From Limisphaerales bacterium (GTDB lineage: Bacteria > Verrucomicrobiota > Verrucomicrobiia > Limisphaerales > BOG-1460): DNA of 49,992 nucleotides. A model generated the notes under the pieces. That model had not been told where the DNA came from and ran no database searches. It saw nothing but the letters and a program-made list of their open reading frames with translations. Where the stretch lies: assembly GCA_003159675.1 (NCBI GenBank), contig PLQC01000040.1, positions 34,087 through 84,078 of the forward strand, read 5' to 3'. Both the position numbers and the translations under genes were made by a program. Below, piece by piece: positions 1 through 49,992 of the stretch (its first letter is position 1; each line of letters begins with the position of its first letter).

Positions 1-363
1 GTCAGGTTCACCGTCTGCAGCCCGGCGTTCTCGTTGATCGTCAGGTTGGAAATCGCGTTCAACGTCGGGGGCTGGTTGACCGCGTTGACCGTCACCGTGA
101 ACGTCTGCGTGACAATGTTATTGCTCGCCCCGCCGTCATTGACCGTCACTGTGATGGTCGCCGAGCCGTTGGCATTCGCCACCGGCGTGAAAGTCAGCGT
201 GCCGTTCGTCCCCGGGCTTGTGTAATTGACGGTGGGATTGGGGATCAGCCCGGTGTTGCTTGAAACAGCCGTGACCGTCAGCGTCTGAACTTCGTTGCTG
301 GAGCCGGAGGTGATGCCCGTCAGGTTCACCGTCTGCAGCCCGGCGTTCTCGTTGATCGTCAGG
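1..363. repeat. Intragenic domain repeat, period 318 bp (106 aa)
   Basis: gtcaggttcaccgtctgcagcccggcgttctcgttgatcgtcagg is identical at 1-45 and 319-363. Confidence 0.85.
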
Positions 364-743
364 CCGGAGATCGTATTCAATGTCGGCGGCTGGTTTCCGG
401 TCCCGGTGCTCACCGGCACGGTATAAGAAACCTCGGCCGAATAATCGCTTTCCATGCCGAGGATGTTGTACGCGGTGACCGCGAAGTAGTATGTGGTGCC
501 TTCGACGAGGCCGGAGATCGTGGTGTTCGTCACGTCGCCCACGTCAACGATGTTGGTGTACGTGCGGCTGGCGACACCATAGTAAACCTTATAGCCCACA
601 ACGTTCGTGTCCGGGCTTGGGTCCCAGGCCAACGATACGCTTTGAGTCGCAAATGCATTGGGTTGGGCAAATATCAGACAACCTCCAAGAAGGAATCCAA
701 CAACCGCGCGCCGCACCATATCCCGTACAACAACTCTTTCCAT
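1..743 (-). CDS. Secreted FN3 + cadherin/Ig-like repeat surface protein (runs off the window start)
   Basis: Not in the ORF track. Manual translation from ATG 743 gives a signal-peptide-like N-terminus, an FN3 signature (VSLAWDPSPD...GYKVYYG...GLVEGTTYYFAVTAYN), then repeats starting NQPPTLN.IS.LTINENAGLQTVNLT. Confidence 0.85.
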   Translation of the reverse strand, partial: MERVVVRDMVRRAVVGFLLGGCLIFAQPNAFATQSVSLAWDPSPDTNVVGYKVYYGVASRTYTNIVDVGDVTNTTISGLVEGTTYYFAVTAYNILGMESDYSAEVSYTVPVSTGTGNQPPTLNTISGLTINENAGLQTVNLTGITSGSSNEVQTLTVTAVSSNTGLIPNPTVNYTSPGTNGTLTFTPVANANGSATITVTVNDGGASNNIVTQTFTVTVNAVNQPPTLNAISNLTINENAGLQTVNL

Positions 744-1256
744 CAGGGCGTGGAGCCACGCATAAGGGCTGCCAACGCCGCCGCGAGGACGAAACATCCG
801 GCAAAATGTCAGCCCTCCTTGTCGCGACAGGAGTTCTTATCGGGAAATATCGCCATCATTAACGTTGCCGATGAGAAGACCCCGCGATTGCTCTCCCGTC
901 GGCATGATGGAGAACTATTTTGTCGTCGGCCAAACGAGGATCTTCGATGAAACCTTTCAAGACAGCCGCTGCCCTTATGTCTTAAAAGGGAGCAAACAAA
1001 TCTGTTAGAATCTCTAATTCACAATATCAATTGAATGCGTCACTCTTCACAACGTGTCTCCACTTTGCAACCCGCCGGCCTGCTCATTGCATGATGGGAA
1101 TGGTGAGTTGAAAAAAACCGGGAATCACGAGTCATGCTCCCATTGCGGCGGCGTTCATGGAAGCGCCGACGTGGCGGAACCACTCGTGATGCGACGGAAG
1201 AGCGCCGATTCCCGCGACGCAGCGAGTCGCGGAAAAGCCGGCGCGGAAAAACTGCT

Positions 1257-1284
1257 TTGACAAATCGAGCCGGCTCTTTAGATT
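1257..1284 (+). promoter_or_regulatory. Sigma70-type promoter of tRNA-Ala
   Basis: TTGACA-N16-TAGATT followed by a GC-rich discriminator (gccgccgc), just upstream of the tRNA. Confidence 0.7.
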
Positions 1285-1300
1285 GCCGCCGCTCAGCGAT

Positions 1301-1376
1301 GGGGTCGTAGCTCAGTTGGTAGAGCACCACAATGGCATTGTGGGGGTCAGGGGTTCGAATCCCCTCGGCTCCACCA
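1301..1376 (+). tRNA. tRNA-Ala(GGC)
   Basis: Cloverleaf with acceptor GGGGTCG/CGGCTCC (G3:U70), anticodon stem ccaca/tgtgg with GGC, GTTCGAATC T-loop and encoded CCA. Confidence 0.97.
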
Positions 1377-1381
1377 TCCTT
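1332..1381 (+). repeat. attL core (3' part of tRNA-Ala)
   Basis: atggcattgtgggggtcaggggttcgaatcccctcggctccaccatcctt, identical to 9890-9939. Confidence 0.95.
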
Positions 1382-1508
1382 TTCACCCGCAAAAACACTG
1401 CATTTATTCAATGTTTGCAGGCTTTTCGTTGATATTGCCTCACTCTCCATGATGCCGACATGCTGCCAACGTGGTGTCAGTTGATACACACTTAAACTTG
1501 ACAGACAC

Positions 1509-1526
1509 GGGCACTATCGGGCACTA
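1509..1526 (+). promoter_or_regulatory. Putative integrase arm-type sites (GGGCACTA x2)
   Basis: gggcacta-tc-gggcacta; the same octamer pair recurs at 9821-9840 inside the other end. Confidence 0.65.
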
Positions 1527-1533
1527 TTGGGGT

Positions 1534-2685
1534 ATGAAAGTAAGGAAATTGGACCGCCGGGACAAAGGATACACCCGCGTTGAGTGGCTTCTGGACTACT
1601 ACGAAGGCCCGAAGCGCATCCGCAAGTGGTATAAATCCAAGGGCCAAGCTGAGGCCGCCGCCGAGGAATTGAAGCAGCAGCATCGGCACGCCGGCCAATC
1701 CTGGCTTGAACTATCACCCGAGGAACGCAACGGCCTGATGTTGCTCCACGCCGAGGCCAGCCGGGAGAACGTCACGTTGCGGCAGATATGGGAAGCATTC
1801 AAAAGCGGGAAGCTGGACGCGACACCAGTTCAACGGCGCACACTCCGGCAGGCCATTGACGAAACGATCACCGCCAAGACAAACGAGAATCTCCGCGAAC
1901 GATACGTTGCCGAGTTGGAGAACTACCTTGAGAAATTCTCAACGGGTCGCATGGAGATGTTCATTGACCGCCTGACCGTGGCGGATGTCGAGACGTGGTT
2001 TGACGGTCGCGGCGAGGCATTGAGCACCCGCAAATCCAACCTCGGCAGGCTTTCATCCATGTTCGATGTCTGCTGGCGACGCGGCTACCTGAAAGAAAAT
2101 CCGATTCTCAAAATCACTCCACCGAAACCGGAGGACAAACCGCCGACGATCCTGACGGTGGACCAAGCGGTCAAGCTGCTGAACGCCTGCCGAAAGTATC
2201 CGCGCATGGTCCCGTGGCTATCGTTGGGAATGTTCTGCGGTATCAGGCCAGAGGAAATCGAAAAGCTGACATGGGGTGACGTGGACGCAAAAAACAGGCA
2301 CGTAAAGATCGAGGCCGCCGCAAGCAAGGTCCGCCGCCGCCGAATTGTGCCCTTGAATGATACGGCACTCGCCTGGCTCAAGATCGGCAGGACCGGGAAA
2401 CCCTCGGCCATGATCGCGCCGAACCGTACCACGCTCCGCAGGCACCGCAGGGCGATGAGTGAAGCCGCAGGCATCGAATGGACGCAAGACATCCTGAGAC
2501 ACACCGCCGCTTCCTACTTGCTCCAACGTCACGAGGATGCAACCAAAGTTGCTCACTGGCTGGGGCACTCACCGCGCACCCTCGAAACGAAATACAAAAA
2601 CATCGTGACGCCGGCGGAATGCAAAAAGTTTTGGGCGTTGACCCCGGACAAAGTGAAAACGGAGATGAACAATGAAGCCCAATAA
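1534..2685 (+). CDS. int: Tyrosine recombinase / phage integrase
   Basis: Catalytic motifs GIRPEE, ASKVRRRR, DILRHT, HWLGHS and TKY; adjacent to attL. ATG 1534 preferred over GTG 1471. Confidence 0.93.
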   Translation: MKVRKLDRRDKGYTRVEWLLDYYEGPKRIRKWYKSKGQAEAAAEELKQQHRHAGQSWLELSPEERNGLMLLHAEASRENVTLRQIWEAFKSGKLDATPVQRRTLRQAIDETITAKTNENLRERYVAELENYLEKFSTGRMEMFIDRLTVADVETWFDGRGEALSTRKSNLGRLSSMFDVCWRRGYLKENPILKITPPKPEDKPPTILTVDQAVKLLNACRKYPRMVPWLSLGMFCGIRPEEIEKLTWGDVDAKNRHVKIEAAASKVRRRRIVPLNDTALAWLKIGRTGKPSAMIAPNRTTLRRHRRAMSEAAGIEWTQDILRHTAASYLLQRHEDATKVAHWLGHSPRTLETKYKNIVTPAECKKFWALTPDKVKTEMNNEAQ

Positions 2686-3370
2686 TCGAAACACGCTGAA
2701 TAAAAAGATTGCGGCGGCAAAAACGATCGGCGAAAAGTGGTTGATTGCATTAAATGGGGGCGAGCCGCCAACCGAGATTCAGTTTCTAGCAAGGCAAGCG
2801 ACCGCGCTTCGGAAATCGTTGAACAACCCGAACCAACCTGCCACACATGGGCCGGGGTTTCACACAACCTGCGAGCAATTAAATCAACGATTCACGAGAC
2901 TTCTTTTCCCCGCGTTACTGGAAGATAACCCTGCGCCGTTTGCGGAGCTACTCGAAGCAATGGCAAAATCGCGCCGCTCTGAATGCCGCGACTTGAACGA
3001 ATTCATTTCCAGAATGGAAGAGTACTCGAAGCAGCCTGTGAGTAAAAAGGAGTCGGGGCGAAGGCTCCGGCTCGCATTGCTGGGTCTTTGGCCGGACCAA
3101 CTTCTTTCGATGGGCTCTGTGATTAAAAGCCTCAGTGAACGGGGATTGTATAAGTTGGACGAAAGACACGTGCGCCGCACCATGCGGGAAATCGACGTGC
3201 ATCTACTGAGGCCGGGGGAATGCTTCATATACCGCAAGAATGGCAGGACTGTCCGCACCTTGAGAGTAAGCAAAAGCGGAAAGCCCATCGCCACGGGAAA
3301 GAGTTGGGAGGAATTGAGAGCCGAACCCGCTTTTACCTCCTGGGCCCAGCGACCTAAGGCGGACAAATAA
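2672..3370 (+). CDS. Hypothetical protein
   Basis: 232-aa ORF overlapping the int stop; no family recognised. Confidence 0.7.
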   Translation: MKPNNRNTLNKKIAAAKTIGEKWLIALNGGEPPTEIQFLARQATALRKSLNNPNQPATHGPGFHTTCEQLNQRFTRLLFPALLEDNPAPFAELLEAMAKSRRSECRDLNEFISRMEEYSKQPVSKKESGRRLRLALLGLWPDQLLSMGSVIKSLSERGLYKLDERHVRRTMREIDVHLLRPGECFIYRKNGRTVRTLRVSKSGKPIATGKSWEELRAEPAFTSWAQRPKADK

Positions 3371-3430
3371 GCCCCCAAGTTTTTCTTGTCGTCCATTACG
3401 TGCCGCACCAACTGCGCCTAATGTGGGCGC

Positions 3431-3628
3431 ATGTTAGATCGAAAACGCAGCAAATCGCCACCGACCAAGTTTGACTTGGACGCGGTCCTCACCCCGCCGG
3501 AAGCGGCGCAATTTCTTCGGATAACCACGCGAACACTCTTGAAAAATGTTCGCCTCGGGAAAGTGGCGTGCATTCGCGTGAATGACCGCGTGCTCCGGTT
3601 CCACGCACGGTCACTGATTGGGGCATAA
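3431..3628 (+). CDS. Excisionase/AlpA-like helix-turn-helix protein
   Basis: LTPPEAAQFLRITTRTLLKNVRLGKVACIRVNDRVLRF is a typical HTH_17 pattern. Confidence 0.85.
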   Translation: MLDRKRSKSPPTKFDLDAVLTPPEAAQFLRITTRTLLKNVRLGKVACIRVNDRVLRFHARSLIGA

Positions 3629-3682
3629 ACAATTTCGCCGCGGTCCTGGACGGAATCACGCGGCGAAGAAACTAACGATTTG

Positions 3683-4345
3683 ATGAACACTAGCATTGAA
3701 ATCCGGCAAACGTCAACCACTCTTACGCCGTCCGAATCCTCGGACCTGGCCCGGAATGAATCCACCATTGAGCACGGGCTCAAAAACTTTATTGAAGTAG
3801 GTTCCGCCCTACTGGACATCAACGACCGGAAACTTTACCGGCAGACCCATCCCACGTTCAAGGACTACGTCGAGGAGAAATGGAAGATGTCGGTGCGGCG
3901 GGCATATCAGCTATGTGAAACCGCCGAGACTTTGAAGGCGCTTCCGCCGAGTGTGCAAAATTTTGCACAAACGGAATCCCATGTTGCCGAGCTGTCCAGA
4001 ATCCCACCTGAAAAGCGGGTTGAGGTTTTGAACAGGGTTGAGACAAAAGCGAAGGCCACCAGGAAGAAGGCGACCGCGAAGGACATTCGTGAGGCCGCCG
4101 CCACCAATACATCAGAGACATCAGAGTTGGTTGATCGGCCAAAGTTTCGCGCCGCCACCAAGAGCAAGCGCAACGCTGGAAGATGGTGGTGGACGAAATC
4201 GACGACGCCTGAGAATCGTGGTCAGTTTCTTCTGAATTGGATTTTTTGTTCAGACAATCCCGTTGTAGTTCCGAGCAAAGCCGAGTTGCGGCAGAGAATC
4301 GACAGATGGATGGACGATGCGGTCAAGGAGGCCAAGACCCTATGA
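3683..4345 (+). CDS. Phage-type hypothetical protein (DUF3102-like N-terminus)
   Basis: IEHGLKNFIEVGSALLDINDRKLYRQTHPTFKDYVEEKWKMS resembles a common phage protein motif; family assignment tentative. Confidence 0.7.
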   Translation: MNTSIEIRQTSTTLTPSESSDLARNESTIEHGLKNFIEVGSALLDINDRKLYRQTHPTFKDYVEEKWKMSVRRAYQLCETAETLKALPPSVQNFAQTESHVAELSRIPPEKRVEVLNRVETKAKATRKKATAKDIREAAATNTSETSELVDRPKFRAATKSKRNAGRWWWTKSTTPENRGQFLLNWIFCSDNPVVVPSKAELRQRIDRWMDDAVKEAKTL

Positions 4346-5145
4346 TCATCCAACCGGATTTTTTGGAACACTGGAAAACGCGCGCGCTAGTCGAATTGAC
4401 CGGCGACGAAGCGGCACCCCTGGCCGTGATTCGGTTATGGGCACATTGTCAGAGCTCAAGGCGTGGATTTTTCCCGGACATGACGCCAGCGCAACTCGCG
4501 TCGATCTGCCGGTGGCGTTGCAAACGAATTTCCTGCCACACGGCGTTGATCCGGGCCGGATTTGTCGAGAAACTTTCCCCGAAAGGCTTCATGGCCCATG
4601 AGTGGGCAGAGCATAACCGCCAACTTTTGCAAAAATGGGAAGCGGGGAAAAGTGGAGGCCGACCAAAAATATGCGCGGATACTCAAGAACAAACGGATTC
4701 TGAGAAACCGACCGATAACCGACCGATAACCGTCCGGGAACTAGAACAGAACAGAACAGAACAGATAGACCAGAGAGATAAGAACAGAACTGATGAACCA
4801 GAACTGACCGGACCAGAGCCGAAGGATGGAAACGGCGGTTCGGGTTCAAGTTCTCCTTTTTCAGCAATTGAGGTTTGTTCTGGTTCTGGTTCGGTTCTCG
4901 AGGCCGTTTCGGATATCGCAAGCGGGATGACTGCTGGTTCATATCCCGATGGCGGTCGTCCTACGGTAGAGCAGGTCCGCGCCTTTATGGACGGCCTTTT
5001 TCGTGGTGCGGGTGAGTTTGCCGAGAAATGGCACGCGACGATGACACGCCAGCAGTGGAAGGACCAGCGTGGGAAGCCTGTTCACAAATGGCGAGACCTG
5101 GCGTCGCGATGGGCCAGCGCATGTGAACGGAAGAAGCGGGGATGA
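4342..5145 (+). CDS. Phage replication initiator / replisome-organiser-like protein
   Basis: AAGGAGG RBS and ATGA overlap at 4342. wHTH-like N-terminus ending GKSGGRPK, a repeat-containing linker and a C-terminal PTVEQV...W...GKPVHKWR motif. Confidence 0.7.
   Translation: MIIQPDFLEHWKTRALVELTGDEAAPLAVIRLWAHCQSSRRGFFPDMTPAQLASICRWRCKRISCHTALIRAGFVEKLSPKGFMAHEWAEHNRQLLQKWEAGKSGGRPKICADTQEQTDSEKPTDNRPITVRELEQNRTEQIDQRDKNRTDEPELTGPEPKDGNGGSGSSSPFSAIEVCSGSGSVLEAVSDIASGMTAGSYPDGGRPTVEQVRAFMDGLFRGAGEFAEKWHATMTRQQWKDQRGKPVHKWRDLASRWASACERKKRG
4706..4765 (+). repeat. Iteron-like repeats inside the replication gene
   Basis: AACCGACCGAT x2 plus a partial third copy (4706-4736), then AGAAC x4. Confidence 0.65.
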
Positions 5146-5149
5146 AGAC

Positions 5150-5368
5150 ATGAGCGACCGCGAGCCAACACCAGCGCCACCAGCGCCGACAGCCGATGTT
5201 CCAGTGTCCACCGTCACGATTACGTTGAGGCCGGAGCCGGGTAACTGGTCGTCCCCACCGGTTGCACGATTAAAGCGGCTCCTAAAAGCGATCAAGCGCG
5301 GATATGGCTGGACCTGCGTGAATATCCACACCAAACAACCAAACCCAAACGAAAGAAACGAACCATGA
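5150..5368 (+). CDS. Small phage-type hypothetical protein
   Basis: 72 aa, ITLRPEPG...RLKRLLKAIKRGYGWTCV; directly follows the rep gene. Confidence 0.65.
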   Translation: MSDREPTPAPPAPTADVPVSTVTITLRPEPGNWSSPPVARLKRLLKAIKRGYGWTCVNIHTKQPNPNERNEP

Positions 5369-5541
5369 ATGCCGAAGAAACGACTTTCCGCAAAGCGGCT
5401 TGGCAAACGACTGTCCGCGCTTTGGCCGCATCTACAGAGCACGCTGGCACTTGCGTGGAAGGAACCCGACCGCAACGGGGTTTTACTGTTCACACTCAGA
5501 ACCAGCGATGCGGGCTTTGCGGGGTTTCAAACAGCCTTTGA
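5365..5541 (+). CDS. Small hypothetical protein (58 aa, CxxC near C-terminus)
   Basis: ATGA overlap with the previous ORF; MNAEETTFRK...QRCGLCGVSNSL; below the ORF-track cutoff. Confidence 0.4.
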   Translation: MNAEETTFRKAAWQTTVRALAASTEHAGTCVEGTRPQRGFTVHTQNQRCGLCGVSNSL

Positions 5542-5578
5542 AAGATAACATAACATGCTTATATGCAAATAGATACGC

Positions 5579-5640
5579 GGGTCCTCTCGGCACCTTTTGC
5601 CGATCGGGTGGACCATGCCGAACTCAGCTCGTAGTGATAA
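5579..5640 (+). other. Putative cos packaging region (lambda cosQ-like GGGTCCT)
   Basis: GGGTCCT at 5579-5585 in the intergenic region ~60 bp upstream of the Nu1-like gene, the position cos occupies in lambdoid phages. Confidence 0.5.
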
Positions 5641-5647
5641 AAAAATT

Positions 5648-6121
5648 ATGAAATCTCCCCATAAAACAGCATTGGAATCGAAGGAACAGCACGCCGGCAT
5701 TCGCTGGACAGTGAACGCCGCGGCATCCGAATTTTCGCATGATCGGCGCACTATTCGCCGCCGACTTTCAGCTGCCGGTGAGCAAGCCGGGCCGGACGGA
5801 AAGTTCTCAACACAGCAAATATGTCGCGCAGTGTTCAACAATCTGGAACTGGAGCGCACGCGGTTGACCCGGGCGCAGGCCGACATTGCGGAAGTCCAGT
5901 GTGACGAGCTCTTGCGCAATTGGCTTCCGCGTGACGGGGTAATCAAAGTGTGGAACGGCACGCTTGAAATAATGCGCGGCATCATTTCGAGCCGCAGCGA
6001 CATACCGGAACATCTCAAAGCTGACTTGCTGCGCGACCTGCAACCGCCGGACGAGAGAGAATACCTCGCCGACGCGCCTTTTACAGAGCAAGAGGGTCCA
6101 CTTTCGAGCCCAGAGGAATAA
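5648..6121 (+). CDS. Terminase small subunit, lambda Nu1-like
   Basis: N-terminal HTH (AAASEFSHDRRTIRRRL) plus ERTRLTRAQADIAE, closely resembling the Nu1 segment ERHRLTRAQADAQE. Confidence 0.75.
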   Translation: MKSPHKTALESKEQHAGIRWTVNAAASEFSHDRRTIRRRLSAAGEQAGPDGKFSTQQICRAVFNNLELERTRLTRAQADIAEVQCDELLRNWLPRDGVIKVWNGTLEIMRGIISSRSDIPEHLKADLLRDLQPPDEREYLADAPFTEQEGPLSSPEE

Positions 6122-6124
6122 CCG

Positions 6125-6259
6125 ATGAAAAACTACCAGCGCAAGCGAGGCCGTCCACCGATGACAAGGGACGCCCGGACGATTGCCCAGCTCAAAAAGC
6201 TCATGCGCGGCTTGCTCGAGTACCACTTGGGGCGCCGGCGCACCTGGATAAAACGATGA
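6125..6259 (+). CDS. Small basic protein (44 aa, KRGRP motif)
   Basis: Fills the gap between TerS and the HTH gene, with an ATGA overlap at 6256. Confidence 0.5.
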   Translation: MKNYQRKRGRPPMTRDARTIAQLKKLMRGLLEYHLGRRRTWIKR

Positions 6260-6540
6260 CTATGGAGCACCAGGAAATTGCCCGCGTCTGGCGCGAGGAG
6301 TGTACGCCCATGGCTCGCGCCGTCGGAGTTTTGGTAAGGGATGATCGGCTCGACAAAGAGATTGCGGAAATGCTCAAACTCTCACCGGAGGGCGTGCGGT
6401 ATCACATGCGGGCTTTGAGAAAAAAGTTTGCCTGCCGGTCGCGCGTGGGAGTCGCAGTTGCGGTTGAGAAAGTCGCGCACACGCTACCAAAAACGGCATC
6501 TATGAAGTCTGCCCAAACGGTGGAAAACTTTAAGCCATGA
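6256..6540 (+). CDS. LuxR-type helix-turn-helix regulator
   Basis: DKEIAEMLKLSPEGVRYHMRALRKKFACRSR. Confidence 0.82.
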   Translation: MTMEHQEIARVWREECTPMARAVGVLVRDDRLDKEIAEMLKLSPEGVRYHMRALRKKFACRSRVGVAVAVEKVAHTLPKTASMKSAQTVENFKP

Positions 6541-7628
6541 ATTCAAATTCTGAAAGTTCTGTAATCACTCGCGACGAGCAAAAAAAGTACAGTTTGGCCC
6601 GCTACATTCGCGGCATGTTGCCGGGCAGTTATGAATCCGCCACCCTCGAAAATGAGATTGGACAGCGAATGTCCGGGCGTGGCGACGGGGTGAAGCTGTC
6701 GCGCCCCGTTCCGATGGAGATTGTTTCTCCGGCACTTGCAACGCGCGACCTTTCTGTGGGAAATTTTGGATCTGGCGGGGCACTGGTTGAGACGTCAGTC
6801 TCAGATGAGATCGTACCATTGCTGCGAAATGTCCCGCTCTGTCGCCGGCTAGGCGCGCGAATTTTAACTGGCCTCTCTAGCAACGTCTCATTGCCCAGAC
6901 AGACCAGCCCGTCCACCGCTTCAAACATGCCGGAGACTGGGACTGTTCAGACGTCAACCCCTTCGGTTGACCAGCTCATTTTAACTCCCCATCGCGTTTC
7001 CGTATCAGTGGTTTTCAGCCGGCAATTAATTCTTCAAAGTTCAGCGGACGTAGAGGCTTTCATCCGAGACGATATAAGCCGTCAAATTAACCTAGCTATT
7101 GACAGCGCAGTTATCTCCGGCGCGGGCGCGGCGGACCAGCCTTTGGGAATTTTGAACACGCCTGGGGTTGGCAGTGTGTTGTTCGCCGGGACGGCCACAT
7201 GGTCAAGCATCGTGGCATTTGAGACTCAGCTCGCTTCTCAAAATGTTTCCGACGATGGCTCAATTGGGTATCTGATGACGCCCACCGTGAAAGGTCGCCT
7301 CAAAACGGTTGCAAAAACTGGCGTGGGGGTTACCAGCGTGGTTCCCATCTTCCTCGTGGGGGAAACGGATAATGGACAAGGCATCTTTTCCGTAAATGGA
7401 TATCGGGCAGGGAGCACGAACCAAGTGCCTGCGAACCTAGTTCTCTGCGGAAAATGGAGTGACGTTGTGATTGGCTTCTTCGGCCAAAATAATGGAATCG
7501 ATTTGATCCTGAATCCATACTCACTTGATATTTCTGCACAGGTGCGCCTGACCTGCCATGTTTTTTTTGACGTGGCCATTTTGCATCCGCAGTCGTTTGT
7601 GGTATCGGCGGACTCCGGGGCACAATGA
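6537..7628 (+). CDS. Phage major capsid protein, HK97 fold
   Basis: GGALVET, FSRQLILQSSADVEAFIRDDI...IDSAVISG.G...QPLGILN and DVAILHPQSF motifs. Confidence 0.92.
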   Translation: MNSNSESSVITRDEQKKYSLARYIRGMLPGSYESATLENEIGQRMSGRGDGVKLSRPVPMEIVSPALATRDLSVGNFGSGGALVETSVSDEIVPLLRNVPLCRRLGARILTGLSSNVSLPRQTSPSTASNMPETGTVQTSTPSVDQLILTPHRVSVSVVFSRQLILQSSADVEAFIRDDISRQINLAIDSAVISGAGAADQPLGILNTPGVGSVLFAGTATWSSIVAFETQLASQNVSDDGSIGYLMTPTVKGRLKTVAKTGVGVTSVVPIFLVGETDNGQGIFSVNGYRAGSTNQVPANLVLCGKWSDVVIGFFGQNNGIDLILNPYSLDISAQVRLTCHVFFDVAILHPQSFVVSADSGAQ

Positions 7629-7646
7629 TTCAACCAATAACTGAGT

Positions 7647-7865
7647 ATGCCAAGCTACTGTGAACGAGTAACCGACCGCGCGACGTTGAGAATGCTCCGC
7701 TCCGGCGCGCGACCGCGAAAGCGCGGGCTCCGTGACCCGTTTTGGAAATCAGGGGACGTGAACACTCAAAAAATCATGGGTAAGTTGCACATTGCATTTG
7801 CCAAGGTGAATTTGGGAAACCCTCATGCTGTGCCCGTGAGCGTCAGCCAACCGCCTTTTCAATGA
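7647..7865 (+). CDS. Hypothetical protein
   Basis: 72 aa, first of a chain of ATGA-coupled ORFs. Confidence 0.5.
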   Translation: MPSYCERVTDRATLRMLRSGARPRKRGLRDPFWKSGDVNTQKIMGKLHIAFAKVNLGNPHAVPVSVSQPPFQ

Positions 7866-8113
7866 GTGAAAACGCAGCAGCGGAAGCGACCGAGGCCGAG
7901 CTTTTGGCCGCGTGGTTCATCGAGCGCGCGCAGCATTTCGACCCGGCGATGCTGGGGGGTATGCAACGGAATGCGGCGGGTTGCCCATTCGCTGTAGAGC
8001 ACGGCGACAACCACGAGTTTGTGACGATGCAGCGTGATGTATTTTTGAAGCTGGTGAAATCAGCCAGCCAACCGCAGATGCCACCCGATAACCATTTCAC
8101 ACGCGAACCATGA
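7862..8113 (+). CDS. Hypothetical protein
   Basis: 83 aa, ATGA overlaps on both sides. Confidence 0.6.
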   Translation: MSENAAAEATEAELLAAWFIERAQHFDPAMLGGMQRNAAGCPFAVEHGDNHEFVTMQRDVFLKLVKSASQPQMPPDNHFTREP

Positions 8114-8412
8114 ATCACCACCCCGCGCAAAAACATTTGGCCGCAGCCTGCGCTTTCGTTGGTGTCCTCAACGAGCACGCAGAATTGCGCGGTAGAATTG
8201 ACCGGACGCGCGCGGCACTGTCCGAGGCGAGCGCATTGCTTGACGGCGACCAATGGCAGCAACACCTGGCCTTGGGGCACGTGAACCGAGTCAGCGACAA
8301 CTTGAAGAAGTTGGAACATATCGTGTCAATCATCGAGGACAATCTCTGTGCAGGACTCACGGAAATTCGACAGTCCCGCGATTTGCAGTCGGAAACTTGG
8401 GGAGAGGCTTAG
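8110..8412 (+). CDS. Hypothetical coiled-coil protein
   Basis: 100 aa, helical pattern, ATGA overlap. Confidence 0.6.
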   Translation: MNHHPAQKHLAAACAFVGVLNEHAELRGRIDRTRAALSEASALLDGDQWQQHLALGHVNRVSDNLKKLEHIVSIIEDNLCAGLTEIRQSRDLQSETWGEA

Positions 8413-8571
8413 TTTGTTGTTGCAGGCGCGTTATGCTGCGCGCGTCTGCAACCTCACCCTGCCGGGTTCTTTCAAGTTTCCGGCGGGGTTGAATTTAGAT
8501 TTGGCGTCCTTCGTTTCATAGGGACGGGGGACGGGCTGGTTACCCATGCGCGCTAACGGTCGCGTGTGCCG

Positions 8572-8618
8572 AAAAAGACCCGCTCCGGCTCGTTTGCACC
8601 GGGGCGGGGTTCTTTTTT
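8572..8618. terminator. Bidirectional intrinsic terminator
   Basis: aaaaagacccgctccgg...ccggggcggggttctttttt between convergent gene blocks. Confidence 0.65.
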
Positions 8619-8647
8619 CACGGCAGCGCAACTATCACTGCCGATCC

Positions 8648-9016
8648 TTAGACCCTTTCGGCGATGTTCAGAGCGGCGGCGACATCCTCAGCGAGCCCTG
8701 GCGCATCTTTCTCAATAAGCGTCATTACATCATCGAGGGTATCACAGACATCCGCCGTGAACTGGTCGCTCTCCCCCTGCCAGCAGGTAATGCGACCGAT
8801 GCCGACCACGAATATTGCCTTATCGGTTTCATAGATGCTGGCCTTGACCCAGCGTGTTGTGTCGTGTGTCTTTGTTGACCCGGTGAACAGTTCAGACCCC
8901 ATGAATGCGATGGGACGTTTTTCTGTGCGGGTTAATTTCTGCTCCGTGTAGGTTTTCTCTGTGCTCATTTTTATGGTTGCCGGTTTACGATCGGCGACGG
9001 CGCTCTTGGACTTCAA
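8648..9016 (-). CDS. Hypothetical protein (satellite accessory)
   Basis: 122-aa ORF with globular composition, followed by the terminator; start uncertain. Confidence 0.65.
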   Translation of the reverse strand: MKSKSAVADRKPATIKMSTEKTYTEQKLTRTEKRPIAFMGSELFTGSTKTHDTTRWVKASIYETDKAIFVVGIGRITCWQGESDQFTADVCDTLDDVMTLIEKDAPGLAEDVAAALNIAERV

Positions 9017-9220
9017 TGTCCGGTTGCCACTTCGCGCCTTGTGGCTGAGATGACGCTAATCAATCGTTGGGATCGCCTGCAAGCTGATTCACCCCCATGT
9101 AAGGACAAGGGACGGCTCAAACAAACCCAATGGCGGGCAAGCCAGAGGGCATGAATCACAGCCGACCATGGCAAAAGCCGGGGAACAGCCGAACCGGATC
9201 GGGCCATGGTCCGGGCCGCT

Positions 9221-9478
9221 CTACAGCAGGGGCACGCCCAACACTTCGAGCAACGCGGCACTGACCAAGGCCGTCAGGGCTTCGTTGATCTTGAGGCCGC
9301 GGCGGGATGCAACGTGCAGGGCTTCGCTCATTAGCAGGGCGATGAGTTGAGGGTCCAGTTCGATCCAAAGCCGCGTCATTTTGGTTTTACCTCCATCCGC
9401 CTGAAGCGCGGCAATGCTCCGCTCAAGGCCGGGGTGATGGATGATGATTCTCCGAGGGGCTCCGTGTTCCGTGTTCAT
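9221..9478 (-). CDS. Hypothetical protein, possibly ribbon-helix-helix-like
   Basis: TRLWIELDPQLIALL...RGLKINEALTALVSAAL; start uncertain. Confidence 0.45.
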   Translation of the reverse strand: MNTEHGAPRRIIIHHPGLERSIAALQADGGKTKMTRLWIELDPQLIALLMSEALHVASRRGLKINEALTALVSAALLEVLGVPLL

Positions 9479-9820
9479 TGTGTGATTCAATCGAAACCCG
9501 CCCCCGGAAGGCGGAAACCTTGTCGCCACCCCGAATCACCGGGGCAGCTATCCAAGAGCGGGCGATTGACTGTCTCCGAACGGCAAAGGCGGGTGATTGG
9601 TCCGCCAGACAGTTGCCGGGCCACCTTTTCCGCGATGGCCACCAGGACACTACCGCGACGGCGCGACAGCCTGCAAGGCCGAAATCCGCTTCCCTTGCCT
9701 CACCATTCAACGCAGGACGGGCTTTGTTTGCCGGCGAGGGTGTTGATATGGTCCCCGCGATCCTGGCGAGTCCTGGCTGAAGGCGTAGCACGCCGGGCCA
9801 AGACCAAAGAAGGAAACGCC

Positions 9821-9840
9821 GGGCACTATACAGGGCACTA
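9821..9840 (+). promoter_or_regulatory. Putative integrase arm-type sites (GGGCACTA x2)
   Basis: gggcacta-taca-gggcacta about 50 bp inside attR. Confidence 0.65.
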
Positions 9841-9889
9841 AAACGGATCATACCACTTCTAACCTTTAGTGACAGGCACTCACCCCACC

Positions 9890-9939
9890 ATGGCATTGTG
9901 GGGGTCAGGGGTTCGAATCCCCTCGGCTCCACCATCCTT
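9890..9939 (+). repeat. attR core (duplicated tRNA-Ala 3' part)
   Basis: Exact copy of 1332-1381. Confidence 0.95.
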
Positions 9940-10140
9940 GCAGCAATCCTCCTGCTCGCAGGGAGCAACCCGAGACACAAAACAAACTTGCTGGCCGCGC
10001 GGTTCGCTCGGGTTGGTTGCAAATAATAGTCCACTGATTGGGATTGCCGCCGAATGAGCGGCCGGCAAGCGGGCCGGCTGGAAACCAAGGGGCTTTCGGA
10101 GAACTGTTGCGCTTTCATCATGGGCCGTTAATTTAGCGCC

Positions 10141-11199
10141 ATGCGTTTCATCGGGAACATCATCGAGAAGCTGCAACGCCATCCGAAGCGGATCGTTTTT
10201 CCGGAAGGGACGGAACCGCGCATTTTGCAGGCGGCGCGGCAGTTTCATTCGCTGGGCCTGGGGGCGCCGATCGTGCTGGGAGACCCGGCCAGGATCAGAA
10301 AGATGGCGGAAGATCTGGGTGTTTCCCTTGAAGGCATCCACATCGTCAACCCGGTCGAAAGCGAGGACCTGGATAATTTCGCGCGCCGGTTCACCATCCT
10401 CCGGCGCTACAAAGGATTGCAGGGCCCGGAAGCGCGCGAGGCGATCCTGCAACCGAATTATTTCGGCGCAATGATGCTGGCGATGCACCAGGCCGACGGC
10501 CTGGTATCGGGGACGAGCCACACCACCGGGAGCGTGCTGCGCCCGTTGTTTCAAATCGTGAGGGTGGCGCCGCAAGCCACCACCGCTTCGAGCTGCATGG
10601 TCATGGAAGTGGAGGATTCCCAGTTCGGCGAACAGGGGGTTCTGTTCATGGCGGACTGCGGCGTGATCCCCGAGCCGAATGTGGATCAGCTTGCCAACAT
10701 CGCGGTATCGACGGCGCTGCTCGCGCGCCAATTGCTCGGAGTCCGTCCGCGCGTAGCCTTGCTCTCCTTCTCCACCAAGGGGAGCGCCATGCATCCGACG
10801 GTCGGCCGCGTCCAGGCCGCCTCGGCCCTCGCCCAGAAAAAGGCGGAGGCGGCGGGATTGGAGGCGGATTTTGACGGCGAGCTCCAGGCGGATGCCGCGC
10901 TGGTGCCGGAAATCGCGGCGCGCAAGCTGCCGGAAAGCAAAGTCGGAGGCCATGCCAACGTCTTGATTTTCCCGGACCTGAATTCGGGCAATATCTCGAG
11001 CAAATTGATACTCCATATCGCCCACGCAAACGCCTACGGCCAGATCCTGCTCGGACTGGATCGTCCGGCCGCCGACGTGTCGCGCGGCTCAAACGCGCAC
11101 GACATTCTCGGTGTGGCGGCGATCGTCGGGGTGCAGGCCATCGAGTACAACAAGCTCTACCCGGGCGCCGGCCAGAAGCTGCCGGGAGAAGAAAAATGA
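10141..11199 (+). CDS. pta: Phosphate acetyltransferase
   Basis: RIVFPEG, ADGLVSG, VALLSFSTKGS, DGELQADAA, IFPDLNSGNI, DVSRG. Confidence 0.92.
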   Translation: MRFIGNIIEKLQRHPKRIVFPEGTEPRILQAARQFHSLGLGAPIVLGDPARIRKMAEDLGVSLEGIHIVNPVESEDLDNFARRFTILRRYKGLQGPEAREAILQPNYFGAMMLAMHQADGLVSGTSHTTGSVLRPLFQIVRVAPQATTASSCMVMEVEDSQFGEQGVLFMADCGVIPEPNVDQLANIAVSTALLARQLLGVRPRVALLSFSTKGSAMHPTVGRVQAASALAQKKAEAAGLEADFDGELQADAALVPEIAARKLPESKVGGHANVLIFPDLNSGNISSKLILHIAHANAYGQILLGLDRPAADVSRGSNAHDILGVAAIVGVQAIEYNKLYPGAGQKLPGEEK

Positions 11200-11200
11200 A

Positions 11201-11285
11201 GAAGGCGGAATGAAGAGTGCGGAATGCAGGCGAACGGAGCCGCCCGGCAGTTTTTTCTGCAATCTTCATTCTGCCTTCCGCCTTC
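11201..11285. repeat. Inverted degenerate heptamer arrays
   Basis: gaaggcg/gaatgaa/gagtgcg/gaatgca, then tgcaatc/ttcattc/tgccttc/cgccttc. Confidence 0.65.
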
Positions 11286-11286
11286 C

Positions 11287-12381
11287 ATGAACACCACCAC
11301 CCCACGCGTCTTCATCGCCGCCACTCGGCAGAACGACGGCAAAACCACGGTGTCGCTCGGGTTGATCGCCGCGTTGCAGCAACATTTCCCGCGCGTGGGC
11401 TACATCAAGCCGGTCGGACAGCGCTTCGTGCAAATCGAGGAGCAAAACATCGATGAAGACACCGTGCTGATGGACAGCGTGTATGATCTGAACTGCCCGC
11501 TGAGGGATATGAGCCCCATCGCGGTCGAACCGGATTTCACGCGCAAATACCTGGAATCTTCCAACAACGATGCGCTCGTAAAAAAGATCAAGAAGGCGTT
11601 CGACCGGGTCGCCTGGGAAAAAGACTTCGTCCTGTGCGAAGGTTCAGGGCATGCCGGCGTCGGCTCCGTCTTCGATCTGTCCAACGCGCAGATCGCCAAA
11701 ATCCTGCGCGCCAAGGTCATCATCGTCTCCCAAGGCGGCATCGGCAAACCGATCGACGAAATCTCCCTGAACCAGGCCTTGTTTGAACGCGAGGGCGTCG
11801 AGATCATCGGCGTCATCCTGAACAAGGTGCTCGGCCAGAAACTGGACCACATCGCGGATTTCGCGCGGCGCGGATTGAAGCGCAAAGGGCTCGAACTGCT
11901 GGGCGTCATCCCCCATCAGCGGATCCTGTCCAGTCCAACCGTGGGATCCATCCGCGAGGAACTCAATGCCGAGCTCCTGAACGAAAACGGGAACATCCGC
12001 GGTTTGGTGGAGGACGTCATCGTGGGCGCGATGGGCGTGCACAACGCGATGCCGTTTTTCCGGCGCGGCGTCCTGCTGATCACACCAGGCGATCGTGAGG
12101 ACATCCTCCTCGCCGCCTGCGCCGACCTGGCGGGGCAGGCCGACGAAAAAATGGCCGGCATCGTCCTGACCGCCAACCTGCGTCCGGGCCCGAGCGTGCT
12201 CAAAATGATCCAGTCGATGCCCATCCCCGTCTTGTTGGCGGCGCAGGACAGTTACGAAGTCGCTTCCAGGGTCCACGATCTGACGGTAAAAACGCGGCCC
12301 AATGACGCGGAAAAAATCTCGCTCATCCGGGATCTCATCGCCAAGAACGTGGACATCGAGGCAATCCTCAAGGCGCTTTAG
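11287..12381 (+). CDS. BioD-like P-loop + DRTGG domain protein (phosphotransacetylase N-terminal family)
   Basis: QNDGKTT, GYIKPVG, LCEGSGH and ITPGDREDI motifs. Confidence 0.88.
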   Translation: MNTTTPRVFIAATRQNDGKTTVSLGLIAALQQHFPRVGYIKPVGQRFVQIEEQNIDEDTVLMDSVYDLNCPLRDMSPIAVEPDFTRKYLESSNNDALVKKIKKAFDRVAWEKDFVLCEGSGHAGVGSVFDLSNAQIAKILRAKVIIVSQGGIGKPIDEISLNQALFEREGVEIIGVILNKVLGQKLDHIADFARRGLKRKGLELLGVIPHQRILSSPTVGSIREELNAELLNENGNIRGLVEDVIVGAMGVHNAMPFFRRGVLLITPGDREDILLAACADLAGQADEKMAGIVLTANLRPGPSVLKMIQSMPIPVLLAAQDSYEVASRVHDLTVKTRPNDAEKISLIRDLIAKNVDIEAILKAL

Positions 12382-12482
12382 CCGCGTGGCGGACGGTCCG
12401 GATGCGAATCCAAACCGCGCCCTATTCTCTTGACACTCCCGGACGGCAGATGTCTTTTGACTGAAAATTCGGAATCAAGAAC

Positions 12483-13580
12483 TTGAACCTGCCACTGAAC
12501 CCATCCCTGTCGAATTTGCCCGTCTATCAACCCGGCCGCCCGATTGAAGAAGTCGCGCGCGAACTCGGGTTGGCCGCCGAGGGCATCATCAAGCTCGCCT
12601 CGAACGAAAACCCGCTCGGCCCGTCGCCCCTCGCGGTGGCGGCCATGCGGCAGGCGCTCCGCCGGACAAACCTCTACCCGGACGGCAATGCCTTCCATCT
12701 GAAGCAAAAGCTTGCCTCCAAACTCGGCGTCACGGCGTCCAATCTGGCTCTCGGCAACGGCTCGAATGAAATCATCGAAATGATCGGCCATGCGCTCCTC
12801 GCGCCGGGCGCCGAGGTTGTCGTGTCGCAATACTGCTTCGCCGTGTATCCCATCGTCACCGCGCTGTTCGGAGCGAAACTCGTCACGGTGCCCGCAAAAA
12901 AATTCGGCCACGACCTCGAAGCGATGCTCGCCGCCCTCACCCCGAACACTCGGGTGGTTTTTGTTGCCAACCCGAACAATCCGACCGGGACCACCGTCGG
13001 ACGGGAAGATCTCGCGCGATTCGTCCAAGCCGTGCCGGACAATGTTTTATTGGCTATGGACGAAGCGTACATCGAGTTCCTGGAGGAGCCGATCGATCTC
13101 CTGCCCGAAATCCGGAACGGCAGCAGGACCAACCTGATCCTGATGCGGACGTTTTCCAAGATTTACGGACTGGCCGGCCTGCGGATCGGCTACGGGATCG
13201 GCCATCCCGATTTTGTCGCGGCGCTTGAGAAGATCCGCCAGCCATTCAACATCAACTCCGTCGCGCAGGCAGGCGCGCTGGCGGCGCTGGACGACACCCG
13301 GCACATCGAGAGGACCCGAAAGACCAACTCGCGCGGGCTCAGACTCTATGCGCGCACCTTCCGGAGGCTTGGACTCGAGTTCATCCCCTCCTCCGCCAAC
13401 TTCATCCTGGTGCGTGTCGGAGACGGCCAGCGCGTGTTTGAGGAGCTGCAGAAGCGGGGCGTGATTGTCCGGCCCATGGGCGGATACCAGTTGCCCGAAT
13501 GGGTCCGCATTTCAGTCGGCACGGCCCGGGAAAACCAGCGCTGCATCGAGGCGCTCACGGCAGTACTGGGTCGCAGTTAG
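12483..13580 (+). CDS. hisC: Histidinol-phosphate aminotransferase
   Basis: KLASNENP, GNGSNE, NPNNPTG, DEAY, RTFSKIYGLAGLRIGY. Confidence 0.95.
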   Translation: MNLPLNPSLSNLPVYQPGRPIEEVARELGLAAEGIIKLASNENPLGPSPLAVAAMRQALRRTNLYPDGNAFHLKQKLASKLGVTASNLALGNGSNEIIEMIGHALLAPGAEVVVSQYCFAVYPIVTALFGAKLVTVPAKKFGHDLEAMLAALTPNTRVVFVANPNNPTGTTVGREDLARFVQAVPDNVLLAMDEAYIEFLEEPIDLLPEIRNGSRTNLILMRTFSKIYGLAGLRIGYGIGHPDFVAALEKIRQPFNINSVAQAGALAALDDTRHIERTRKTNSRGLRLYARTFRRLGLEFIPSSANFILVRVGDGQRVFEELQKRGVIVRPMGGYQLPEWVRISVGTARENQRCIEALTAVLGRS

Positions 13581-13763
13581 ACCTGGCTCGGGGCGGCGAC
13601 GGCTCGTCGCCGGGCAAACGCTGCAATCAATCGCTGGGGACGCGCCGTCCCCACCCCGTCATGAATGGGTCCTTTCAGAGCCACGAGGACTAAAATTATT
13701 GATTTGAATCCCGCCTGAAACCGATTACTTATCTGCACACGAGAAGAGCACCAATCGACTGAC

Positions 13764-15047
13764 GTGAAACTGACTGACCTGCGCGGCATTCTGCAGTACA
13801 TCCCGCAATTCCGGGAGAAGACGTTCATCATCGGCGTGGATGGCGCCATTGTGACGGACGAGAATTTCGCCAACATCCTGCTGGACGTGGCGGTGTTGCG
13901 CTCGCTCAGCATCCGCGTCGTTCTCGTGCACGGCGCGTCGGCGCAGATCAAGGCCCTGGCCGAGGAGCAAAAGGTCAAACCCTCCAATCTGGACGGTGCC
14001 GGGATCACCGACGCGGAGACGCTGCAACTGGCGCTGACCGCGGCCAACCGGCTCACACACGAAATTCTCGAAGGCCTCTCGGCCAACGATCTCCGCGCGG
14101 CCTACTCGAACGCGATCATTGCCCATCCCATGGGCATCATTCAAGGCACCGACCAACTGTTCACCGGCAAGGTCGAACGCGTGGACACGGAGTTGCTCCA
14201 GACCCTGTTGAACCAGGGGATCATTCCCGTGGTGCCGCCGCTTGGCTTTGATGGCGACGGCAAAACGTATCGGGTCAATTCGGACAGCGTGGCGGTGGCG
14301 CTGGGCGACGCGTTGAAGGCCACAAAATTGATTTTCATCACCGCGCAGGATGGTTTGCGTTACAACGACCAGATCATCCGCCAGATGCTCGTCGTGGAAT
14401 TGCAGAAACTCTTGCAGCAAAATGGCGCCAGTTTCGCCCCGGACATGGTTTCCAAGGCGCAGCACGCCGTCAGCGCGTGTCTGGCGGGCGTGCAACGAGT
14501 CCACATCATCAACGGCCGGGTGGATGAAGGGCTGCTCGCGGAAGTGTTCTCCAACGAAGGCATCGGCACGTTGATTTACGCCAACGAATACCAGCAGATC
14601 CGGCCTGCGAAAAAGAAGGACATTCGCGCCATTCAAATGTTGACGAAAAAGGCGGTGGAATCGGACGAACTGGTCAAGCGGACGCGGGCGCATATCGAGA
14701 AAAGCCTGGCGGACTATTACATTTTTGAAATCGACAAGAACCCGGTCGCGTGCGTCGCGCTGCATGCGTATCCCGAGCTGGGCAAGGGCGAACTCGCCTG
14801 CCTTTACGTCAATCCCTCCCACGAAAACCAGGGCATCGGACGCAAGCTGATCCAGTTCATCGAGAACAAGACCCGGGAACTCGGGTTGACCGAGCTGATC
14901 ACGCTATCGACCCAGGCGTTCACCTATTTTCAGTCCAAGGGCGGCTTCGTCGAAGGCATTCCAGACGATTTGCCGCCGGGCCGCCGCGAAAAGTACGAAC
15001 AAAGCGGACGCCACTCGAAGGTGCTGGTGAAAAAACTGAAAGTCTGA
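13764..15047 (+). CDS. argA: Amino-acid N-acetyltransferase (N-acetylglutamate synthase)
   Basis: Amino-acid-kinase domain (LVHGA, RVHII, EVFSNEGIGT) fused to a GNAT domain (ELACLYV...GIG, LSTQ, R.SKV). Confidence 0.93.
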   Translation: MKLTDLRGILQYIPQFREKTFIIGVDGAIVTDENFANILLDVAVLRSLSIRVVLVHGASAQIKALAEEQKVKPSNLDGAGITDAETLQLALTAANRLTHEILEGLSANDLRAAYSNAIIAHPMGIIQGTDQLFTGKVERVDTELLQTLLNQGIIPVVPPLGFDGDGKTYRVNSDSVAVALGDALKATKLIFITAQDGLRYNDQIIRQMLVVELQKLLQQNGASFAPDMVSKAQHAVSACLAGVQRVHIINGRVDEGLLAEVFSNEGIGTLIYANEYQQIRPAKKKDIRAIQMLTKKAVESDELVKRTRAHIEKSLADYYIFEIDKNPVACVALHAYPELGKGELACLYVNPSHENQGIGRKLIQFIENKTRELGLTELITLSTQAFTYFQSKGGFVEGIPDDLPPGRREKYEQSGRHSKVLVKKLKV

Positions 15048-15092
15048 TTGTGCCGAAAGACGCTTCGTTGGGCTCGCCGCCTACCGGACCAA

Positions 15093-15680
15093 ATGAAAAC
15101 GCTCCCCTTCGATTTTTTCCTGGCCTGCAAGCAGCCCGGCGTTTGTCCAACCCGCTTCGTTCTTGTCGTCCGCATCGCAAGTCAGACTGTTTCGCTGTTC
15201 GAGAAGTCCTGTGCGACTTCGCGACTTTGCATTAACCGGCCGGACTCAGCGGCGGTTGCCGGCAAACGCCATACATTTGTGAAACGGTTCCGATGCTCCG
15301 CTTCCCGCTTTGGCATCGGCCAGGCCCAGGGCTCGAATCGCACTCCGCTCGGCCTGCACCGGATCGCTGAAAAAATCGGCGGCGGATGGCCGGTCGGCGC
15401 GGTTTTTAAAAGCCGCCAGGCCGTCGGCTACACGTGGCAGGGTTTGCCGGACGCAACCATCACCAGTCGCATTCTCTGGCTCGAAGGACTTGAACCCGGG
15501 TTCAATCGTGGCGGCAGCGTCGATTCCCGCGCGCGCTATATCTACATTCACGGCACGGGCGACGAGCGCGGATTGGGCCGTCCCGCCTCCTGCGGCTGCA
15601 TCCACCTGGCCGCGGACGATCTGATTCCGCTGTTCGATAGGGTCCCCGTTGGGACGCTGGTCTGGATCGACGCCGGTTGA
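15093..15680 (+). CDS. L,D-transpeptidase (YkuD family)
   Basis: TPLGLH and YIYIHGT...ASCGCIHL motifs. Confidence 0.88.
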   Translation: MKTLPFDFFLACKQPGVCPTRFVLVVRIASQTVSLFEKSCATSRLCINRPDSAAVAGKRHTFVKRFRCSASRFGIGQAQGSNRTPLGLHRIAEKIGGGWPVGAVFKSRQAVGYTWQGLPDATITSRILWLEGLEPGFNRGGSVDSRARYIYIHGTGDERGLGRPASCGCIHLAADDLIPLFDRVPVGTLVWIDAG

Positions 15681-15688
15681 CGCATCTC

Positions 15689-16492
15689 TCAATTCGAATA
15701 CCTGGCGATCAAATTCGTCAGCCCCTTCTCGGTCAGATAGTCCGGCTGTCCTTCGAAGCGAACCGTGTTCTGAGGATCAATCAGTATCACATGCGGGATT
15801 CCCTGTACCCCGAGCATGTTCCACGTCCGGGCCTGGGTGTCCGTGCCCACGGAATAATCCATGTGCGGCGATGTCATCTTGCGAATGTCCTCTTCGATTT
15901 CATTGCTCAGCCCGATGACAACCAGTTGGTCTTTGAATTTTGCCTGCAATTCATTCAGGTGTGAAATGGCTTTGCGGCACGGCTCGGCCCAGGTCGTCCA
16001 AAACTCGACCAGGACAAACTTGCCATCCACCATCGGCGGCGGAGTCAGCCATTGGTCCACGATGATCTGGGGGGGCCGCCGGCCAAGAAAGGACTGCGCA
16101 TACAGTTTTGGCGGGATGACATTTCCATCCTCGTCGATCTGCAGATGCGGGACCGCCGCCGCTGCCGCCTCGGCGACCATGTTGGACCGGAATTGAGCAT
16201 TGGCTTGAAGTTGTTGCTTCTCCACCACCGCGGCCCTGGCGGCATCATACTTGAAATGCCGTTGCAGATCGGGATCCAGGTTCTTCAGTTTGACATTCCC
16301 TATCCCGCGCGCGTGGCTGAAGTAAATGTCGGTCGCCGTGACACTTGTAACGGTCACATTGCTATAGACCTCGCTACCCACCTTCAACACGGGAATAGGC
16401 TCGTCCGCGCGAACGGTCAGCACGACGCTCAATAGTGCGATTGCGGCGACAATCCCCAATCGGGCGCCCTTGTTGGATGTTTGACCCTGCAT
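15689..16492 (-). CDS. Exported TlpA/redoxin-family thioredoxin-fold protein
   Basis: Signal peptide; GKFVLVEFWTTWAEPCRK and GIPHVILIDP motifs. Confidence 0.85.
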   Translation of the reverse strand: MQGQTSNKGARLGIVAAIALLSVVLTVRADEPIPVLKVGSEVYSNVTVTSVTATDIYFSHARGIGNVKLKNLDPDLQRHFKYDAARAAVVEKQQLQANAQFRSNMVAEAAAAAVPHLQIDEDGNVIPPKLYAQSFLGRRPPQIIVDQWLTPPPMVDGKFVLVEFWTTWAEPCRKAISHLNELQAKFKDQLVVIGLSNEIEEDIRKMTSPHMDYSVGTDTQARTWNMLGVQGIPHVILIDPQNTVRFEGQPDYLTEKGLTNLIARYSN

Positions 16493-16655
16493 CGTGGGCG
16501 GAAAGAAGCAGGAGGCACGCCAAAACTGCCGTCATCACGGGTGGGCTCGTGTCCCTGAAAGAGTCGATCCGGGTGCGGATCGCCAGGGTGGGATGAGGTC
16601 TTAAACAGCAACTTCGCACTTTTCAGTTCGGGTTTTTGGCTTACTTTCTCTCCAC

Positions 16656-17942
16656 ATGACTTTGAACGAGCAGATGACGAACCTGGCAAAACAGGCCAGG
16701 ACCGCCTCCCGCCAGATCGCCAAACTGACGACCGCGGAAAAGAACGCTTGTTTGTTGGCCATGGCCGAGGCGGTCGAGAAAAATGCCGCCGCCCTTATCC
16801 AGGCCAATGCGCTGGATATGGAAGCCGGAGCAAAATCAGGGCTCTCGTCCGCGATGCTGGACCGGCTCAAGCTCGACGACAAACGCATTCTGGCAATTGC
16901 CCGGGGTCTGCGCGAAGTGGCCGCCTTGCCGGATCCGGTCGGAAAAATCCTCGACGAACGGGTCCGGCCCAATGGGCTGAAGCTCCAGAAAATCAGCACC
17001 CCCATCGGCGTGATCGTCATCATCTACGAGTCCCGCCCCAACGTCACCGCGGACGCCGCCAGCCTTTGTTTCAAGTCCGGCAACGCCACGATTCTGCGAG
17101 GCGGCAAGGAGGCCATGAACTCGAACCGGACGATCGCGCGGGTGATGATTGAATCCGGGAAACAGGCACTGGCAACATTCCCCGAACACGCCGTGCAGGT
17201 TGTGCCGGTGGCGGACCGCGAAGCCATTCCAATCCTGCTGTCCCTCACGCAATACGTGGACCTGTGCATGCCGAGAGGGGGCGAAGGCCTGATCCGTGCC
17301 GTGGCCGAGTGCTCGAAAGTGCCGGTCATCAAACATTACAAGGGCGTTTGTCACGTCTATGTGGATGCGGATGCCGACCTGGCCATGGCCGGGCAAATCG
17401 CCATGAACGCCAAAGTGCAGCGCCCTGCCGTCTGCAACGCCATGGAAACCCTGCTCGTGGACCAGGCTGTCGCCGCGCAGTTCCTCCCCGGAATCGCCGT
17501 GCAACTGGACGAGAAACGCGTCGAGTTGAGATGCGACGCCCGCGCGCTGGCGCTTCTCGGTCCGCAGAGCGCAAACCGCAAAGCGCGAATCAAGGCCGCC
17601 GCCGAACAGGATTGGTTCACCGAATACAATGATTACATCCTGAACGTGCGCGTAGTGGACGGCGTCGCCCAGGCCATCGATCACATCAATCATTACGGCT
17701 CGGCGCATTCGGACAGCATCGTCACGAAGAACGAGTCGCACGCGAAGCAGTTTCTCCAGGAAGTGGATTCCGCCGCCGTTTATTGGAACGCCTCGACGCG
17801 GTTCACCGACGGCGGAGAATTCGGCATGGGCGCCGAAATCGGCATCAGCACGGACAAAATCGGCGCGCGCGGCCCGATGGGGCTGGAGGAGTTGACGAGT
17901 TACAAGTGGATCGGGATCGGCAACGGACAAGTTCGAACCTGA
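16656..17942 (+). CDS. proA: Gamma-glutamyl phosphate reductase
   Basis: IYESRPNVT, PRGG, CNAME, NASTRFTDGGEFGMGAEIGIST, ARGPMGL. Confidence 0.97.
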   Translation: MTLNEQMTNLAKQARTASRQIAKLTTAEKNACLLAMAEAVEKNAAALIQANALDMEAGAKSGLSSAMLDRLKLDDKRILAIARGLREVAALPDPVGKILDERVRPNGLKLQKISTPIGVIVIIYESRPNVTADAASLCFKSGNATILRGGKEAMNSNRTIARVMIESGKQALATFPEHAVQVVPVADREAIPILLSLTQYVDLCMPRGGEGLIRAVAECSKVPVIKHYKGVCHVYVDADADLAMAGQIAMNAKVQRPAVCNAMETLLVDQAVAAQFLPGIAVQLDEKRVELRCDARALALLGPQSANRKARIKAAAEQDWFTEYNDYILNVRVVDGVAQAIDHINHYGSAHSDSIVTKNESHAKQFLQEVDSAAVYWNASTRFTDGGEFGMGAEIGISTDKIGARGPMGLEELTSYKWIGIGNGQVRT

Positions 17943-17965
17943 TCCGGATCCGCATTGGTAATCTC

Positions 17966-19318
17966 ATGGAAAGCGCTCCCCATACTTCCTCCGCCCCGGA
18001 TGCCGCGGAACGCGCCCGCTGGGTTCACAGCCATTTGCCGCCTCAGGGGCTCTTCGCCGGCCACCAATGGCGCATCTCCCCCACTCCCTTCCGACTCGGA
18101 CCGAAGCTGGCCAAAGACCTGGACTCGCTCGGACGCGCGCTGTTGCAGTTCTATCGCGCGGTCAATCTCCTCTATCGCAAGAGTGTGGAAGGCAAGCAAC
18201 CCGAATGGATCGCCCGGTGGCTGAATATCGGCAAACCGCGAGAGCTGATCGAGCTGCAGGGTTCGGCCGCCTGGAAAAATGAAGTGCCGCGAGTGATCCG
18301 GCCTGACCTGCTCATCACCGAACAGGGCATCAGCGCAACGGAACTGGATTCGGTGCCCGGCGGCATCGGGTTGACGGCCTGGTTGAACCGGATGTACTCC
18401 ACGCGAGAGGCGGACGGCGACTCGTTCGAAGTCATTGGAGGCCCCGACGGAATGGTGCGCGGGTTCGAGTCCATTTTTGGCGACGCCGCGCACGTCCACA
18501 TCATCGTGTCGGAAGAGGCGGCCACCTACCGTCCCGAGATGGAATGGCTGGCGGGACAAATCCAAGGATCGAGATTCAAGGTTCAGCCCCAGACGTTCGG
18601 AGATTTCGCCGACGGCGACGCGGTTTACCGCTTTTTCGAACTGTTCGATGCACCCAACGTGCCGAACGCGGCGAGGATTTTTGAACTTGGCTCAGCCGGC
18701 CGGATTCGGCTGACGCCTCCGCCGAAGCCGATTTTTGAGGAAAAGATGTTGTTTGCGTTGTTGTGGAACCGCAATCTCCAGGGCTTCTGGCGACAGGAAC
18801 TCGGGGAAGGATTCTTCAATCGGCTGCTGCAGCTCACGCCCTACACCTGGCTCGTGGATCCGCATCCCCTGCCGCCGCATGCGGCGATTCCGGAGCTGAA
18901 CCTCACCGACTGGCATCAGCTCAAGACGCTGTCGCAAAAACAGCGCGATCTGGTCTTGAAGGTCTCGGGCTTCTCCGAACACGCATGGGGAGCCCGCGGC
19001 GTTTACATCGGCAGCGATCTCTCCCACGCGGACTGGTCGGCGGCGGTGGACCAGGCGGTGGCCGCGTTTGGCAGCTCGCCGTTCGTCCTGCAGCGTTACG
19101 AGAAGCCTGTTCTTGTGGAAGCCGCGTGGTTTGACTTCGATCGCAACCAATTGGTGCCGATGAAGGCGCGCGCGCGTCTGTGCCCTTACTACTTTGTGGC
19201 GGGAGAGGGCGATGCGGCCCGCGCGCAATTGGGCGGTGTGCTGGCCACCCTGTGTCCGCCGGACAAAAAAATTGTTCATGGCATGCCCGAAGCCATCTTT
19301 GCGCCCTGCTCGATCTGA
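17966..19318 (+). CDS. Conserved hypothetical protein, ATP-grasp-like
   Basis: RPDLL, TELDSVPGGIG, LVLKVSG and RLCPYY resemble circularly permuted ATP-grasp ligases; ATG 17966 avoids overlap with proA. Confidence 0.75.
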   Translation: MESAPHTSSAPDAAERARWVHSHLPPQGLFAGHQWRISPTPFRLGPKLAKDLDSLGRALLQFYRAVNLLYRKSVEGKQPEWIARWLNIGKPRELIELQGSAAWKNEVPRVIRPDLLITEQGISATELDSVPGGIGLTAWLNRMYSTREADGDSFEVIGGPDGMVRGFESIFGDAAHVHIIVSEEAATYRPEMEWLAGQIQGSRFKVQPQTFGDFADGDAVYRFFELFDAPNVPNAARIFELGSAGRIRLTPPPKPIFEEKMLFALLWNRNLQGFWRQELGEGFFNRLLQLTPYTWLVDPHPLPPHAAIPELNLTDWHQLKTLSQKQRDLVLKVSGFSEHAWGARGVYIGSDLSHADWSAAVDQAVAAFGSSPFVLQRYEKPVLVEAAWFDFDRNQLVPMKARARLCPYYFVAGEGDAARAQLGGVLATLCPPDKKIVHGMPEAIFAPCSI

Positions 19319-19396
19319 ATTGGGAGACCGAGAATACCGCGCGAAAGCACTTGCGCCGGGGCAAAGCTGGTCCATTATCTTAATCCGCACTTGGAA

Positions 19397-19473
<77 letters not shown>

Positions 19474-19478
19474 TTTTG

Positions 19479-19655
<177 letters not shown>

Positions 19656-19679
19656 CTTTGCGAATCGGAAAACCAGGTC

Positions 19680-19937
19680 ATGGGTAAAACGTATCAGGTT
19701 TACGTTCTTGAGAATTTGACCGGGCAATTCTATATCGGCTTGAGCGAAAACCCTGCTGCCCGCTTGGAACAACACAACACTGGAATCTCCCGATGGACAC
19801 GTCACCGTGGACCATGGGCCTTGGTCTGGCAAAGCAACCGTTTGAGTCTGAGCGACGCTCGCAAACTGGAAAACAAGCTGAAGCGACAGAAAGGTGGCCA
19901 CGGCTTTTATCAACTGACCGGCCTGATCACACAGTCA

Positions 19938-19946
<9 letters not shown>
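19680..19946 (+). CDS. Small GIY-YIG nuclease family protein
   Basis: YQVYVL...FYIGLS...RLEQHN...WT...GPW.LV...ARKLENKLKRQKG. Confidence 0.93.
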
Positions 19947-19996
<50 letters not shown>

Positions 19997-20345
19997 GCAG
20001 CAGCCTACTTAGCTCTGGATCAGGTGGTTGCAACTAAGCCGCACGAGAAGTCTCCGTTCCTGCCACAATCCATCACAACCTACGGCAAGGCCAGAAATGT
20101 GGCGACAAAGTGGCGACAGAATCGGGTTTGTTTTAGCCTGCTCCTCGGTTTCAATAGGGTTCGACAGAAGGCCTTCTGATCTGAGCTTCACCACTGGCCG
20201 GACTGCTCCACCGTTGACCCGCCGCCCGGCTCCGGGGCTTTTGCGTTTAGGATTTGGCGCGTGGAGAATTGCTTGCGACAAGAACGGCCAGCCGCACCGG
20301 ACAAACTTGCCGCACAGACGCCGGAAGCGGCAGCAAAATCTTTTG

Positions 20346-20375
20346 TTGCACCTGTGAGGCAGGTTGTGCTAAAAT
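20346..20375 (+). promoter_or_regulatory. Putative promoter of the phd-vapC operon
   Basis: TTGCAC-N18-TAAAAT with an extended -10 TG. Confidence 0.5.
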
Positions 20376-20410
20376 AGCTAGTGACTGGTCAATTTAACGA
20401 AGGCAAAATT

Positions 20411-20674
20411 ATGGAAAGTGTCACCGCATTGGAAGCCAAGACCCGGTTTGGTCAACTCCTTGAACGGGTTGCCCAAGGCGAAGAGGTCATCATCACCCGG
20501 CACGAAAAACCGGTCGCGCGGCTGGTGCCCGAAGGCCGCCGCAATCTGGAATCCGTGCGCGCGGCGGTCGCTGGACTTTTCGAGTTGCGCCAGCAAATCT
20601 TTCACCGGAACCGGGGGAAACCAAAACTCACCGCGGCGGAAATCAAAGCCTGGATTGGTGAGGGGCGGCGGTGA
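20411..20674 (+). CDS. Phd/YefM family antitoxin
   Basis: EAKTRFGQLLERVAQGEEVIITRHEKPVARLVP. Confidence 0.92.
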   Translation: MESVTALEAKTRFGQLLERVAQGEEVIITRHEKPVARLVPEGRRNLESVRAAVAGLFELRQQIFHRNRGKPKLTAAEIKAWIGEGRR

Positions 20675-21087
20675 GTGCCAGTTTCATCGTGGATGCGTCC
20701 GTCGGATTTGCGTGGGTCTATCAAGGTCAGGCCACCCCCGAAACCGATCAGTTGCTGAATGAAGTAGCCGCCGGGGCCACGGTGATCGTGCCCGCTCTGT
20801 GGTTTTTGGAAATGTCGAATGTCCTCTTGATCGCGCAACGCCGCCACCGGCTGACGGCGATTCAGCGGAAGGCGGCACTGGAAAAATTGACCGCCATGCA
20901 ATTCACGGTGGACGAAGAAGAGGCGCACCATGCCTTCGGTAGAACCAGTGAACTCGCCGAAAAATACGGCCTCACCATCTACGATGCCGCCTACCTTGAA
21001 CTGGCGTTGCGCCGTTCACTGCCGCTCGCATCCCGTGATGAAACCTTGAGAAACGCCGCCAAGCAATGCGGCCTTAAAGCCCTCTAA
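20671..21087 (+). CDS. vapC: VapC family PIN-domain toxin
   Basis: FIVDAS, EMSNVL, GLTIYDAAYLELA and LASRD motifs; GTGA overlap with the antitoxin. Confidence 0.92.
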   Translation: MSASFIVDASVGFAWVYQGQATPETDQLLNEVAAGATVIVPALWFLEMSNVLLIAQRRHRLTAIQRKAALEKLTAMQFTVDEEEAHHAFGRTSELAEKYGLTIYDAAYLELALRRSLPLASRDETLRNAAKQCGLKAL

Positions 21088-21199
21088 ATTTGCGTTGCCT
21101 TGCCCCAAAAAATTGGGGGACTCTTGCGGGCGGATCACGCAATACATTTTTCGTTTTCGTTCAGTCAGCCCGTCTCCCTGATGATTTTGCCAGCCACGC

Positions 21200-21530
21200 C
21201 AATGCGGTCCTTCTGATTGGCGGGCGGCGGAAAGCCAAACCGGGACGACCAGCCGTCTCGGTCGAGACCGAAAGATTGGTGCTCCAATTCGCCCGCGAGA
21301 ATCCAGGCTGGGGTTATGATCGCATCGTCGGTGCCCTGGCTAATCTGGGGCATCGCACTGCCGACCAGACCATCGGCAATATTCTAATGCGACACGGCTT
21401 GGGGCCGGCACCCGAGCGCAAACGCCACACCACTTGGACCGAGTTCATTCGCCGGCACAAGGCAGTCCTCTGGGCCACCGACTTCTTCACCGCAGAAGTT
21501 TGGACGTCCACCGGTCTGACCACCTGCTAA
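21200..21530 (+). pseudogene. Internal fragment of an integrase-core (rve) transposase
   Basis: ARENPGWGYDRIVGALANLG...TWTEFIRRH...ATDFFT; truncated on both sides. Confidence 0.8.
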
Positions 21531-21619
21531 GAGCATCGTCACAAAGAACAAGCCACACGAGGCTGATCAAGGCTTGAGCCAAGAGGGCATGCAGTCCAGT
21601 CCGGGCCTTCTAACGTAGC

Positions 21620-22165
21620 CCGGCGCGATTCACCGACTGCCGGTGTACAGAGCGGACCTACCTCAAACAGCTGGTTGAGCGCGGCGATCTGCTGAAGACC
21701 GGCCGGGGGCTTTACGTCCAGACCGATGCGCCGATGACCGAAAACCATTCGCTGGCAGAAGCGGCCAAACGCTCGCCGAAAGGCGTGATCTGCCTGGTAT
21801 CCGCCCTCCGTTTTCATGGCCTTACCACCGAGAATCCCGCCGAGGTCTGGATGGCGATTCCACGCGGAACGCGACCGCCAAAATCCACCACCCCGACGCT
21901 GCGCATCGTGACCCTTTCAGGGGAAATGATGACCGAAGGAATCAAACAGCATGTCATCCAACGCGTGTCCGTGCCGGTCTATGGCGTCGCGAAAACGGTG
22001 GCCGACTGTTTCCGTTTTCGCAATCGCATCGGCGTCAACATCGCAGTCGAGGCGCTGCGGGATGCGTGGCGGGACAAAAAAGCCACCTCCGAGGAACTCT
22101 GGCATTACGCCAAGGTCTGCCGGGTGCTCAATGTCATGCGCCCCTATTTCGACAGCCTTGCATGA
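21620..22165 (+). pseudogene. abiEi: Type IV TA antitoxin AbiEi, 5' end disrupted
   Basis: YLKQLVERGDLLKTGRGLY lies in frame upstream of ATG 21734, followed by VICLVSALRFHGLTT and KTVADCFRFRNRIG; no intact start. Confidence 0.8.
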
Positions 22166-22260
22166 AAAATCACGCTGCTTCAGTCCATGCCCGACTGGCC
22201 CAACGCCGGACCAAAACGGGGGAAGATTACAACGTGGTCTTCGAACAGGAATGGGAGATC
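22162..22260 (+). pseudogene. abiEii: N-terminal stub of the AbiEii nucleotidyltransferase toxin
   Basis: ATGA overlap; MKNHAASVHARL is a typical AbiEii start; similarity is lost after ~30 codons. Confidence 0.7.
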
Positions 22261-22395
22261 TCACTTGAATGCCAGCCGATCGGCATTTGGCCAAAGAATG
22301 CCCTAGAAAGTGGCGACAAAGTGGCGACAAACCCGATGGAGTCCCCGATTCCAGGCTTGTCGAGAGCTTGAGAAGCCCGTAAACTCAGGGCGAAT

Positions 22396-22428
22396 CGCGG
22401 GGTGGAGCAGCCCGGTAGCTCGTCAGGC
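22396..22428 (+). repeat. 5' half of tRNA-fMet (33 bp)
   Basis: cgcggggtggagcagcccggtagctcgtcaggc, identical to 19397-19429. Confidence 0.92.
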
Positions 22429-22499
22429 GGCGGCTTGACCCAAGATTTCCCTTCCCTGGCTCCGGATCGCAATGTCGTGCCCCGGCGTGCCGCGCATGC

Positions 22500-22793
22500 A
22501 TGCCCCCATCGGTACGCCAACCCTCGCAGACGCCCGCCCCAGTTTTGATTTCGCTCCCAACCGACACTCGGTCTCCGCTCGTCTTGGAGATTGTTCCTTC
22601 CATCCACGAATTTGGACTCGCGATGGAGTTCTCGCTGCGCACAGGTCCCGAGAACGGCGTTCCGGCGGAAGAATGGAGGATCCATAGCAAAGGCCGGAAT
22701 CTTCTCTTTGAGGACGGCCATACCAAGTGGTATAAAGGTTACTCCACAAACGAGATGACATTCCGCTACGATTGGATTCAGGGCTGGCAATGA
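22500..22793 (+). pseudogene. C-terminal fragment of an H-X9-DG (prepilin-associated) protein
   Basis: HSKGRNLLFEDGH motif; the prepilin N-terminus is absent. Confidence 0.65.
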
Positions 22794-22865
22794 GCGGCTT
22801 TCAATGAATTCGTTCTGGAGCAACCTGTATGATCGATTCAAAGACCGCCGCCAAGGATTTCAAGT

Positions 22866-24404
22866 TCAAGTCGTTGCAGTTTGCAGCGCAGGAATTTTTT
22901 CAGGCTGTTTTTCGGGAGCCGGAGTCAGGCGCGCGCCAAAGCTCACCGGCAATTGGTTCTGCTTCTCCCAAGCCACAATGGCTTTGGCCCAGCCCTCGGC
23001 CAGCAGTTCGCTCAAAATGCTGTAGTCCCTGAGGACGAATGCGCCGGTGCCGGCGGGTGAGGTGACGTCCTCCGTCTTCAGGGAGGACACGCCAAGCTCG
23101 ATGAAACAGCAGCGATGGCCGGGCAGCTTGTGCCGGAAAAGGCAGAGATCGTTTCCGTTGACGGGCGTGATGCGCCACGTCCGTTCGTCGTCTTCCAGCC
23201 GGATGTGCATATTGTCATAGCCGAGTTTGCGGGCGATGAACCCCGTGTCTTCGCAGAGGTTTCCGATGGTTTGACACCGGGTGCCTTCCATGGCGAGCCA
23301 GCGGGTCTGGGCGACGGCATACTGGATCTTGGCGCGCGTGTTCAGGGAATTGCCCAGCACGCGCCCGACGGCAAACCATTCGCGGCTGAAGTTCAACCGG
23401 CCCGCCGTCAGCAGCACCGCCAAAACGGCGCCGCCCAAAATCAGCGGCAGATACTGGCCGCGCCCCCAGAAGGCGAGGAAGCCGAGTCCGAGGAAAAATG
23501 CCGTGAAGGCATAAACGCCCAACACCACGTTTCGCCGCGACAGACCGCTCTCCAGCAGCCGGTGATGGATGTGCCGGCGGTCGGCGCGGAACAAGGGCAG
23601 GCCGCGAAGACCGCGGCGCAGGATGGCCAGTGAGGTGTCCAGAATCGGCAGGGCCAGCACAAACAACGGGGCAATCAACGCCGCCACCACCGTGCCCTTG
23701 TGGGAACTGGCGATGGTGAGGAGTCCAATCAGGAAACCGAGAAAATACGCGCCGCCATCGCCCATGTAGATGCGGGCGGGCGGGAAGTTGAACCGCAGAA
23801 AGGCGAACAAGGCCCCCGCCATGCCGGCGGCCAGGAGCGACACGCAGCCGGTGGCGCCGCCCACCACCGACATCAGCAGCATCAACATCAGGGATATGCC
23901 GCCTGCCAGACCGTCCACGCCGTCAATCAGGTTGATCAGGTTGGTCATGGCCACGAGCCAGAAGACGGTAACCGGCCACGACCAGAATCCGAAATCAATG
24001 ATGTGGCTGGTAAGGGGAATTTTGAAGTGGTTGATGCCGATTCCGAGACAATAGGCGGCGGTGGCGATTATCACCTGGCCCCAAAGTTTCCGTCTGGCCC
24101 CCAAGGCGCGCAGGTCATCCCACAGGCCCAACCCGAACATGGCGAGCGCCGCGCCGACGATGCCTGCGCTTTCCAAGGTTAATGGACGACGTAAAACCGT
24201 CAAAGACAGGATGGCCACGGAAACGAAGGCGGCGGCCAGACCGATGCCGCCCAAGCGCGAAACCGGTGCCCGGTCTGCATGGTGAAATTCGTTCCGCCCC
24301 CCCGTGAATTTGGATTTGGAATGACGCTGCAGCCGCAGTGTCATCAAAATAACGCCAAAGCTGATACCGAACCCCAACAGCCCGCAAATTAAGAACTGCC
24401 CCAT
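22866..24404 (-). CDS. WecA/MraY-family undecaprenyl-phosphate GlcNAc-1-P transferase with C-terminal extension
   Basis: GLWDD, NLIDGVDGL, FNFPPARIYMGDGG, ADRRHIHHRL. Confidence 0.92.
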   Translation of the reverse strand: MGQFLICGLLGFGISFGVILMTLRLQRHSKSKFTGGRNEFHHADRAPVSRLGGIGLAAAFVSVAILSLTVLRRPLTLESAGIVGAALAMFGLGLWDDLRALGARRKLWGQVIIATAAYCLGIGINHFKIPLTSHIIDFGFWSWPVTVFWLVAMTNLINLIDGVDGLAGGISLMLMLLMSVVGGATGCVSLLAAGMAGALFAFLRFNFPPARIYMGDGGAYFLGFLIGLLTIASSHKGTVVAALIAPLFVLALPILDTSLAILRRGLRGLPLFRADRRHIHHRLLESGLSRRNVVLGVYAFTAFFLGLGFLAFWGRGQYLPLILGGAVLAVLLTAGRLNFSREWFAVGRVLGNSLNTRAKIQYAVAQTRWLAMEGTRCQTIGNLCEDTGFIARKLGYDNMHIRLEDDERTWRITPVNGNDLCLFRHKLPGHRCCFIELGVSSLKTEDVTSPAGTGAFVLRDYSILSELLAEGWAKAIVAWEKQNQLPVSFGARLTPAPEKQPEKIPALQTATT

Positions 24405-24624
24405 TATATTTCCGCCTGCCTTCTGCACTGAATATTCTGAATATTCCCGGGTTTTTTAGAAGGCAGAATAATAGGAAGACCGGCGGGGGAAAGCAAGATT
24501 ATTTTTGAAAATAGCTTGACACGAATGACCTGGCGATAAAAGATGTCCTGCTTTCATGGTTTGGCGTGGATATTTTTGCAGGGGCCAAAGTGTGAAGTCC
24601 AATTCAATATAATTCAATATCCAT

Positions 24625-25326
24625 ATGAAGCCTTGGAACTGGAAAATCTGGGTCGTTGCCATTTTGCCTGCCATTACGGTAACGGCGCAAGAGGGATTTG
24701 TTTACGACAACACCACGACAGATACTGGTAACGTGTTGAACTTTCCCAACGGCCAGGAAATCGGCGACCAGATTTTTCTGGCCAATAACACGACGTATCC
24801 CTATTTGAACAGTTTTTCCTTCGAGTATTACAGCCCCAATGCGACCTTCACCGGCACGGTCACGGCCGATGTGCGTTTCTATTTGAATGATGGCTCGATC
24901 TTCAACGGTTACAGTGCGCCAGGCACCATTTTCTACGACACCGGTCAGTTTGCCATTCAAACCCCGCTGTCTGCTGTGGGTCAAAATTCTGCGGTGCTGA
25001 GTTTTTCCCCGGCGGATTTTTCGGGTGGCACTGTCCCGCTAGATCCCAACATGCAGTTGCCCTCCACTTTAACGGTGTCCGTGACGTTCCAAGGATTGTC
25101 CGGAGCCGACCAGGTTGGATTGCCTGTTTTTGCACCGCCGACCGTTGGATACAATTACGGCGACTATTGGTTCAACAATGGAGGCAGTTGGGAATTGCTG
25201 AGCAATAGCGAAAAAGTTAAGTTCGCCATGGAGTTGGACGCCACGGTGCCGGAGCCGGGCACCCTGTGCCTGTCCGCCGTGGGAGCCGCGTTGCTGGCCG
25301 GCTTTGCCAGACGGCGACGGCAATAA
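24625..25326 (+). CDS. PEP-CTERM sorting domain protein
   Basis: Signal peptide and C-terminal VPEPGT-hydrophobic-RRRRQ. Confidence 0.93.
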   Translation: MKPWNWKIWVVAILPAITVTAQEGFVYDNTTTDTGNVLNFPNGQEIGDQIFLANNTTYPYLNSFSFEYYSPNATFTGTVTADVRFYLNDGSIFNGYSAPGTIFYDTGQFAIQTPLSAVGQNSAVLSFSPADFSGGTVPLDPNMQLPSTLTVSVTFQGLSGADQVGLPVFAPPTVGYNYGDYWFNNGGSWELLSNSEKVKFAMELDATVPEPGTLCLSAVGAALLAGFARRRRQ

Positions 25327-25352
25327 TCTCCCATTTCAGAATCCTGGCATTC

Positions 25353-28169
25353 TCACTGCGCCGCCAGCCGGTAGAAAGCGTTACTGTTGGTGGCGGACAA
25401 GGTCAGCACAAAGAACCCGTTGGTAAGCAAAGGCGCGTTGGTGACGGTTGTCCATTGCACCGGCGGGGAGAGGCTGAACGCGCGCTGCAAAACATAACTT
25501 CCGCCGTTGTCATAACTTCCGCCGTTGTTCGTCCAGGAAAGTGAAATCTGCCGGTTGGTCCTGTTCAAGCCGTCCAACTGCAACGGGGGAACAATCAAGA
25601 TCAAGACCGGCACCCACGCCGAAAATTCGGAGGTGTTGTTGGCCGGGTCGGTGGCGGTGGCGGTCACCACCCAGCCTGCCGGGACGGAGACCGGCAGCAA
25701 CACCGTGAAGTTGGACGAGCACGACGCACCCAAAGTCAAATTGGTCTGTCCCAGAAAAACCCGGCCTTCGCCATAGCCAAGCGCGTTGCCGGATGGATTC
25801 GAAAAAAACTGGAGCAGGTAGGTCTTGCCCGCGCCGCTGTCCAGCGTGCCGCGGATTTGGGTCGCAACACCGCTGTAAATATTCGTCAAGACCGGATAAT
25901 TTTGCCCTGCGTTCGCCGCGCCCGCCTGCCCGGTCTCGCAATCCACGTTGGCCGTCACCCCCAACGTGCCCAGATCAATCCCCAGCTCGGCATTGCTGAA
26001 AATGGAATTGCCGCTGATCAAATTGTGCAGGCTGCCGGCGCGGACTCGCACGCCCGAGCGGAGCGCTGTCTGGGCGAACGCAATGTGGTTGCCCGCGCCC
26101 GGCGTCGAACCGCCAATCGTGTTGTTGGTCGCGTTCACATCAAGGTCCACGTTGTGAAAAGTGTTGCCGAGCGCATTGGCCCCGTCCGCCTTGGTGCCGA
26201 TGAAATTTCCCTGAATCGGGTTCCACGAGGCGTTGGTCAGGTAGATGCCATCCACGCCATTGGCTGAAATCAGGTTGCCCGCGCCCGCCGCGCTGCCGCC
26301 GATGAAATTCGTGCCCGCCTGCTGCAGATAAATCCCGTCGTTCACATTGCCCAAGGCCAGGGTGCCGGACGCATCGGTGCCGATGTAATTTCCCTGCAAC
26401 TGATTGCCCGTCGTCCCCGCGCCGGCGAAAAAGACGCCGCCCAGACCGGAGGACGAATTGCCATTCGCCGAAATCACATTGCGCGCCGCGGCGGCTGTCC
26501 CGCCGATTTGATTTCTGGCCGCGCCGGAAATGCCAATGCCGGCGTTGGCGTTGCCCAAGCTGCCCGCGCCGGTGGTATCCAGGCCGATGAGATTGCCTGC
26601 GACAACGTTGCCCGTCACATTCCCGTTTATCCCCACCAGCCACACGCCCTGCTGGCCGTTGCCGGAAATCACATTGCCGCTCCCCGCCGTCACGCCGCCG
26701 ACGACGTTGGAGCAGCCCTGAACGCGGACGCCGGCCAGCGTGTTGGCGACGGCTTTCCGGCCGGTGACATCCGTGCCGATGTAATTTCCGCAAACGATGT
26801 TCAAGATGTCCGTGACCATCAAAATCCCGACGCCGTTGTTAGCGTTGCCGGAAATCACATTGCCCGCGACGGCAACGCTGCCGCCGATGGTGTTCGACGA
26901 AGCGCCGCTGATGGAAATGCCATTGAAGCCGTTGGGCAGCGCGTTGGCGCCTGCCGCCGAAAGGCCGATGATATTGCCTTGAACAAGATTTCCGCTGGCG
27001 CCGCCGGTCAAAAAAATTCCGTCGCGCAGGTTGCCGGAAATCACGTTGCTGGCGCCGATGAGATTTCCACTGGCGGCGGCAATGGTCACGCCGGCATTGC
27101 GATTGCCCAAGGCCAGTTTCCCCGCGGCGTCCGTGCCGATGAAATTCCCCGCGACACTGTTGCTGACGGCGCCCGCGCCGTTCAAAAAGACGCCGTTGGT
27201 TCCGTTGCCGGAAATGACATTGCCGCTGATGGTATTCGACGGCGCGCCGTTCAGGGTGATTCCGTCGTTCGCGTTGCTGACGACGAGGCCGCCGGAATAA
27301 TCCGTGCCGATGTAATTGCCTTGAATGACGTTCCGGCTGGCGCCCGCGCCGTTCAGGAAGACGCCGCTGACTCCGTTGCCGGATAGAAAATTGCGGGCGC
27401 CGACGGTGCCGCCGCCGATGAGGTTTCCGCTGCTCCCGTCAATCGTGACTCCGCTGTTGAGATTGCCCAGCGGGTCCGTGCCCATGGCGCTGATGCCGAT
27501 GTAATTGCCCTGCACGATGTTGCTGCTCGTGTTGTAAATATAAATGCCGGTGTCGTTGCCGCCGGAAATCACATTGCCGTTGCCGGCCTTGTTCCCGCCA
27601 ATCTGGTTGCCCAAGCTTTTCACCCAGATGCCGAAACTGCCATTGCCCCGCGCGAGGGTGCCGGTCGTGTCCGTGCCGATGAAGTTGCCCTGGATGACGT
27701 TCGACACACCGCTCAAGACGATGCCCTGCGCGGGAAAACGGTTGATGGCCAGCCCGAGCACGGTGTTGAACGCGGAGTTCAATTGCAACCCCACGCTGCC
27801 CGCGACGGTGGACGCCCCGTTTAATTCCACCACGGGCGTGCCGGAATATCCCGGTTGCGTGGTGGCGTCAATCGTCACCGGATCGGTCACGGCCGGCAGC
27901 GCGCTTGACAGGTTGATGGTGAAGGGCGCCATGCTGCTGATTTGAAAAGTGATGGTGTCCGGGCCTGAATTCGCGTTGGCATTCAGAATGGCCTGGCGCA
28001 GCGAGCCCGCGCCGCTGTCGGCCGTGGTGGTTACCGTGAAAGTGTCGCCATAAGCCGTGCCGCCATGGAACAGAAAAACAAAAATCATCAGCATCGCCAG
28101 CAACCGTCCGCCTTGGCGCACCGGACGAAACAGGAATTTGATGATGCCCCGCATTTTGACACTGTCCAT
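25353..28169 (-). CDS. Large secreted parallel beta-helix repeat protein
   Basis: DSGAGSLRQAI N-terminal motif, many GNxIGTDxxG/NVISGN repeats, TATD..NNTSEFS and a C-terminal FYRL; start uncertain. Confidence 0.88.
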   Translation of the reverse strand: MDSVKMRGIIKFLFRPVRQGGRLLAMLMIFVFLFHGGTAYGDTFTVTTTADSGAGSLRQAILNANANSGPDTITFQISSMAPFTINLSSALPAVTDPVTIDATTQPGYSGTPVVELNGASTVAGSVGLQLNSAFNTVLGLAINRFPAQGIVLSGVSNVIQGNFIGTDTTGTLARGNGSFGIWVKSLGNQIGGNKAGNGNVISGGNDTGIYIYNTSSNIVQGNYIGISAMGTDPLGNLNSGVTIDGSSGNLIGGGTVGARNFLSGNGVSGVFLNGAGASRNVIQGNYIGTDYSGGLVVSNANDGITLNGAPSNTISGNVISGNGTNGVFLNGAGAVSNSVAGNFIGTDAAGKLALGNRNAGVTIAAASGNLIGASNVISGNLRDGIFLTGGASGNLVQGNIIGLSAAGANALPNGFNGISISGASSNTIGGSVAVAGNVISGNANNGVGILMVTDILNIVCGNYIGTDVTGRKAVANTLAGVRVQGCSNVVGGVTAGSGNVISGNGQQGVWLVGINGNVTGNVVAGNLIGLDTTGAGSLGNANAGIGISGAARNQIGGTAAAARNVISANGNSSSGLGGVFFAGAGTTGNQLQGNYIGTDASGTLALGNVNDGIYLQQAGTNFIGGSAAGAGNLISANGVDGIYLTNASWNPIQGNFIGTKADGANALGNTFHNVDLDVNATNNTIGGSTPGAGNHIAFAQTALRSGVRVRAGSLHNLISGNSIFSNAELGIDLGTLGVTANVDCETGQAGAANAGQNYPVLTNIYSGVATQIRGTLDSGAGKTYLLQFFSNPSGNALGYGEGRVFLGQTNLTLGASCSSNFTVLLPVSVPAGWVVTATATDPANNTSEFSAWVPVLILIVPPLQLDGLNRTNRQISLSWTNNGGSYDNGGSYVLQRAFSLSPPVQWTTVTNAPLLTNGFFVLTLSATNSNAFYRLAAQ

Positions 28170-28297
28170 TGGAAAGATAATTTGGTTCAAAGCTTGCGGC
28201 AAGGTTTTGATTTTTTGAAAGGCGTTTGGCCGGCGTTTTTTGTCCAAACAAACTTTTCTTTCCTGCCAGCCTGCACGCGACTTACCGGACGCCAAAC

Positions 28298-28327
28298 AAA
28301 AAGCCCGTCTTCGACCGAAGACGGGCT
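28298..28327 (-). terminator. Intrinsic terminator
   Basis: agcccgtcttc/gaagacgggct stem followed by a T-run on the minus strand, just after the 28348 stop. Confidence 0.8.
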
Positions 28328-28347
28328 GATCCTTAAAATTGCACAAT

Positions 28348-29112
28348 TTACGGGTCTTCATAAACGCGCCCGCCCGGCGGCACCTGAACGCCGGAGCCGG
28401 GATTCAGATTCACCGGGCTGGTCGGAGGCACAACGTAGGGGGGTTTGACCACTGGAGCGACAAAGGCCCTTGACATCGTGCCGCCGGCGGCCCCCGCTCC
28501 CAAGCTGACGGACGGTTGCGTGCTCTCGATCTGTGTCAGCACTGCGTACACGGACGGCACACCGCCATTGCCAGCGAGCAAAGCTTTATCAATCGCCCCC
28601 TTGAGGGCCGGGATGGCCGCGGAAACTCCGGCCAGAATTTCCTTGCCCGCGCCGGGAACCACGTCCGCCACCGCCTCGGCTACCTCAGAATACGCTGCTG
28701 GCAGCACGCGGCAGACGGCCTCGACAATTTTGCCCGCCTGCTGTGGCGCCGCCGTTGCCGCCGCGCGCGCAATCGTCGCTGCCTGGTCCGGCACCAAGCC
28801 AACCGCTGTGCCCGCGGCAATCGCCGCCATCGCCGGCGTCGTCTGCGCGATGGAGCCCACGATGAGCGCCGCCGCTGCCGGATTCAATCCCAGCGCCGCC
28901 CTGACCACATCAACGGTTGTTTGCTGCTGCTGTTTGGCAACGGCTTGCGCCACCAAATCGCTGGCTTTGGCAGGCAGTTCCGCCTGCGTTGTCGTGCTCA
29001 AAACCGTCAGAAATGGATTGACCTTCGGAGTGTCGCCCGCGCGGGAAACGACGGTCAATGCGAGCATGGCCGCCACGGCACTCACACTCATTGCGATTTT
29101 TGAAATTTTCAT
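28348..29112 (-). CDS. Ala-rich secreted helical-repeat protein
   Basis: Signal peptide MKISKIAMS...; repeated P..A..I...A pattern. Confidence 0.8.
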   Translation of the reverse strand: MKISKIAMSVSAVAAMLALTVVSRAGDTPKVNPFLTVLSTTTQAELPAKASDLVAQAVAKQQQQTTVDVVRAALGLNPAAAALIVGSIAQTTPAMAAIAAGTAVGLVPDQAATIARAAATAAPQQAGKIVEAVCRVLPAAYSEVAEAVADVVPGAGKEILAGVSAAIPALKGAIDKALLAGNGGVPSVYAVLTQIESTQPSVSLGAGAAGGTMSRAFVAPVVKPPYVVPPTSPVNLNPGSGVQVPPGGRVYEDP

Positions 29113-29245
29113 AACTTCTTTAATCTCAAGACAAAGCAGCACACCGGAATACACCTAATAAGCATTTTTAGCATCATCGGCCAGTTCAGTCAACTAGAAA
29201 ATCTGCTCTAAAACAAGCCATTCTGGTGGCCAGAAGCAGTCCAAG

Positions 29246-30727
29246 TCATCCTTCTTCTCCCGGTCCGCCAATCAACGCGGCCAGACGCGGCAGCAACGAT
29301 GCTTGCGAAAAAGCTGACAACGTTTCCATCGGCAATTGCCGTTGACCAGTAACTCCACGTTGTCGCAAGTATTGAATTTGATCCACCAGAATGTCCGCTT
29401 CGCCGTGCATGACACGGATGGACGGGTATTCATCACCGAGACGATTCAGGATTTCCGTGACGTGGCTGGGACGCGGGCCAATGTAGATGACCGGCGCGCC
29501 CACGGCCAGGATGTTGTAAATCTTGCACGGATGCACCAAACCCAGCATGGCTTCGCCCATCACCACCACGTGCGCGTCCGCCGCCGACAGTGACGCGGCC
29601 AACTGGTTCAACGGTTGATAAGGCAGGCACAGGACATTCTTAAAAGCTGAAATTTGGAAAGCGGACGCGCCTGCGTCCACCTTCGGCGCGGCAGGAAGCT
29701 GAAATTCATTTTTGCTCTCTGCCCTCTGCCCTCTGCCCTCCTTGGCCTGTGAAGTTTGGTTTGTTACTTCACAGGCCGAGGCCCGTGAAATGTCTTGGCC
29801 TGTGGAATCTATTCCGTATTCCAGCAGGCCGCCTATTTCACCGGGCTGTTTTCCGCTTTTCGCTTCCCCGTTTCCCATTTCCACTTTCTGCTTTCCGCTT
29901 TCCGCTTTTTCCCTTCCCTCCGCCCAACGCTGCACACGCTTGAATTCACTGCCGCCCCCGACGAAACAAAAGGCGATGGAAGCATCAGCCTGCAATCTTT
30001 CCGCCGCCCGCATTAATGTGTCCAGCGGATGCACCGGACTGTGATTGCCCGAATACATCACCACGAATTTGTCCTGCAAATCGTGCGCCGCGCGGAATTG
30101 TTCCCGTCCAACCGCGTCAAATCGCACCACGCTGTCCTGCGACCACGGTGGAATCACGGCGATTTTTTCCGGCGCAATTCCCTTGGCCACGATCCGGTCG
30201 CGCATGAACCGGTCCAGCGCAATAATCTTGTCCGCGCGCCGCAAGCTGAACCGCGACATTCGCTCCAGCATCCTTCCCGCGAGTGATTCTGCCCGCAGCC
30301 AGCCGGCGGCCACCGCCTCATCCGGATTCAAATCCATCACCCAATAACAAAACCGCGCCCGCCAGAGTTTTGCCCGCCACGCGCCGATGAAGGAAATAAG
30401 CGGCGGCGTGGTGAGCGCAACAACGACATCCTGCCGCCGCAGGAAGGCAAGTCTGGCGCAGCACAAAAAAATGAAGCTGGCGAAATCCGCCGCGCGCCGC
30501 CATTTGGCCTGTTTGCCAAAGCGGGTGGAGAACACCCGGAAGATGTGCACGCCGCGCCACATTTCCTGGGCGGGAAATAATTTATCCGGCTCGTCATACG
30601 CGCGCCGTCCGGTGACCACGGTGACTTCGTGCCCTTTTTCTGCCAGCGCCGCTGCCAGTTCACTCAAGTGCTGCGCCGTGGAAACGACGTCGGGATAAAA
30701 CGTCTGATTAAGCAGAAGGATTTTCAA
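29246..30727 (-). CDS. GT4 glycosyltransferase (WcaI-like) with in-frame repeat insertion
   Basis: LNQTFYPD, MYSGN, PYQP and HPCKIYNIL motifs. Confidence 0.9.
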   Translation of the reverse strand: MKILLLNQTFYPDVVSTAQHLSELAAALAEKGHEVTVVTGRRAYDEPDKLFPAQEMWRGVHIFRVFSTRFGKQAKWRRAADFASFIFLCCARLAFLRRQDVVVALTTPPLISFIGAWRAKLWRARFCYWVMDLNPDEAVAAGWLRAESLAGRMLERMSRFSLRRADKIIALDRFMRDRIVAKGIAPEKIAVIPPWSQDSVVRFDAVGREQFRAAHDLQDKFVVMYSGNHSPVHPLDTLMRAAERLQADASIAFCFVGGGSEFKRVQRWAEGREKAESGKQKVEMGNGEAKSGKQPGEIGGLLEYGIDSTGQDISRASACEVTNQTSQAKEGRGQRAESKNEFQLPAAPKVDAGASAFQISAFKNVLCLPYQPLNQLAASLSAADAHVVVMGEAMLGLVHPCKIYNILAVGAPVIYIGPRPSHVTEILNRLGDEYPSIRVMHGEADILVDQIQYLRQRGVTGQRQLPMETLSAFSQASLLPRLAALIGGPGEEG

Positions 30728-30890
30728 AAGCTGAAACTAAAATCAAAAATAGAAATTAGGAAAGCAGAAATTGAGAAAGCAGCCAAATCGAAATTAGAAA
30801 TGAGGAATACAGAAAGCAGAAAGCAAGAAGCCAAAATCTGAAAGCTGAAACAGGGAAATCAATTTCTGTTTTCTGATTTCTCAATTTTTT
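30727..30890. repeat. Degenerate heptamer array (gaaagcN/gaaattN) with inverted tail
   Basis: aaagctg, aaagcag, aaattag... followed by tttctgt/tttctga/tttctca. Confidence 0.7.
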
Positions 30891-30908
30891 TACACTCCGG
30901 GTTCCATC

Positions 30909-31040
30909 CTAAAAAAACCGCTTCGGCTCCTGCCGCCAGTTGACATTGCCGTAGTGCTTGCTAAGGCAAAACAGGTCTTGTTGTAGCGCGAACGCCGCCT
31001 GATATACCTCCAGTTCATCGAATGAATTTACCTTGTGCAT
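30909..31040 (-). pseudogene. Truncated duplicate of the four-helix-bundle gene
   Basis: MHKVNSFDELEVYQAAFALQQDLFCLSK nearly matches the start of 32477-32851, then diverges and stops. Confidence 0.88.
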
Positions 31041-31170
31041 AAGTTTGGTATTTCAGTGTTCCAGTATTTCGGTAAAGCGTTTAACGGGGAAAGAAAGATC
31101 TGAAATCCGAAACACCGATCTACCGAAATACTGGTTCACCGAGACTCCGTCTCCGGTGACGCCTGCCGGT

Positions 31171-31422
31171 TCATCGCTTCAACTTTCCGTAGATGCGTGC
31201 CTTGCGTTCGGCGGTCATGGCCGTGGCGGGGCCGGCCTGCAACAGCAAGGCTTCCAGTTCATCCGCGTTGAGAAAGCTAGCGCCTTCGGGTCCTTGGCCG
31301 CGGGTGACGGCGTCCAGCATCGCCAGCGCCTGATGAATGACCTCGCTTTTGTTCGAGGCGCATCCGGCGCGAATTTGCCGCTGGATGATGGTTTCATAGT
31401 AATCGGTGCGTGTGTAACCCAT
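31171..31422 (-). CDS. ParD-like/RHH antitoxin (orphan)
   Basis: YETIIQRQIRAGCASNKSEVIHQALAML. Confidence 0.7.
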   Translation of the reverse strand: MGYTRTDYYETIIQRQIRAGCASNKSEVIHQALAMLDAVTRGQGPEGASFLNADELEALLLQAGPATAMTAERKARIYGKLKR

Positions 31423-31581
31423 GTGGTTATGGTAATCTATTGGCAAATGCTGTCGATGGAGAAGGGCAAAATAAAAGGTTGAAAGCGGACTAAAAAACCA
31501 CGGGACAATGGACATTCTTAAAAGCTGAAAGCTGAAATATGGAAAATTGAAACGCTGAAATACCGAAACACCGTGTCTCAA

Positions 31582-32055
31582 TTAGTCCCAGCCTTGTTCC
31601 TTGCGAACTCGTTTTCCGAAGTCCGCGCACCAGACTGGAAATTCCGACGCGAGCCGTTCCGCAATGCGGCTCAATTCCGCCGGGCGGTCCGCCCTCAACG
31701 TCAGGTCATACGCGCGACGCATAACGTGCCGGAAACCTTTCAATTCCCGCACGTCTGCCATCTGGTCCTTGGGAATGAACGCCGGGCGGATGCCTTCGAG
31801 ATCCAATGCCAGCCTTTGGATCAGTTTCTCGTGAAAATCGCCCCGCTTCTCGAAATGGTTTTCAAACTCTTCGCAGAGCCGTTGGAACATCCTTTCGACG
31901 ACGTTGTAAAATCGCGCCAATTCGTAGGCGCACGCCTCCAGATGACCGGGCGATTCCTCCCGCAAACGCCGCGCGGCCTTTTGTGCGGCGTCATGCGCCA
32001 CGGCGCAGTCCCTCTCCATTTCCTTGAGCAGGATGGTCAGGCCGCCAGCATCCAT
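31582..32055 (-). CDS. HEPN (HepT-like) ribonuclease toxin
   Basis: FYNVVERMF, FHEKLI, IRPAFI and GFRHVMRRAY; downstream of an MNT gene. Confidence 0.85.
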   Translation of the reverse strand: MDAGGLTILLKEMERDCAVAHDAAQKAARRLREESPGHLEACAYELARFYNVVERMFQRLCEEFENHFEKRGDFHEKLIQRLALDLEGIRPAFIPKDQMADVRELKGFRHVMRRAYDLTLRADRPAELSRIAERLASEFPVWCADFGKRVRKEQGWD

Positions 32056-32369
32056 ATCTCGCCTTCTCTTGCGATGCGTTCGCGGAACCGGCACCCGGAC
32101 AAAAGGACAATATCCACGGAACGTCCCATTTGTTCGGCGAGCAAACCGGTTAGTTGGTAAAGAGACATTCCCGACGGCTCGGTTTCCAATGCAATATCAA
32201 TGTCCGATGTGTCGGTGAAACGATAGGGCTTTGCCAATGAGCCGAAAACCACGACTTGATCCGCCGGAGCGAGTTGGCGCAAAACGCTCCTCAAGCGTTG
32301 TCGCACTTCGAGGCGCAAAGCCTCACGGCGTTCGGCGCGCTGGCGGTTCAGTTGTTGGAGCAAGGTCAT
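32037..32369 (-). CDS. Minimal nucleotidyltransferase (MntA-like antitoxin)
   Basis: VFGSLA...SDIDIA...VDIV. Confidence 0.9.
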   Translation of the reverse strand: MTLLQQLNRQRAERREALRLEVRQRLRSVLRQLAPADQVVVFGSLAKPYRFTDTSDIDIALETEPSGMSLYQLTGLLAEQMGRSVDIVLLSGCRFRERIAREGEIWMLAA

Positions 32370-32444
32370 TGTCGCACTCCGAGACTGGCATGGTTTGGCC
32401 GGAAAGACAAGCGCGACACAGCAAAGGCTGCATGAGACATGAAA

Positions 32445-32482
32445 CGGTGTTTCGGTATTTCAGTGAATCAGTGAGATCAGTA
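32445..32482. repeat. 8-mer array downstream of the four-helix-bundle gene
   Basis: cggtgttt cggtattt cagtgaat cagtgag. Confidence 0.7.
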
Positions 32483-32851
32483 ACAGAAGGATTCGTGGCG
32501 ATTGATCATGCTGCCAAGTAAGCGTCCGATTTGCTGCAATTGCGGGATTAATCGTTCGTGATCTGCTGCCGAAACATATTCACAGGCTTTCGCCGTCTTA
32601 AGCCAATGTAGCGTTTCCTGCAATTCCCCGTCGGCATCAGTTAATTTGGACAGAAAGTGTGCAGGATACCTGCGCTTGGCCCAGGACTCCGCGATATTGG
32701 CCCCAATGGACCGCGACGAACGGCGAATTTGATCCGTGAGCGAGTAATCTTCCACCTTGGGCCAGCGCTTGCTGAGGCCAAACAGGTCTTGTTGTAGCGC
32801 GAACGCCGCCTGATACACCTCCAGTTCATCGAATGAATTCACCTTATTCAT
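32477..32851 (-). CDS. Four helix bundle protein (23S rRNA IVS-protein / Avd-like family)
   Basis: FDELEVYQ, YSLTDQIRRSSRSIGANIAE, FLSKLTDADGE.QET.HWL. Confidence 0.93.
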   Translation of the reverse strand: MNKVNSFDELEVYQAAFALQQDLFGLSKRWPKVEDYSLTDQIRRSSRSIGANIAESWAKRRYPAHFLSKLTDADGELQETLHWLKTAKACEYVSAADHERLIPQLQQIGRLLGSMINRHESFCY

Positions 32852-32862
32852 AAATTAAAAAT

Positions 32863-32918
32863 CCACCGATCTACCGAAATACCGGTTTACAGATTCACCG
32901 AAACACCGCCCTCCGCCC
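32863..32918. repeat. 8-mer array upstream of the four-helix-bundle gene, inverted relative to 32445-32482
   Basis: accgatct accgaaat accggttt acagattc accgaaac accg. Confidence 0.75.
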
Positions 32919-33650
32919 TCAGAGCGGCCACACCCCATACCGCACCCAGTAACCCAGCAGTTTCACATATTCGGATTTCACGTAACTCTCCTGCGCCTTG
33001 CGTTCCGCCCTCTGCCTTGCGTTAAAAGCTGAAAGCTGAAATTCTGAAACGCTGAAATCTGCTTTCTCTGGCCCGTGAAGTCTGCCTTGGCCTGTGAAGT
33101 TTGTTTGGCCTGTGGAATCTGTTCCGTATTCCAGCAGGCTCACTTCACCGGGCAGTATTTCAGCATTTTCATTCTCGCCCACATACCCTGCATAGGACGG
33201 GCGCGAATAAACTTTCATGTCCGGCGCGTAATGCTCGAAACACATCAGCGCCCGCCGCGAATGATACCAACTCGTCACGATGATGACGCGATGCGCGCCC
33301 ATTTGCCGCAGCAAGGGAATGGAAAATTCCGCGTTCTCCCGCGTCGTGCGCGATTTGGCTTCCAGCGAAATATTCTGCGCCGGCACACCGGACTTGATCA
33401 GAACCGTTTTGTAATTTTGGGCGTCGCCATTCCCACTGACCAGGATTTCAGGCGCTTCACCCTGCTTGAACAATTCCGCCGCGCGCACCGCCCGGTCGGG
33501 TTTGCCGCCCAGCACCACCAACACGTCCGCCCTCGCCGGCCCGATGTCCACCGTCAGAACCTGTTGCGGAAATAACCAAACAACCGCCGCCAGCAGCACC
33601 AGCAACAAACTGGCCGCGAACAGGATTTTCAGGATGCGATGGCGTTTCAT
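32919..33650 (-). CDS. YdcF/DUF218 family protein with in-frame repeat insertion
   Basis: VVLGG, LVSG, E.KSRTTRENA, VTSWYHSRRA, EYVKLLGY. Confidence 0.9.
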   Translation of the reverse strand: MKRHRILKILFAASLLLVLLAAVVWLFPQQVLTVDIGPARADVLVVLGGKPDRAVRAAELFKQGEAPEILVSGNGDAQNYKTVLIKSGVPAQNISLEAKSRTTRENAEFSIPLLRQMGAHRVIIVTSWYHSRRALMCFEHYAPDMKVYSRPSYAGYVGENENAEILPGEVSLLEYGTDSTGQTNFTGQGRLHGPEKADFSVSEFQLSAFNARQRAERKAQESYVKSEYVKLLGYWVRYGVWPL

Positions 33651-33727
33651 CTCAAAATCAAGAAACTGAAGGCGGATTCAGCGATTGGAACGCCGTCCTC
33701 TGTCCTCCGTCGTCTGCTTTCAGTGTT

Positions 33728-34285
33728 TCAGCTTTTTGGATGAATTTCCCTCTGCTTTACAAAAGTGACCGGATTGCCTTGGTAGATGCCAAAAGGTTGC
33801 AGGCCATCCGTTGCCACCGAGCCTGCTGTCAAAACCGCGTGCGAGCCAACCTTGACGCCAGGCCCGACGAACGCGCCCGCCCCTATCCACGCTCCCTGCT
33901 CCACACTGATGGCTCTTGTGATGAGATTGAACGCCGGCGATTTGTAATCGTGATTGCCCGTGCAGAGAAACGCGCGCTGGGAAATGCAGACGTGGCTTTC
34001 AATCACAATCGGCGCGAGATTCAACAGCCAACATTCCTCGCCCAGCCACACATGGTCGCCCACCGTGAGTTTCCAAGGAAAAGTGATGTTGACGCGGGAG
34101 CGGATGACGACGCCCTTCCCGATTTTTGCGCCGAACCATCGCAGGAAGAAGACGCGAAGGGCAGAGGGCAAAGGGCAAGTCGGCGCAAAAAACAGGCAAC
34201 GCACCAGGACCCACAGCGTTTCTTTGAAACGCGAGGCGCCACGGTCAAAACCGCCGGTGGAAAATTTTGAGAGATCTACATTCAC
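33728..34285 (-). CDS. wcaF: WcaF-family polysaccharide acetyltransferase
   Basis: FGAKIGKGVVIR, FPWKLTVGD, ISQRAFLCTGNHD. Confidence 0.9.
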   Translation of the reverse strand: MNVDLSKFSTGGFDRGASRFKETLWVLVRCLFFAPTCPLPSALRVFFLRWFGAKIGKGVVIRSRVNITFPWKLTVGDHVWLGEECWLLNLAPIVIESHVCISQRAFLCTGNHDYKSPAFNLITRAISVEQGAWIGAGAFVGPGVKVGSHAVLTAGSVATDGLQPFGIYQGNPVTFVKQREIHPKS

Positions 34286-34360
34286 ATCGGGTTAAAGCCG
34301 AAAGCTGAAATTTATTTCTGATTTCTACTTTCAAGTTTCAGCTTTCAATATTTCAGCTTT

Positions 34361-35386
34361 TCAAACGACACATCCCGGCTTCGGCCCTCCGCCCAGCACC
34401 CATTGATATGCTTCTTCCATCTTGTTGGCAGCTTGCCTCCAATTGAACTCACTTGAAACCACCTCCCGGCCTTTCATCCCCATGCCTCGCAGTGTTTCAT
34501 CATCCAAAGCCGTGATGGTGGAAAGAGCTTGGGCGATATGATCCACGGTCGGGGCCACCCACCAACCGCATCCACGTTCGGGAAGAAAGGACCAGGGCGT
34601 TCCTGTGGTCGTCACCACTGGGAGAGCGTGAGCCATAGCCTCCGCCACAACCATGCCGAAATTCTCGGTATAGCTGGGCAGGATGAAGAGGCTGGCACTT
34701 TCATAGGCCTCGCGCAAAGCTTCGCCATGCAAAGGCCCGGTGAACTCGAAGTCGGCTTCAAGCTTGGCCTTGCGAATCAGTGACTCCACTTCCGCCTGGT
34801 GACCGGCCTCGTCGGGCCCGACGATTCTCAGCTTCCATCCTGCGGGACGCACCCTAGTCCAAGCCTCGACCAGCATTGGCAGTCCCTTCACCGGATAGAT
34901 CCTCCCAACAAAAAGCGCAATCCGCGGACGAGGATGAACTGGCCGCTCCGCCCTGACCGGTGGAAGAGATACCCCCCAAGGAATTGAAGCCAACGGAGGC
35001 TTGAGTCCCAATTTTTTGAATTGCCTTGTCTCACGTTCCGAGGTGCCATGCAGCAGCACTGCCCGGTTGAGCAATTGCTTCTGATAAAGATGCCAGGCAA
35101 CTTTCTTTTTGAACCATTTATGGGATAATGCCCATGGCTCAAGCATCCCGTGAGGGCTGACCAAGCATGGGACGCCACGTTTGCCCCAAGCCATAAACCT
35201 TCCAGCCAGCCGAGGCGACCAAATCCCGTGCAGATGCACACAGTCCGGCAAGCTGGGAGGCTCCTGTTCCGAAGACCGGCTTACTTTCAAACCGTTCGCC
35301 CTTAAGTGAGCCACCAATTCCCGGGTTGCCGCCTCGATGCCGCCGGCACGCTGAGGTGCAGCCAACTCTTCGAAATGAATATTCAT
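34361..35386 (-). CDS. GT4 glycosyltransferase
   Basis: SPHGML, GRIYPVKG, ENFGMVVAEAMA. Confidence 0.92.
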   Translation of the reverse strand: MNIHFEELAAPQRAGGIEAATRELVAHLRANGLKVSRSSEQEPPSLPDCVHLHGIWSPRLAGRFMAWGKRGVPCLVSPHGMLEPWALSHKWFKKKVAWHLYQKQLLNRAVLLHGTSERETRQFKKLGLKPPLASIPWGVSLPPVRAERPVHPRPRIALFVGRIYPVKGLPMLVEAWTRVRPAGWKLRIVGPDEAGHQAEVESLIRKAKLEADFEFTGPLHGEALREAYESASLFILPSYTENFGMVVAEAMAHALPVVTTTGTPWSFLPERGCGWWVAPTVDHIAQALSTITALDDETLRGMGMKGREVVSSEFNWRQAANKMEEAYQWVLGGGPKPGCVV

Positions 35387-36387
35387 TGTTTCCCGACAAC
35401 TTCACGATACAGTTCTGCGTATTGGCTGGCTACTGACGTAGCCGAATAATGGCGCACGTTCTGAAACCCCGCTTTAACCAATTCCTGTCTTAAACCGGCA
35501 TCCTCTATCAATCGATGCAACCCCGAGCGGATGTCATCCACATCAAAAGGATTCACCAATAACGCCCCGCCGCCCGCGACTTCGCGCATCGGTGACAAAT
35601 TCGAGGTGAGCACTGGACGGCCAATGGCCTGCGCCTCAAGGATGGGCAGACCAAAACCTTCGTAGGTGGAGACAAAAACAACCAGATCGCAAGCCGCATA
35701 AAGGGCCACAACCTCATCCTTGGACAAATTGCAAAACTCCACGTAGTCCGCCCCCTGACGGTCCAGTTGTTCCCGCTGTGAGGAGGTCAATTTCCCAAGA
35801 ATGGAGAGTTGGACGGGCAATTTGGCACACGCCTCAACTACCCGACCGAGGTTCTTGTTGTCGGTGGTGGTGCCGACCTGCAATAATCGCGCGTTGCCGG
35901 CAGGCCAGGGTTTATGCTTGGGCCCGAACTCCGGCGAAACGCAGTTCGGGATCACCCGCACCTTTTCCGATTTGACATGGCAAAGCGAAAGGAGACGGGC
36001 TTTCGTGAATTCGGAAATCACCGTGACACGGTTCGCCCGCAAACAGGGCAAGTAAAGCCATAACCACCAGAAGAGAAAACGCTTGGGCCCATGGGCTTCT
36101 TCAATGAATCGCAGGTCATGAATGGTTAGAACAACCGGACGCCGCCACACCCCAAGAATCGCGTAATGGATGTCACCCGTCTGGTGAATGACATCGCAGT
36201 CCTTCAGGGACCGCAACCAAAACAGGTTGGCGACCAACGATCCAAGATTTGCCCGGCCTCGGGGTGCGGTCGCTACCCTGCACTGGACCCATTCAGGGAA
36301 AGCGGCGGCAATGTTTGAAAATAACCCCTCAATACTCCAGAATCGTCCCGGTGAGCGGCTGGCCAAAGTGACGTTAAGCGGTTTCAT
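35383..36387 (-). CDS. GT4 glycosyltransferase
   Basis: TIHD, KNL, YEGFGLPILEAQA. Confidence 0.92.
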   Translation of the reverse strand: MKPLNVTLASRSPGRFWSIEGLFSNIAAAFPEWVQCRVATAPRGRANLGSLVANLFWLRSLKDCDVIHQTGDIHYAILGVWRRPVVLTIHDLRFIEEAHGPKRFLFWWLWLYLPCLRANRVTVISEFTKARLLSLCHVKSEKVRVIPNCVSPEFGPKHKPWPAGNARLLQVGTTTDNKNLGRVVEACAKLPVQLSILGKLTSSQREQLDRQGADYVEFCNLSKDEVVALYAACDLVVFVSTYEGFGLPILEAQAIGRPVLTSNLSPMREVAGGGALLVNPFDVDDIRSGLHRLIEDAGLRQELVKAGFQNVRHYSATSVASQYAELYREVVGKQ

Positions 36388-36442
36388 TCATTCCGGAAAT
36401 TAACCGTCAGGGCACCAAGAGCACGACGGATTTCAGCCCGAT

Positions 36443-38683
36443 TCATTTTTCCATCCGTGAAAGCCGGGCATCGAGTGCATCCAAATGCCGGAGGTCGTCC
36501 AGAGCGGATGAGAGTCCGCTAAGCGCCGACGTTGGGCTGGCTGAATCAGGAACCCCGACATTGCCCATCAGGGTCAGTTTTGTGGAATTGGTCAGTTCAA
36601 ATTCCGGCTGGTTCTGATACCAGGCATTGCCCGCCAAGATTAGTTGCAATGGTTGCGTTCCCTTACTCCGAATGATCGTCTCCTTGGGATCGCAGTAAAA
36701 CTGGCTCTGGCCCCAATAAATCTGGCCTTTGTAATCACGGATATCGAACAGCGCGTTCGTCGTGTTCAAATGCAGTTTGGGGGACTGGATGGTGATTCGG
36801 CCCTCGGGTTGCCCCGGCTTCCCGCTTAACTCGGCGACCTGATCGCTTTGCTCGTTGTAAAAATCACCCATCACCACCGAATTGTTATCGCGCACCCGCA
36901 ACGCGGGCTTGGATGCCGTGCTGATCCGGGTCAAAAAACCAATCAACCCATCCCGCCCCCCGTCTTCCATTTGTTGAAAGTTGGATGTTGAATGTTGAAT
37001 GTTGAATGTTTCCCCGCCCTCCACCGTGACCGTGCCTTCGTAGGAAGTCCGGAAGAGCAACTGCGCCTGCGTGCAATCAGTTATCCGCAGATTCCCCTGC
37101 ACATGCCGGGCATCCACCACGCAGCCGGCTGGCAGATTCAAAAAATGGATGCCGTGTTTGTCCGGTGCCTTCTGATACATTCCGTAGGCATAAACCCCGT
37201 CCAAAATCACCCGGCAGGGCTTGCCATCCGGGCTGGTGACCAACACATCATCGCCATGATTCATTTCACCCCAGTCAGACATGCCGACCACAAGGTTGGC
37301 CAAAGTGACGTTCACTGCGTCGGAGATGGTTGCCATCGGTTGCCCGGCTTCCCCGTGCCAAACCAGTCCGCAATTATAACCGCTGCCTTCCACCTTGTAA
37401 TTCTCCCCCGAAATCGTCAGCGTGCGCGACACCCGGTAGCGTCCGGTCGGGAGATAAGCAACCGCCCCGTGACCGCACTGGCGGGCCGCGTCAATGGCAC
37501 CTTGGATCGCCGCCGTATCATCGGTTTTGCCCTCGCCCTTGGCCCCGAAATCATGCAACGCGTCAAATACTTTGCCCGACACCAAAACCGTTTCCTGAAG
37601 AAACTGCTGGCTGGCGGATCTCACCACCCGGGTGGATGGGCCGGCGGGGATTTCATAAATGTGTCCTACCTGCGGATTGCGCACCAATTGGTCCACCAAG
37701 GCCGGCTGATTGTGGCTCAACAAAAGTTTTTGAACTCCGCCGCCCAACTGGAGGGCGGCTTGATTGGTCGCAGCGGGAGTGAAGACACAATCGAACATCA
37801 GCACCGGTCCGCCCTGAAGATACAGCGCTGGCTCCCGGCCCGTCCAGAGCGCCACCCGGCAATCCTGAATCGTCAATGGCGCGATGGTGGCTTCTTGGAC
37901 AAACCGCCTGGAACCGATGGAGGTGCAACGCCGGATGGAACTGCCGTGCTCGCCTTGAACCAGAAAATCCGTGTCTCGGCTGTTCTCAAAATGGGAGTTG
38001 CGGGCGTAAAAGTTGGATTTGTGGGACAACACGCCCGTGCCACAGTTGCGGAATTCGCAGCCATCAATGGTGTTGTCATAATCATTGAACGTCAAAAAGC
38101 CCAGCGCCGTGCCGCAATTGTCAAACAGGCAGTTGTGGTAGAGGATTTCTGCCGAGGCAACCTTTTGCCCGTTGCCCACCCGGATGCCGTAACCGGTAAA
38201 ATTGCGAAACGCCTCATGCTCGTGGAGAATCTCGGTCTCGAACCGTTTTCCCGCCGCATGATCAAACCCCACCGCCGCCCGGTTTTGGCCATCCCAGCTC
38301 AAGCCCACATAACGGCTGTAGGCAATGCCATCGCTCCAGAACATCGCCCCGCCAACCGGCCCGTCCCAGACCAGCCGGGTATCGCGTCCATGACCAATGA
38401 CCGCCGACCCCGTGCCCTCACCGTGAAACACCAGCGTCTGGGTGATCCGATACGTGCCGGGTGGCAGATAAATTGTTTTGCCGTTCGACCCGCGATTGAG
38501 CGCCGTCTGGATCGCCGTCGTGTCATCATTGGTGCCATCACCGACTGCTGCTGGATTAATATCCTTTTTTATGTTGATCCAATCCGATCGCGGCTGCCAG
38601 TCCAGCCGCGGGATGTCCGGCGTGGCCGCCCAGGCAGCAACTGCAAAAAGGGCAACACCAAACCACGCGGTAAGTTGACTCAC
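36443..38683 (-). CDS. Secreted GH55/pectate-lyase-3-like beta-helix protein
   Basis: Two GDG..DDT.AIQ.A...YLP.G.Y motifs. Start uncertain; the ORF-track extension overlaps the upstream pseudogene. Confidence 0.85.
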   Translation of the reverse strand: MSQLTAWFGVALFAVAAWAATPDIPRLDWQPRSDWINIKKDINPAAVGDGTNDDTTAIQTALNRGSNGKTIYLPPGTYRITQTLVFHGEGTGSAVIGHGRDTRLVWDGPVGGAMFWSDGIAYSRYVGLSWDGQNRAAVGFDHAAGKRFETEILHEHEAFRNFTGYGIRVGNGQKVASAEILYHNCLFDNCGTALGFLTFNDYDNTIDGCEFRNCGTGVLSHKSNFYARNSHFENSRDTDFLVQGEHGSSIRRCTSIGSRRFVQEATIAPLTIQDCRVALWTGREPALYLQGGPVLMFDCVFTPAATNQAALQLGGGVQKLLLSHNQPALVDQLVRNPQVGHIYEIPAGPSTRVVRSASQQFLQETVLVSGKVFDALHDFGAKGEGKTDDTAAIQGAIDAARQCGHGAVAYLPTGRYRVSRTLTISGENYKVEGSGYNCGLVWHGEAGQPMATISDAVNVTLANLVVGMSDWGEMNHGDDVLVTSPDGKPCRVILDGVYAYGMYQKAPDKHGIHFLNLPAGCVVDARHVQGNLRITDCTQAQLLFRTSYEGTVTVEGGETFNIQHSTSNFQQMEDGGRDGLIGFLTRISTASKPALRVRDNNSVVMGDFYNEQSDQVAELSGKPGQPEGRITIQSPKLHLNTTNALFDIRDYKGQIYWGQSQFYCDPKETIIRSKGTQPLQLILAGNAWYQNQPEFELTNSTKLTLMGNVGVPDSASPTSALSGLSSALDDLRHLDALDARLSRMEK

Positions 38684-38804
38684 AAACTGAAACCTCTGCA
38701 ATATTTCGATTTCATTGTAGCGGCAGCCAGTAATCGCCGCGATTTGCACGCACATCTCTATTGTTCCCCGGCATTCAGCCAAGTCATCAACCATTGATTG
38801 ATGC

Positions 38805-39225
38805 TCATTCTCGTCGCAATAGACGTCCAACACGCGTAGCCAACCGGTGTGCCGGGCTTTCCACAACACCGAAAAATAAATAGCTAATCGCCATACAAGC
38901 CATAAGTTGCATGAACCATGCAACCCATGAATTAAGACGGGCCATGGTTTATAGTTTAGCCAGTAGAATAAAAATAGGGACGTGACAAAGATAAAGGGAA
39001 AAACTCCATGTCCTAGCGCTTTCGAGGCTGCGGTAGGGCGGATGCGTTTGGAACCAAATTAGCTCTTTTCGTAGCCAAACAAAGCATGCAATCGCAAAAA
39101 CGTTTAGAGTCCAAGGATACCGGACCGAGCCATGAAAACGCAAGATGGAACAAACACTTGCCAAACTCCAAATAATACACCGGCAACACCAGATGGACCT
39201 AAGAGGTGGCAGACTAGTCCATGAG
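38805..39225 (-). pseudogene. Acyltransferase-3 pseudogene, C-terminal part
   Basis: WSFSLYLCH, an in-frame TAA at 38949-38951, then ISYLFFGVVESPAH. Confidence 0.78.
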
Positions 39226-39229
39226 ACTT

Positions 39230-39970
39230 TCATGTAGTTGCCACAGATGTTTTGGCAACCACAAGCATATTCTGTGATAAAATATGATGAGTAAATCCTG
39301 TTTCCGCAGTCAATAAGAGGCGTGAGGTCGCCGTTAGTAATTCCCACAGAATTCTTCTAATAAGGCTTTTAGCACCATGTATGACCGGCTTATCCTCAAA
39401 GCATTTGACATGGTGGAAACCACAGGCATTTAATGCCTGCTCAATGGATCGTGAGGTAAAGCAGTTTTCATGGGTTAAATCCCCGTAACGTATTCTCATG
39501 CCAAACAAACCTTCAGCATTGGGAACGTGGATAATTATAATCCCATCGTTTCTTAATGAAACATAAACTTGATCCAGCAAAGCAAGCAATTCCCCTTTTT
39601 CTAAATGCTCAAGAATATCCATTAAAAATACAACATCAAAGGCTTTGTTTTGCTCTTTTAGAAAACTGCCCATGTCAAGACAGGTGGCGCTTTTGATCCC
39701 GAGGTCATGTGCCAACTTGATTTGTTCCGGCGATATATCCACTCCTTGGACGTTTTTAAAACCCAATTGCTGCAAGCAATAAATCAAAGCTCCATGTCCA
39801 CACGCCAAGTCAGCTATAACAATATTTTTGCTTTGGAAAAGGTGTTTCTTTATGAGTTGTTTGTAAAATGGATAGTTGCTGATTGCCAGATTAGTCTCTC
39901 GATTAATCTTACCGGCTGCTTGCCCGGTCGAAATATAACCGTCATACAAACGTTTTTTCCAGTCATTCAT
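39230..39970 (-). CDS. Class I SAM-dependent methyltransferase
   Basis: ADLACGHG, GVDIS, DILEHL, VPN, DLTH. Confidence 0.92.
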   Translation of the reverse strand: MNDWKKRLYDGYISTGQAAGKINRETNLAISNYPFYKQLIKKHLFQSKNIVIADLACGHGALIYCLQQLGFKNVQGVDISPEQIKLAHDLGIKSATCLDMGSFLKEQNKAFDVVFLMDILEHLEKGELLALLDQVYVSLRNDGIIIIHVPNAEGLFGMRIRYGDLTHENCFTSRSIEQALNACGFHHVKCFEDKPVIHGAKSLIRRILWELLTATSRLLLTAETGFTHHILSQNMLVVAKTSVATT

Positions 39971-39986
39971 TTCATTGTAGATTTAT

Positions 39987-40125
39987 TTACTTCTCCCGAT
40001 TGAGAATGTCTAACACCGGTGCAAACTGAACCTCGTAATTCCACTCCGTCAAAATGCGTTGCCGGCCCTGTTCGCCCATTTTGCGGGTTTCTTTGGGTTG
40101 CTCCGAGAACCAACGCAAGGCCTTC
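39987..40125 (-). pseudogene. C-terminal remnant of a glycosyltransferase
   Basis: KMGEQGRQRILTEWNYE is a typical GT-B C-terminal helix with no upstream body. Confidence 0.65.
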
Positions 40126-40827
40126 TCATGCTGGGTGTGTAATGAAAAAACACTTAAAGCTTGGGGAAGGGGCAGAGGTTGAAAACGATGGTGCCAGCAT
40201 ACATCCAAGCAGCCAGCATGGCAAGCCAACAACCCATGTCAAAAGCGGTCCAAAAGCATGGTATTCTTTGGCTTCCGGGTGCAAGCATGTGATTAACAAT
40301 GCAATAGCATTAGCAGCAATTACAAGGCGCCACCCAAAATATCGGATGAATGGAAATAGAATCGGATACAACGTATAATAAATCAGTTCAGCGACGAGGC
40401 TCCAAAGGATTGAGTCGTAGAATTCCACAACTCCTGACGACTTTCAGAGGAGGACGAGAACAAAAGCAAATATGAAGGGAAGCCCAATTCTTAAGTAGCG
40501 CCTTGCTAGAAAGGCAGCCGGCATTTTTGGCGCATATCTGAATGGGAAATGGATGTAGAAACCCGATACTACAAAGAATACGACTACCTCAGCCACACCG
40601 CAGAATAAGTTGTTATAGAAACCGCGCAGGATTTTCATAACGGCCGTATTCCCAGCCAGATGGTCCGACAATGGAATAAACCAAAAATGGGAAAATACCA
40701 GCCATAATGCAAAAACAAAACGAATTGAATCCAGTCCCGCAACTCGGTAAATCTTAGTCTTAGCGGCTTGGCTTTCGGCAACCTTGCCGCCAACTATCTG
40801 ATTATGCGTAAACACTTCCGGTATCAA
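40126..40827 (-). pseudogene. Acyltransferase-3 pseudogene, N-terminal part
   Basis: GLDSIRF, VFFVVSGF, RRYLRI, an in-frame TGA at 40444-40446, then WSLVAELIYY. Confidence 0.82.
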
Positions 40828-40851
40828 TTCTTTTCGAAATGTGAACTTGTT

Positions 40852-42411
40852 TCAAGGTTCACTGTCTATGCCTGGCTGCGGCACCTGCCTTAAATTCCTG
40901 CTAGTTTTAACAGAGTTAACACCAAATTTCGCTAATAGCATTACTTTCTGCGGTAATAAAAACCGCATCAAAATAACCAAAAGAAATGTAAATACTGCAG
41001 GTCCAACGATCTCGGCATTGATCCAGCCAGCCACCTGACCGCCGCTTCTGATCCAGAGCAGGGCGATCGGCAATATCCACAGGTTTCCGGCCGCCTGTTC
41101 TTTGACAATGAGCAGGGTAATGGTCCCGAATATCCAGCCAATCACAATGGAACCAAGGATGACATAAACCCACCCCCCATTCCAATATCCTTCCGCGAAG
41201 AAGCCAATGCCAAAGGAGGCCGTCTCCCCGCCAGTAAGTTTTTTATAAAAGTCGGCTCCCGACTCGATGATCGGCTTGTTGGGCCAAAGAATCCGGGGAA
41301 TAGGAGCGATCCAGGCCAGGGAAAAACTGTTCCCGGGACTGCCTTCGTTGTATTGCTGCATCGCAAACGCTTGGGCGTTGGCGTAGTTGAGTCGCGTCCA
41401 CCAATTCTGGATTTGTTCCGCTTTTTTTCCCTCCGATTCCTGGTCAGCAGTGAAAAATGATTTGGCCAGACTGATCCGGCCTGTCACGGTGTCATCTGGC
41501 AAATCCAGTCCGTGATTTCGGCAGTAGGTCACATAGGAATTGCTGGCCAGATAAACGACCAACAGAAATACAAGGATCCAGCCGAGCGACCGCACTCCAG
41601 GGCGGTAAAGCAAGTATCCAAAAATACAGGGCAGCACGGCGAGCAGGATGGCAAACTTGGAAAAGCTCGCCATGGCCGCTGCAACGTCGAAGGCCAGCAT
41701 CGCGCCCAACAACAGCCACCACCCGCCACCCCGGCGTAGCGCAACGACGGTCAGACATACCAGCCCGGCGCTGGTGAACATGGCAAGCCAGTTCAAAAAA
41801 CTAGGAACTGTGAAACTTACGAGGCCCCAGCCGGACAGCAGGGTTAAACAACTCGGAGGTAAACCGATCAGGTAAAACATCATTATTGCCGTCGCCATGG
41901 CCTCCTGACTGACCGGCTTTGGTGTTGCAAAAGTGATCTTTTTTATCCGCCACCGCCACACCCCAAAGACCAGAGCCACTCCAAGGGCGTTCAAAAGAGT
42001 GACACGCAAAACATCCTGAACCGTCACCGGATAGACTGCCTGGCAATACGCCTTGGCTTCATCGTCGCCAAAATAATACATCAGCGGGCCAAAACCAAAA
42101 TACGCCCCGGACGCCAGCAACAACCAGGGCATCGGAGTAAAAATAAGCTGCGGCCTTTGCTCCACGAGCTTATAGGCCAGCGCACCGCAGAGCAGCGTAA
42201 AGGTTACCAGAACTCCCACACAAATTGCGTCAGGAAGAGCCAGCTTGAAAAAAACAGCGTAAAGGACAAACGAGGCAAAGCCCATGAACAAACACGTCAC
42301 CATCCATGAAAGATGAAAATAGCGCGGATCGGCCAGGTTACGGCTTCTCACAGATGGCGATTGAGTCGCACTGCGCACCGCCATGTTGCTGCTGTGTCTT
42401 TTGGTTGTCAT
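40852..42411 (-). CDS. Polytopic membrane protein, probable Wzy-like polymerase
   Basis: Many hydrophobic segments; IPRILWPNKP and EGYWNGG motifs; polysaccharide-cluster context. Confidence 0.75.
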   Translation of the reverse strand: MTTKRHSSNMAVRSATQSPSVRSRNLADPRYFHLSWMVTCLFMGFASFVLYAVFFKLALPDAICVGVLVTFTLLCGALAYKLVEQRPQLIFTPMPWLLLASGAYFGFGPLMYYFGDDEAKAYCQAVYPVTVQDVLRVTLLNALGVALVFGVWRWRIKKITFATPKPVSQEAMATAIMMFYLIGLPPSCLTLLSGWGLVSFTVPSFLNWLAMFTSAGLVCLTVVALRRGGGWWLLLGAMLAFDVAAAMASFSKFAILLAVLPCIFGYLLYRPGVRSLGWILVFLLVVYLASNSYVTYCRNHGLDLPDDTVTGRISLAKSFFTADQESEGKKAEQIQNWWTRLNYANAQAFAMQQYNEGSPGNSFSLAWIAPIPRILWPNKPIIESGADFYKKLTGGETASFGIGFFAEGYWNGGWVYVILGSIVIGWIFGTITLLIVKEQAAGNLWILPIALLWIRSGGQVAGWINAEIVGPAVFTFLLVILMRFLLPQKVMLLAKFGVNSVKTSRNLRQVPQPGIDSEP

Positions 42412-42525
42412 AAAACTTTCGCTTGTGAACCCTTCCCCAATGGCAAGTTGCGCGGCCTGAATAAAATTGGTTGACGTAGATTGCGCGGAATGCAACTCGG
42501 CCAGATCGTTTGCCGTCTCGTTACT

Positions 42526-43581
42526 TTAATATTTCGCACGTTTCGCAAATTGGTGCAGCCATGGCTTGAAACGGAAGAAAATCCATAATGGAATGCACAG
42601 CCCAGCCAGTGAAACGAACGCGTGGAGCAGTTTCAAGTAAATGCGTGTCACCATTCCAAAGGCTGCATTCTTGAGGAGATTTTTGGGCCTCATCCCGAGA
42701 CATATTCCCGCCGCATAGCGCCAGGATTGAATCCTGCGATATTCAAAAAGCCAGGGAGGATAGGTGAACATCAACAACTGTCCAAAAATCCGCCGGGCGA
42801 TTCGTTCACGCTCCCGCCGATCAACGTAACGCTCAACCGCCGCAAACGCCAATCGCCCAATGGGAGCTAAATTCAATGGGCGTTCAATGATGGGACAGTT
42901 TTTTAGAACCGGCCAGGCACGATAAGTATCCACTTGCTCTCCCGGAATCTGGACATCTTTGAGAATAACCACATCTGACACAGCCAACAACCGGCACCCG
43001 GACGCCAGTATCCGTGTGCCGAGATAAGTCTGGTAGAACGCCGCCACATCCCATTGGTCCGTTTCATGTTTGCGTGCCAGTTCCCGGTCAAATATCAACC
43101 CGCTCACAAAGCTGAAATTTCGGAAATTATTGGCGGCTGTGCGCGCTCCGGAACCTAAAACTCCCGTGAACTGCATTCGGCGATACGTCAATCCGGTGGT
43201 AATTTCTTGATAGTTCGTAACCACCACTTCGGGGAAATTGTGCGAGCGCATTACTGCGTGCAATTGCGCCAATGTCTCCGGCCCGGCCAGCATGTCGTCG
43301 TTGCCCAGTAGAAAGCAGTAACGTCCGTTCGCCAGCCCAATGGCACGGCGCAGATTTTTGTCATAACGAATATTCTTTTCGGTTTTGCTATATTCGAATT
43401 TCAGGGCCGTCTCTTGAAGGTAATTTATAATTTCCTGTTCTCGTCCGTCGGTGGAACAGTCATCGGAAATGCAAATTTCAAAATTCCGAAAGGTTTGTGT
43501 ATTTAAGGATTCCAGCACCCGCAACAGAAACGAAGTCCGGTTATATTGGGGAATGCAAATAGAAAAAAATGGCGAATTCAT
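42526..43581 (-). CDS. GT2 glycosyltransferase
   Basis: SICIPQYNR, ISDDCSTD, LGNDD. Confidence 0.92.
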   Translation of the reverse strand: MNSPFFSICIPQYNRTSFLLRVLESLNTQTFRNFEICISDDCSTDGREQEIINYLQETALKFEYSKTEKNIRYDKNLRRAIGLANGRYCFLLGNDDMLAGPETLAQLHAVMRSHNFPEVVVTNYQEITTGLTYRRMQFTGVLGSGARTAANNFRNFSFVSGLIFDRELARKHETDQWDVAAFYQTYLGTRILASGCRLLAVSDVVILKDVQIPGEQVDTYRAWPVLKNCPIIERPLNLAPIGRLAFAAVERYVDRRERERIARRIFGQLLMFTYPPWLFEYRRIQSWRYAAGICLGMRPKNLLKNAAFGMVTRIYLKLLHAFVSLAGLCIPLWIFFRFKPWLHQFAKRAKY

Positions 43582-43612
43582 GGCGGTGGACCGCAATTCG
43601 GGTGACGGCAAT

Positions 43613-44512
43613 TTAGGATTGTTCTTTGGCCATTACATCGGTAAAGTCCAAGATGCCGCGTTCACGGATTGGAAATATGTTTTGACATTGGCGGCATTGG
43701 ATGTTGGACTCAGATTGACTGAACTTTAAGGAGTGACAGACCGGGCAGCGCAACAAATCCTGCACGCGCAGTTTGGAATTTCTGGAGGTTTGGGAAAGGA
43801 GCAGGCGAAAAATGTGCAGGCATCCAGCCTTAAAACGGGCGGAGATTGGAAGCTGCGGTTGATGTCTGGCGGATTCTTCCGGAGTCCAATCAAAGATATA
43901 ATCTGGATTGACAATCCGATACTCGATGCCCCCCGTAACCCGGCTCCAATAATATCGAACATGAAATTCAAACGGGTTGCGATTCATCCACTTCGGCAGG
44001 AGTTGGCCGGTTTTTTTGCCGTGCAATTCGTAAATTTCGGGATCTTGAATGTAGGCGCGTTTTTTCCGAATCATCAGAACACCGTCCCGATCGGTGATTT
44101 CCGACCGATGGCACGAGTAAGTGCCAAGCCGCTCAAAAAAGGCATCCGGCACTTCAATATAACCGGCTTTTGCCACCCGTTGAATCTCCGACAGGAACTT
44201 TTCCGGTTGGTCGCTATGCTCCAACACATGACTGGCGATGACAAAGTCGAACGTGTCATCGGCGAATGGAAGTTTCTCTGTGAAAGCTAGAACGGTCGGA
44301 CGGTCGCTGATTAGCTTGGCAAAATGCCGTTCGCTGGTGTCCAGATAAGCATCGCACAAAACGTTTGCGCGCCAATATGGATTGCCGCCGCTGCCGACTT
44401 CCAACACGAGAGCGTCGGGTGCAACGGGACAATGCAAGCGCCGCAGCGACCATGCCATGCGCACGCAACCAAGTTTTTTGAATAGGACCATCAATACACT
44501 TTCAGTTTTCAT
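43613..44512 (-). CDS. SAM-dependent methyltransferase with C-terminal Zn-ribbon
   Basis: LEVGSG, FDFVIASHVLEH, CPVC...CRQC. Confidence 0.88.
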   Translation of the reverse strand: MKTESVLMVLFKKLGCVRMAWSLRRLHCPVAPDALVLEVGSGGNPYWRANVLCDAYLDTSERHFAKLISDRPTVLAFTEKLPFADDTFDFVIASHVLEHSDQPEKFLSEIQRVAKAGYIEVPDAFFERLGTYSCHRSEITDRDGVLMIRKKRAYIQDPEIYELHGKKTGQLLPKWMNRNPFEFHVRYYWSRVTGGIEYRIVNPDYIFDWTPEESARHQPQLPISARFKAGCLHIFRLLLSQTSRNSKLRVQDLLRCPVCHSLKFSQSESNIQCRQCQNIFPIRERGILDFTDVMAKEQS

Positions 44513-44589
44513 TTTTATCAGGTTACGACTGGATTTGATTAATCCGCATGAGTTTCAATTCAACAGCCGACCGTCACAATCCATGCGGA

Positions 44590-46767
44590 CTAAAGCGCCT
44601 GGTTTCTATTCAACTTGGATGCAATGATTGTGTTTAGAGCGACGCGCAATCGGTTTTCATTACTGTAACCATCGCGCAGACAACGCTCATAACCCCTCTT
44701 CGCAATCCGGCGACGCTCTTCCGGATGATCAAGATAGTATCGGACTTTGCGGATCAATTCTTCGTCGTCGGAAAAGTATTCCGCTTCTTCCCCTTCCAAG
44801 AACAAGCGTTGGTGTTCTGCGGTGCGCTCTGCCAGCATAAAACTCCCGCATGCCGGAATCTCCATCGTTCGCGATGTTTGTAGGTCGCGATTAGCCTTCC
44901 GCAGAAAACAAATAGTGATGTCGAAAGCGCATACCGCACGGGCATAATCGTCTGCCCATAACGGTTTGTTCTCCAGGTGCAAACCCGGAGGCACATCTTT
45001 CATTCGCTCCCAAGTAAAACCCCAGACCCGCACGGGAATCCCGGCGAGCGCCAGTATTCTTAATGACTCCGCCCGTTCTGGTTCCCATTGGCCAATGAAT
45101 CCTACCGGCCCACCTAACTGCCGCCGCTGTTCTGCCGTTATCGGCATGGGGCGGTGAGTGTGTGGATCGTAAGATTTATCCACGAACAAAACGTCAGGAC
45201 AGCCCAGCTTTTTCAATTCCGCCACATTGTAGCTCTTAGTGATGATATAATGATCATAAAACGGCAACCCCTTGAGAAAACGTAAAGTCTGATTCCCCGG
45301 ATTCATCATGTCGTCGGGAGAATATCCCACGATCCGGCATCCTGCCTGGATTTTGTGAACTTGTCGCAATGTTGCCGGCTTAATAAGCAGGGTTTTGTCA
45401 ATCCACAGAACATCGAAAGGTTCCGCCCGGACCACTTTAAGAATATTTTCGTTGGTTCCAACATGATCCAGGCTACCAAACAATTTCCACTCGATTCGTG
45501 AAATCACAGATGGATTAGCAATGAATTCAGTGTATTTTATGGTGGTCACCATGGTTAAGCGATGCCCCAGATCCTTGAGCGCCTGTGCCCGCTGCAATGT
45601 CGTGCTGCCTTTCAAGAGCATGCCTACATAGAGTATCCTGAGTTTATCTTGGTTGCCCGGTTTACACACCGCTGCAACTTCAGCAGAGATCGAGCTGGTT
45701 GATGGTAAGTTGGACTCGACGGCCTGGGACTTGGCGGCCATGATGGTTTCCAGCGCACTACCTAGTCGTCCTACGTTGCTGTATCCATCGCGGATGCAAC
45801 GTTCATACCCGCGCTGCGCTATCCTCCGCCGTTTGTCGGAATGCTCCAAATAAAAATGCACCTTTTGAATTATTTCCTCATCCGTTTCAAAAAACTCCAC
45901 TTCCTCCCCTTCTTTAAACAAGCGTTGATGTTCTGCGGTGCGCTCTGCCAGCATGAAACCTCCGCAAGCTGGAATCTCCATCGTTCGCTGTGTCTGTTGG
46001 TCGCGGTTGCACTTCCGAAGGAAGCACAGATTAATGTCAAAGGCGCAGATGGCGCGAGCGTAGTCTTCGTCCCAAAGCGGACGGTTTTCCAAGACCAAGG
46101 CAGGCGGCACATGGCGCATCCGTTCCCAAGTCATTCCCCAAACTCTCACGGAAATTCCCGCCATTGCCAGTTTCCTAATGGACTCGGCGCGCGCAGGTTC
46201 CCACTGCCCGATAAATCCGACCGCTCCACCAAACCGCTGCCGGTCATCTTCGATGACGTTCATGGGATGATGGATTCGAGGATCGTAGGCATTATCCACG
46301 AACAGAATCTTTGGACATCCCAGTGCGGCTAATTCCTTGATGTGATAACTCTTGGTGGTGATGAAGAAATGATAAAGCGGCAGTCCCTCAAGGAAATGCC
46401 CGGATTGGTTGGCCGGATTCATCATGTCATCTGGCGAATAGCCGACAATCCGGCAACCCGGCTGGATCTCACGCACCCGACGCAAAGTATTGGCATAAAT
46501 GGTTAACCCCTTATCTATCCACAAAACATCAAACCGTTCAGACTGAATAGCTCGTAACAGCCTGACGTTGGCTCCCACTTTGTCTTGGTGGCCAAATATC
46601 CTCCTTTGAACTCGCGAGAGCCATGGCGTATATATCACGATCTCGGCGGACGGTTCCGTGTTGATATCCGTTACCTGATGGCCCATGTCCTGGAGCGTTT
46701 TCAATCGTTGGACTGTGGTGCTGCCGATCAGAGACGGTCCGACATGGAGTATCCGCAGTGCGTTCAT
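44590..46767 (-). CDS. Tandem double CgeB-like glycosyltransferase
   Basis: Two halves, each with LWIDK, GYSPDDMMNP, GFIGQWEP and RTMEIPACG. Confidence 0.9.
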   Translation of the reverse strand: MNALRILHVGPSLIGSTTVQRLKTLQDMGHQVTDINTEPSAEIVIYTPWLSRVQRRIFGHQDKVGANVRLLRAIQSERFDVLWIDKGLTIYANTLRRVREIQPGCRIVGYSPDDMMNPANQSGHFLEGLPLYHFFITTKSYHIKELAALGCPKILFVDNAYDPRIHHPMNVIEDDRQRFGGAVGFIGQWEPARAESIRKLAMAGISVRVWGMTWERMRHVPPALVLENRPLWDEDYARAICAFDINLCFLRKCNRDQQTQRTMEIPACGGFMLAERTAEHQRLFKEGEEVEFFETDEEIIQKVHFYLEHSDKRRRIAQRGYERCIRDGYSNVGRLGSALETIMAAKSQAVESNLPSTSSISAEVAAVCKPGNQDKLRILYVGMLLKGSTTLQRAQALKDLGHRLTMVTTIKYTEFIANPSVISRIEWKLFGSLDHVGTNENILKVVRAEPFDVLWIDKTLLIKPATLRQVHKIQAGCRIVGYSPDDMMNPGNQTLRFLKGLPFYDHYIITKSYNVAELKKLGCPDVLFVDKSYDPHTHRPMPITAEQRRQLGGPVGFIGQWEPERAESLRILALAGIPVRVWGFTWERMKDVPPGLHLENKPLWADDYARAVCAFDITICFLRKANRDLQTSRTMEIPACGSFMLAERTAEHQRLFLEGEEAEYFSDDEELIRKVRYYLDHPEERRRIAKRGYERCLRDGYSNENRLRVALNTIIASKLNRNQAL

Positions 46768-46808
46768 AAGTCCTGATTAGTTTTTACGGTCGAGAACGAT
46801 TTGAACAT

Positions 46809-47732
46809 TCACTTTTTGCTCCGGAAAAGCGTTTTTGACAACACTTGCATGTCCGGCAAACGGACCAGACTTTTCAAACCACCGCAACGATAGCGCATCA
46901 GCGGAATGACACATAAGGCACCCAACAAAATCTTTATTCGAGGGATCCGGTTTGCGCGAACCACCGCATCCCACGATGAATACCACTCGTTAAGCATTCT
47001 TTCTACATTCGAGGATAATTGGCCAGAATGTTGGCGAATATAACAAACCATTTCAGGGATCCCGCGGCTTCGCCCTATGAGGCTTAATCGCAAAAACCAT
47101 TCTGAATCTGCAGAATTGAGCAGGTTTGTGTTTAACTGTCCAGCCTGCTTGTGAATCTCACTGCGCCAAAATGTGGCGGGCTGGCATGGGTTGCTGCGTG
47201 CGTAAAGACATACATGCCGAAGGTTTTTGCTTGCCATTGGAAGCATTCTTCCCACCTTGCCTTCTTCACTTAAGCGGCAAGGTCGGCCAAAAATAAAATC
47301 AGCTTGATATGCTCCGAGGTAGTGATTCGCCGTAAGAAGTGCCGAGGGGGCGTATAGGTCGCTGGCGGGAAGCCACGCTCGGATATTGCCTGTGGCCTGG
47401 GAAAAGCCCTTGTTAACGGCATCCGCGTATCCCCGGTCTTTCTCACTGATCCAATAGGTAATCCATTTTTCATATTTCCGGATTATTTCCAACGAACCAT
47501 CCGTGCTGCCGCCATCAATAATAATGTATTCCAGATCCGGATATCCTTGCAGGAGAACCGAGCGCATGGTCTCTTCCAAAAAATGGATGCTATTGAATGA
47601 GGGCGTGACGATGGTTATGCGGGCATGAAACCCCGCCGGCTTTTCAGAAGCAACCGGGGTCTCCTCGGTCCACGGCCAGCCGGTTTTTCCCGGAGGTGGC
47701 GACGGCAGTTCTTTCAGGGTTGGGCACCGCAT
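46809..47732 (-). CDS. GT2 glycosyltransferase
   Basis: IVTPSFN, IDGGSTDGS, SEKDRG..DAVNKG. Confidence 0.92.
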   Translation of the reverse strand: MRCPTLKELPSPPPGKTGWPWTEETPVASEKPAGFHARITIVTPSFNSIHFLEETMRSVLLQGYPDLEYIIIDGGSTDGSLEIIRKYEKWITYWISEKDRGYADAVNKGFSQATGNIRAWLPASDLYAPSALLTANHYLGAYQADFIFGRPCRLSEEGKVGRMLPMASKNLRHVCLYARSNPCQPATFWRSEIHKQAGQLNTNLLNSADSEWFLRLSLIGRSRGIPEMVCYIRQHSGQLSSNVERMLNEWYSSWDAVVRANRIPRIKILLGALCVIPLMRYRCGGLKSLVRLPDMQVLSKTLFRSKK

Positions 47733-47735
47733 AAT

Positions 47736-49061
47736 TTATTGTGGGTCTGTTAAAATCGTTTGATACCAATCCAGATAATTTTTTGTCATGCGTTCCACGC
47801 TGAACTCCTCCCGCGCCCGCTCAAGCGCTCGCCGCCCAAGCTCGTTGCGGAGCGGACGGTCGTTGACGAGCATTTGAATCCGCCCAGCCATCTGAACGGC
47901 GTCTCCAACCGCAACGAGAAATCCATTCTGACCATCGGCAACCTGGTCGGGAATCCCGCCCACATCGCTGGCTACCACAGGCAGCCCGCAGGCCATTGCC
48001 TCAGTGATGCTCAGGCCCCAGACCTCCGCCCGGCTGGCGTGAACATAGATGTCGGCGGCGTGGTAATACCTGGCCACAGCGGTGCGGTCGCCCAAATGCG
48101 GCACAAACCGCAATTCCGCATGGCCGAGGCGTTCCGTGAAACCTTCTTCGCCCAAGGCCACAAAAACCAATAATTTTGCTCCGGAGCGCGCGCCCAGAAT
48201 TTCCAATGCCTTGCGCATTGTGCCATAGTCCTTCGCGGTATTGCTGCGGATTCCCTTTGAAGCGAACAGCAGGATGGTCGCCTCATCCGGCAATCCCAAC
48301 TCCATGCGCGCCTGCGCGCGACCGCCCGGCTTGAAGACGGAAAGGTCAACGCCGTGGTTTATGATGCGGGCGGAGGCGATGGCCGGAGCCAGCATGGAGT
48401 CTTTCAGTTTGTTCATCAGCCAGCGACAGGGCGCGGCGATGTGCAGCCTGCTCTGGGCGTAGATTTTTCGTTTGCGTTGCCAGTTGTAAGCCGTGGCGTC
48501 CCGGCGGATTTCCGGATAAATGGTCAAATCGGGACATGCTCCGCAGCCGGTGCGCCAGCGCTCGCAATCGAAGGAATGGGAACAGTGGCCGCTGGTCATC
48601 CAGGCGTCATGCAAGGTCACCACGGTGGGGATCTGCCGACTCAACCACGGGAGCGCCCGCAGATCGAAAAACGCTCCGTGCAGATTGTGCAAATGGACGA
48701 GATCGGGTTTCTCCGGCGCGTCCTCCAGCAAATGCCAGGTGCCGGGAAAATCAAAATCTTCGTGCCCAAGCATCACTCGGAAGGAGCTCCAAGGGCGGCC
48801 CACGGCCCGCGCCAGTCGGTTGCCACCCCAAGGACGGATGAAACGATTACAACATTGCGCCCAAAAGTGGCGATGGGTCTCGTTCCCGATGGCATACACC
48901 CGGTCATCGGCGCGGGTTTTCTGGCGAACGGCCAGCCAAGCGCGATGGCCTGCCGCGTTGATGCCTTCCATCAGATCAAAACCCAATTGTGCCGCGCCGC
49001 CGCCGTGATCCAGCGTGTTGACATGGAGAATTTTAAGTGGGCGCATGCTAACGGTGGGCAT
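47736..49061 (-). CDS. GT4 glycosyltransferase (WcaC-like)
   Basis: GGGAA, HLHNLHG, TLHDAW..SGHC, EAMACGLPVV. Confidence 0.92.
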   Translation of the reverse strand: MPTVSMRPLKILHVNTLDHGGGAAQLGFDLMEGINAAGHRAWLAVRQKTRADDRVYAIGNETHRHFWAQCCNRFIRPWGGNRLARAVGRPWSSFRVMLGHEDFDFPGTWHLLEDAPEKPDLVHLHNLHGAFFDLRALPWLSRQIPTVVTLHDAWMTSGHCSHSFDCERWRTGCGACPDLTIYPEIRRDATAYNWQRKRKIYAQSRLHIAAPCRWLMNKLKDSMLAPAIASARIINHGVDLSVFKPGGRAQARMELGLPDEATILLFASKGIRSNTAKDYGTMRKALEILGARSGAKLLVFVALGEEGFTERLGHAELRFVPHLGDRTAVARYYHAADIYVHASRAEVWGLSITEAMACGLPVVASDVGGIPDQVADGQNGFLVAVGDAVQMAGRIQMLVNDRPLRNELGRRALERAREEFSVERMTKNYLDWYQTILTDPQ

Positions 49062-49992
49062 TTGTAACTTCGCTCATGTTCGCAAAGATTGGTTCAAAAA
49101 GCGGGCGCAGCAACATTGCCCCGGCAACGGTGAGATGATCCTTGTCGCAATAGAGGGCTTTGCCACCCGACTCCACTCGGCACAGATTGTTGGTGCTCAC
49201 AAATAAATCAGTTGGATCAAGGACAGTAACCTGCGGAAATAATCTAGTTAGGCCTTGAAAAACCGGATCCTGATGTTGGAATTCAGCACGATATTCTGCA
49301 AGAGGCAAACCGAGTTTTTCGGGATCGTCGCCGTGCCAAATAGCAGAAGCTAGAGCATCCGGCACATTCCAACGTTGTATCGGAACGTCTCTCATGACCC
49401 ATATTCTGGTGCAAGAACCTTTGAGAATATCAAGCGTAGCAAGCAAACATCTGCGAAGTTGCCATGTTTCTTTCCCACCCCACCGCGCAACGAGAATTAC
49501 GTCTCTTACGCGCCTCTTGCGAATGAAGTCAACGACCGCATTGTTGTAAGGAATGCATTCTTCGCGCAAGGAGCTAGGATTGTTATCCTCAAAACCGACC
49601 AACGGAGTCGTTCCCGCATGCGTCGCCGCAACACCGCGGATGGCATGTTCCTCGCAAAGCGTATCGAAAACCGGCATCACGGCCATGGCATGACTGTCGC
49701 CCCACACAAGCAGTTTTATGGGTTGTTGTTTATTACTGGTTCGTAGTTCAAACAAATCTCCAGCCAGCGCTTGCTTCAAGCTTAACTCTTTTTTAAAGAC
49801 CAAATCGGGGCTTATGTTTGCATACCGCAGCGCGTCGGCGGGAAGCCTTGAAGGCAGTCCGTGAGATATGAAGACGGCCAACCCTGCGAATAGTAGCACG
49901 GCGGTGGTGACACCAGCGAAACTGAAGATTTGTGATCTGGTCTTCAGGATCACACGCTGCCGAAACGGCGTTTCCACAAATTTCCAGGACAA
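49048..49992 (-). CDS. Acyltransferase-SGNH fusion (OafA-like), C-terminal part; 5' end outside window
   Basis: SWKFVETPFR, WGDSHA and D.DHL motifs. Confidence 0.88.
   Translation of the reverse strand: MSWKFVETPFRQRVILKTRSQIFSFAGVTTAVLLFAGLAVFISHGLPSRLPADALRYANISPDLVFKKELSLKQALAGDLFELRTSNKQQPIKLLVWGDSHAMAVMPVFDTLCEEHAIRGVAATHAGTTPLVGFEDNNPSSLREECIPYNNAVVDFIRKRRVRDVILVARWGGKETWQLRRCLLATLDILKGSCTRIWVMRDVPIQRWNVPDALASAIWHGDDPEKLGLPLAEYRAEFQHQDPVFQGLTRLFPQVTVLDPTDLFVSTNNLCRVESGGKALYCDKDHLTVAGAMLLRPLFEPIFANMSEVTNAHR

Follow-up and report, generated by a model that had tools for sequence, protein, structure and literature searches.

SaPIbov5 depends on the cos site and the terminase of its helper phage and is not known to have a TerS of its own. 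Its capsid homologue Ccm enters the shell, where it occupies the pentamers in place of the helper protein and redirects capsid size and shape (PMC8569155), and it also blocks phage reproduction (PMC6092414; PMC8569155). Capsid homologues without a portal or TerL are likewise carried by EcCICFT073 and PmCI172, the latter, from Pasteurella multocida, encoding a major capsid protein (MCP) homologue and forming small capsids (PMC6092414). The core set of PICIs in SatelliteFinder comprises an integrase, a regulator, pri-rep, capsid morphogenesis and terS (PMC10085698), and cf-PICIs encode in addition a portal, a protease, a head–tail adaptor/connector, TerL and HNH (PMC10085698; PMC10690885). PICI-like tycheposons, known from marine cyanobacteria, and VEIMEs are small elements that integrate at tRNA genes and carry a tyrosine recombinase, Xis and a primase/helicase together with a phage packaging gene; they occur in viral-fraction metagenomes (10.1101/2020.12.28.424599), and Verrucomicrobia are among the bacteria in which VEIMEs are integrated (10.1101/2022.07.26.501625).

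The window, that is, the whole stretch of 49,992 nucleotides analysed, contains an island of about 8.6 kb that we regard with good confidence as a PICI-type phage satellite dependent on a helper. The satellite is real and probably active, with a helper and a packaging route that we infer. Its features are as follows.

1301..1376, plus strand: tRNA-Ala(GGC), the integration target, whose 3' part is restored by the element
1327..1381, no strand: attL, 55 nt, from the anticodon stem-loop to 5 nt beyond the tRNA 3' end
1471..2685, plus strand: tyrosine integrase (PF00589, 1.7e-16; phrog_1, 2.6e-41)
2672..3370, plus strand: 232-aa ORF immediately 3' of int, no family
3431..3628, plus strand: excisionase/AlpA-like HTH protein of 65 aa, putative regulator or Xis (PF12728, phrog_25665)
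3680..4345, plus strand: 221-aa phage-type protein, conserved in the related locus L009
4342..5145, plus strand: replication initiator or replisome-organizer-like protein, a weak assignment (phrog_9474, 6.7e-6)
5146..5596, no strand: interval between rep and TerS with short ORFs only, candidate place for ori and/or cos
5597..6121, plus strand: Nu1-like TerS (phrog_57, 2.9e-5)
6256..6540, plus strand: small HTH protein of the LuxR/GerE type, its gene in translational coupling with that of the capsid (PF00196, 9.1e-7)
6537..7628, plus strand: HK97-fold major capsid protein homologue (PF05065, 1.8e-29; phrog_617, 5e-57)
7647..8412, plus strand: three coupled small ORFs (72, 83 and 100 aa) downstream of the capsid gene
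8648..9016, minus strand: 122-aa accessory ORF with weak EXLDI-family resemblance (TIGR04342)
9885..9939, no strand: attR, the second repeat copy found by the repeat search, a partial tRNA 3' half

ARAGORN placed tRNA-Ala(GGC) at 1301–1376 with the anticodon at 1334–1336, and Rfam RF00005 matched 1301–1373 (66.6 bits). The repeat search returned one direct repeat pair, 1327–1381 and 9885–9939 (55 nt, 98% identical), with the fifth base as the sole mismatch; 1332–1381 and 9890–9939 are identical over 50 nt, as the sequence-only reading had described. A perfect 50-nt repeat within 14 kb cannot have arisen by chance. The start-to-start distance between the two copies is 8,558 bp. We aligned attL to attR as well as to the empty site in G001, a genome of the same genus in which the left flank, tRNA-Ala and the first right-flank bases are contiguous and the island is absent; to the right of attR, the sequence runs on as in this empty site. 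The tRNA-Ala site of the same-family genome G003 is also without the island. The island is a bounded element, integrated site-specifically, with a tyrosine integrase, in the 3' half of tRNA-Ala(GGC). The named closest homologues of the flanking pta gene come from Verrucomicrobiota/Verrucomicrobiae MAGs, two lower rows of the homologue list being named Paceibacterota and Dongiaceae, and the host is, in agreement with the earlier assignment, a Verrucomicrobiota bacterium.

The int ORF starts with GTG at 1471, although ATG at 1534 may be the true start, and its XerD-like match (TIGR02225, 7.9e-18) lies far under the cut-off of that model. The ORF at 2672..3370 matched nothing in Pfam, PHROGs, NCBIfam or PADLOC; ORFs of 179–231 aa occupy the same post-int position in L009, L099, L120 and L121, and tblastn (1e-4) detected no homology between them and the island ORF. 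The 65-aa protein matched PF12728 HTH_17 (1.2e-4, 22.7 bits) under the Pfam cut-off of 27 and gave weak matches to the phrog_25665 excisionase (4.1e-5) and to TIGR01764 (0.013). The 221-aa protein is 36% identical over 204 aa to L009:5594–6295, located just 5' of the L009 primase, and falls among viral hypothetical clusters in the Atlas; as a lead only, it is possibly a DNA-binding protein, ParB-HTH/DUF3102-like. For the rep-like protein, phrog_9474 was accompanied by phrog_3926 (2.9e-4), both annotated 'replication initiation protein', and its Atlas neighbours (score 0.93–0.94) bear Lin1244_N/Phage_rep_org_N, which serves only as a lead. Three short ORFs near the rep–TerS interval (5069–5368, 5365–5541 and 5369–5548) had no family match in Pfam or PHROGs, and the interval holds a 14-nt direct repeat pair at 5378 and 5405 that may be due to chance.

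The TerS shares 43% identity over 86 aa with the ORF directly 5' of TerL in the phage locus L010. Against an alignment of satellite and phage TerS proteins, the first member of which is PF07471 Phage_Nu1 (6.1e-11), it reached an hhalign probability of 95.7% (E 9.9e-9), while the island protein itself matched no Pfam family, PF07471 included, at E up to 0.1. In its AF2 model, a winged HTH precedes long helices. Searches with this model gave middling results: the best Foldseek E was 0.53, and VIA returned, among ties, a Z of 6.0 to 6hn7_B, an entry from the study of packaging redirection by an E. coli PICI. A small HTH protein is present at the position equivalent to 6256..6540 in L116 and L109 (GerE), in L009, L099 and L121 (HTH_24/MarR-like) and in L015 (weak HTH_32). 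For the LuxR-type HTH protein, given the coupling of its gene with that of the capsid, the most likely role is as the switch of the late cassette.

The capsid homologue exceeded the cut-offs of both PF05065 (103.4 bits, cut-off 24.2) and TIGR01554 (2.7e-23, 82.7 bits, cut-off 27.5). Its match to phrog_617 is confined to profile positions 268–623 of 626, and its N-terminus aligns at about residue 270–305 of protease::capsid fusion proteins; judged by these alignments, it is missing the protease and the greater part of the scaffold region that its phage relatives have. The top Foldseek hits of its AF2 model (pLDDT 65.5) were 8gta_A (4.2e-19) and HK97 proheads, with a probability of 1.00. The ORFs at 7647..8412 had no significant match in Pfam, PHROGs, NCBIfam or PADLOC, and small ORFs also lie 3' of the capsid gene in L099, L116, L120 and L121. 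The match of 8648..9016 to TIGR04342 (1.4e-4, 22.1 bits) is under the cut-off of 32; the deepest metatranscriptome contigs of the island lie around this ORF, at 8388–8998 (depth 47.4, X15) and 8784–9029 (depth 25.9, X16).

Every assigned gene of the co-oriented run (int, Xis-like HTH, rep-like, TerS, LuxR HTH and capsid) is on the plus strand, and this run, previously noted within 8.6 kb, is borne out, with rep and the Xis-like gene resting on weak matches. The ATGA coupling claimed with it is present as five true stop/start overlaps, at 4342 (between the 221-aa protein and rep), 5365, 6537 (LuxR/MCP), 7862 and 8110; ATGA at 2672 was rejected as such an overlap on reading the sequence. As also anticipated, TerS and capsid occur without portal, TerL or tail: none of the 18 ORFs tested matched portal, TerL, protease, tail, holin or head–tail connector/adaptor families in Pfam, PHROGs and NCBIfam. 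With a capsid protein and a terminase subunit of its own, the island could be read as a minimal virus that is self-sufficient or as a GTA-like producer of particles, in either case needing no helper; we consider this extremely improbable given that portal, large terminase, protease, tail and lysis genes are missing from all 18 ORFs tested. Moreover, the largest ORFs without a family are of 232 and 221 aa, so neither a portal nor a TerL would fit in an unassigned ORF.

Membership in the PICIs was judged by comparing the family matches of the island with the published five-component SatelliteFinder model (de Sousa et al. 2023). The island offers an integrase, a capsid homologue and TerS and contains none of the forbidden components; for the regulator (an alpA, merR or stl homologue), it has the 65-aa HTH_17 protein (1.2e-4, below the cut-off), and for the primase-replicase, the rep-like protein with its weak phrog_9474 match (6.7e-6), clear primase-helicases being found in relatives. 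Its layout agrees with the five functions of the model, the regulator and the replicon being putative, and portal, connector, tail and holin are all absent, as the model requires (PMC10085698). Like cf-PICIs, the island combines a capsid gene with TerS; unlike them, it has no portal, protease, adaptor/connector, TerL or HNH that we could find, and classification as a cf-PICI was rejected given the absence of its own portal, protease, adaptor/connector and TerL in Pfam, PHROGs and NCBIfam. SaPIbov5 resembles the island in having an HK97-fold capsid homologue and no portal or terminase motor (PMC8569155), but it is a Firmicutes element unrelated in sequence, and a shell role of the island's homologue is putative.

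EcCICFT073 and PmCI172 are similar in layout to the island, with int, HTH, replicon, a small regulator, a capsid homologue and small ORFs in approximately 9–11 kb, and they too are free of portal, TerL, connector, tail and holin genes. The annotation of the CFT073 island lists int, HTH, primase, SSB, a PerC regulator, MCP (352 aa) and a decoration protein. However, its MCP is of the lambda gpE type (PF03864), while that of our island is of the HK97 gp5 type (PF05065), for which the CFT073 chromosome has no match; no TerS is annotated in the EcCICFT073 region, in contrast to the Nu1-like TerS of our island, which in turn has no decoration-protein gene. The capsid homologue of the island derives from phages with a protease::MCP fusion. 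Tycheposons are described with either terS or MCP, one of the two (10.1101/2020.12.28.424599), while the island family has both, a comparison made on layouts only; most VEIMEs lack a capsid gene (10.1101/2022.07.26.501625), which the island has. The cyanobacterial MCP loci L036, L044 and L061 have a long protease-like N-terminal part and occupy another region of the MCP tree.

The closest capsid relatives occupy similarly small islands. Four more elements of 8.1–8.9 kb, of the kind that the sequence-only reading proposed to look for, were delimited. Three of them are integrated at other tRNAs, namely L120 (8,553 bp, tRNA-Met), L099 (8,943 bp, tRNA-Leu) and L116 (8,253 bp, tRNA-Ser), and the fourth, L137, is a circular contig of 8,172 bp whose ends overlap by 80 bp. 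In L009, L015, L099, L116, L120, L121 and L137, the genes follow one another as int, replicon, TerS, small protein and short MCP, the small protein between TerS and MCP being HTH-like in five of these seven, and the replicon is a primase-helicase in L009, L099, L120 and L121 and RepO-like in L116. In the MCP tree, a robust clade of 34 rows (support 100/99) also includes longer protease::capsid fusion relatives, which occupy full lambda-like head modules. A tblastn panel that detects only GpA-type modules found a TerL, gpW or portal match in 0 of 9 short-MCP elements of the clade with at least 3 kb upstream and in 10 of 11 informative long protease::MCP rows; L142, with a short MCP but outside the clade, is a full phage with another terminase type. 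The short MCPs may share a single origin, but their clade (14 rows) has a support of 54/93, and L119 is placed elsewhere in the careful tree. For the one pair compared, L095 and L099, dN/dS was 0.22 for MCP and 0.27 for TerS, consistent with purifying selection on both within satellites.

These data bear on the possibility that the island is a decayed remnant, left over by deletion from a lambda-like prophage, in which int, TerS and capsid were kept by chance. Full prophages are found among the MCP-family relatives, and both MCP and TerS have homologues in full phages (41% and 43% for L010; 45–46% for L097, L102 and L139). Nevertheless, this reading is largely refuted by recurrence, the compact layout with intact ORFs being found in at least nine distinct elements, and we consider it very unlikely. 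The att repeats are perfect across 50 nt, a genome of the same genus lacks the island, the dN/dS values are low in the one pair, and the N-terminal capsid truncation is a clean one common to 14–15 clade members rather than a random break. In addition, the rep/primase and small HTH genes are satellite-specific and stand where phages have TerL, gpW and portal. The island belongs to a conserved, recurring family of 8–9 kb and is no one-off prophage deletion, and the refutation put forward in advance, that the closest homologous regions would be full prophages, fails.

As a PICI-kind satellite, the island would most likely spread by taking from a helper phage the particle components that it does not encode itself. 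The helper would be a lambda-like phage whose TerS is of the Nu1 type and whose TerL is of the GpA type, and which also has a gpW-like connector, a portal of the lambda type and a fused protease::capsid protein. Upon its infection, the island would be excised by Int and the HTH_17 protein and replicate from its own initiator, and its Nu1-like TerS would steer the large terminase of the helper to a packaging site that belongs to the satellite. The island capsid protein may then co-assemble with the helper portal, protease::capsid and tail proteins, resulting in smaller heads fit for approximately 8.6 kb or in preferential packaging of satellite DNA; replacement of helper capsid pentamers by Ccm of SaPIbov5 is the precedent for this step. 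The helper that had been sought was not found in the island's own assembly (96.7% complete), which gave no match to GpA, TerL_ATPase or Phage_portal and, by tblastn, no relatives of helper-type TerL or portal. The same bacterial order holds helper-type prophages, with a portal adjoining a fused MCP, and the short-MCP element G138.

Alternatively, the island could be an interference or defence island, mobile by integration only, in which the capsid homologue and TerS act mainly as decoys that poison the head assembly and packaging of a phage and so shield the host population, while the island itself is not transferred efficiently. Satellite capsid homologues such as Ccm are known interference factors (PMC6092414; PMC8569155), a capsid protein without scaffold and protease could be a dominant-negative subunit, and island depth equalled flank depth in two DNA runs, with no sign of an amplified state there; no joint was seen in Logan contigs of four runs. 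Still, we regard this explanation as unlikely, since the tight sizes of 8.1–8.9 kb, the island's own replicon, the purifying selection on TerS and the occurrence at four different tRNA sites in several phyla all argue for packaging-mediated transfer. No PADLOC defence family matched the island above noise, and in known PICIs, interference and transfer can coexist.

The proposal that the island represents a distinct satellite type, marked by an initiator instead of a primase, is not supported because its layout, with a putative regulator and replicon, is that of the five-component PICI model (PMC10085698), capsid homologues are already present in EcCICFT073 and PmCI172 (PMC6092414), and primase-helicase and RepO-like replicons interchange within its own family. 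The hosts of those two elements are E. coli and Pasteurella, whereas this one resides in a tRNA gene of a peat Verrucomicrobiota bacterium and is a new member, from the environment, of the known PICI kind of phage parasites.

The island lies at a tRNA-Ala(GGC) gene (1301-1376; ARAGORN, with Rfam in agreement) between two 55-nt repeats at 1327-1381 and 9885-9939, whose starts are 8,558 bp apart. The repeat spans the anticodon stem-loop to 5 nt beyond the tRNA end, and no other long pair was found around the tRNA; since the sole mismatch sits at its fifth base, 50 nt are perfect from 1332. The GC content of the island is 55.5%, against 59.8% for the genome. The phosphotransacetylase gene pta, on the right flank, was used as a query in 40 relatives. 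In G001, a genome of the same genus, the left flank and the tRNA-Ala run directly into the 11 bases found after the right repeat in the window, and the 8.5-kb island is missing. Around 2.8 kb of unrelated DNA (L092:1482-4255) precedes pta in G001, replacing the window's 105-bp spacer between repeat and pta, and the tRNA-Ala site may be an insertion hotspot. In G003, from the same family, pta lies ~1.1 kb after the tRNA-Ala. The named closest pta homologues came from Verrucomicrobiota/Verrucomicrobiae MAGs (≤96% identity), with other names in two lower-ranking matches. Loose contig ends after the tRNA (places 1375, 1376 and 1382) were considered as an empty site and rejected, as they mismatch that of G001; they are probably tRNA-Ala flanks of other organisms.

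Every assigned gene between the repeats is on the plus strand.

Genes of the island (window positions)
1471-2685, +, integrase
after the integrase and 5' of 3431-3628, ORF of 232 aa without assigned function, the longest in the island lacking a family
3431-3628, +, HTH_17/excisionase-like protein
between 3431-3628 and the rep-like gene, phage-type protein of 221 aa
4342-5145, +, putative replication-initiator-like protein (rep)
5597-6121, +, TerS-like protein
6256-6540, +, GerE/LuxR HTH protein
6537-7628, +, HK97-family capsid protein
downstream of the capsid gene, +, three small coupled ORFs

The assignment of the 4342-5145 protein as rep is weak at the sequence level (phrog_9474, 6.7e-6), with the Atlas leading to replisome-organizer families. 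There are five true ATGA overlaps, and none of the 18 island ORFs tested matched portal, large terminase, protease, tail or lysis families. The sequence-only reading had thus described the island accurately in its att repeats, its co-oriented genes and its lack of portal, TerL and tail. Promoter and terminator scans did not rise above shuffled sequences (3 promoters versus 3.9 expected, 18 terminators versus 12.6). The search for iterons or cos between rep and terS gave one two-copy 14-nt repeat only, not counted as evidence, and PADLOC yielded just two defence matches, both sub-threshold.

The major capsid protein (MCP) aligns only to positions 268-623 of the 626 in phrog_617, a protease::capsid fusion family, which is the C-terminal capsid half, and, in the HK97 model TIGR01554, covers positions 99-382. 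When aligned with MAFFT, such short, protease-less MCPs begin at about residues 270-305 of fused proteins of 630-669 aa. Its AlphaFold2 model (22 sequences; pLDDT 65.5) resembles phage HK97-fold capsids (8gta_A, 4.2e-19, and HK97 proheads). Direct recognition of the TerS-like protein was weak (phrog_57, 2.9e-5). It shares 43% identity over 86 aa with the ORF immediately 5' of TerL in the phage locus L010, and a two-sequence TerS profile matched an alignment of satellite and phage TerS with a probability of 95.7% (E 9.9e-9); one member of that alignment, from L012, is a Pfam Phage_Nu1 protein (6.1e-11). The TerS model consists of a winged HTH followed by long helices. Foldseek gave no match for it at E ≤0.001, and a wide search with VIA gave middling matches only (Z ≤6.8, a range called common), including MerR-type HTH domains and 6hn7_B (Z 6.0), an entry from a study of packaging redirection by an E. 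coli PICI.

The closest MCP homologues in the protein collection are ~350-390 aa long (94%, 85%, 51% and then ~45% identity), and remoter ones have ~600-630 aa with an S78 protease domain. Loci were fetched with the short-form MCP alignment (60 genome, 80 metagenome and 79 IMG/VR), and the first 140 were searched by tblastn with the island proteins and with TerS, TerL, gpW and portal of the full phages L010, L012 and L013. These three have lambda-like head modules, comprising a Nu1-type TerS, GpA-type TerL, gpW-like connector, portal and protease::MCP fusion, and tails. By PHROG annotation, seven loci (L009, L015, L099, L116, L120, L121 and L137) share the layout integrase, (Xis), replicon, TerS, small protein, short MCP and small ORFs, the replicon being a primase-helicase or a RepO-like initiator; TerL, portal, protease and tail PHROGs matched in none of the seven. 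Between TerS and MCP, five of them and also L109 encode an HTH-like small protein: of GerE type, like that of the window, in L116 and L109, HTH_24/MarR-like in L009, L099 and L121, and a weak HTH_32 in L015, with no Pfam match in L120 and L137. Ends were definable in four relatives.

Relatives with definable ends
L120, 49-nt exact repeat, tRNA-Met, 8,553 bp
L099, 38-nt repeat, tRNA-Leu, 8,943 bp
L116, 41-nt repeat, tRNA-Ser, 8,253 bp
L137, circular contig with an 80-bp terminal overlap, 8,172 bp

The contrary outcome named with the sequence-only reading, that the homologues would be full prophages with no 8-9 kb form, does not hold, as these four relatives are delimited at 8.1-8.9 kb. The satellite reading is well supported by this recurring small layout and by the absence of the insertion from G001 and G003. 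In the IMG/VR scan, the sole close short-MCP match (L175) is the same element as L009, so this collection adds no independent support. The comparisons document site-specific insertion, gene content and conservation across a family, and show that TerS and MCP are homologous to those of a lambda-like phage lineage; the island is a well-delimited, apparently active satellite.

Two further kinds of arrangement were observed. L136 and L188 each contain two related copies, ~83% identical and ~8.0-8.6 kb apart, and the group of L136, L137, L138 and L188 gives the appearance of tandem satellites or of a concatemer-like assembly. L109, L174 and L014 are variant small islands with a tape-measure-like protein (450-638 aa) after the capsid gene, which is short in L109 and L174 and protease-fused in L014; all three have an integrase, L014 a primase and none a TerS match. 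L109 adjoins tRNA-Lys and lies between repeats of 127 and 95 nt that are spaced by 11.4 kb.

A quick tree was built from 101 capsid domains, excluding matches of <300 residues, ORFs with internal stops and identical C-terminal 375 residues. It placed the window MCP inside an all-short group of 15 rows (SH-aLRT 91), adjoining a group of 15 long fused proteins (99), 10 of which have TerL, gpW or portal adjacent, the other 5 having too little flank. In a careful tree of 48 rows, the enclosing clade of 34 rows is robust (100/99) and the short group is not: 14 rows fall together at 54/93, and L119 groups with three long proteins. Within this clade, TerL, gpW or portal matched in none of nine short-MCP elements with ≥3 kb upstream (L120 and L121 standing for the identical copies L100 and L119; the PHROG check covered seven, leaving out L105 and L114) and in 10 of 11 informative long rows, the exception being L127. 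Support for a single origin of the short capsid genes is low, with one change in only 6% of bootstrap trees. Beyond this clade, short MCPs reappear beside proteins of full phages (L015 with L025; L174 near L012 and L163), which suggests that the capsid gene was captured repeatedly. The tblastn panel detects GpA-type modules only; L142, a short MCP elsewhere in the tree, belongs to a full phage whose protease is separate and whose terminase is of another type. By the same GpA-type panel, 11 long-MCP loci have no TerL or portal match, including the cyanobacterial L036, L044 and L061 (Synechococcus, Prochlorococcus). These three carry an MCP of 545-565 aa with a long protease-like N-terminal part and no GpA-type TerL or portal in the fetched flanks, and may correspond to published PICI-like tycheposons with an MCP. 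For a single satellite pair, L095 and L099, dN/dS was 0.22 (MCP), 0.27 (TerS), 0.25 (a 224-aa protein) and 0.48 (the HTH protein).

To our knowledge, phage satellites have been studied almost exclusively in Proteobacteria and Firmicutes, and such elements are hardly described in the phylum of this host. As set out in the passages on it, the PICI model of SatelliteFinder has the five components seen in the island, whose regulator and replicon are candidates, and forbids tail, holin, portal and connectors (PMC10085698); the island is therefore a PICI-type satellite by layout. The distinct satellite type proposed from the sequence is not supported, as the layout is that of this five-component model and the relatives use a primase-helicase or a RepO-like initiator. 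Five-component 'type A' PICIs are given there as n=375, 97% of them in E. coli, and the survey text consulted does not mention Verrucomicrobia (PMC10085698). EcCICFT073, occupying ~10.9 kb of the CFT073 chromosome, encodes an integrase, HTH protein, primase, SSB, PerC regulator, an MCP of 352 aa and a decoration protein, along with small ORFs. This MCP belongs to the lambda gpE type (PF03864), whereas that of the island is PF05065, a family without a match in the CFT073 chromosome; the island's hijacking genes are recruited independently from a different phage lineage. According to passages of the respective reports, PICI-like tycheposons have 'either a terS or MCP' (10.1101/2020.12.28.424599), VEIMEs are mostly without capsid genes (10.1101/2022.07.26.501625) and cf-PICIs have a full head and packaging set (PMC10085698; PMC10690885). 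A keyword search of open-access text found no paper on this satellite family; supplementary tables on VEIMEs and tycheposons could list similar elements.

Of 301 species genomes sampled from the host's order, 11 had an MCP relative (E ≤1e-10), the window's own included. One (G138) combines a short MCP with primase and TerS-like genes on a contig of 5.8 kb, and two (G214 and G013) carry long fused MCPs adjoining portals, so helper-type phages occur in this order. The closest cultured phages (31-34% identity) include Synechococcus S-CBS1/3, Pseudomonas Persinger, Rhodobacter RcCronus and Vibrio VP882, with genomes of 29-44 kb, four to five times the size of the island. The helper phage search proposed from the sequence matched no resident helper in the island's own assembly (96.7% complete), neither with PF05876, PF03354 and PF04860 nor by tblastn with TerL, gpW and portal of L010, L012 and L013. 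The only TerL found in this genome (PF03237) is on contig C22, inside a capsid-less island.

That island (C22:24000-44000; L276) encodes an integrase, primase, TerS, TerL (Terminase_6N; phrog_979, 3.8e-148) and DNA methyltransferase, has no capsid or portal match and is the third satellite-like island of the genome. The second capsid-bearing one (C96:1-17000; L071) adjoins tRNA-Val (3995-4070) and encodes an integrase and a CI-like repressor, a protein of 565 aa that ends in a PF05065 capsid domain, a TniB/AAA_22-like ATPase and large ORFs of 700 and 798 aa without assigned function, with no TerL or portal family match. Beyond its three satellite-like islands, the genome showed no complete prophage when searched with these families.

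Elsewhere in the window, 38000-49992 is low in GC (48-52% versus 59.8% for the genome) and forms a surface-polysaccharide gene cluster with glycosyltransferases, methyltransferases and an acyltransferase/SGNH protein. The adjoining 826-aa protein (36443-38923, minus strand) has pectate-lyase-like beta-helix domains, matches the N-terminal extension of phage endosialidases (PF12218, 1.2e-7) and is tailspike-like in architecture. At 1-395, a 77-nt segment is duplicated 318 bp apart (91% identity); since it lies inside ORF 3-797 (minus strand), the encoded fn3-domain protein has internal repeats.

Sampled words of the island were fully present in 14 peat-metagenome runs, many of which may be source data. 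In two DNA runs, the island is a single contig at a depth like that of its flanks (23.8 versus 25.4; 11.2 versus 11.7); this Logan contig of 8,568 nt (1352-9919) terminates within the repeats. No attP or attB joints were found among the Logan contigs of four runs (two DNA, two RNA), which drop rare variants and are uninformative on excision. Two RNA libraries, in which DNA carry-over is possible, gave patchy low-depth contigs over the integrase, 232-aa ORF, TerS/HTH genes and MCP end. The deepest metatranscriptome contigs, at 8388-9029 (47x in X15 and 26x in X16), may share this carry-over and hold a minus-strand 122-aa ORF (8648-9016) with weak resemblance to the EXLDI family, which is possibly a gene expressed in the integrated state.

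In the mechanism we infer, a helper would trigger excision and replication of the island, its TerS would steer the helper TerL onto a packaging site of the satellite that probably lies between rep and terS, and the truncated MCP would co-assemble with the helper portal and protease::MCP. If capacity scales as T^1.5 and a T=7 head holds ~40 kb, a T=3 head would suit one genome of 8.6 kb, and a full-size head would take four to five copies. Both outcomes have been reported for satellites: small capsids are made by PmCI172 and SaPIbov5 (PMC6092414; PMC8569155), and multimers of EcCICFT073 enter full-size capsids (PMC6092414). A packaging constraint is favoured by the narrow size range of 8.1-8.9 kb. 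We put forward tentatively, and as doubtful, that an old, widespread 'TerS, HTH, truncated-capsid' satellite lineage of soil and peat bacteria (Verrucomicrobiota, Betaproteobacteria and others) has an MCP cut from the helper protease::scaffold::capsid fusion, which needs helper subunits to co-polymerise with and thereby dictates a far smaller head (~T=3) for one 8-9 kb genome. If true, this way of redirecting head size would be undescribed among the satellites studied.

The analysis documents, in peat and soil bacteria, a satellite, its family of nine or more relatives and the phage lineage that supplied the hijacking genes. The family is a natural experiment in which one capsid gene is protease-fused in full phages and truncated in satellites, and the pair allows a test of how a capsid homologue alone redirects head assembly. 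Uncultured environmental bacteria harbour PICI-like parasites, which likely influence phage mortality and gene transfer in carbon-rich soils.

Follow-up and report, generated by a model that had tools for sequence, protein, structure and literature searches.

Here we report that, in a polysaccharide operon of a Limisphaerales bacterium, a small open reading frame (ORF) of the PF05635 (S23p) four-helix-bundle family is enclosed by inverted tandem arrays of 8-nt units, an arrangement that recurs at all 12 members of the family in this genome, at most of those sampled in relatives and across many phyla, with arms matched locus by locus and with an empty site in an orthologous operon. This anatomy is that of the ORF-bearing intervening sequences (IVSs) of 23S rRNA, and the cassette is therefore not wholly uncharacterized. 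On balance, and with confidence a little above even, we read it as a free-standing IVS-type cassette, the arms of which would pair as a stem cut by RNase III, with the adjoining toxin–antitoxin genes as passengers. Our literature search found no paper on such a PF05635 array cassette outside rRNA.

Organization of the locus

The window is the whole stretch of DNA analysed, 49,992 nt (GCA_003159675.1, PLQC01000040.1:34087–84078), and coordinates are counted from its first letter. A minus-strand stack of small genes (30727–32918; Table 1) lies between a DUF218 gene (32919–33650) and a GT4 glycosyltransferase gene (29246–30727) of the operon. As an earlier note on this DNA had stated, all five genes or fragments run in the direction of these two neighbours, and its statement that there is no transposase holds for the eight ORFs of the locus scanned with Pfam. 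A simple promoter scan found no promoters belonging to the small genes themselves.

Table 1 Features of the stack and of the flanking genes
Feature	Position	Strand	Support
Four-helix-bundle gene, 124 aa	32477–32851	−	PF05635 23S_rRNA_IVP, E 7.7e-30 (Pfam)
MNT-type nucleotidyltransferase gene (antitoxin of MNT–HepT pair)	32037–32369	−	Pfam Polbeta, NTP_transf_2
HepT-like HEPN ribonuclease toxin gene (predicted)	31582–32055	−	PF20797 HepT-like_2, E 9e-23
Orphan ribbon-helix-helix gene, weakly ParD-like	31171–31425	−	TIGR02606, PF03693, both below cut-off
Truncated second four-helix-bundle gene (5′ fragment, 43 codons)	30909–31040	−	Direct repeat D3; tblastn
Array-built in-frame insert (about 92 codons) inside GT4 gene	29641–29917	−	Absent from orthologues; TRF
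Array-built in-frame insert (about 55 codons) near DUF218 gene 3′ end	32990–33175	−	Shorter G016 orthologue; repeat core
a1, 5′ arm of the putative IVS-type cassette	32861–32908	−	Pattern matches 32865–32908; D4; inverted pairs I2, I5, I6; folds
a2, 3′ arm of the cassette, overlapping the stop codon	32440–32481	−	I1, I2, I5, I6; TRF; pattern 32445–32472
a3 array, GCTGAAA/CCGAAAYA units, same sense as a1	31520–31577	−	TRF periods 7 and 23; I1; pattern 31554–31573
Hairpin of arrays a5 (31044–31081) and a4 (31095–31149)	31044–31149	−	I4; D4; pattern on both strands
Array hairpin a7 (30727–30858) and a6 (30859–30888), ending at GT4 start codon	30727–30890	−	TRF; I3, I12; GAAA/TTTC chains

The four-helix-bundle gene is a member of the S23p/PF05635 family: its product scores 100.7 bits with TIGR02436 (cut-off 24), and its relatives in the PDB are 2RLD and 2GSC, of five chains apiece. 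The MNT gene lies directly upstream of the HEPN gene and overlaps it, which is the gene order of type VII MNT–HepT pairs; with the NCBIfam MntA equivalog model it reaches 39 bits, under the cut-off of 60. Evidence that the orphan ribbon-helix-helix gene is ParD-like is sub-threshold (TIGR02606, E 1.6e-4 and 21.6 bits against a cut-off of 46.2; PF03693, 16.2 bits against 21), with no Pfam match at E 0.01. It is not accompanied by a toxin partner, and a genome search returned its self match only. The fragment of the second four-helix-bundle gene is 91% identical to 32764–32856 across 93 nt (D3) and matches at 82% over 33 aa by tblastn.

Inverted arrays and in-frame inserts

We searched the window for ACYG-N4-ACYG-N4-ACYG, allowing one mismatch and using 100 shuffles as the null, and obtained 16 matches against 1.22 expected (shuffle maximum 4), 14 of which fall within 31046–32908. 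Matches lie on the plus strand at 31106–31149, 31554–31573 and 32865–32908, and on the minus strand at 31046–31081 and 32445–32472. The four-helix-bundle gene is thereby enclosed by inverted arrays of ACYGnnnn units, and the earlier description of ACCGnnnn arrays on one side and CGGT/CAGTnnnn arrays on the other proved correct. Its account of the rest of the stack also stands, in that arrays of the same family divide the MNT–HepT pair, the weakly ParD-like gene and the truncated second copy.

The 5′ arm (a1) begins roughly 10 nt past the DUF218 stop codon and is built of units that read ACCGnnnn on the plus strand, or CGGTnnnn in the sense direction, and repeat at 8-nt spacing (direct-repeat family D4); three inverted pairs (I2, I5 and I6) connect it to 32440–32473 in the 3′ arm (a2), where TRF finds period 8 at 32460–32481. 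I2 pairs 32440–32473 with 32864–32897 (34 nt, 71%), and the shorter registers reach 75–78% (I5, 78%; I6, 75%). The complementarity of a2 to a3, on the far side of the MNT–HepT pair, is higher (I1, 31548–31577/32441–32470, 30 nt, 87%) than that to a1, its presumed partner (71–78%). Two further pairs form hairpins without cargo. In I4 (31053–31079/31116–31142, 27 nt, 81%) the loop is 36 nt, and its array a4 duplicates arm a1 and goes with the truncated gene (31113–31149 versus 32864–32900, 84%; D4). I3 (30745–30774/30859–30888, 73%) lies in a region of GAAA-phased 7-, 8- and 15-mers followed by their complement, with TRF rows at 30751–30782, 30810–30850 and 30862–30881.

The same repeat class is found outside the stack, as inserts in both flanking genes. 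Residues of roughly 271–362 of the GT4 query are missing from the orthologues in the related genomes G016, G026, G028 and G018, and TRF detects period-7 arrays at 29713–29740 and 29850–29908; another relative, G008, carries an array-built insert at the identical position. The DUF218 protein has 243 aa at the locus and 189 aa in G016, with a matching C-terminal tail, and its insert shares an 83-nt core with that of GT4 (81% identical to C156:63866–63946; two copies only, genome-wide). Further array-built inserts lie in LeuRS, GlyRS, MutL and HypF-like ORFs of this genome. A comparison of orthologous operons, which the earlier note had proposed, revealed an empty site: G016 has the same operon, in the order GT–Hexapep–GT2–DUF218–GT4, and there the DUF218–GT4 gap measures 24 nt, against 2.19 kb at our locus.

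Arrays accompany the PF05635 family

All 12 PF05635 genes in this genome have 7/8-mer arrays on both sides within about 100 nt. The unit varies among them, and at least 10 of the array pairs are inverted; for the loci on contigs C87 and C2, direct arrays lie closest. Ranked by the inverted complementarity of their flanks, five PF05635 genes come 4th, 12th, 14th, 27th and 28th of 3,077. Of 3,166 genes scored for arrays, 17 have them on both flanks, and 5 of these 17 are PF05635.

The arrangement extends well beyond this genome. Among 27 PF05635 loci in 23 other genomes of the order, 19 reach a flank score of at least 24, the 99th percentile of the null distribution, and 8 fall below it. From a broader sample of 80 loci in many phyla, 76 could be scored; 51 pass a threshold of at least 26 and 25 do not, compared with 1 of 277 shifted controls, and the arm period is 7 in 37 of the 51. 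Six cyanobacterial plasmid loci all have arrays on both sides, which are inverted in four and direct or non-complementary in two. Arms are matched within loci: across 102 loci, the 5′ arm scores best with its cognate 3′ arm in 30 and has it among its top three partners in 47, with a median score of 30 for cognate and 16 for non-cognate pairs. In relatives, as in other phyla, cassette boundaries fall at arrays, and the outcome that the earlier note had named as refuting its proposal was therefore not observed. Neighbouring genes mostly share the direction of the cassette gene (46 versus 8 upstream, 48 versus 6 downstream), by a crude count in which 36 of 90 are ambiguous on each side.

The stack, too, has a counterpart. 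In a Wzm/Wzt operon on contig C174, three PF05635 genes are grouped with HepT/MNT, PIN/MazE and an Unstab_antitox gene, and the Pfam-scanned ORFs of this second stack include no transposase.

The arrays are not peculiar to the locus. TRF reports 149 arrays of period 7 with at least four copies in this genome, alongside 24 of period 6, 19 of period 8 and 11 of period 9, and a stricter detector finds 166 of period 7 where a shuffled genome yields 2, so that tandem 7-nt units are far above chance, as in genomes with heptanucleotide simple-sequence repeats. The strict set includes 154 that do not adjoin a PF05635 gene, and 60 have an inverted partner, 44 of these within 150 nt. Array density, 4.0 per 100 kb here, follows PF05635 copy number across related genomes (Spearman 0.72, p 0.013, n=11): in the sampled DNA, six genomes with 0–2 copies yielded 2 arrays over 1,087 kb, and four with 9–16 copies yielded 34 over 625 kb.

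The toxin–antitoxin genes behave differently. Each of the three other HepT-like_2 loci in 31 genomes is without a 7/8-mer array within 1.5 kb, and the idea of a general cassette system is accordingly supported only in part. The arrays belong to the four-helix-bundle element and to the genome-wide heptamer-repeat class rather than to each cassette of the stack, and the toxin–antitoxin genes do not appear to be cassettes that carry their own arrays.

A candidate stem around the ORF

The minimum-free-energy and centroid folds of 32425–32925 (minus strand) both pair a1 with a2 in one long stem around the ORF, in agreement with the inverted pairs I2, I5 and I6. The earlier suggestion of RNA stems around each cassette thus stands, as a prediction, for the PF05635 ORF, but not for every cassette. 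Taken whole, the element does not fold significantly more stably than its shuffles (z −1.52; as stable a fold in 8 of 100). Arm positions from 51 broad-sample loci comprise 1,563 Watson–Crick, 73 G:U, 77 A:C and 131 other combinations, and those from 15 order-level loci 411, 14, 15 and 24, respectively. Neither set has an excess of G:U among mismatches, which a constrained RNA stem should show over A:C, and there is hence no sign of selection on a sense RNA. The genome has an RNase III gene; no large-subunit (23S) rRNA match was found in the assembly.

We propose that a cassette with arms of 8-nt units of the CGGTnnnn/nnnnACCG form occupied the gap between the DUF218 and GT4 cistrons, which would later have expanded to the 2.19-kb stack by addition of the MNT–HepT pair, the orphan ParD-like gene and a second, broken copy of the cassette, its members divided by arms or arm remnants of one array family. 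By analogy with 23S rRNA IVSs, the arms would pair, on transcription of the operon, as a long stem with the ORF looped out; RNase III, as in rRNA, would cleave this stem and release the cassette transcript from the cistrons on either side, allowing the host to tolerate the cassette. The toxin–antitoxin genes would be passengers gathered in an array-rich, tolerated gap, probably through recombination between similar arms.

Alternative explanations

A different reading is that the cassette is mobile as DNA, its inverted arrays extruding single-stranded hairpins or cruciforms that serve as substrates on which small genes are inserted, captured and rearranged, with the dispersed array hairpins as non-autonomous copies; this corresponds to the cassette-insertion system suggested in the earlier note. 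It would account for the empty site in G016, for the in-frame inserts in GT4 (shared by G008), DUF218 and the LeuRS, GlyRS, MutL and HypF-like ORFs, and for stacks in two polysaccharide loci; the strand-symmetric mismatches (73 G:U, 77 A:C), the inverted partners of 60 of 166 strict arrays and the correlation of array density with gene copy number fit it as well. However, neither stack has a transposase among its scanned ORFs, and the closest tyrosine recombinase match (PF00589, 2152–2577) is about 28 kb away. The order's families also keep the same cassette sites, for example between small membrane-protein and solute symporter genes in L013, L015 and L016 and upstream of one shared gene in L026 and L006, so movement must be rare. 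Units that vary from locus to locus leave no shared recognition sequence, and the three other HepT-like_2 loci are array-free. We regard this reading as possible but doubtful.

The arrays may instead be binding sites of the four-helix-bundle protein, relatives of which form pentameric rings. By binding there, the protein would regulate its cassette and might also act on arrays dispersed through the genome, and arms and protein would be expected to evolve together, like REP sequences with their RAYT transposase. Consistent with this, the solved relatives have five chains and a Xanthomonas homologue is a homopentamer (cited in the available text of PMC4990558), and array density again follows copy number. 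Among relatives of the protein at our locus that form its sub-family (50–75% identity, many phyla), the most enriched 4-mers are CAGT in 5′ flanks (8.6-fold) and ACTG in 3′ flanks (8.1-fold), and chains of at least three units spaced 7/8 nt apart are present in 28 of 76 5′ flanks (C[AG]GT) and 32 of 76 3′ flanks (AC[CT]G) but in 0 of 141 controls, with fixed polarity (opposite in just 1 and 2 loci). Common descent of gene and arms, however, would likewise keep core and polarity, and same-order relatives at 40–58% identity use other units (CAGA-type in L012; GTGAGTG or GTGGGNA in L013 and L015–L017), indicating that the unit is not set by the protein sub-family. We consider this reading rather unlikely.

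That heptamer repeats, an intergenic slippage product abundant in most prokaryotic genomes (slippage proposed by Mrazek et al. 2007, via PMC4679880), lie beside these genes by chance would suit the 154 arrays elsewhere in the genome but is highly improbable, being contradicted by the 12 of 12 family members, the 51 of 76 loci against 1 of 277 controls, the locus-by-locus arm matching with fixed polarity, and the rarity of both-flank arrays (17 of 3,166 genes, 5 of them PF05635).

Comparison with known systems

The IVS-type reading draws on the Coxiella burnetii element in helix 45 of 23S rRNA, which, as the available text of PMC4990558 describes it, has an S23p ORF, terminal inverted repeats that form a 28-bp stem cleaved by RNase III at mid-stem, and tandem heptamers upstream of the ORF in strain-variable copy number; ORF-bearing IVSs of Leptospira and Brucella are cited there too. 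Our element likewise places a PF05635 ORF in the loop of a terminal-inverted-repeat stem, has tandem units of variable copy number in its upstream arm (8 nt here, 7 nt in 37 of 51 related loci) and measures a few hundred nucleotides. It differs in lying between protein-coding cistrons rather than in an rRNA helix, in its 8-mer units, and in sharing its gap with toxin–antitoxin genes and a truncated second copy; cleavage by RNase III is described for Coxiella and is extended here by analogy. The earlier proposal of an uncharacterized cassette-insertion system is supported only in part: the empty site agrees with it, but the anatomy is one known from 23S rRNA IVSs.

Bacterial heptanucleotide repeat classes include the STRR sequences of cyanobacteria. 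Heptanucleotide units are the most abundant long simple-sequence-repeat class in most prokaryotic genomes (Mrazek et al. 2007, summarized in PMC4679880), and TAACTGA direct repeats occur in Beggiatoaceae, Cyanobacteria and Bacteroidetes (PMC4679880). As portrayed there, such repeats resemble ours in being short, mostly intergenic, taxonomically patchy 7-nt arrays of unclear function, often with an ACTG/CAGT core; ours differ in forming matched inverted pairs around one protein family. The words 'four helix', 'S23' and 'intervening' are all absent from the available text of PMC4679880.

Toxin–antitoxin cassettes are frequent in chromosomal integron arrays. The stack resembles these in its co-oriented small genes, separated by structured repeats and lacking promoters of their own in a simple scan. 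It differs in flanking a gene with tandem 7/8-mer arrays, one on each side, where an integron has one attC-type site per cassette, and we rejected this assignment as no integrase adjoins the stack. The note had also named a relation to Avd, the accessory protein of diversity-generating retroelements (DGRs). The fold families are related, but matches to Avd models are weak (PF22296 bAvd, 33 against 40 bits; NF033474, 38.2 against 80), no reverse transcriptase adjoins the gene, and the genome's single RVT_1 match (C104:18215–18610) is on a contig without a PF05635 gene; we do not assign the protein as Avd.

REP/REPIN elements with their RAYT genes offer a further parallel, a small gene between inverted repeat copies with the repeat also dispersed as genomic hairpins. 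The arms here differ in being tandem arrays with a unit particular to each locus, and mobility of this cassette is hypothetical. A second difference from RAYT is that, to our knowledge, the four-helix-bundle protein has no catalytic activity. Two RAYT-like genes, their family read from sequence, head the ranking of this genome by flank complementarity.

The array-bounded stack and its transcription unit

The window (C156:34087–84078) belongs to a 4.11-Mb assembly of 182 contigs with a G+C content of 59.7%, and its DNA is present in peat metagenomes. The minus strand carries every gene from 25353 to 38923, and within this tract a 2.19-kb gap separates a DUF218 gene (32919–33650) from a GT4 glycosyltransferase gene (29246–30727). 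The gap holds a four-helix-bundle gene of PF05635, the 23S rRNA intervening-sequence (IVS) protein family, whose best outside matches are in Verrucomicrobia subdivision 3 and Limisphaerales. The earlier note had described this gene as lying between inverted 8-mer arrays within a stack of toxin–antitoxin (TA) genes, and that observation as a whole is confirmed. TRF and a repeat finder recovered the inverted pairs and the periods of 7, 8, 15 and 23 where they had been reported, the array strands are as described, and the truncated second PF05635 copy is real (93 nt at 91% identity). Runs of three consecutive ACYG-N4 units are found at 16 places in the window where 1.22 would be expected, and 14 of the 16 fall within 31046–32908. 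The feature is real and not a product of chance.

Elements of the gap between the DUF218 and GT4 genes
Element	Coordinates	Strand	Place in transcription order
Arm a1	32908–32861	−	First
PF05635 gene, 124 aa	32851–32477	−	Second
Arm a2	32481–32440	−	After the PF05635 gene
MNT gene overlapping a HepT-like_2 HEPN gene	32369–31582	−	After a2
Array a3	31577–31520	−	After MNT/HepT-like_2
84-aa gene (ParD matches all sub-threshold)	31425–31171	−	After a3
Arrays a4 and a5, forming a hairpin	31149–31044	−	After the ParD-like gene
43-codon 5′ fragment of a second PF05635 copy	31040–30909	−	After the a4/a5 hairpin
Last array hairpin, ending at the GT4 start codon	30890–30727	−	Final element of the gap

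A scan of 30500–33200 for promoters and terminators gave one promoter-like and one terminator-like site, each no more than the shuffle mean. Six metatranscriptome runs contain parts of the window. Short contigs from runs X15–X18 cover HepT/MNT (in three studies), the ParD-like gene, GT4 and DUF218, with the PF05635 gene in X15 only; none spans 32385–32554, and such contigs show neither RNA ends nor strand and may reflect DNA carry-over. One X17 contig is 16 nt shorter at 31487, directly outside array a3, and has two further differences, at 31509 and 31575; the deviation at 31487 is a strain variant beside the array.

A probable IVS-type cassette outside rRNA

The reading we favour for this feature is an IVS-type cassette located outside rRNA and since enlarged into a stack. 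According to PMC4990558, the Coxiella 23S rRNA IVS encloses an S23p ORF, carries three tandem heptamers upstream of the start codon, their number varying among strains, and forms a stem that RNase III cuts midway; the function of PF05635 members is described there as not known. The window cassette has the same anatomy but, unlike the Coxiella element, lacks the rRNA context. An RNase III gene is present in the genome, and the assembly contains no LSU rRNA match, and hence offers no 23S rRNA for comparison.

The arrangement is not confined to one locus. Each of the genome's 12 PF05635 genes is flanked on either side by 7/8-mer arrays no more than about 100 nt away. The unit differs for each gene and at least ten of the array pairs are inverted; on contigs C87 and C2 the arrays closest to the gene are in direct orientation, and an inverted copy lies farther out. 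When 3,077 genes were ranked by complementarity between their upstream and downstream flanks (null 99.9th percentile, 29), two RAYT-like genes came top and PF05635 genes took ranks 4, 12, 14, 27 and 28. These two top-ranking genes, each of about 150 aa, lie at C176:5448–5918 and C42:13003–13455; they have inverted repeats of about 100 nt at their flanks and, from their sequence, we take them to be REP-associated tyrosine transposases.

Within the order Limisphaerales, the family is present in 25 of 31 genomes, and 19 of 27 loci from 23 other genomes score at least 24. Some cassette sites are common to different families of the order: three loci (L013, L015 and L016) share a site between the same two genes, and two (L026 and L006) precede the same gene. 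A search covering one genome for each species, for which a 7-sequence alignment served as query, a 19-sequence one being too diverse, gave 80 loci, all of the window's own sub-family, in Verrucomicrobiota, Chloroflexota, Bacteroidota, Planctomycetota, Acidobacteriota, Desulfobacterota and others. Scores of at least 26 were reached by 51 of the 76 scorable loci, against 1 of 277 shifted controls, and the arms have period 7 in 37 of these 51; across the order-level and multi-phylum sets, about one locus in three is below threshold. Cultivable carriers in this sub-family include the Haloferula isolates of loci L044 and L045, in which the arms likewise consist of CGGT 8-mers, and Nostoc punctiforme. 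Plasmid matches are mostly from Nostocales (37 records), and the six plasmid loci inspected all have arrays on both sides, inverted in four. One of the six, L229 on plasmid pANA02 of Anabaena sp. 90, is a four-helix-bundle cassette that has cas6 and cas4 as its neighbours and inverted ACAGGTG arrays as its arms. The PF05635 gene is almost always packaged between matched inverted arrays, within ordinary operons and across phyla.

Insertion into the operon

The window locus contributes a clean empty site in a related genome. In G016, which belongs to another family of the order, the operon reads GT, Hexapep, GT2, DUF218 (189 aa) and GT4 (415 aa), and the DUF218–GT4 spacing is only 24 nt, without arrays. 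Both genes flanking the stack also contain array-built, in-frame inserts (29641–29917 and 32990–33175) that are missing from the G016 orthologues, the window proteins being 493 aa (GT4) and 243 aa (DUF218) long. The two inserts share an 83-nt core at 81% identity, in direct orientation and 3.3 kb apart, of which the genome holds no further copy. A different array insert occupies the same GT4 site in another genome of the order (G008).

A crude gene caller classed 132 of 271 arrays as genic, many of them longest-ORF artefacts at ORF ends; genic arrays were counted only if checked against orthologues (GT4 and DUF218) or if lying mid-ORF in recognisable enzymes. Heptamer arrays lie in frame in the middle of ORFs at C6:28106–31006, C143:4162–6381, C172:19265–21280, C7:9357–11804 and C40:12995–19285, and translate into peptides such as a repeated 7-residue motif. 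These ORFs presumably encode LeuRS (three inserts), GlyRS, MutL, HypF and an alpha-2-macroglobulin-like protein.

TA genes in the gap

The window locus further shows that TA genes, too, can find room in such a gap as it enlarges into a stack. In a second minus-strand stack, located in a Wzm/Wzt polysaccharide-export operon (C174:2000–13000; L223), 8-mer arrays of the GCTGAAA type set apart three PF05635 genes, HepT/MNT, PIN/MazE and an Unstab_antitox gene. Such stacks therefore recur. The idea that the TA genes are cassettes with arrays of their own was rejected: none of the three other HepT-like_2 loci among 31 genomes has a 7/8-mer array at threshold within 1.5 kb, and a search of the genome at E 1e-3 gave no paralogue of the MNT, HepT or ParD-like protein. 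We read the TA genes of the window as passengers in an array-rich gap.

Fit of the two arms

Over 102 loci the median pairing score is 30 for cognate and 16 for non-cognate arms; among candidate partners of the 5′ arm, the cognate 3′ arm ranks first in 30 loci and within the top three in 47. The 4-mers most enriched in the window's sub-family are CAGT upstream (8.6-fold) and ACTG downstream (8.1-fold); phased chains were seen upstream (CAGT type) in 28 and downstream (ACTG type) in 32 of the 76 loci, against 0 of 141 controls, and the polarity is almost never reversed. When 32425–32925 (minus strand) is folded, the predicted MFE and centroid structures alike pair a1 with a2. Against an RNA stem, the z-score of this fold is only −1.52, and a2 is more complementary to a3 (87%) than to a1. 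Arm mismatches carry no RNA-type bias, either in 51 loci (G:U 73 and A:C 77 among 1,844 aligned positions) or in 15 order-level loci (G:U 14, A:C 15). The lack of G:U bias, to which the window locus contributes, together with the weak z-score, the a2–a3 pairing and the third of loci below threshold, keeps a DNA-level mechanism in play.

Heptamer arrays as a genome-wide class

With at least four copies required, TRF found 149 arrays of period 7 in the whole genome, against 24 of period 6, 19 of period 8 and 11 of period 9, and a strict autocorrelation detector counted 166 arrays of period 7, where a shuffled genome gave 2. Their units are diverse. Inverted partners lie within 150 nt for 44 of the 166 and at 150–1,600 nt for 16, and 106 have none; only 12 have a PF05635 gene within 250 nt. 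The arrays are thus not peculiar to the window locus or to the PF05635 family.

For array density, ten contigs were taken from each genome and their first 20 kb sampled. Six genomes with 0–2 PF05635 matches had 2 period-7 arrays in 1,087 kb, four with 9–16 matches had 34 in 625 kb, and the window's genome had 4.0 per 100 kb. Across these 11 genomes, which are kin and so not independent, density follows PF05635 copy number (Spearman 0.72, p 0.013): genomes with many copies of the gene are rich in arrays, and those without it have almost none. The PF05635 family is very large, and these results tie it to heptamer repeats, a known but unexplained class in bacteria (PMC4679880). That paper does not mention the family. 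In the literature found, heptamers together with an IVS are mentioned only in PMC4990558; no description of PF05635 genes with flanking repeat arrays outside rRNA was found, subscription journals lying outside coverage.

The copy-number correlation prompts a bolder reading, in which protein family and heptamer repeats belong together. Heptamer repeats (long simple-sequence repeats, STRR-like arrays and TAACTGA repeats) would have their missing partner in PF05635, with IVS-type cassettes as the autonomous form, solo arms and hairpins, including in-frame copies in housekeeping genes, as the dispersed non-autonomous form, and the repeat class gained and lost with the gene family. We regard this joint reading as rather unlikely; were it true, gene and repeats would be related much as RAYT genes and REP sequences are.

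Other repeats were seen. Clustered 9-mer arrays with ACGGATTAC-like units occur at C111:2700–23500, many as inverted pairs with loops of 20 nt to 2.9 kb. The window has a tyrosine recombinase match at 2152–2577 and, at 19444–19653, a 60-nt unit in 3.5 copies at 97% identity, whose consensus by eye resembles the 3′ end of a tRNA gene and which may represent repeated integration sites.
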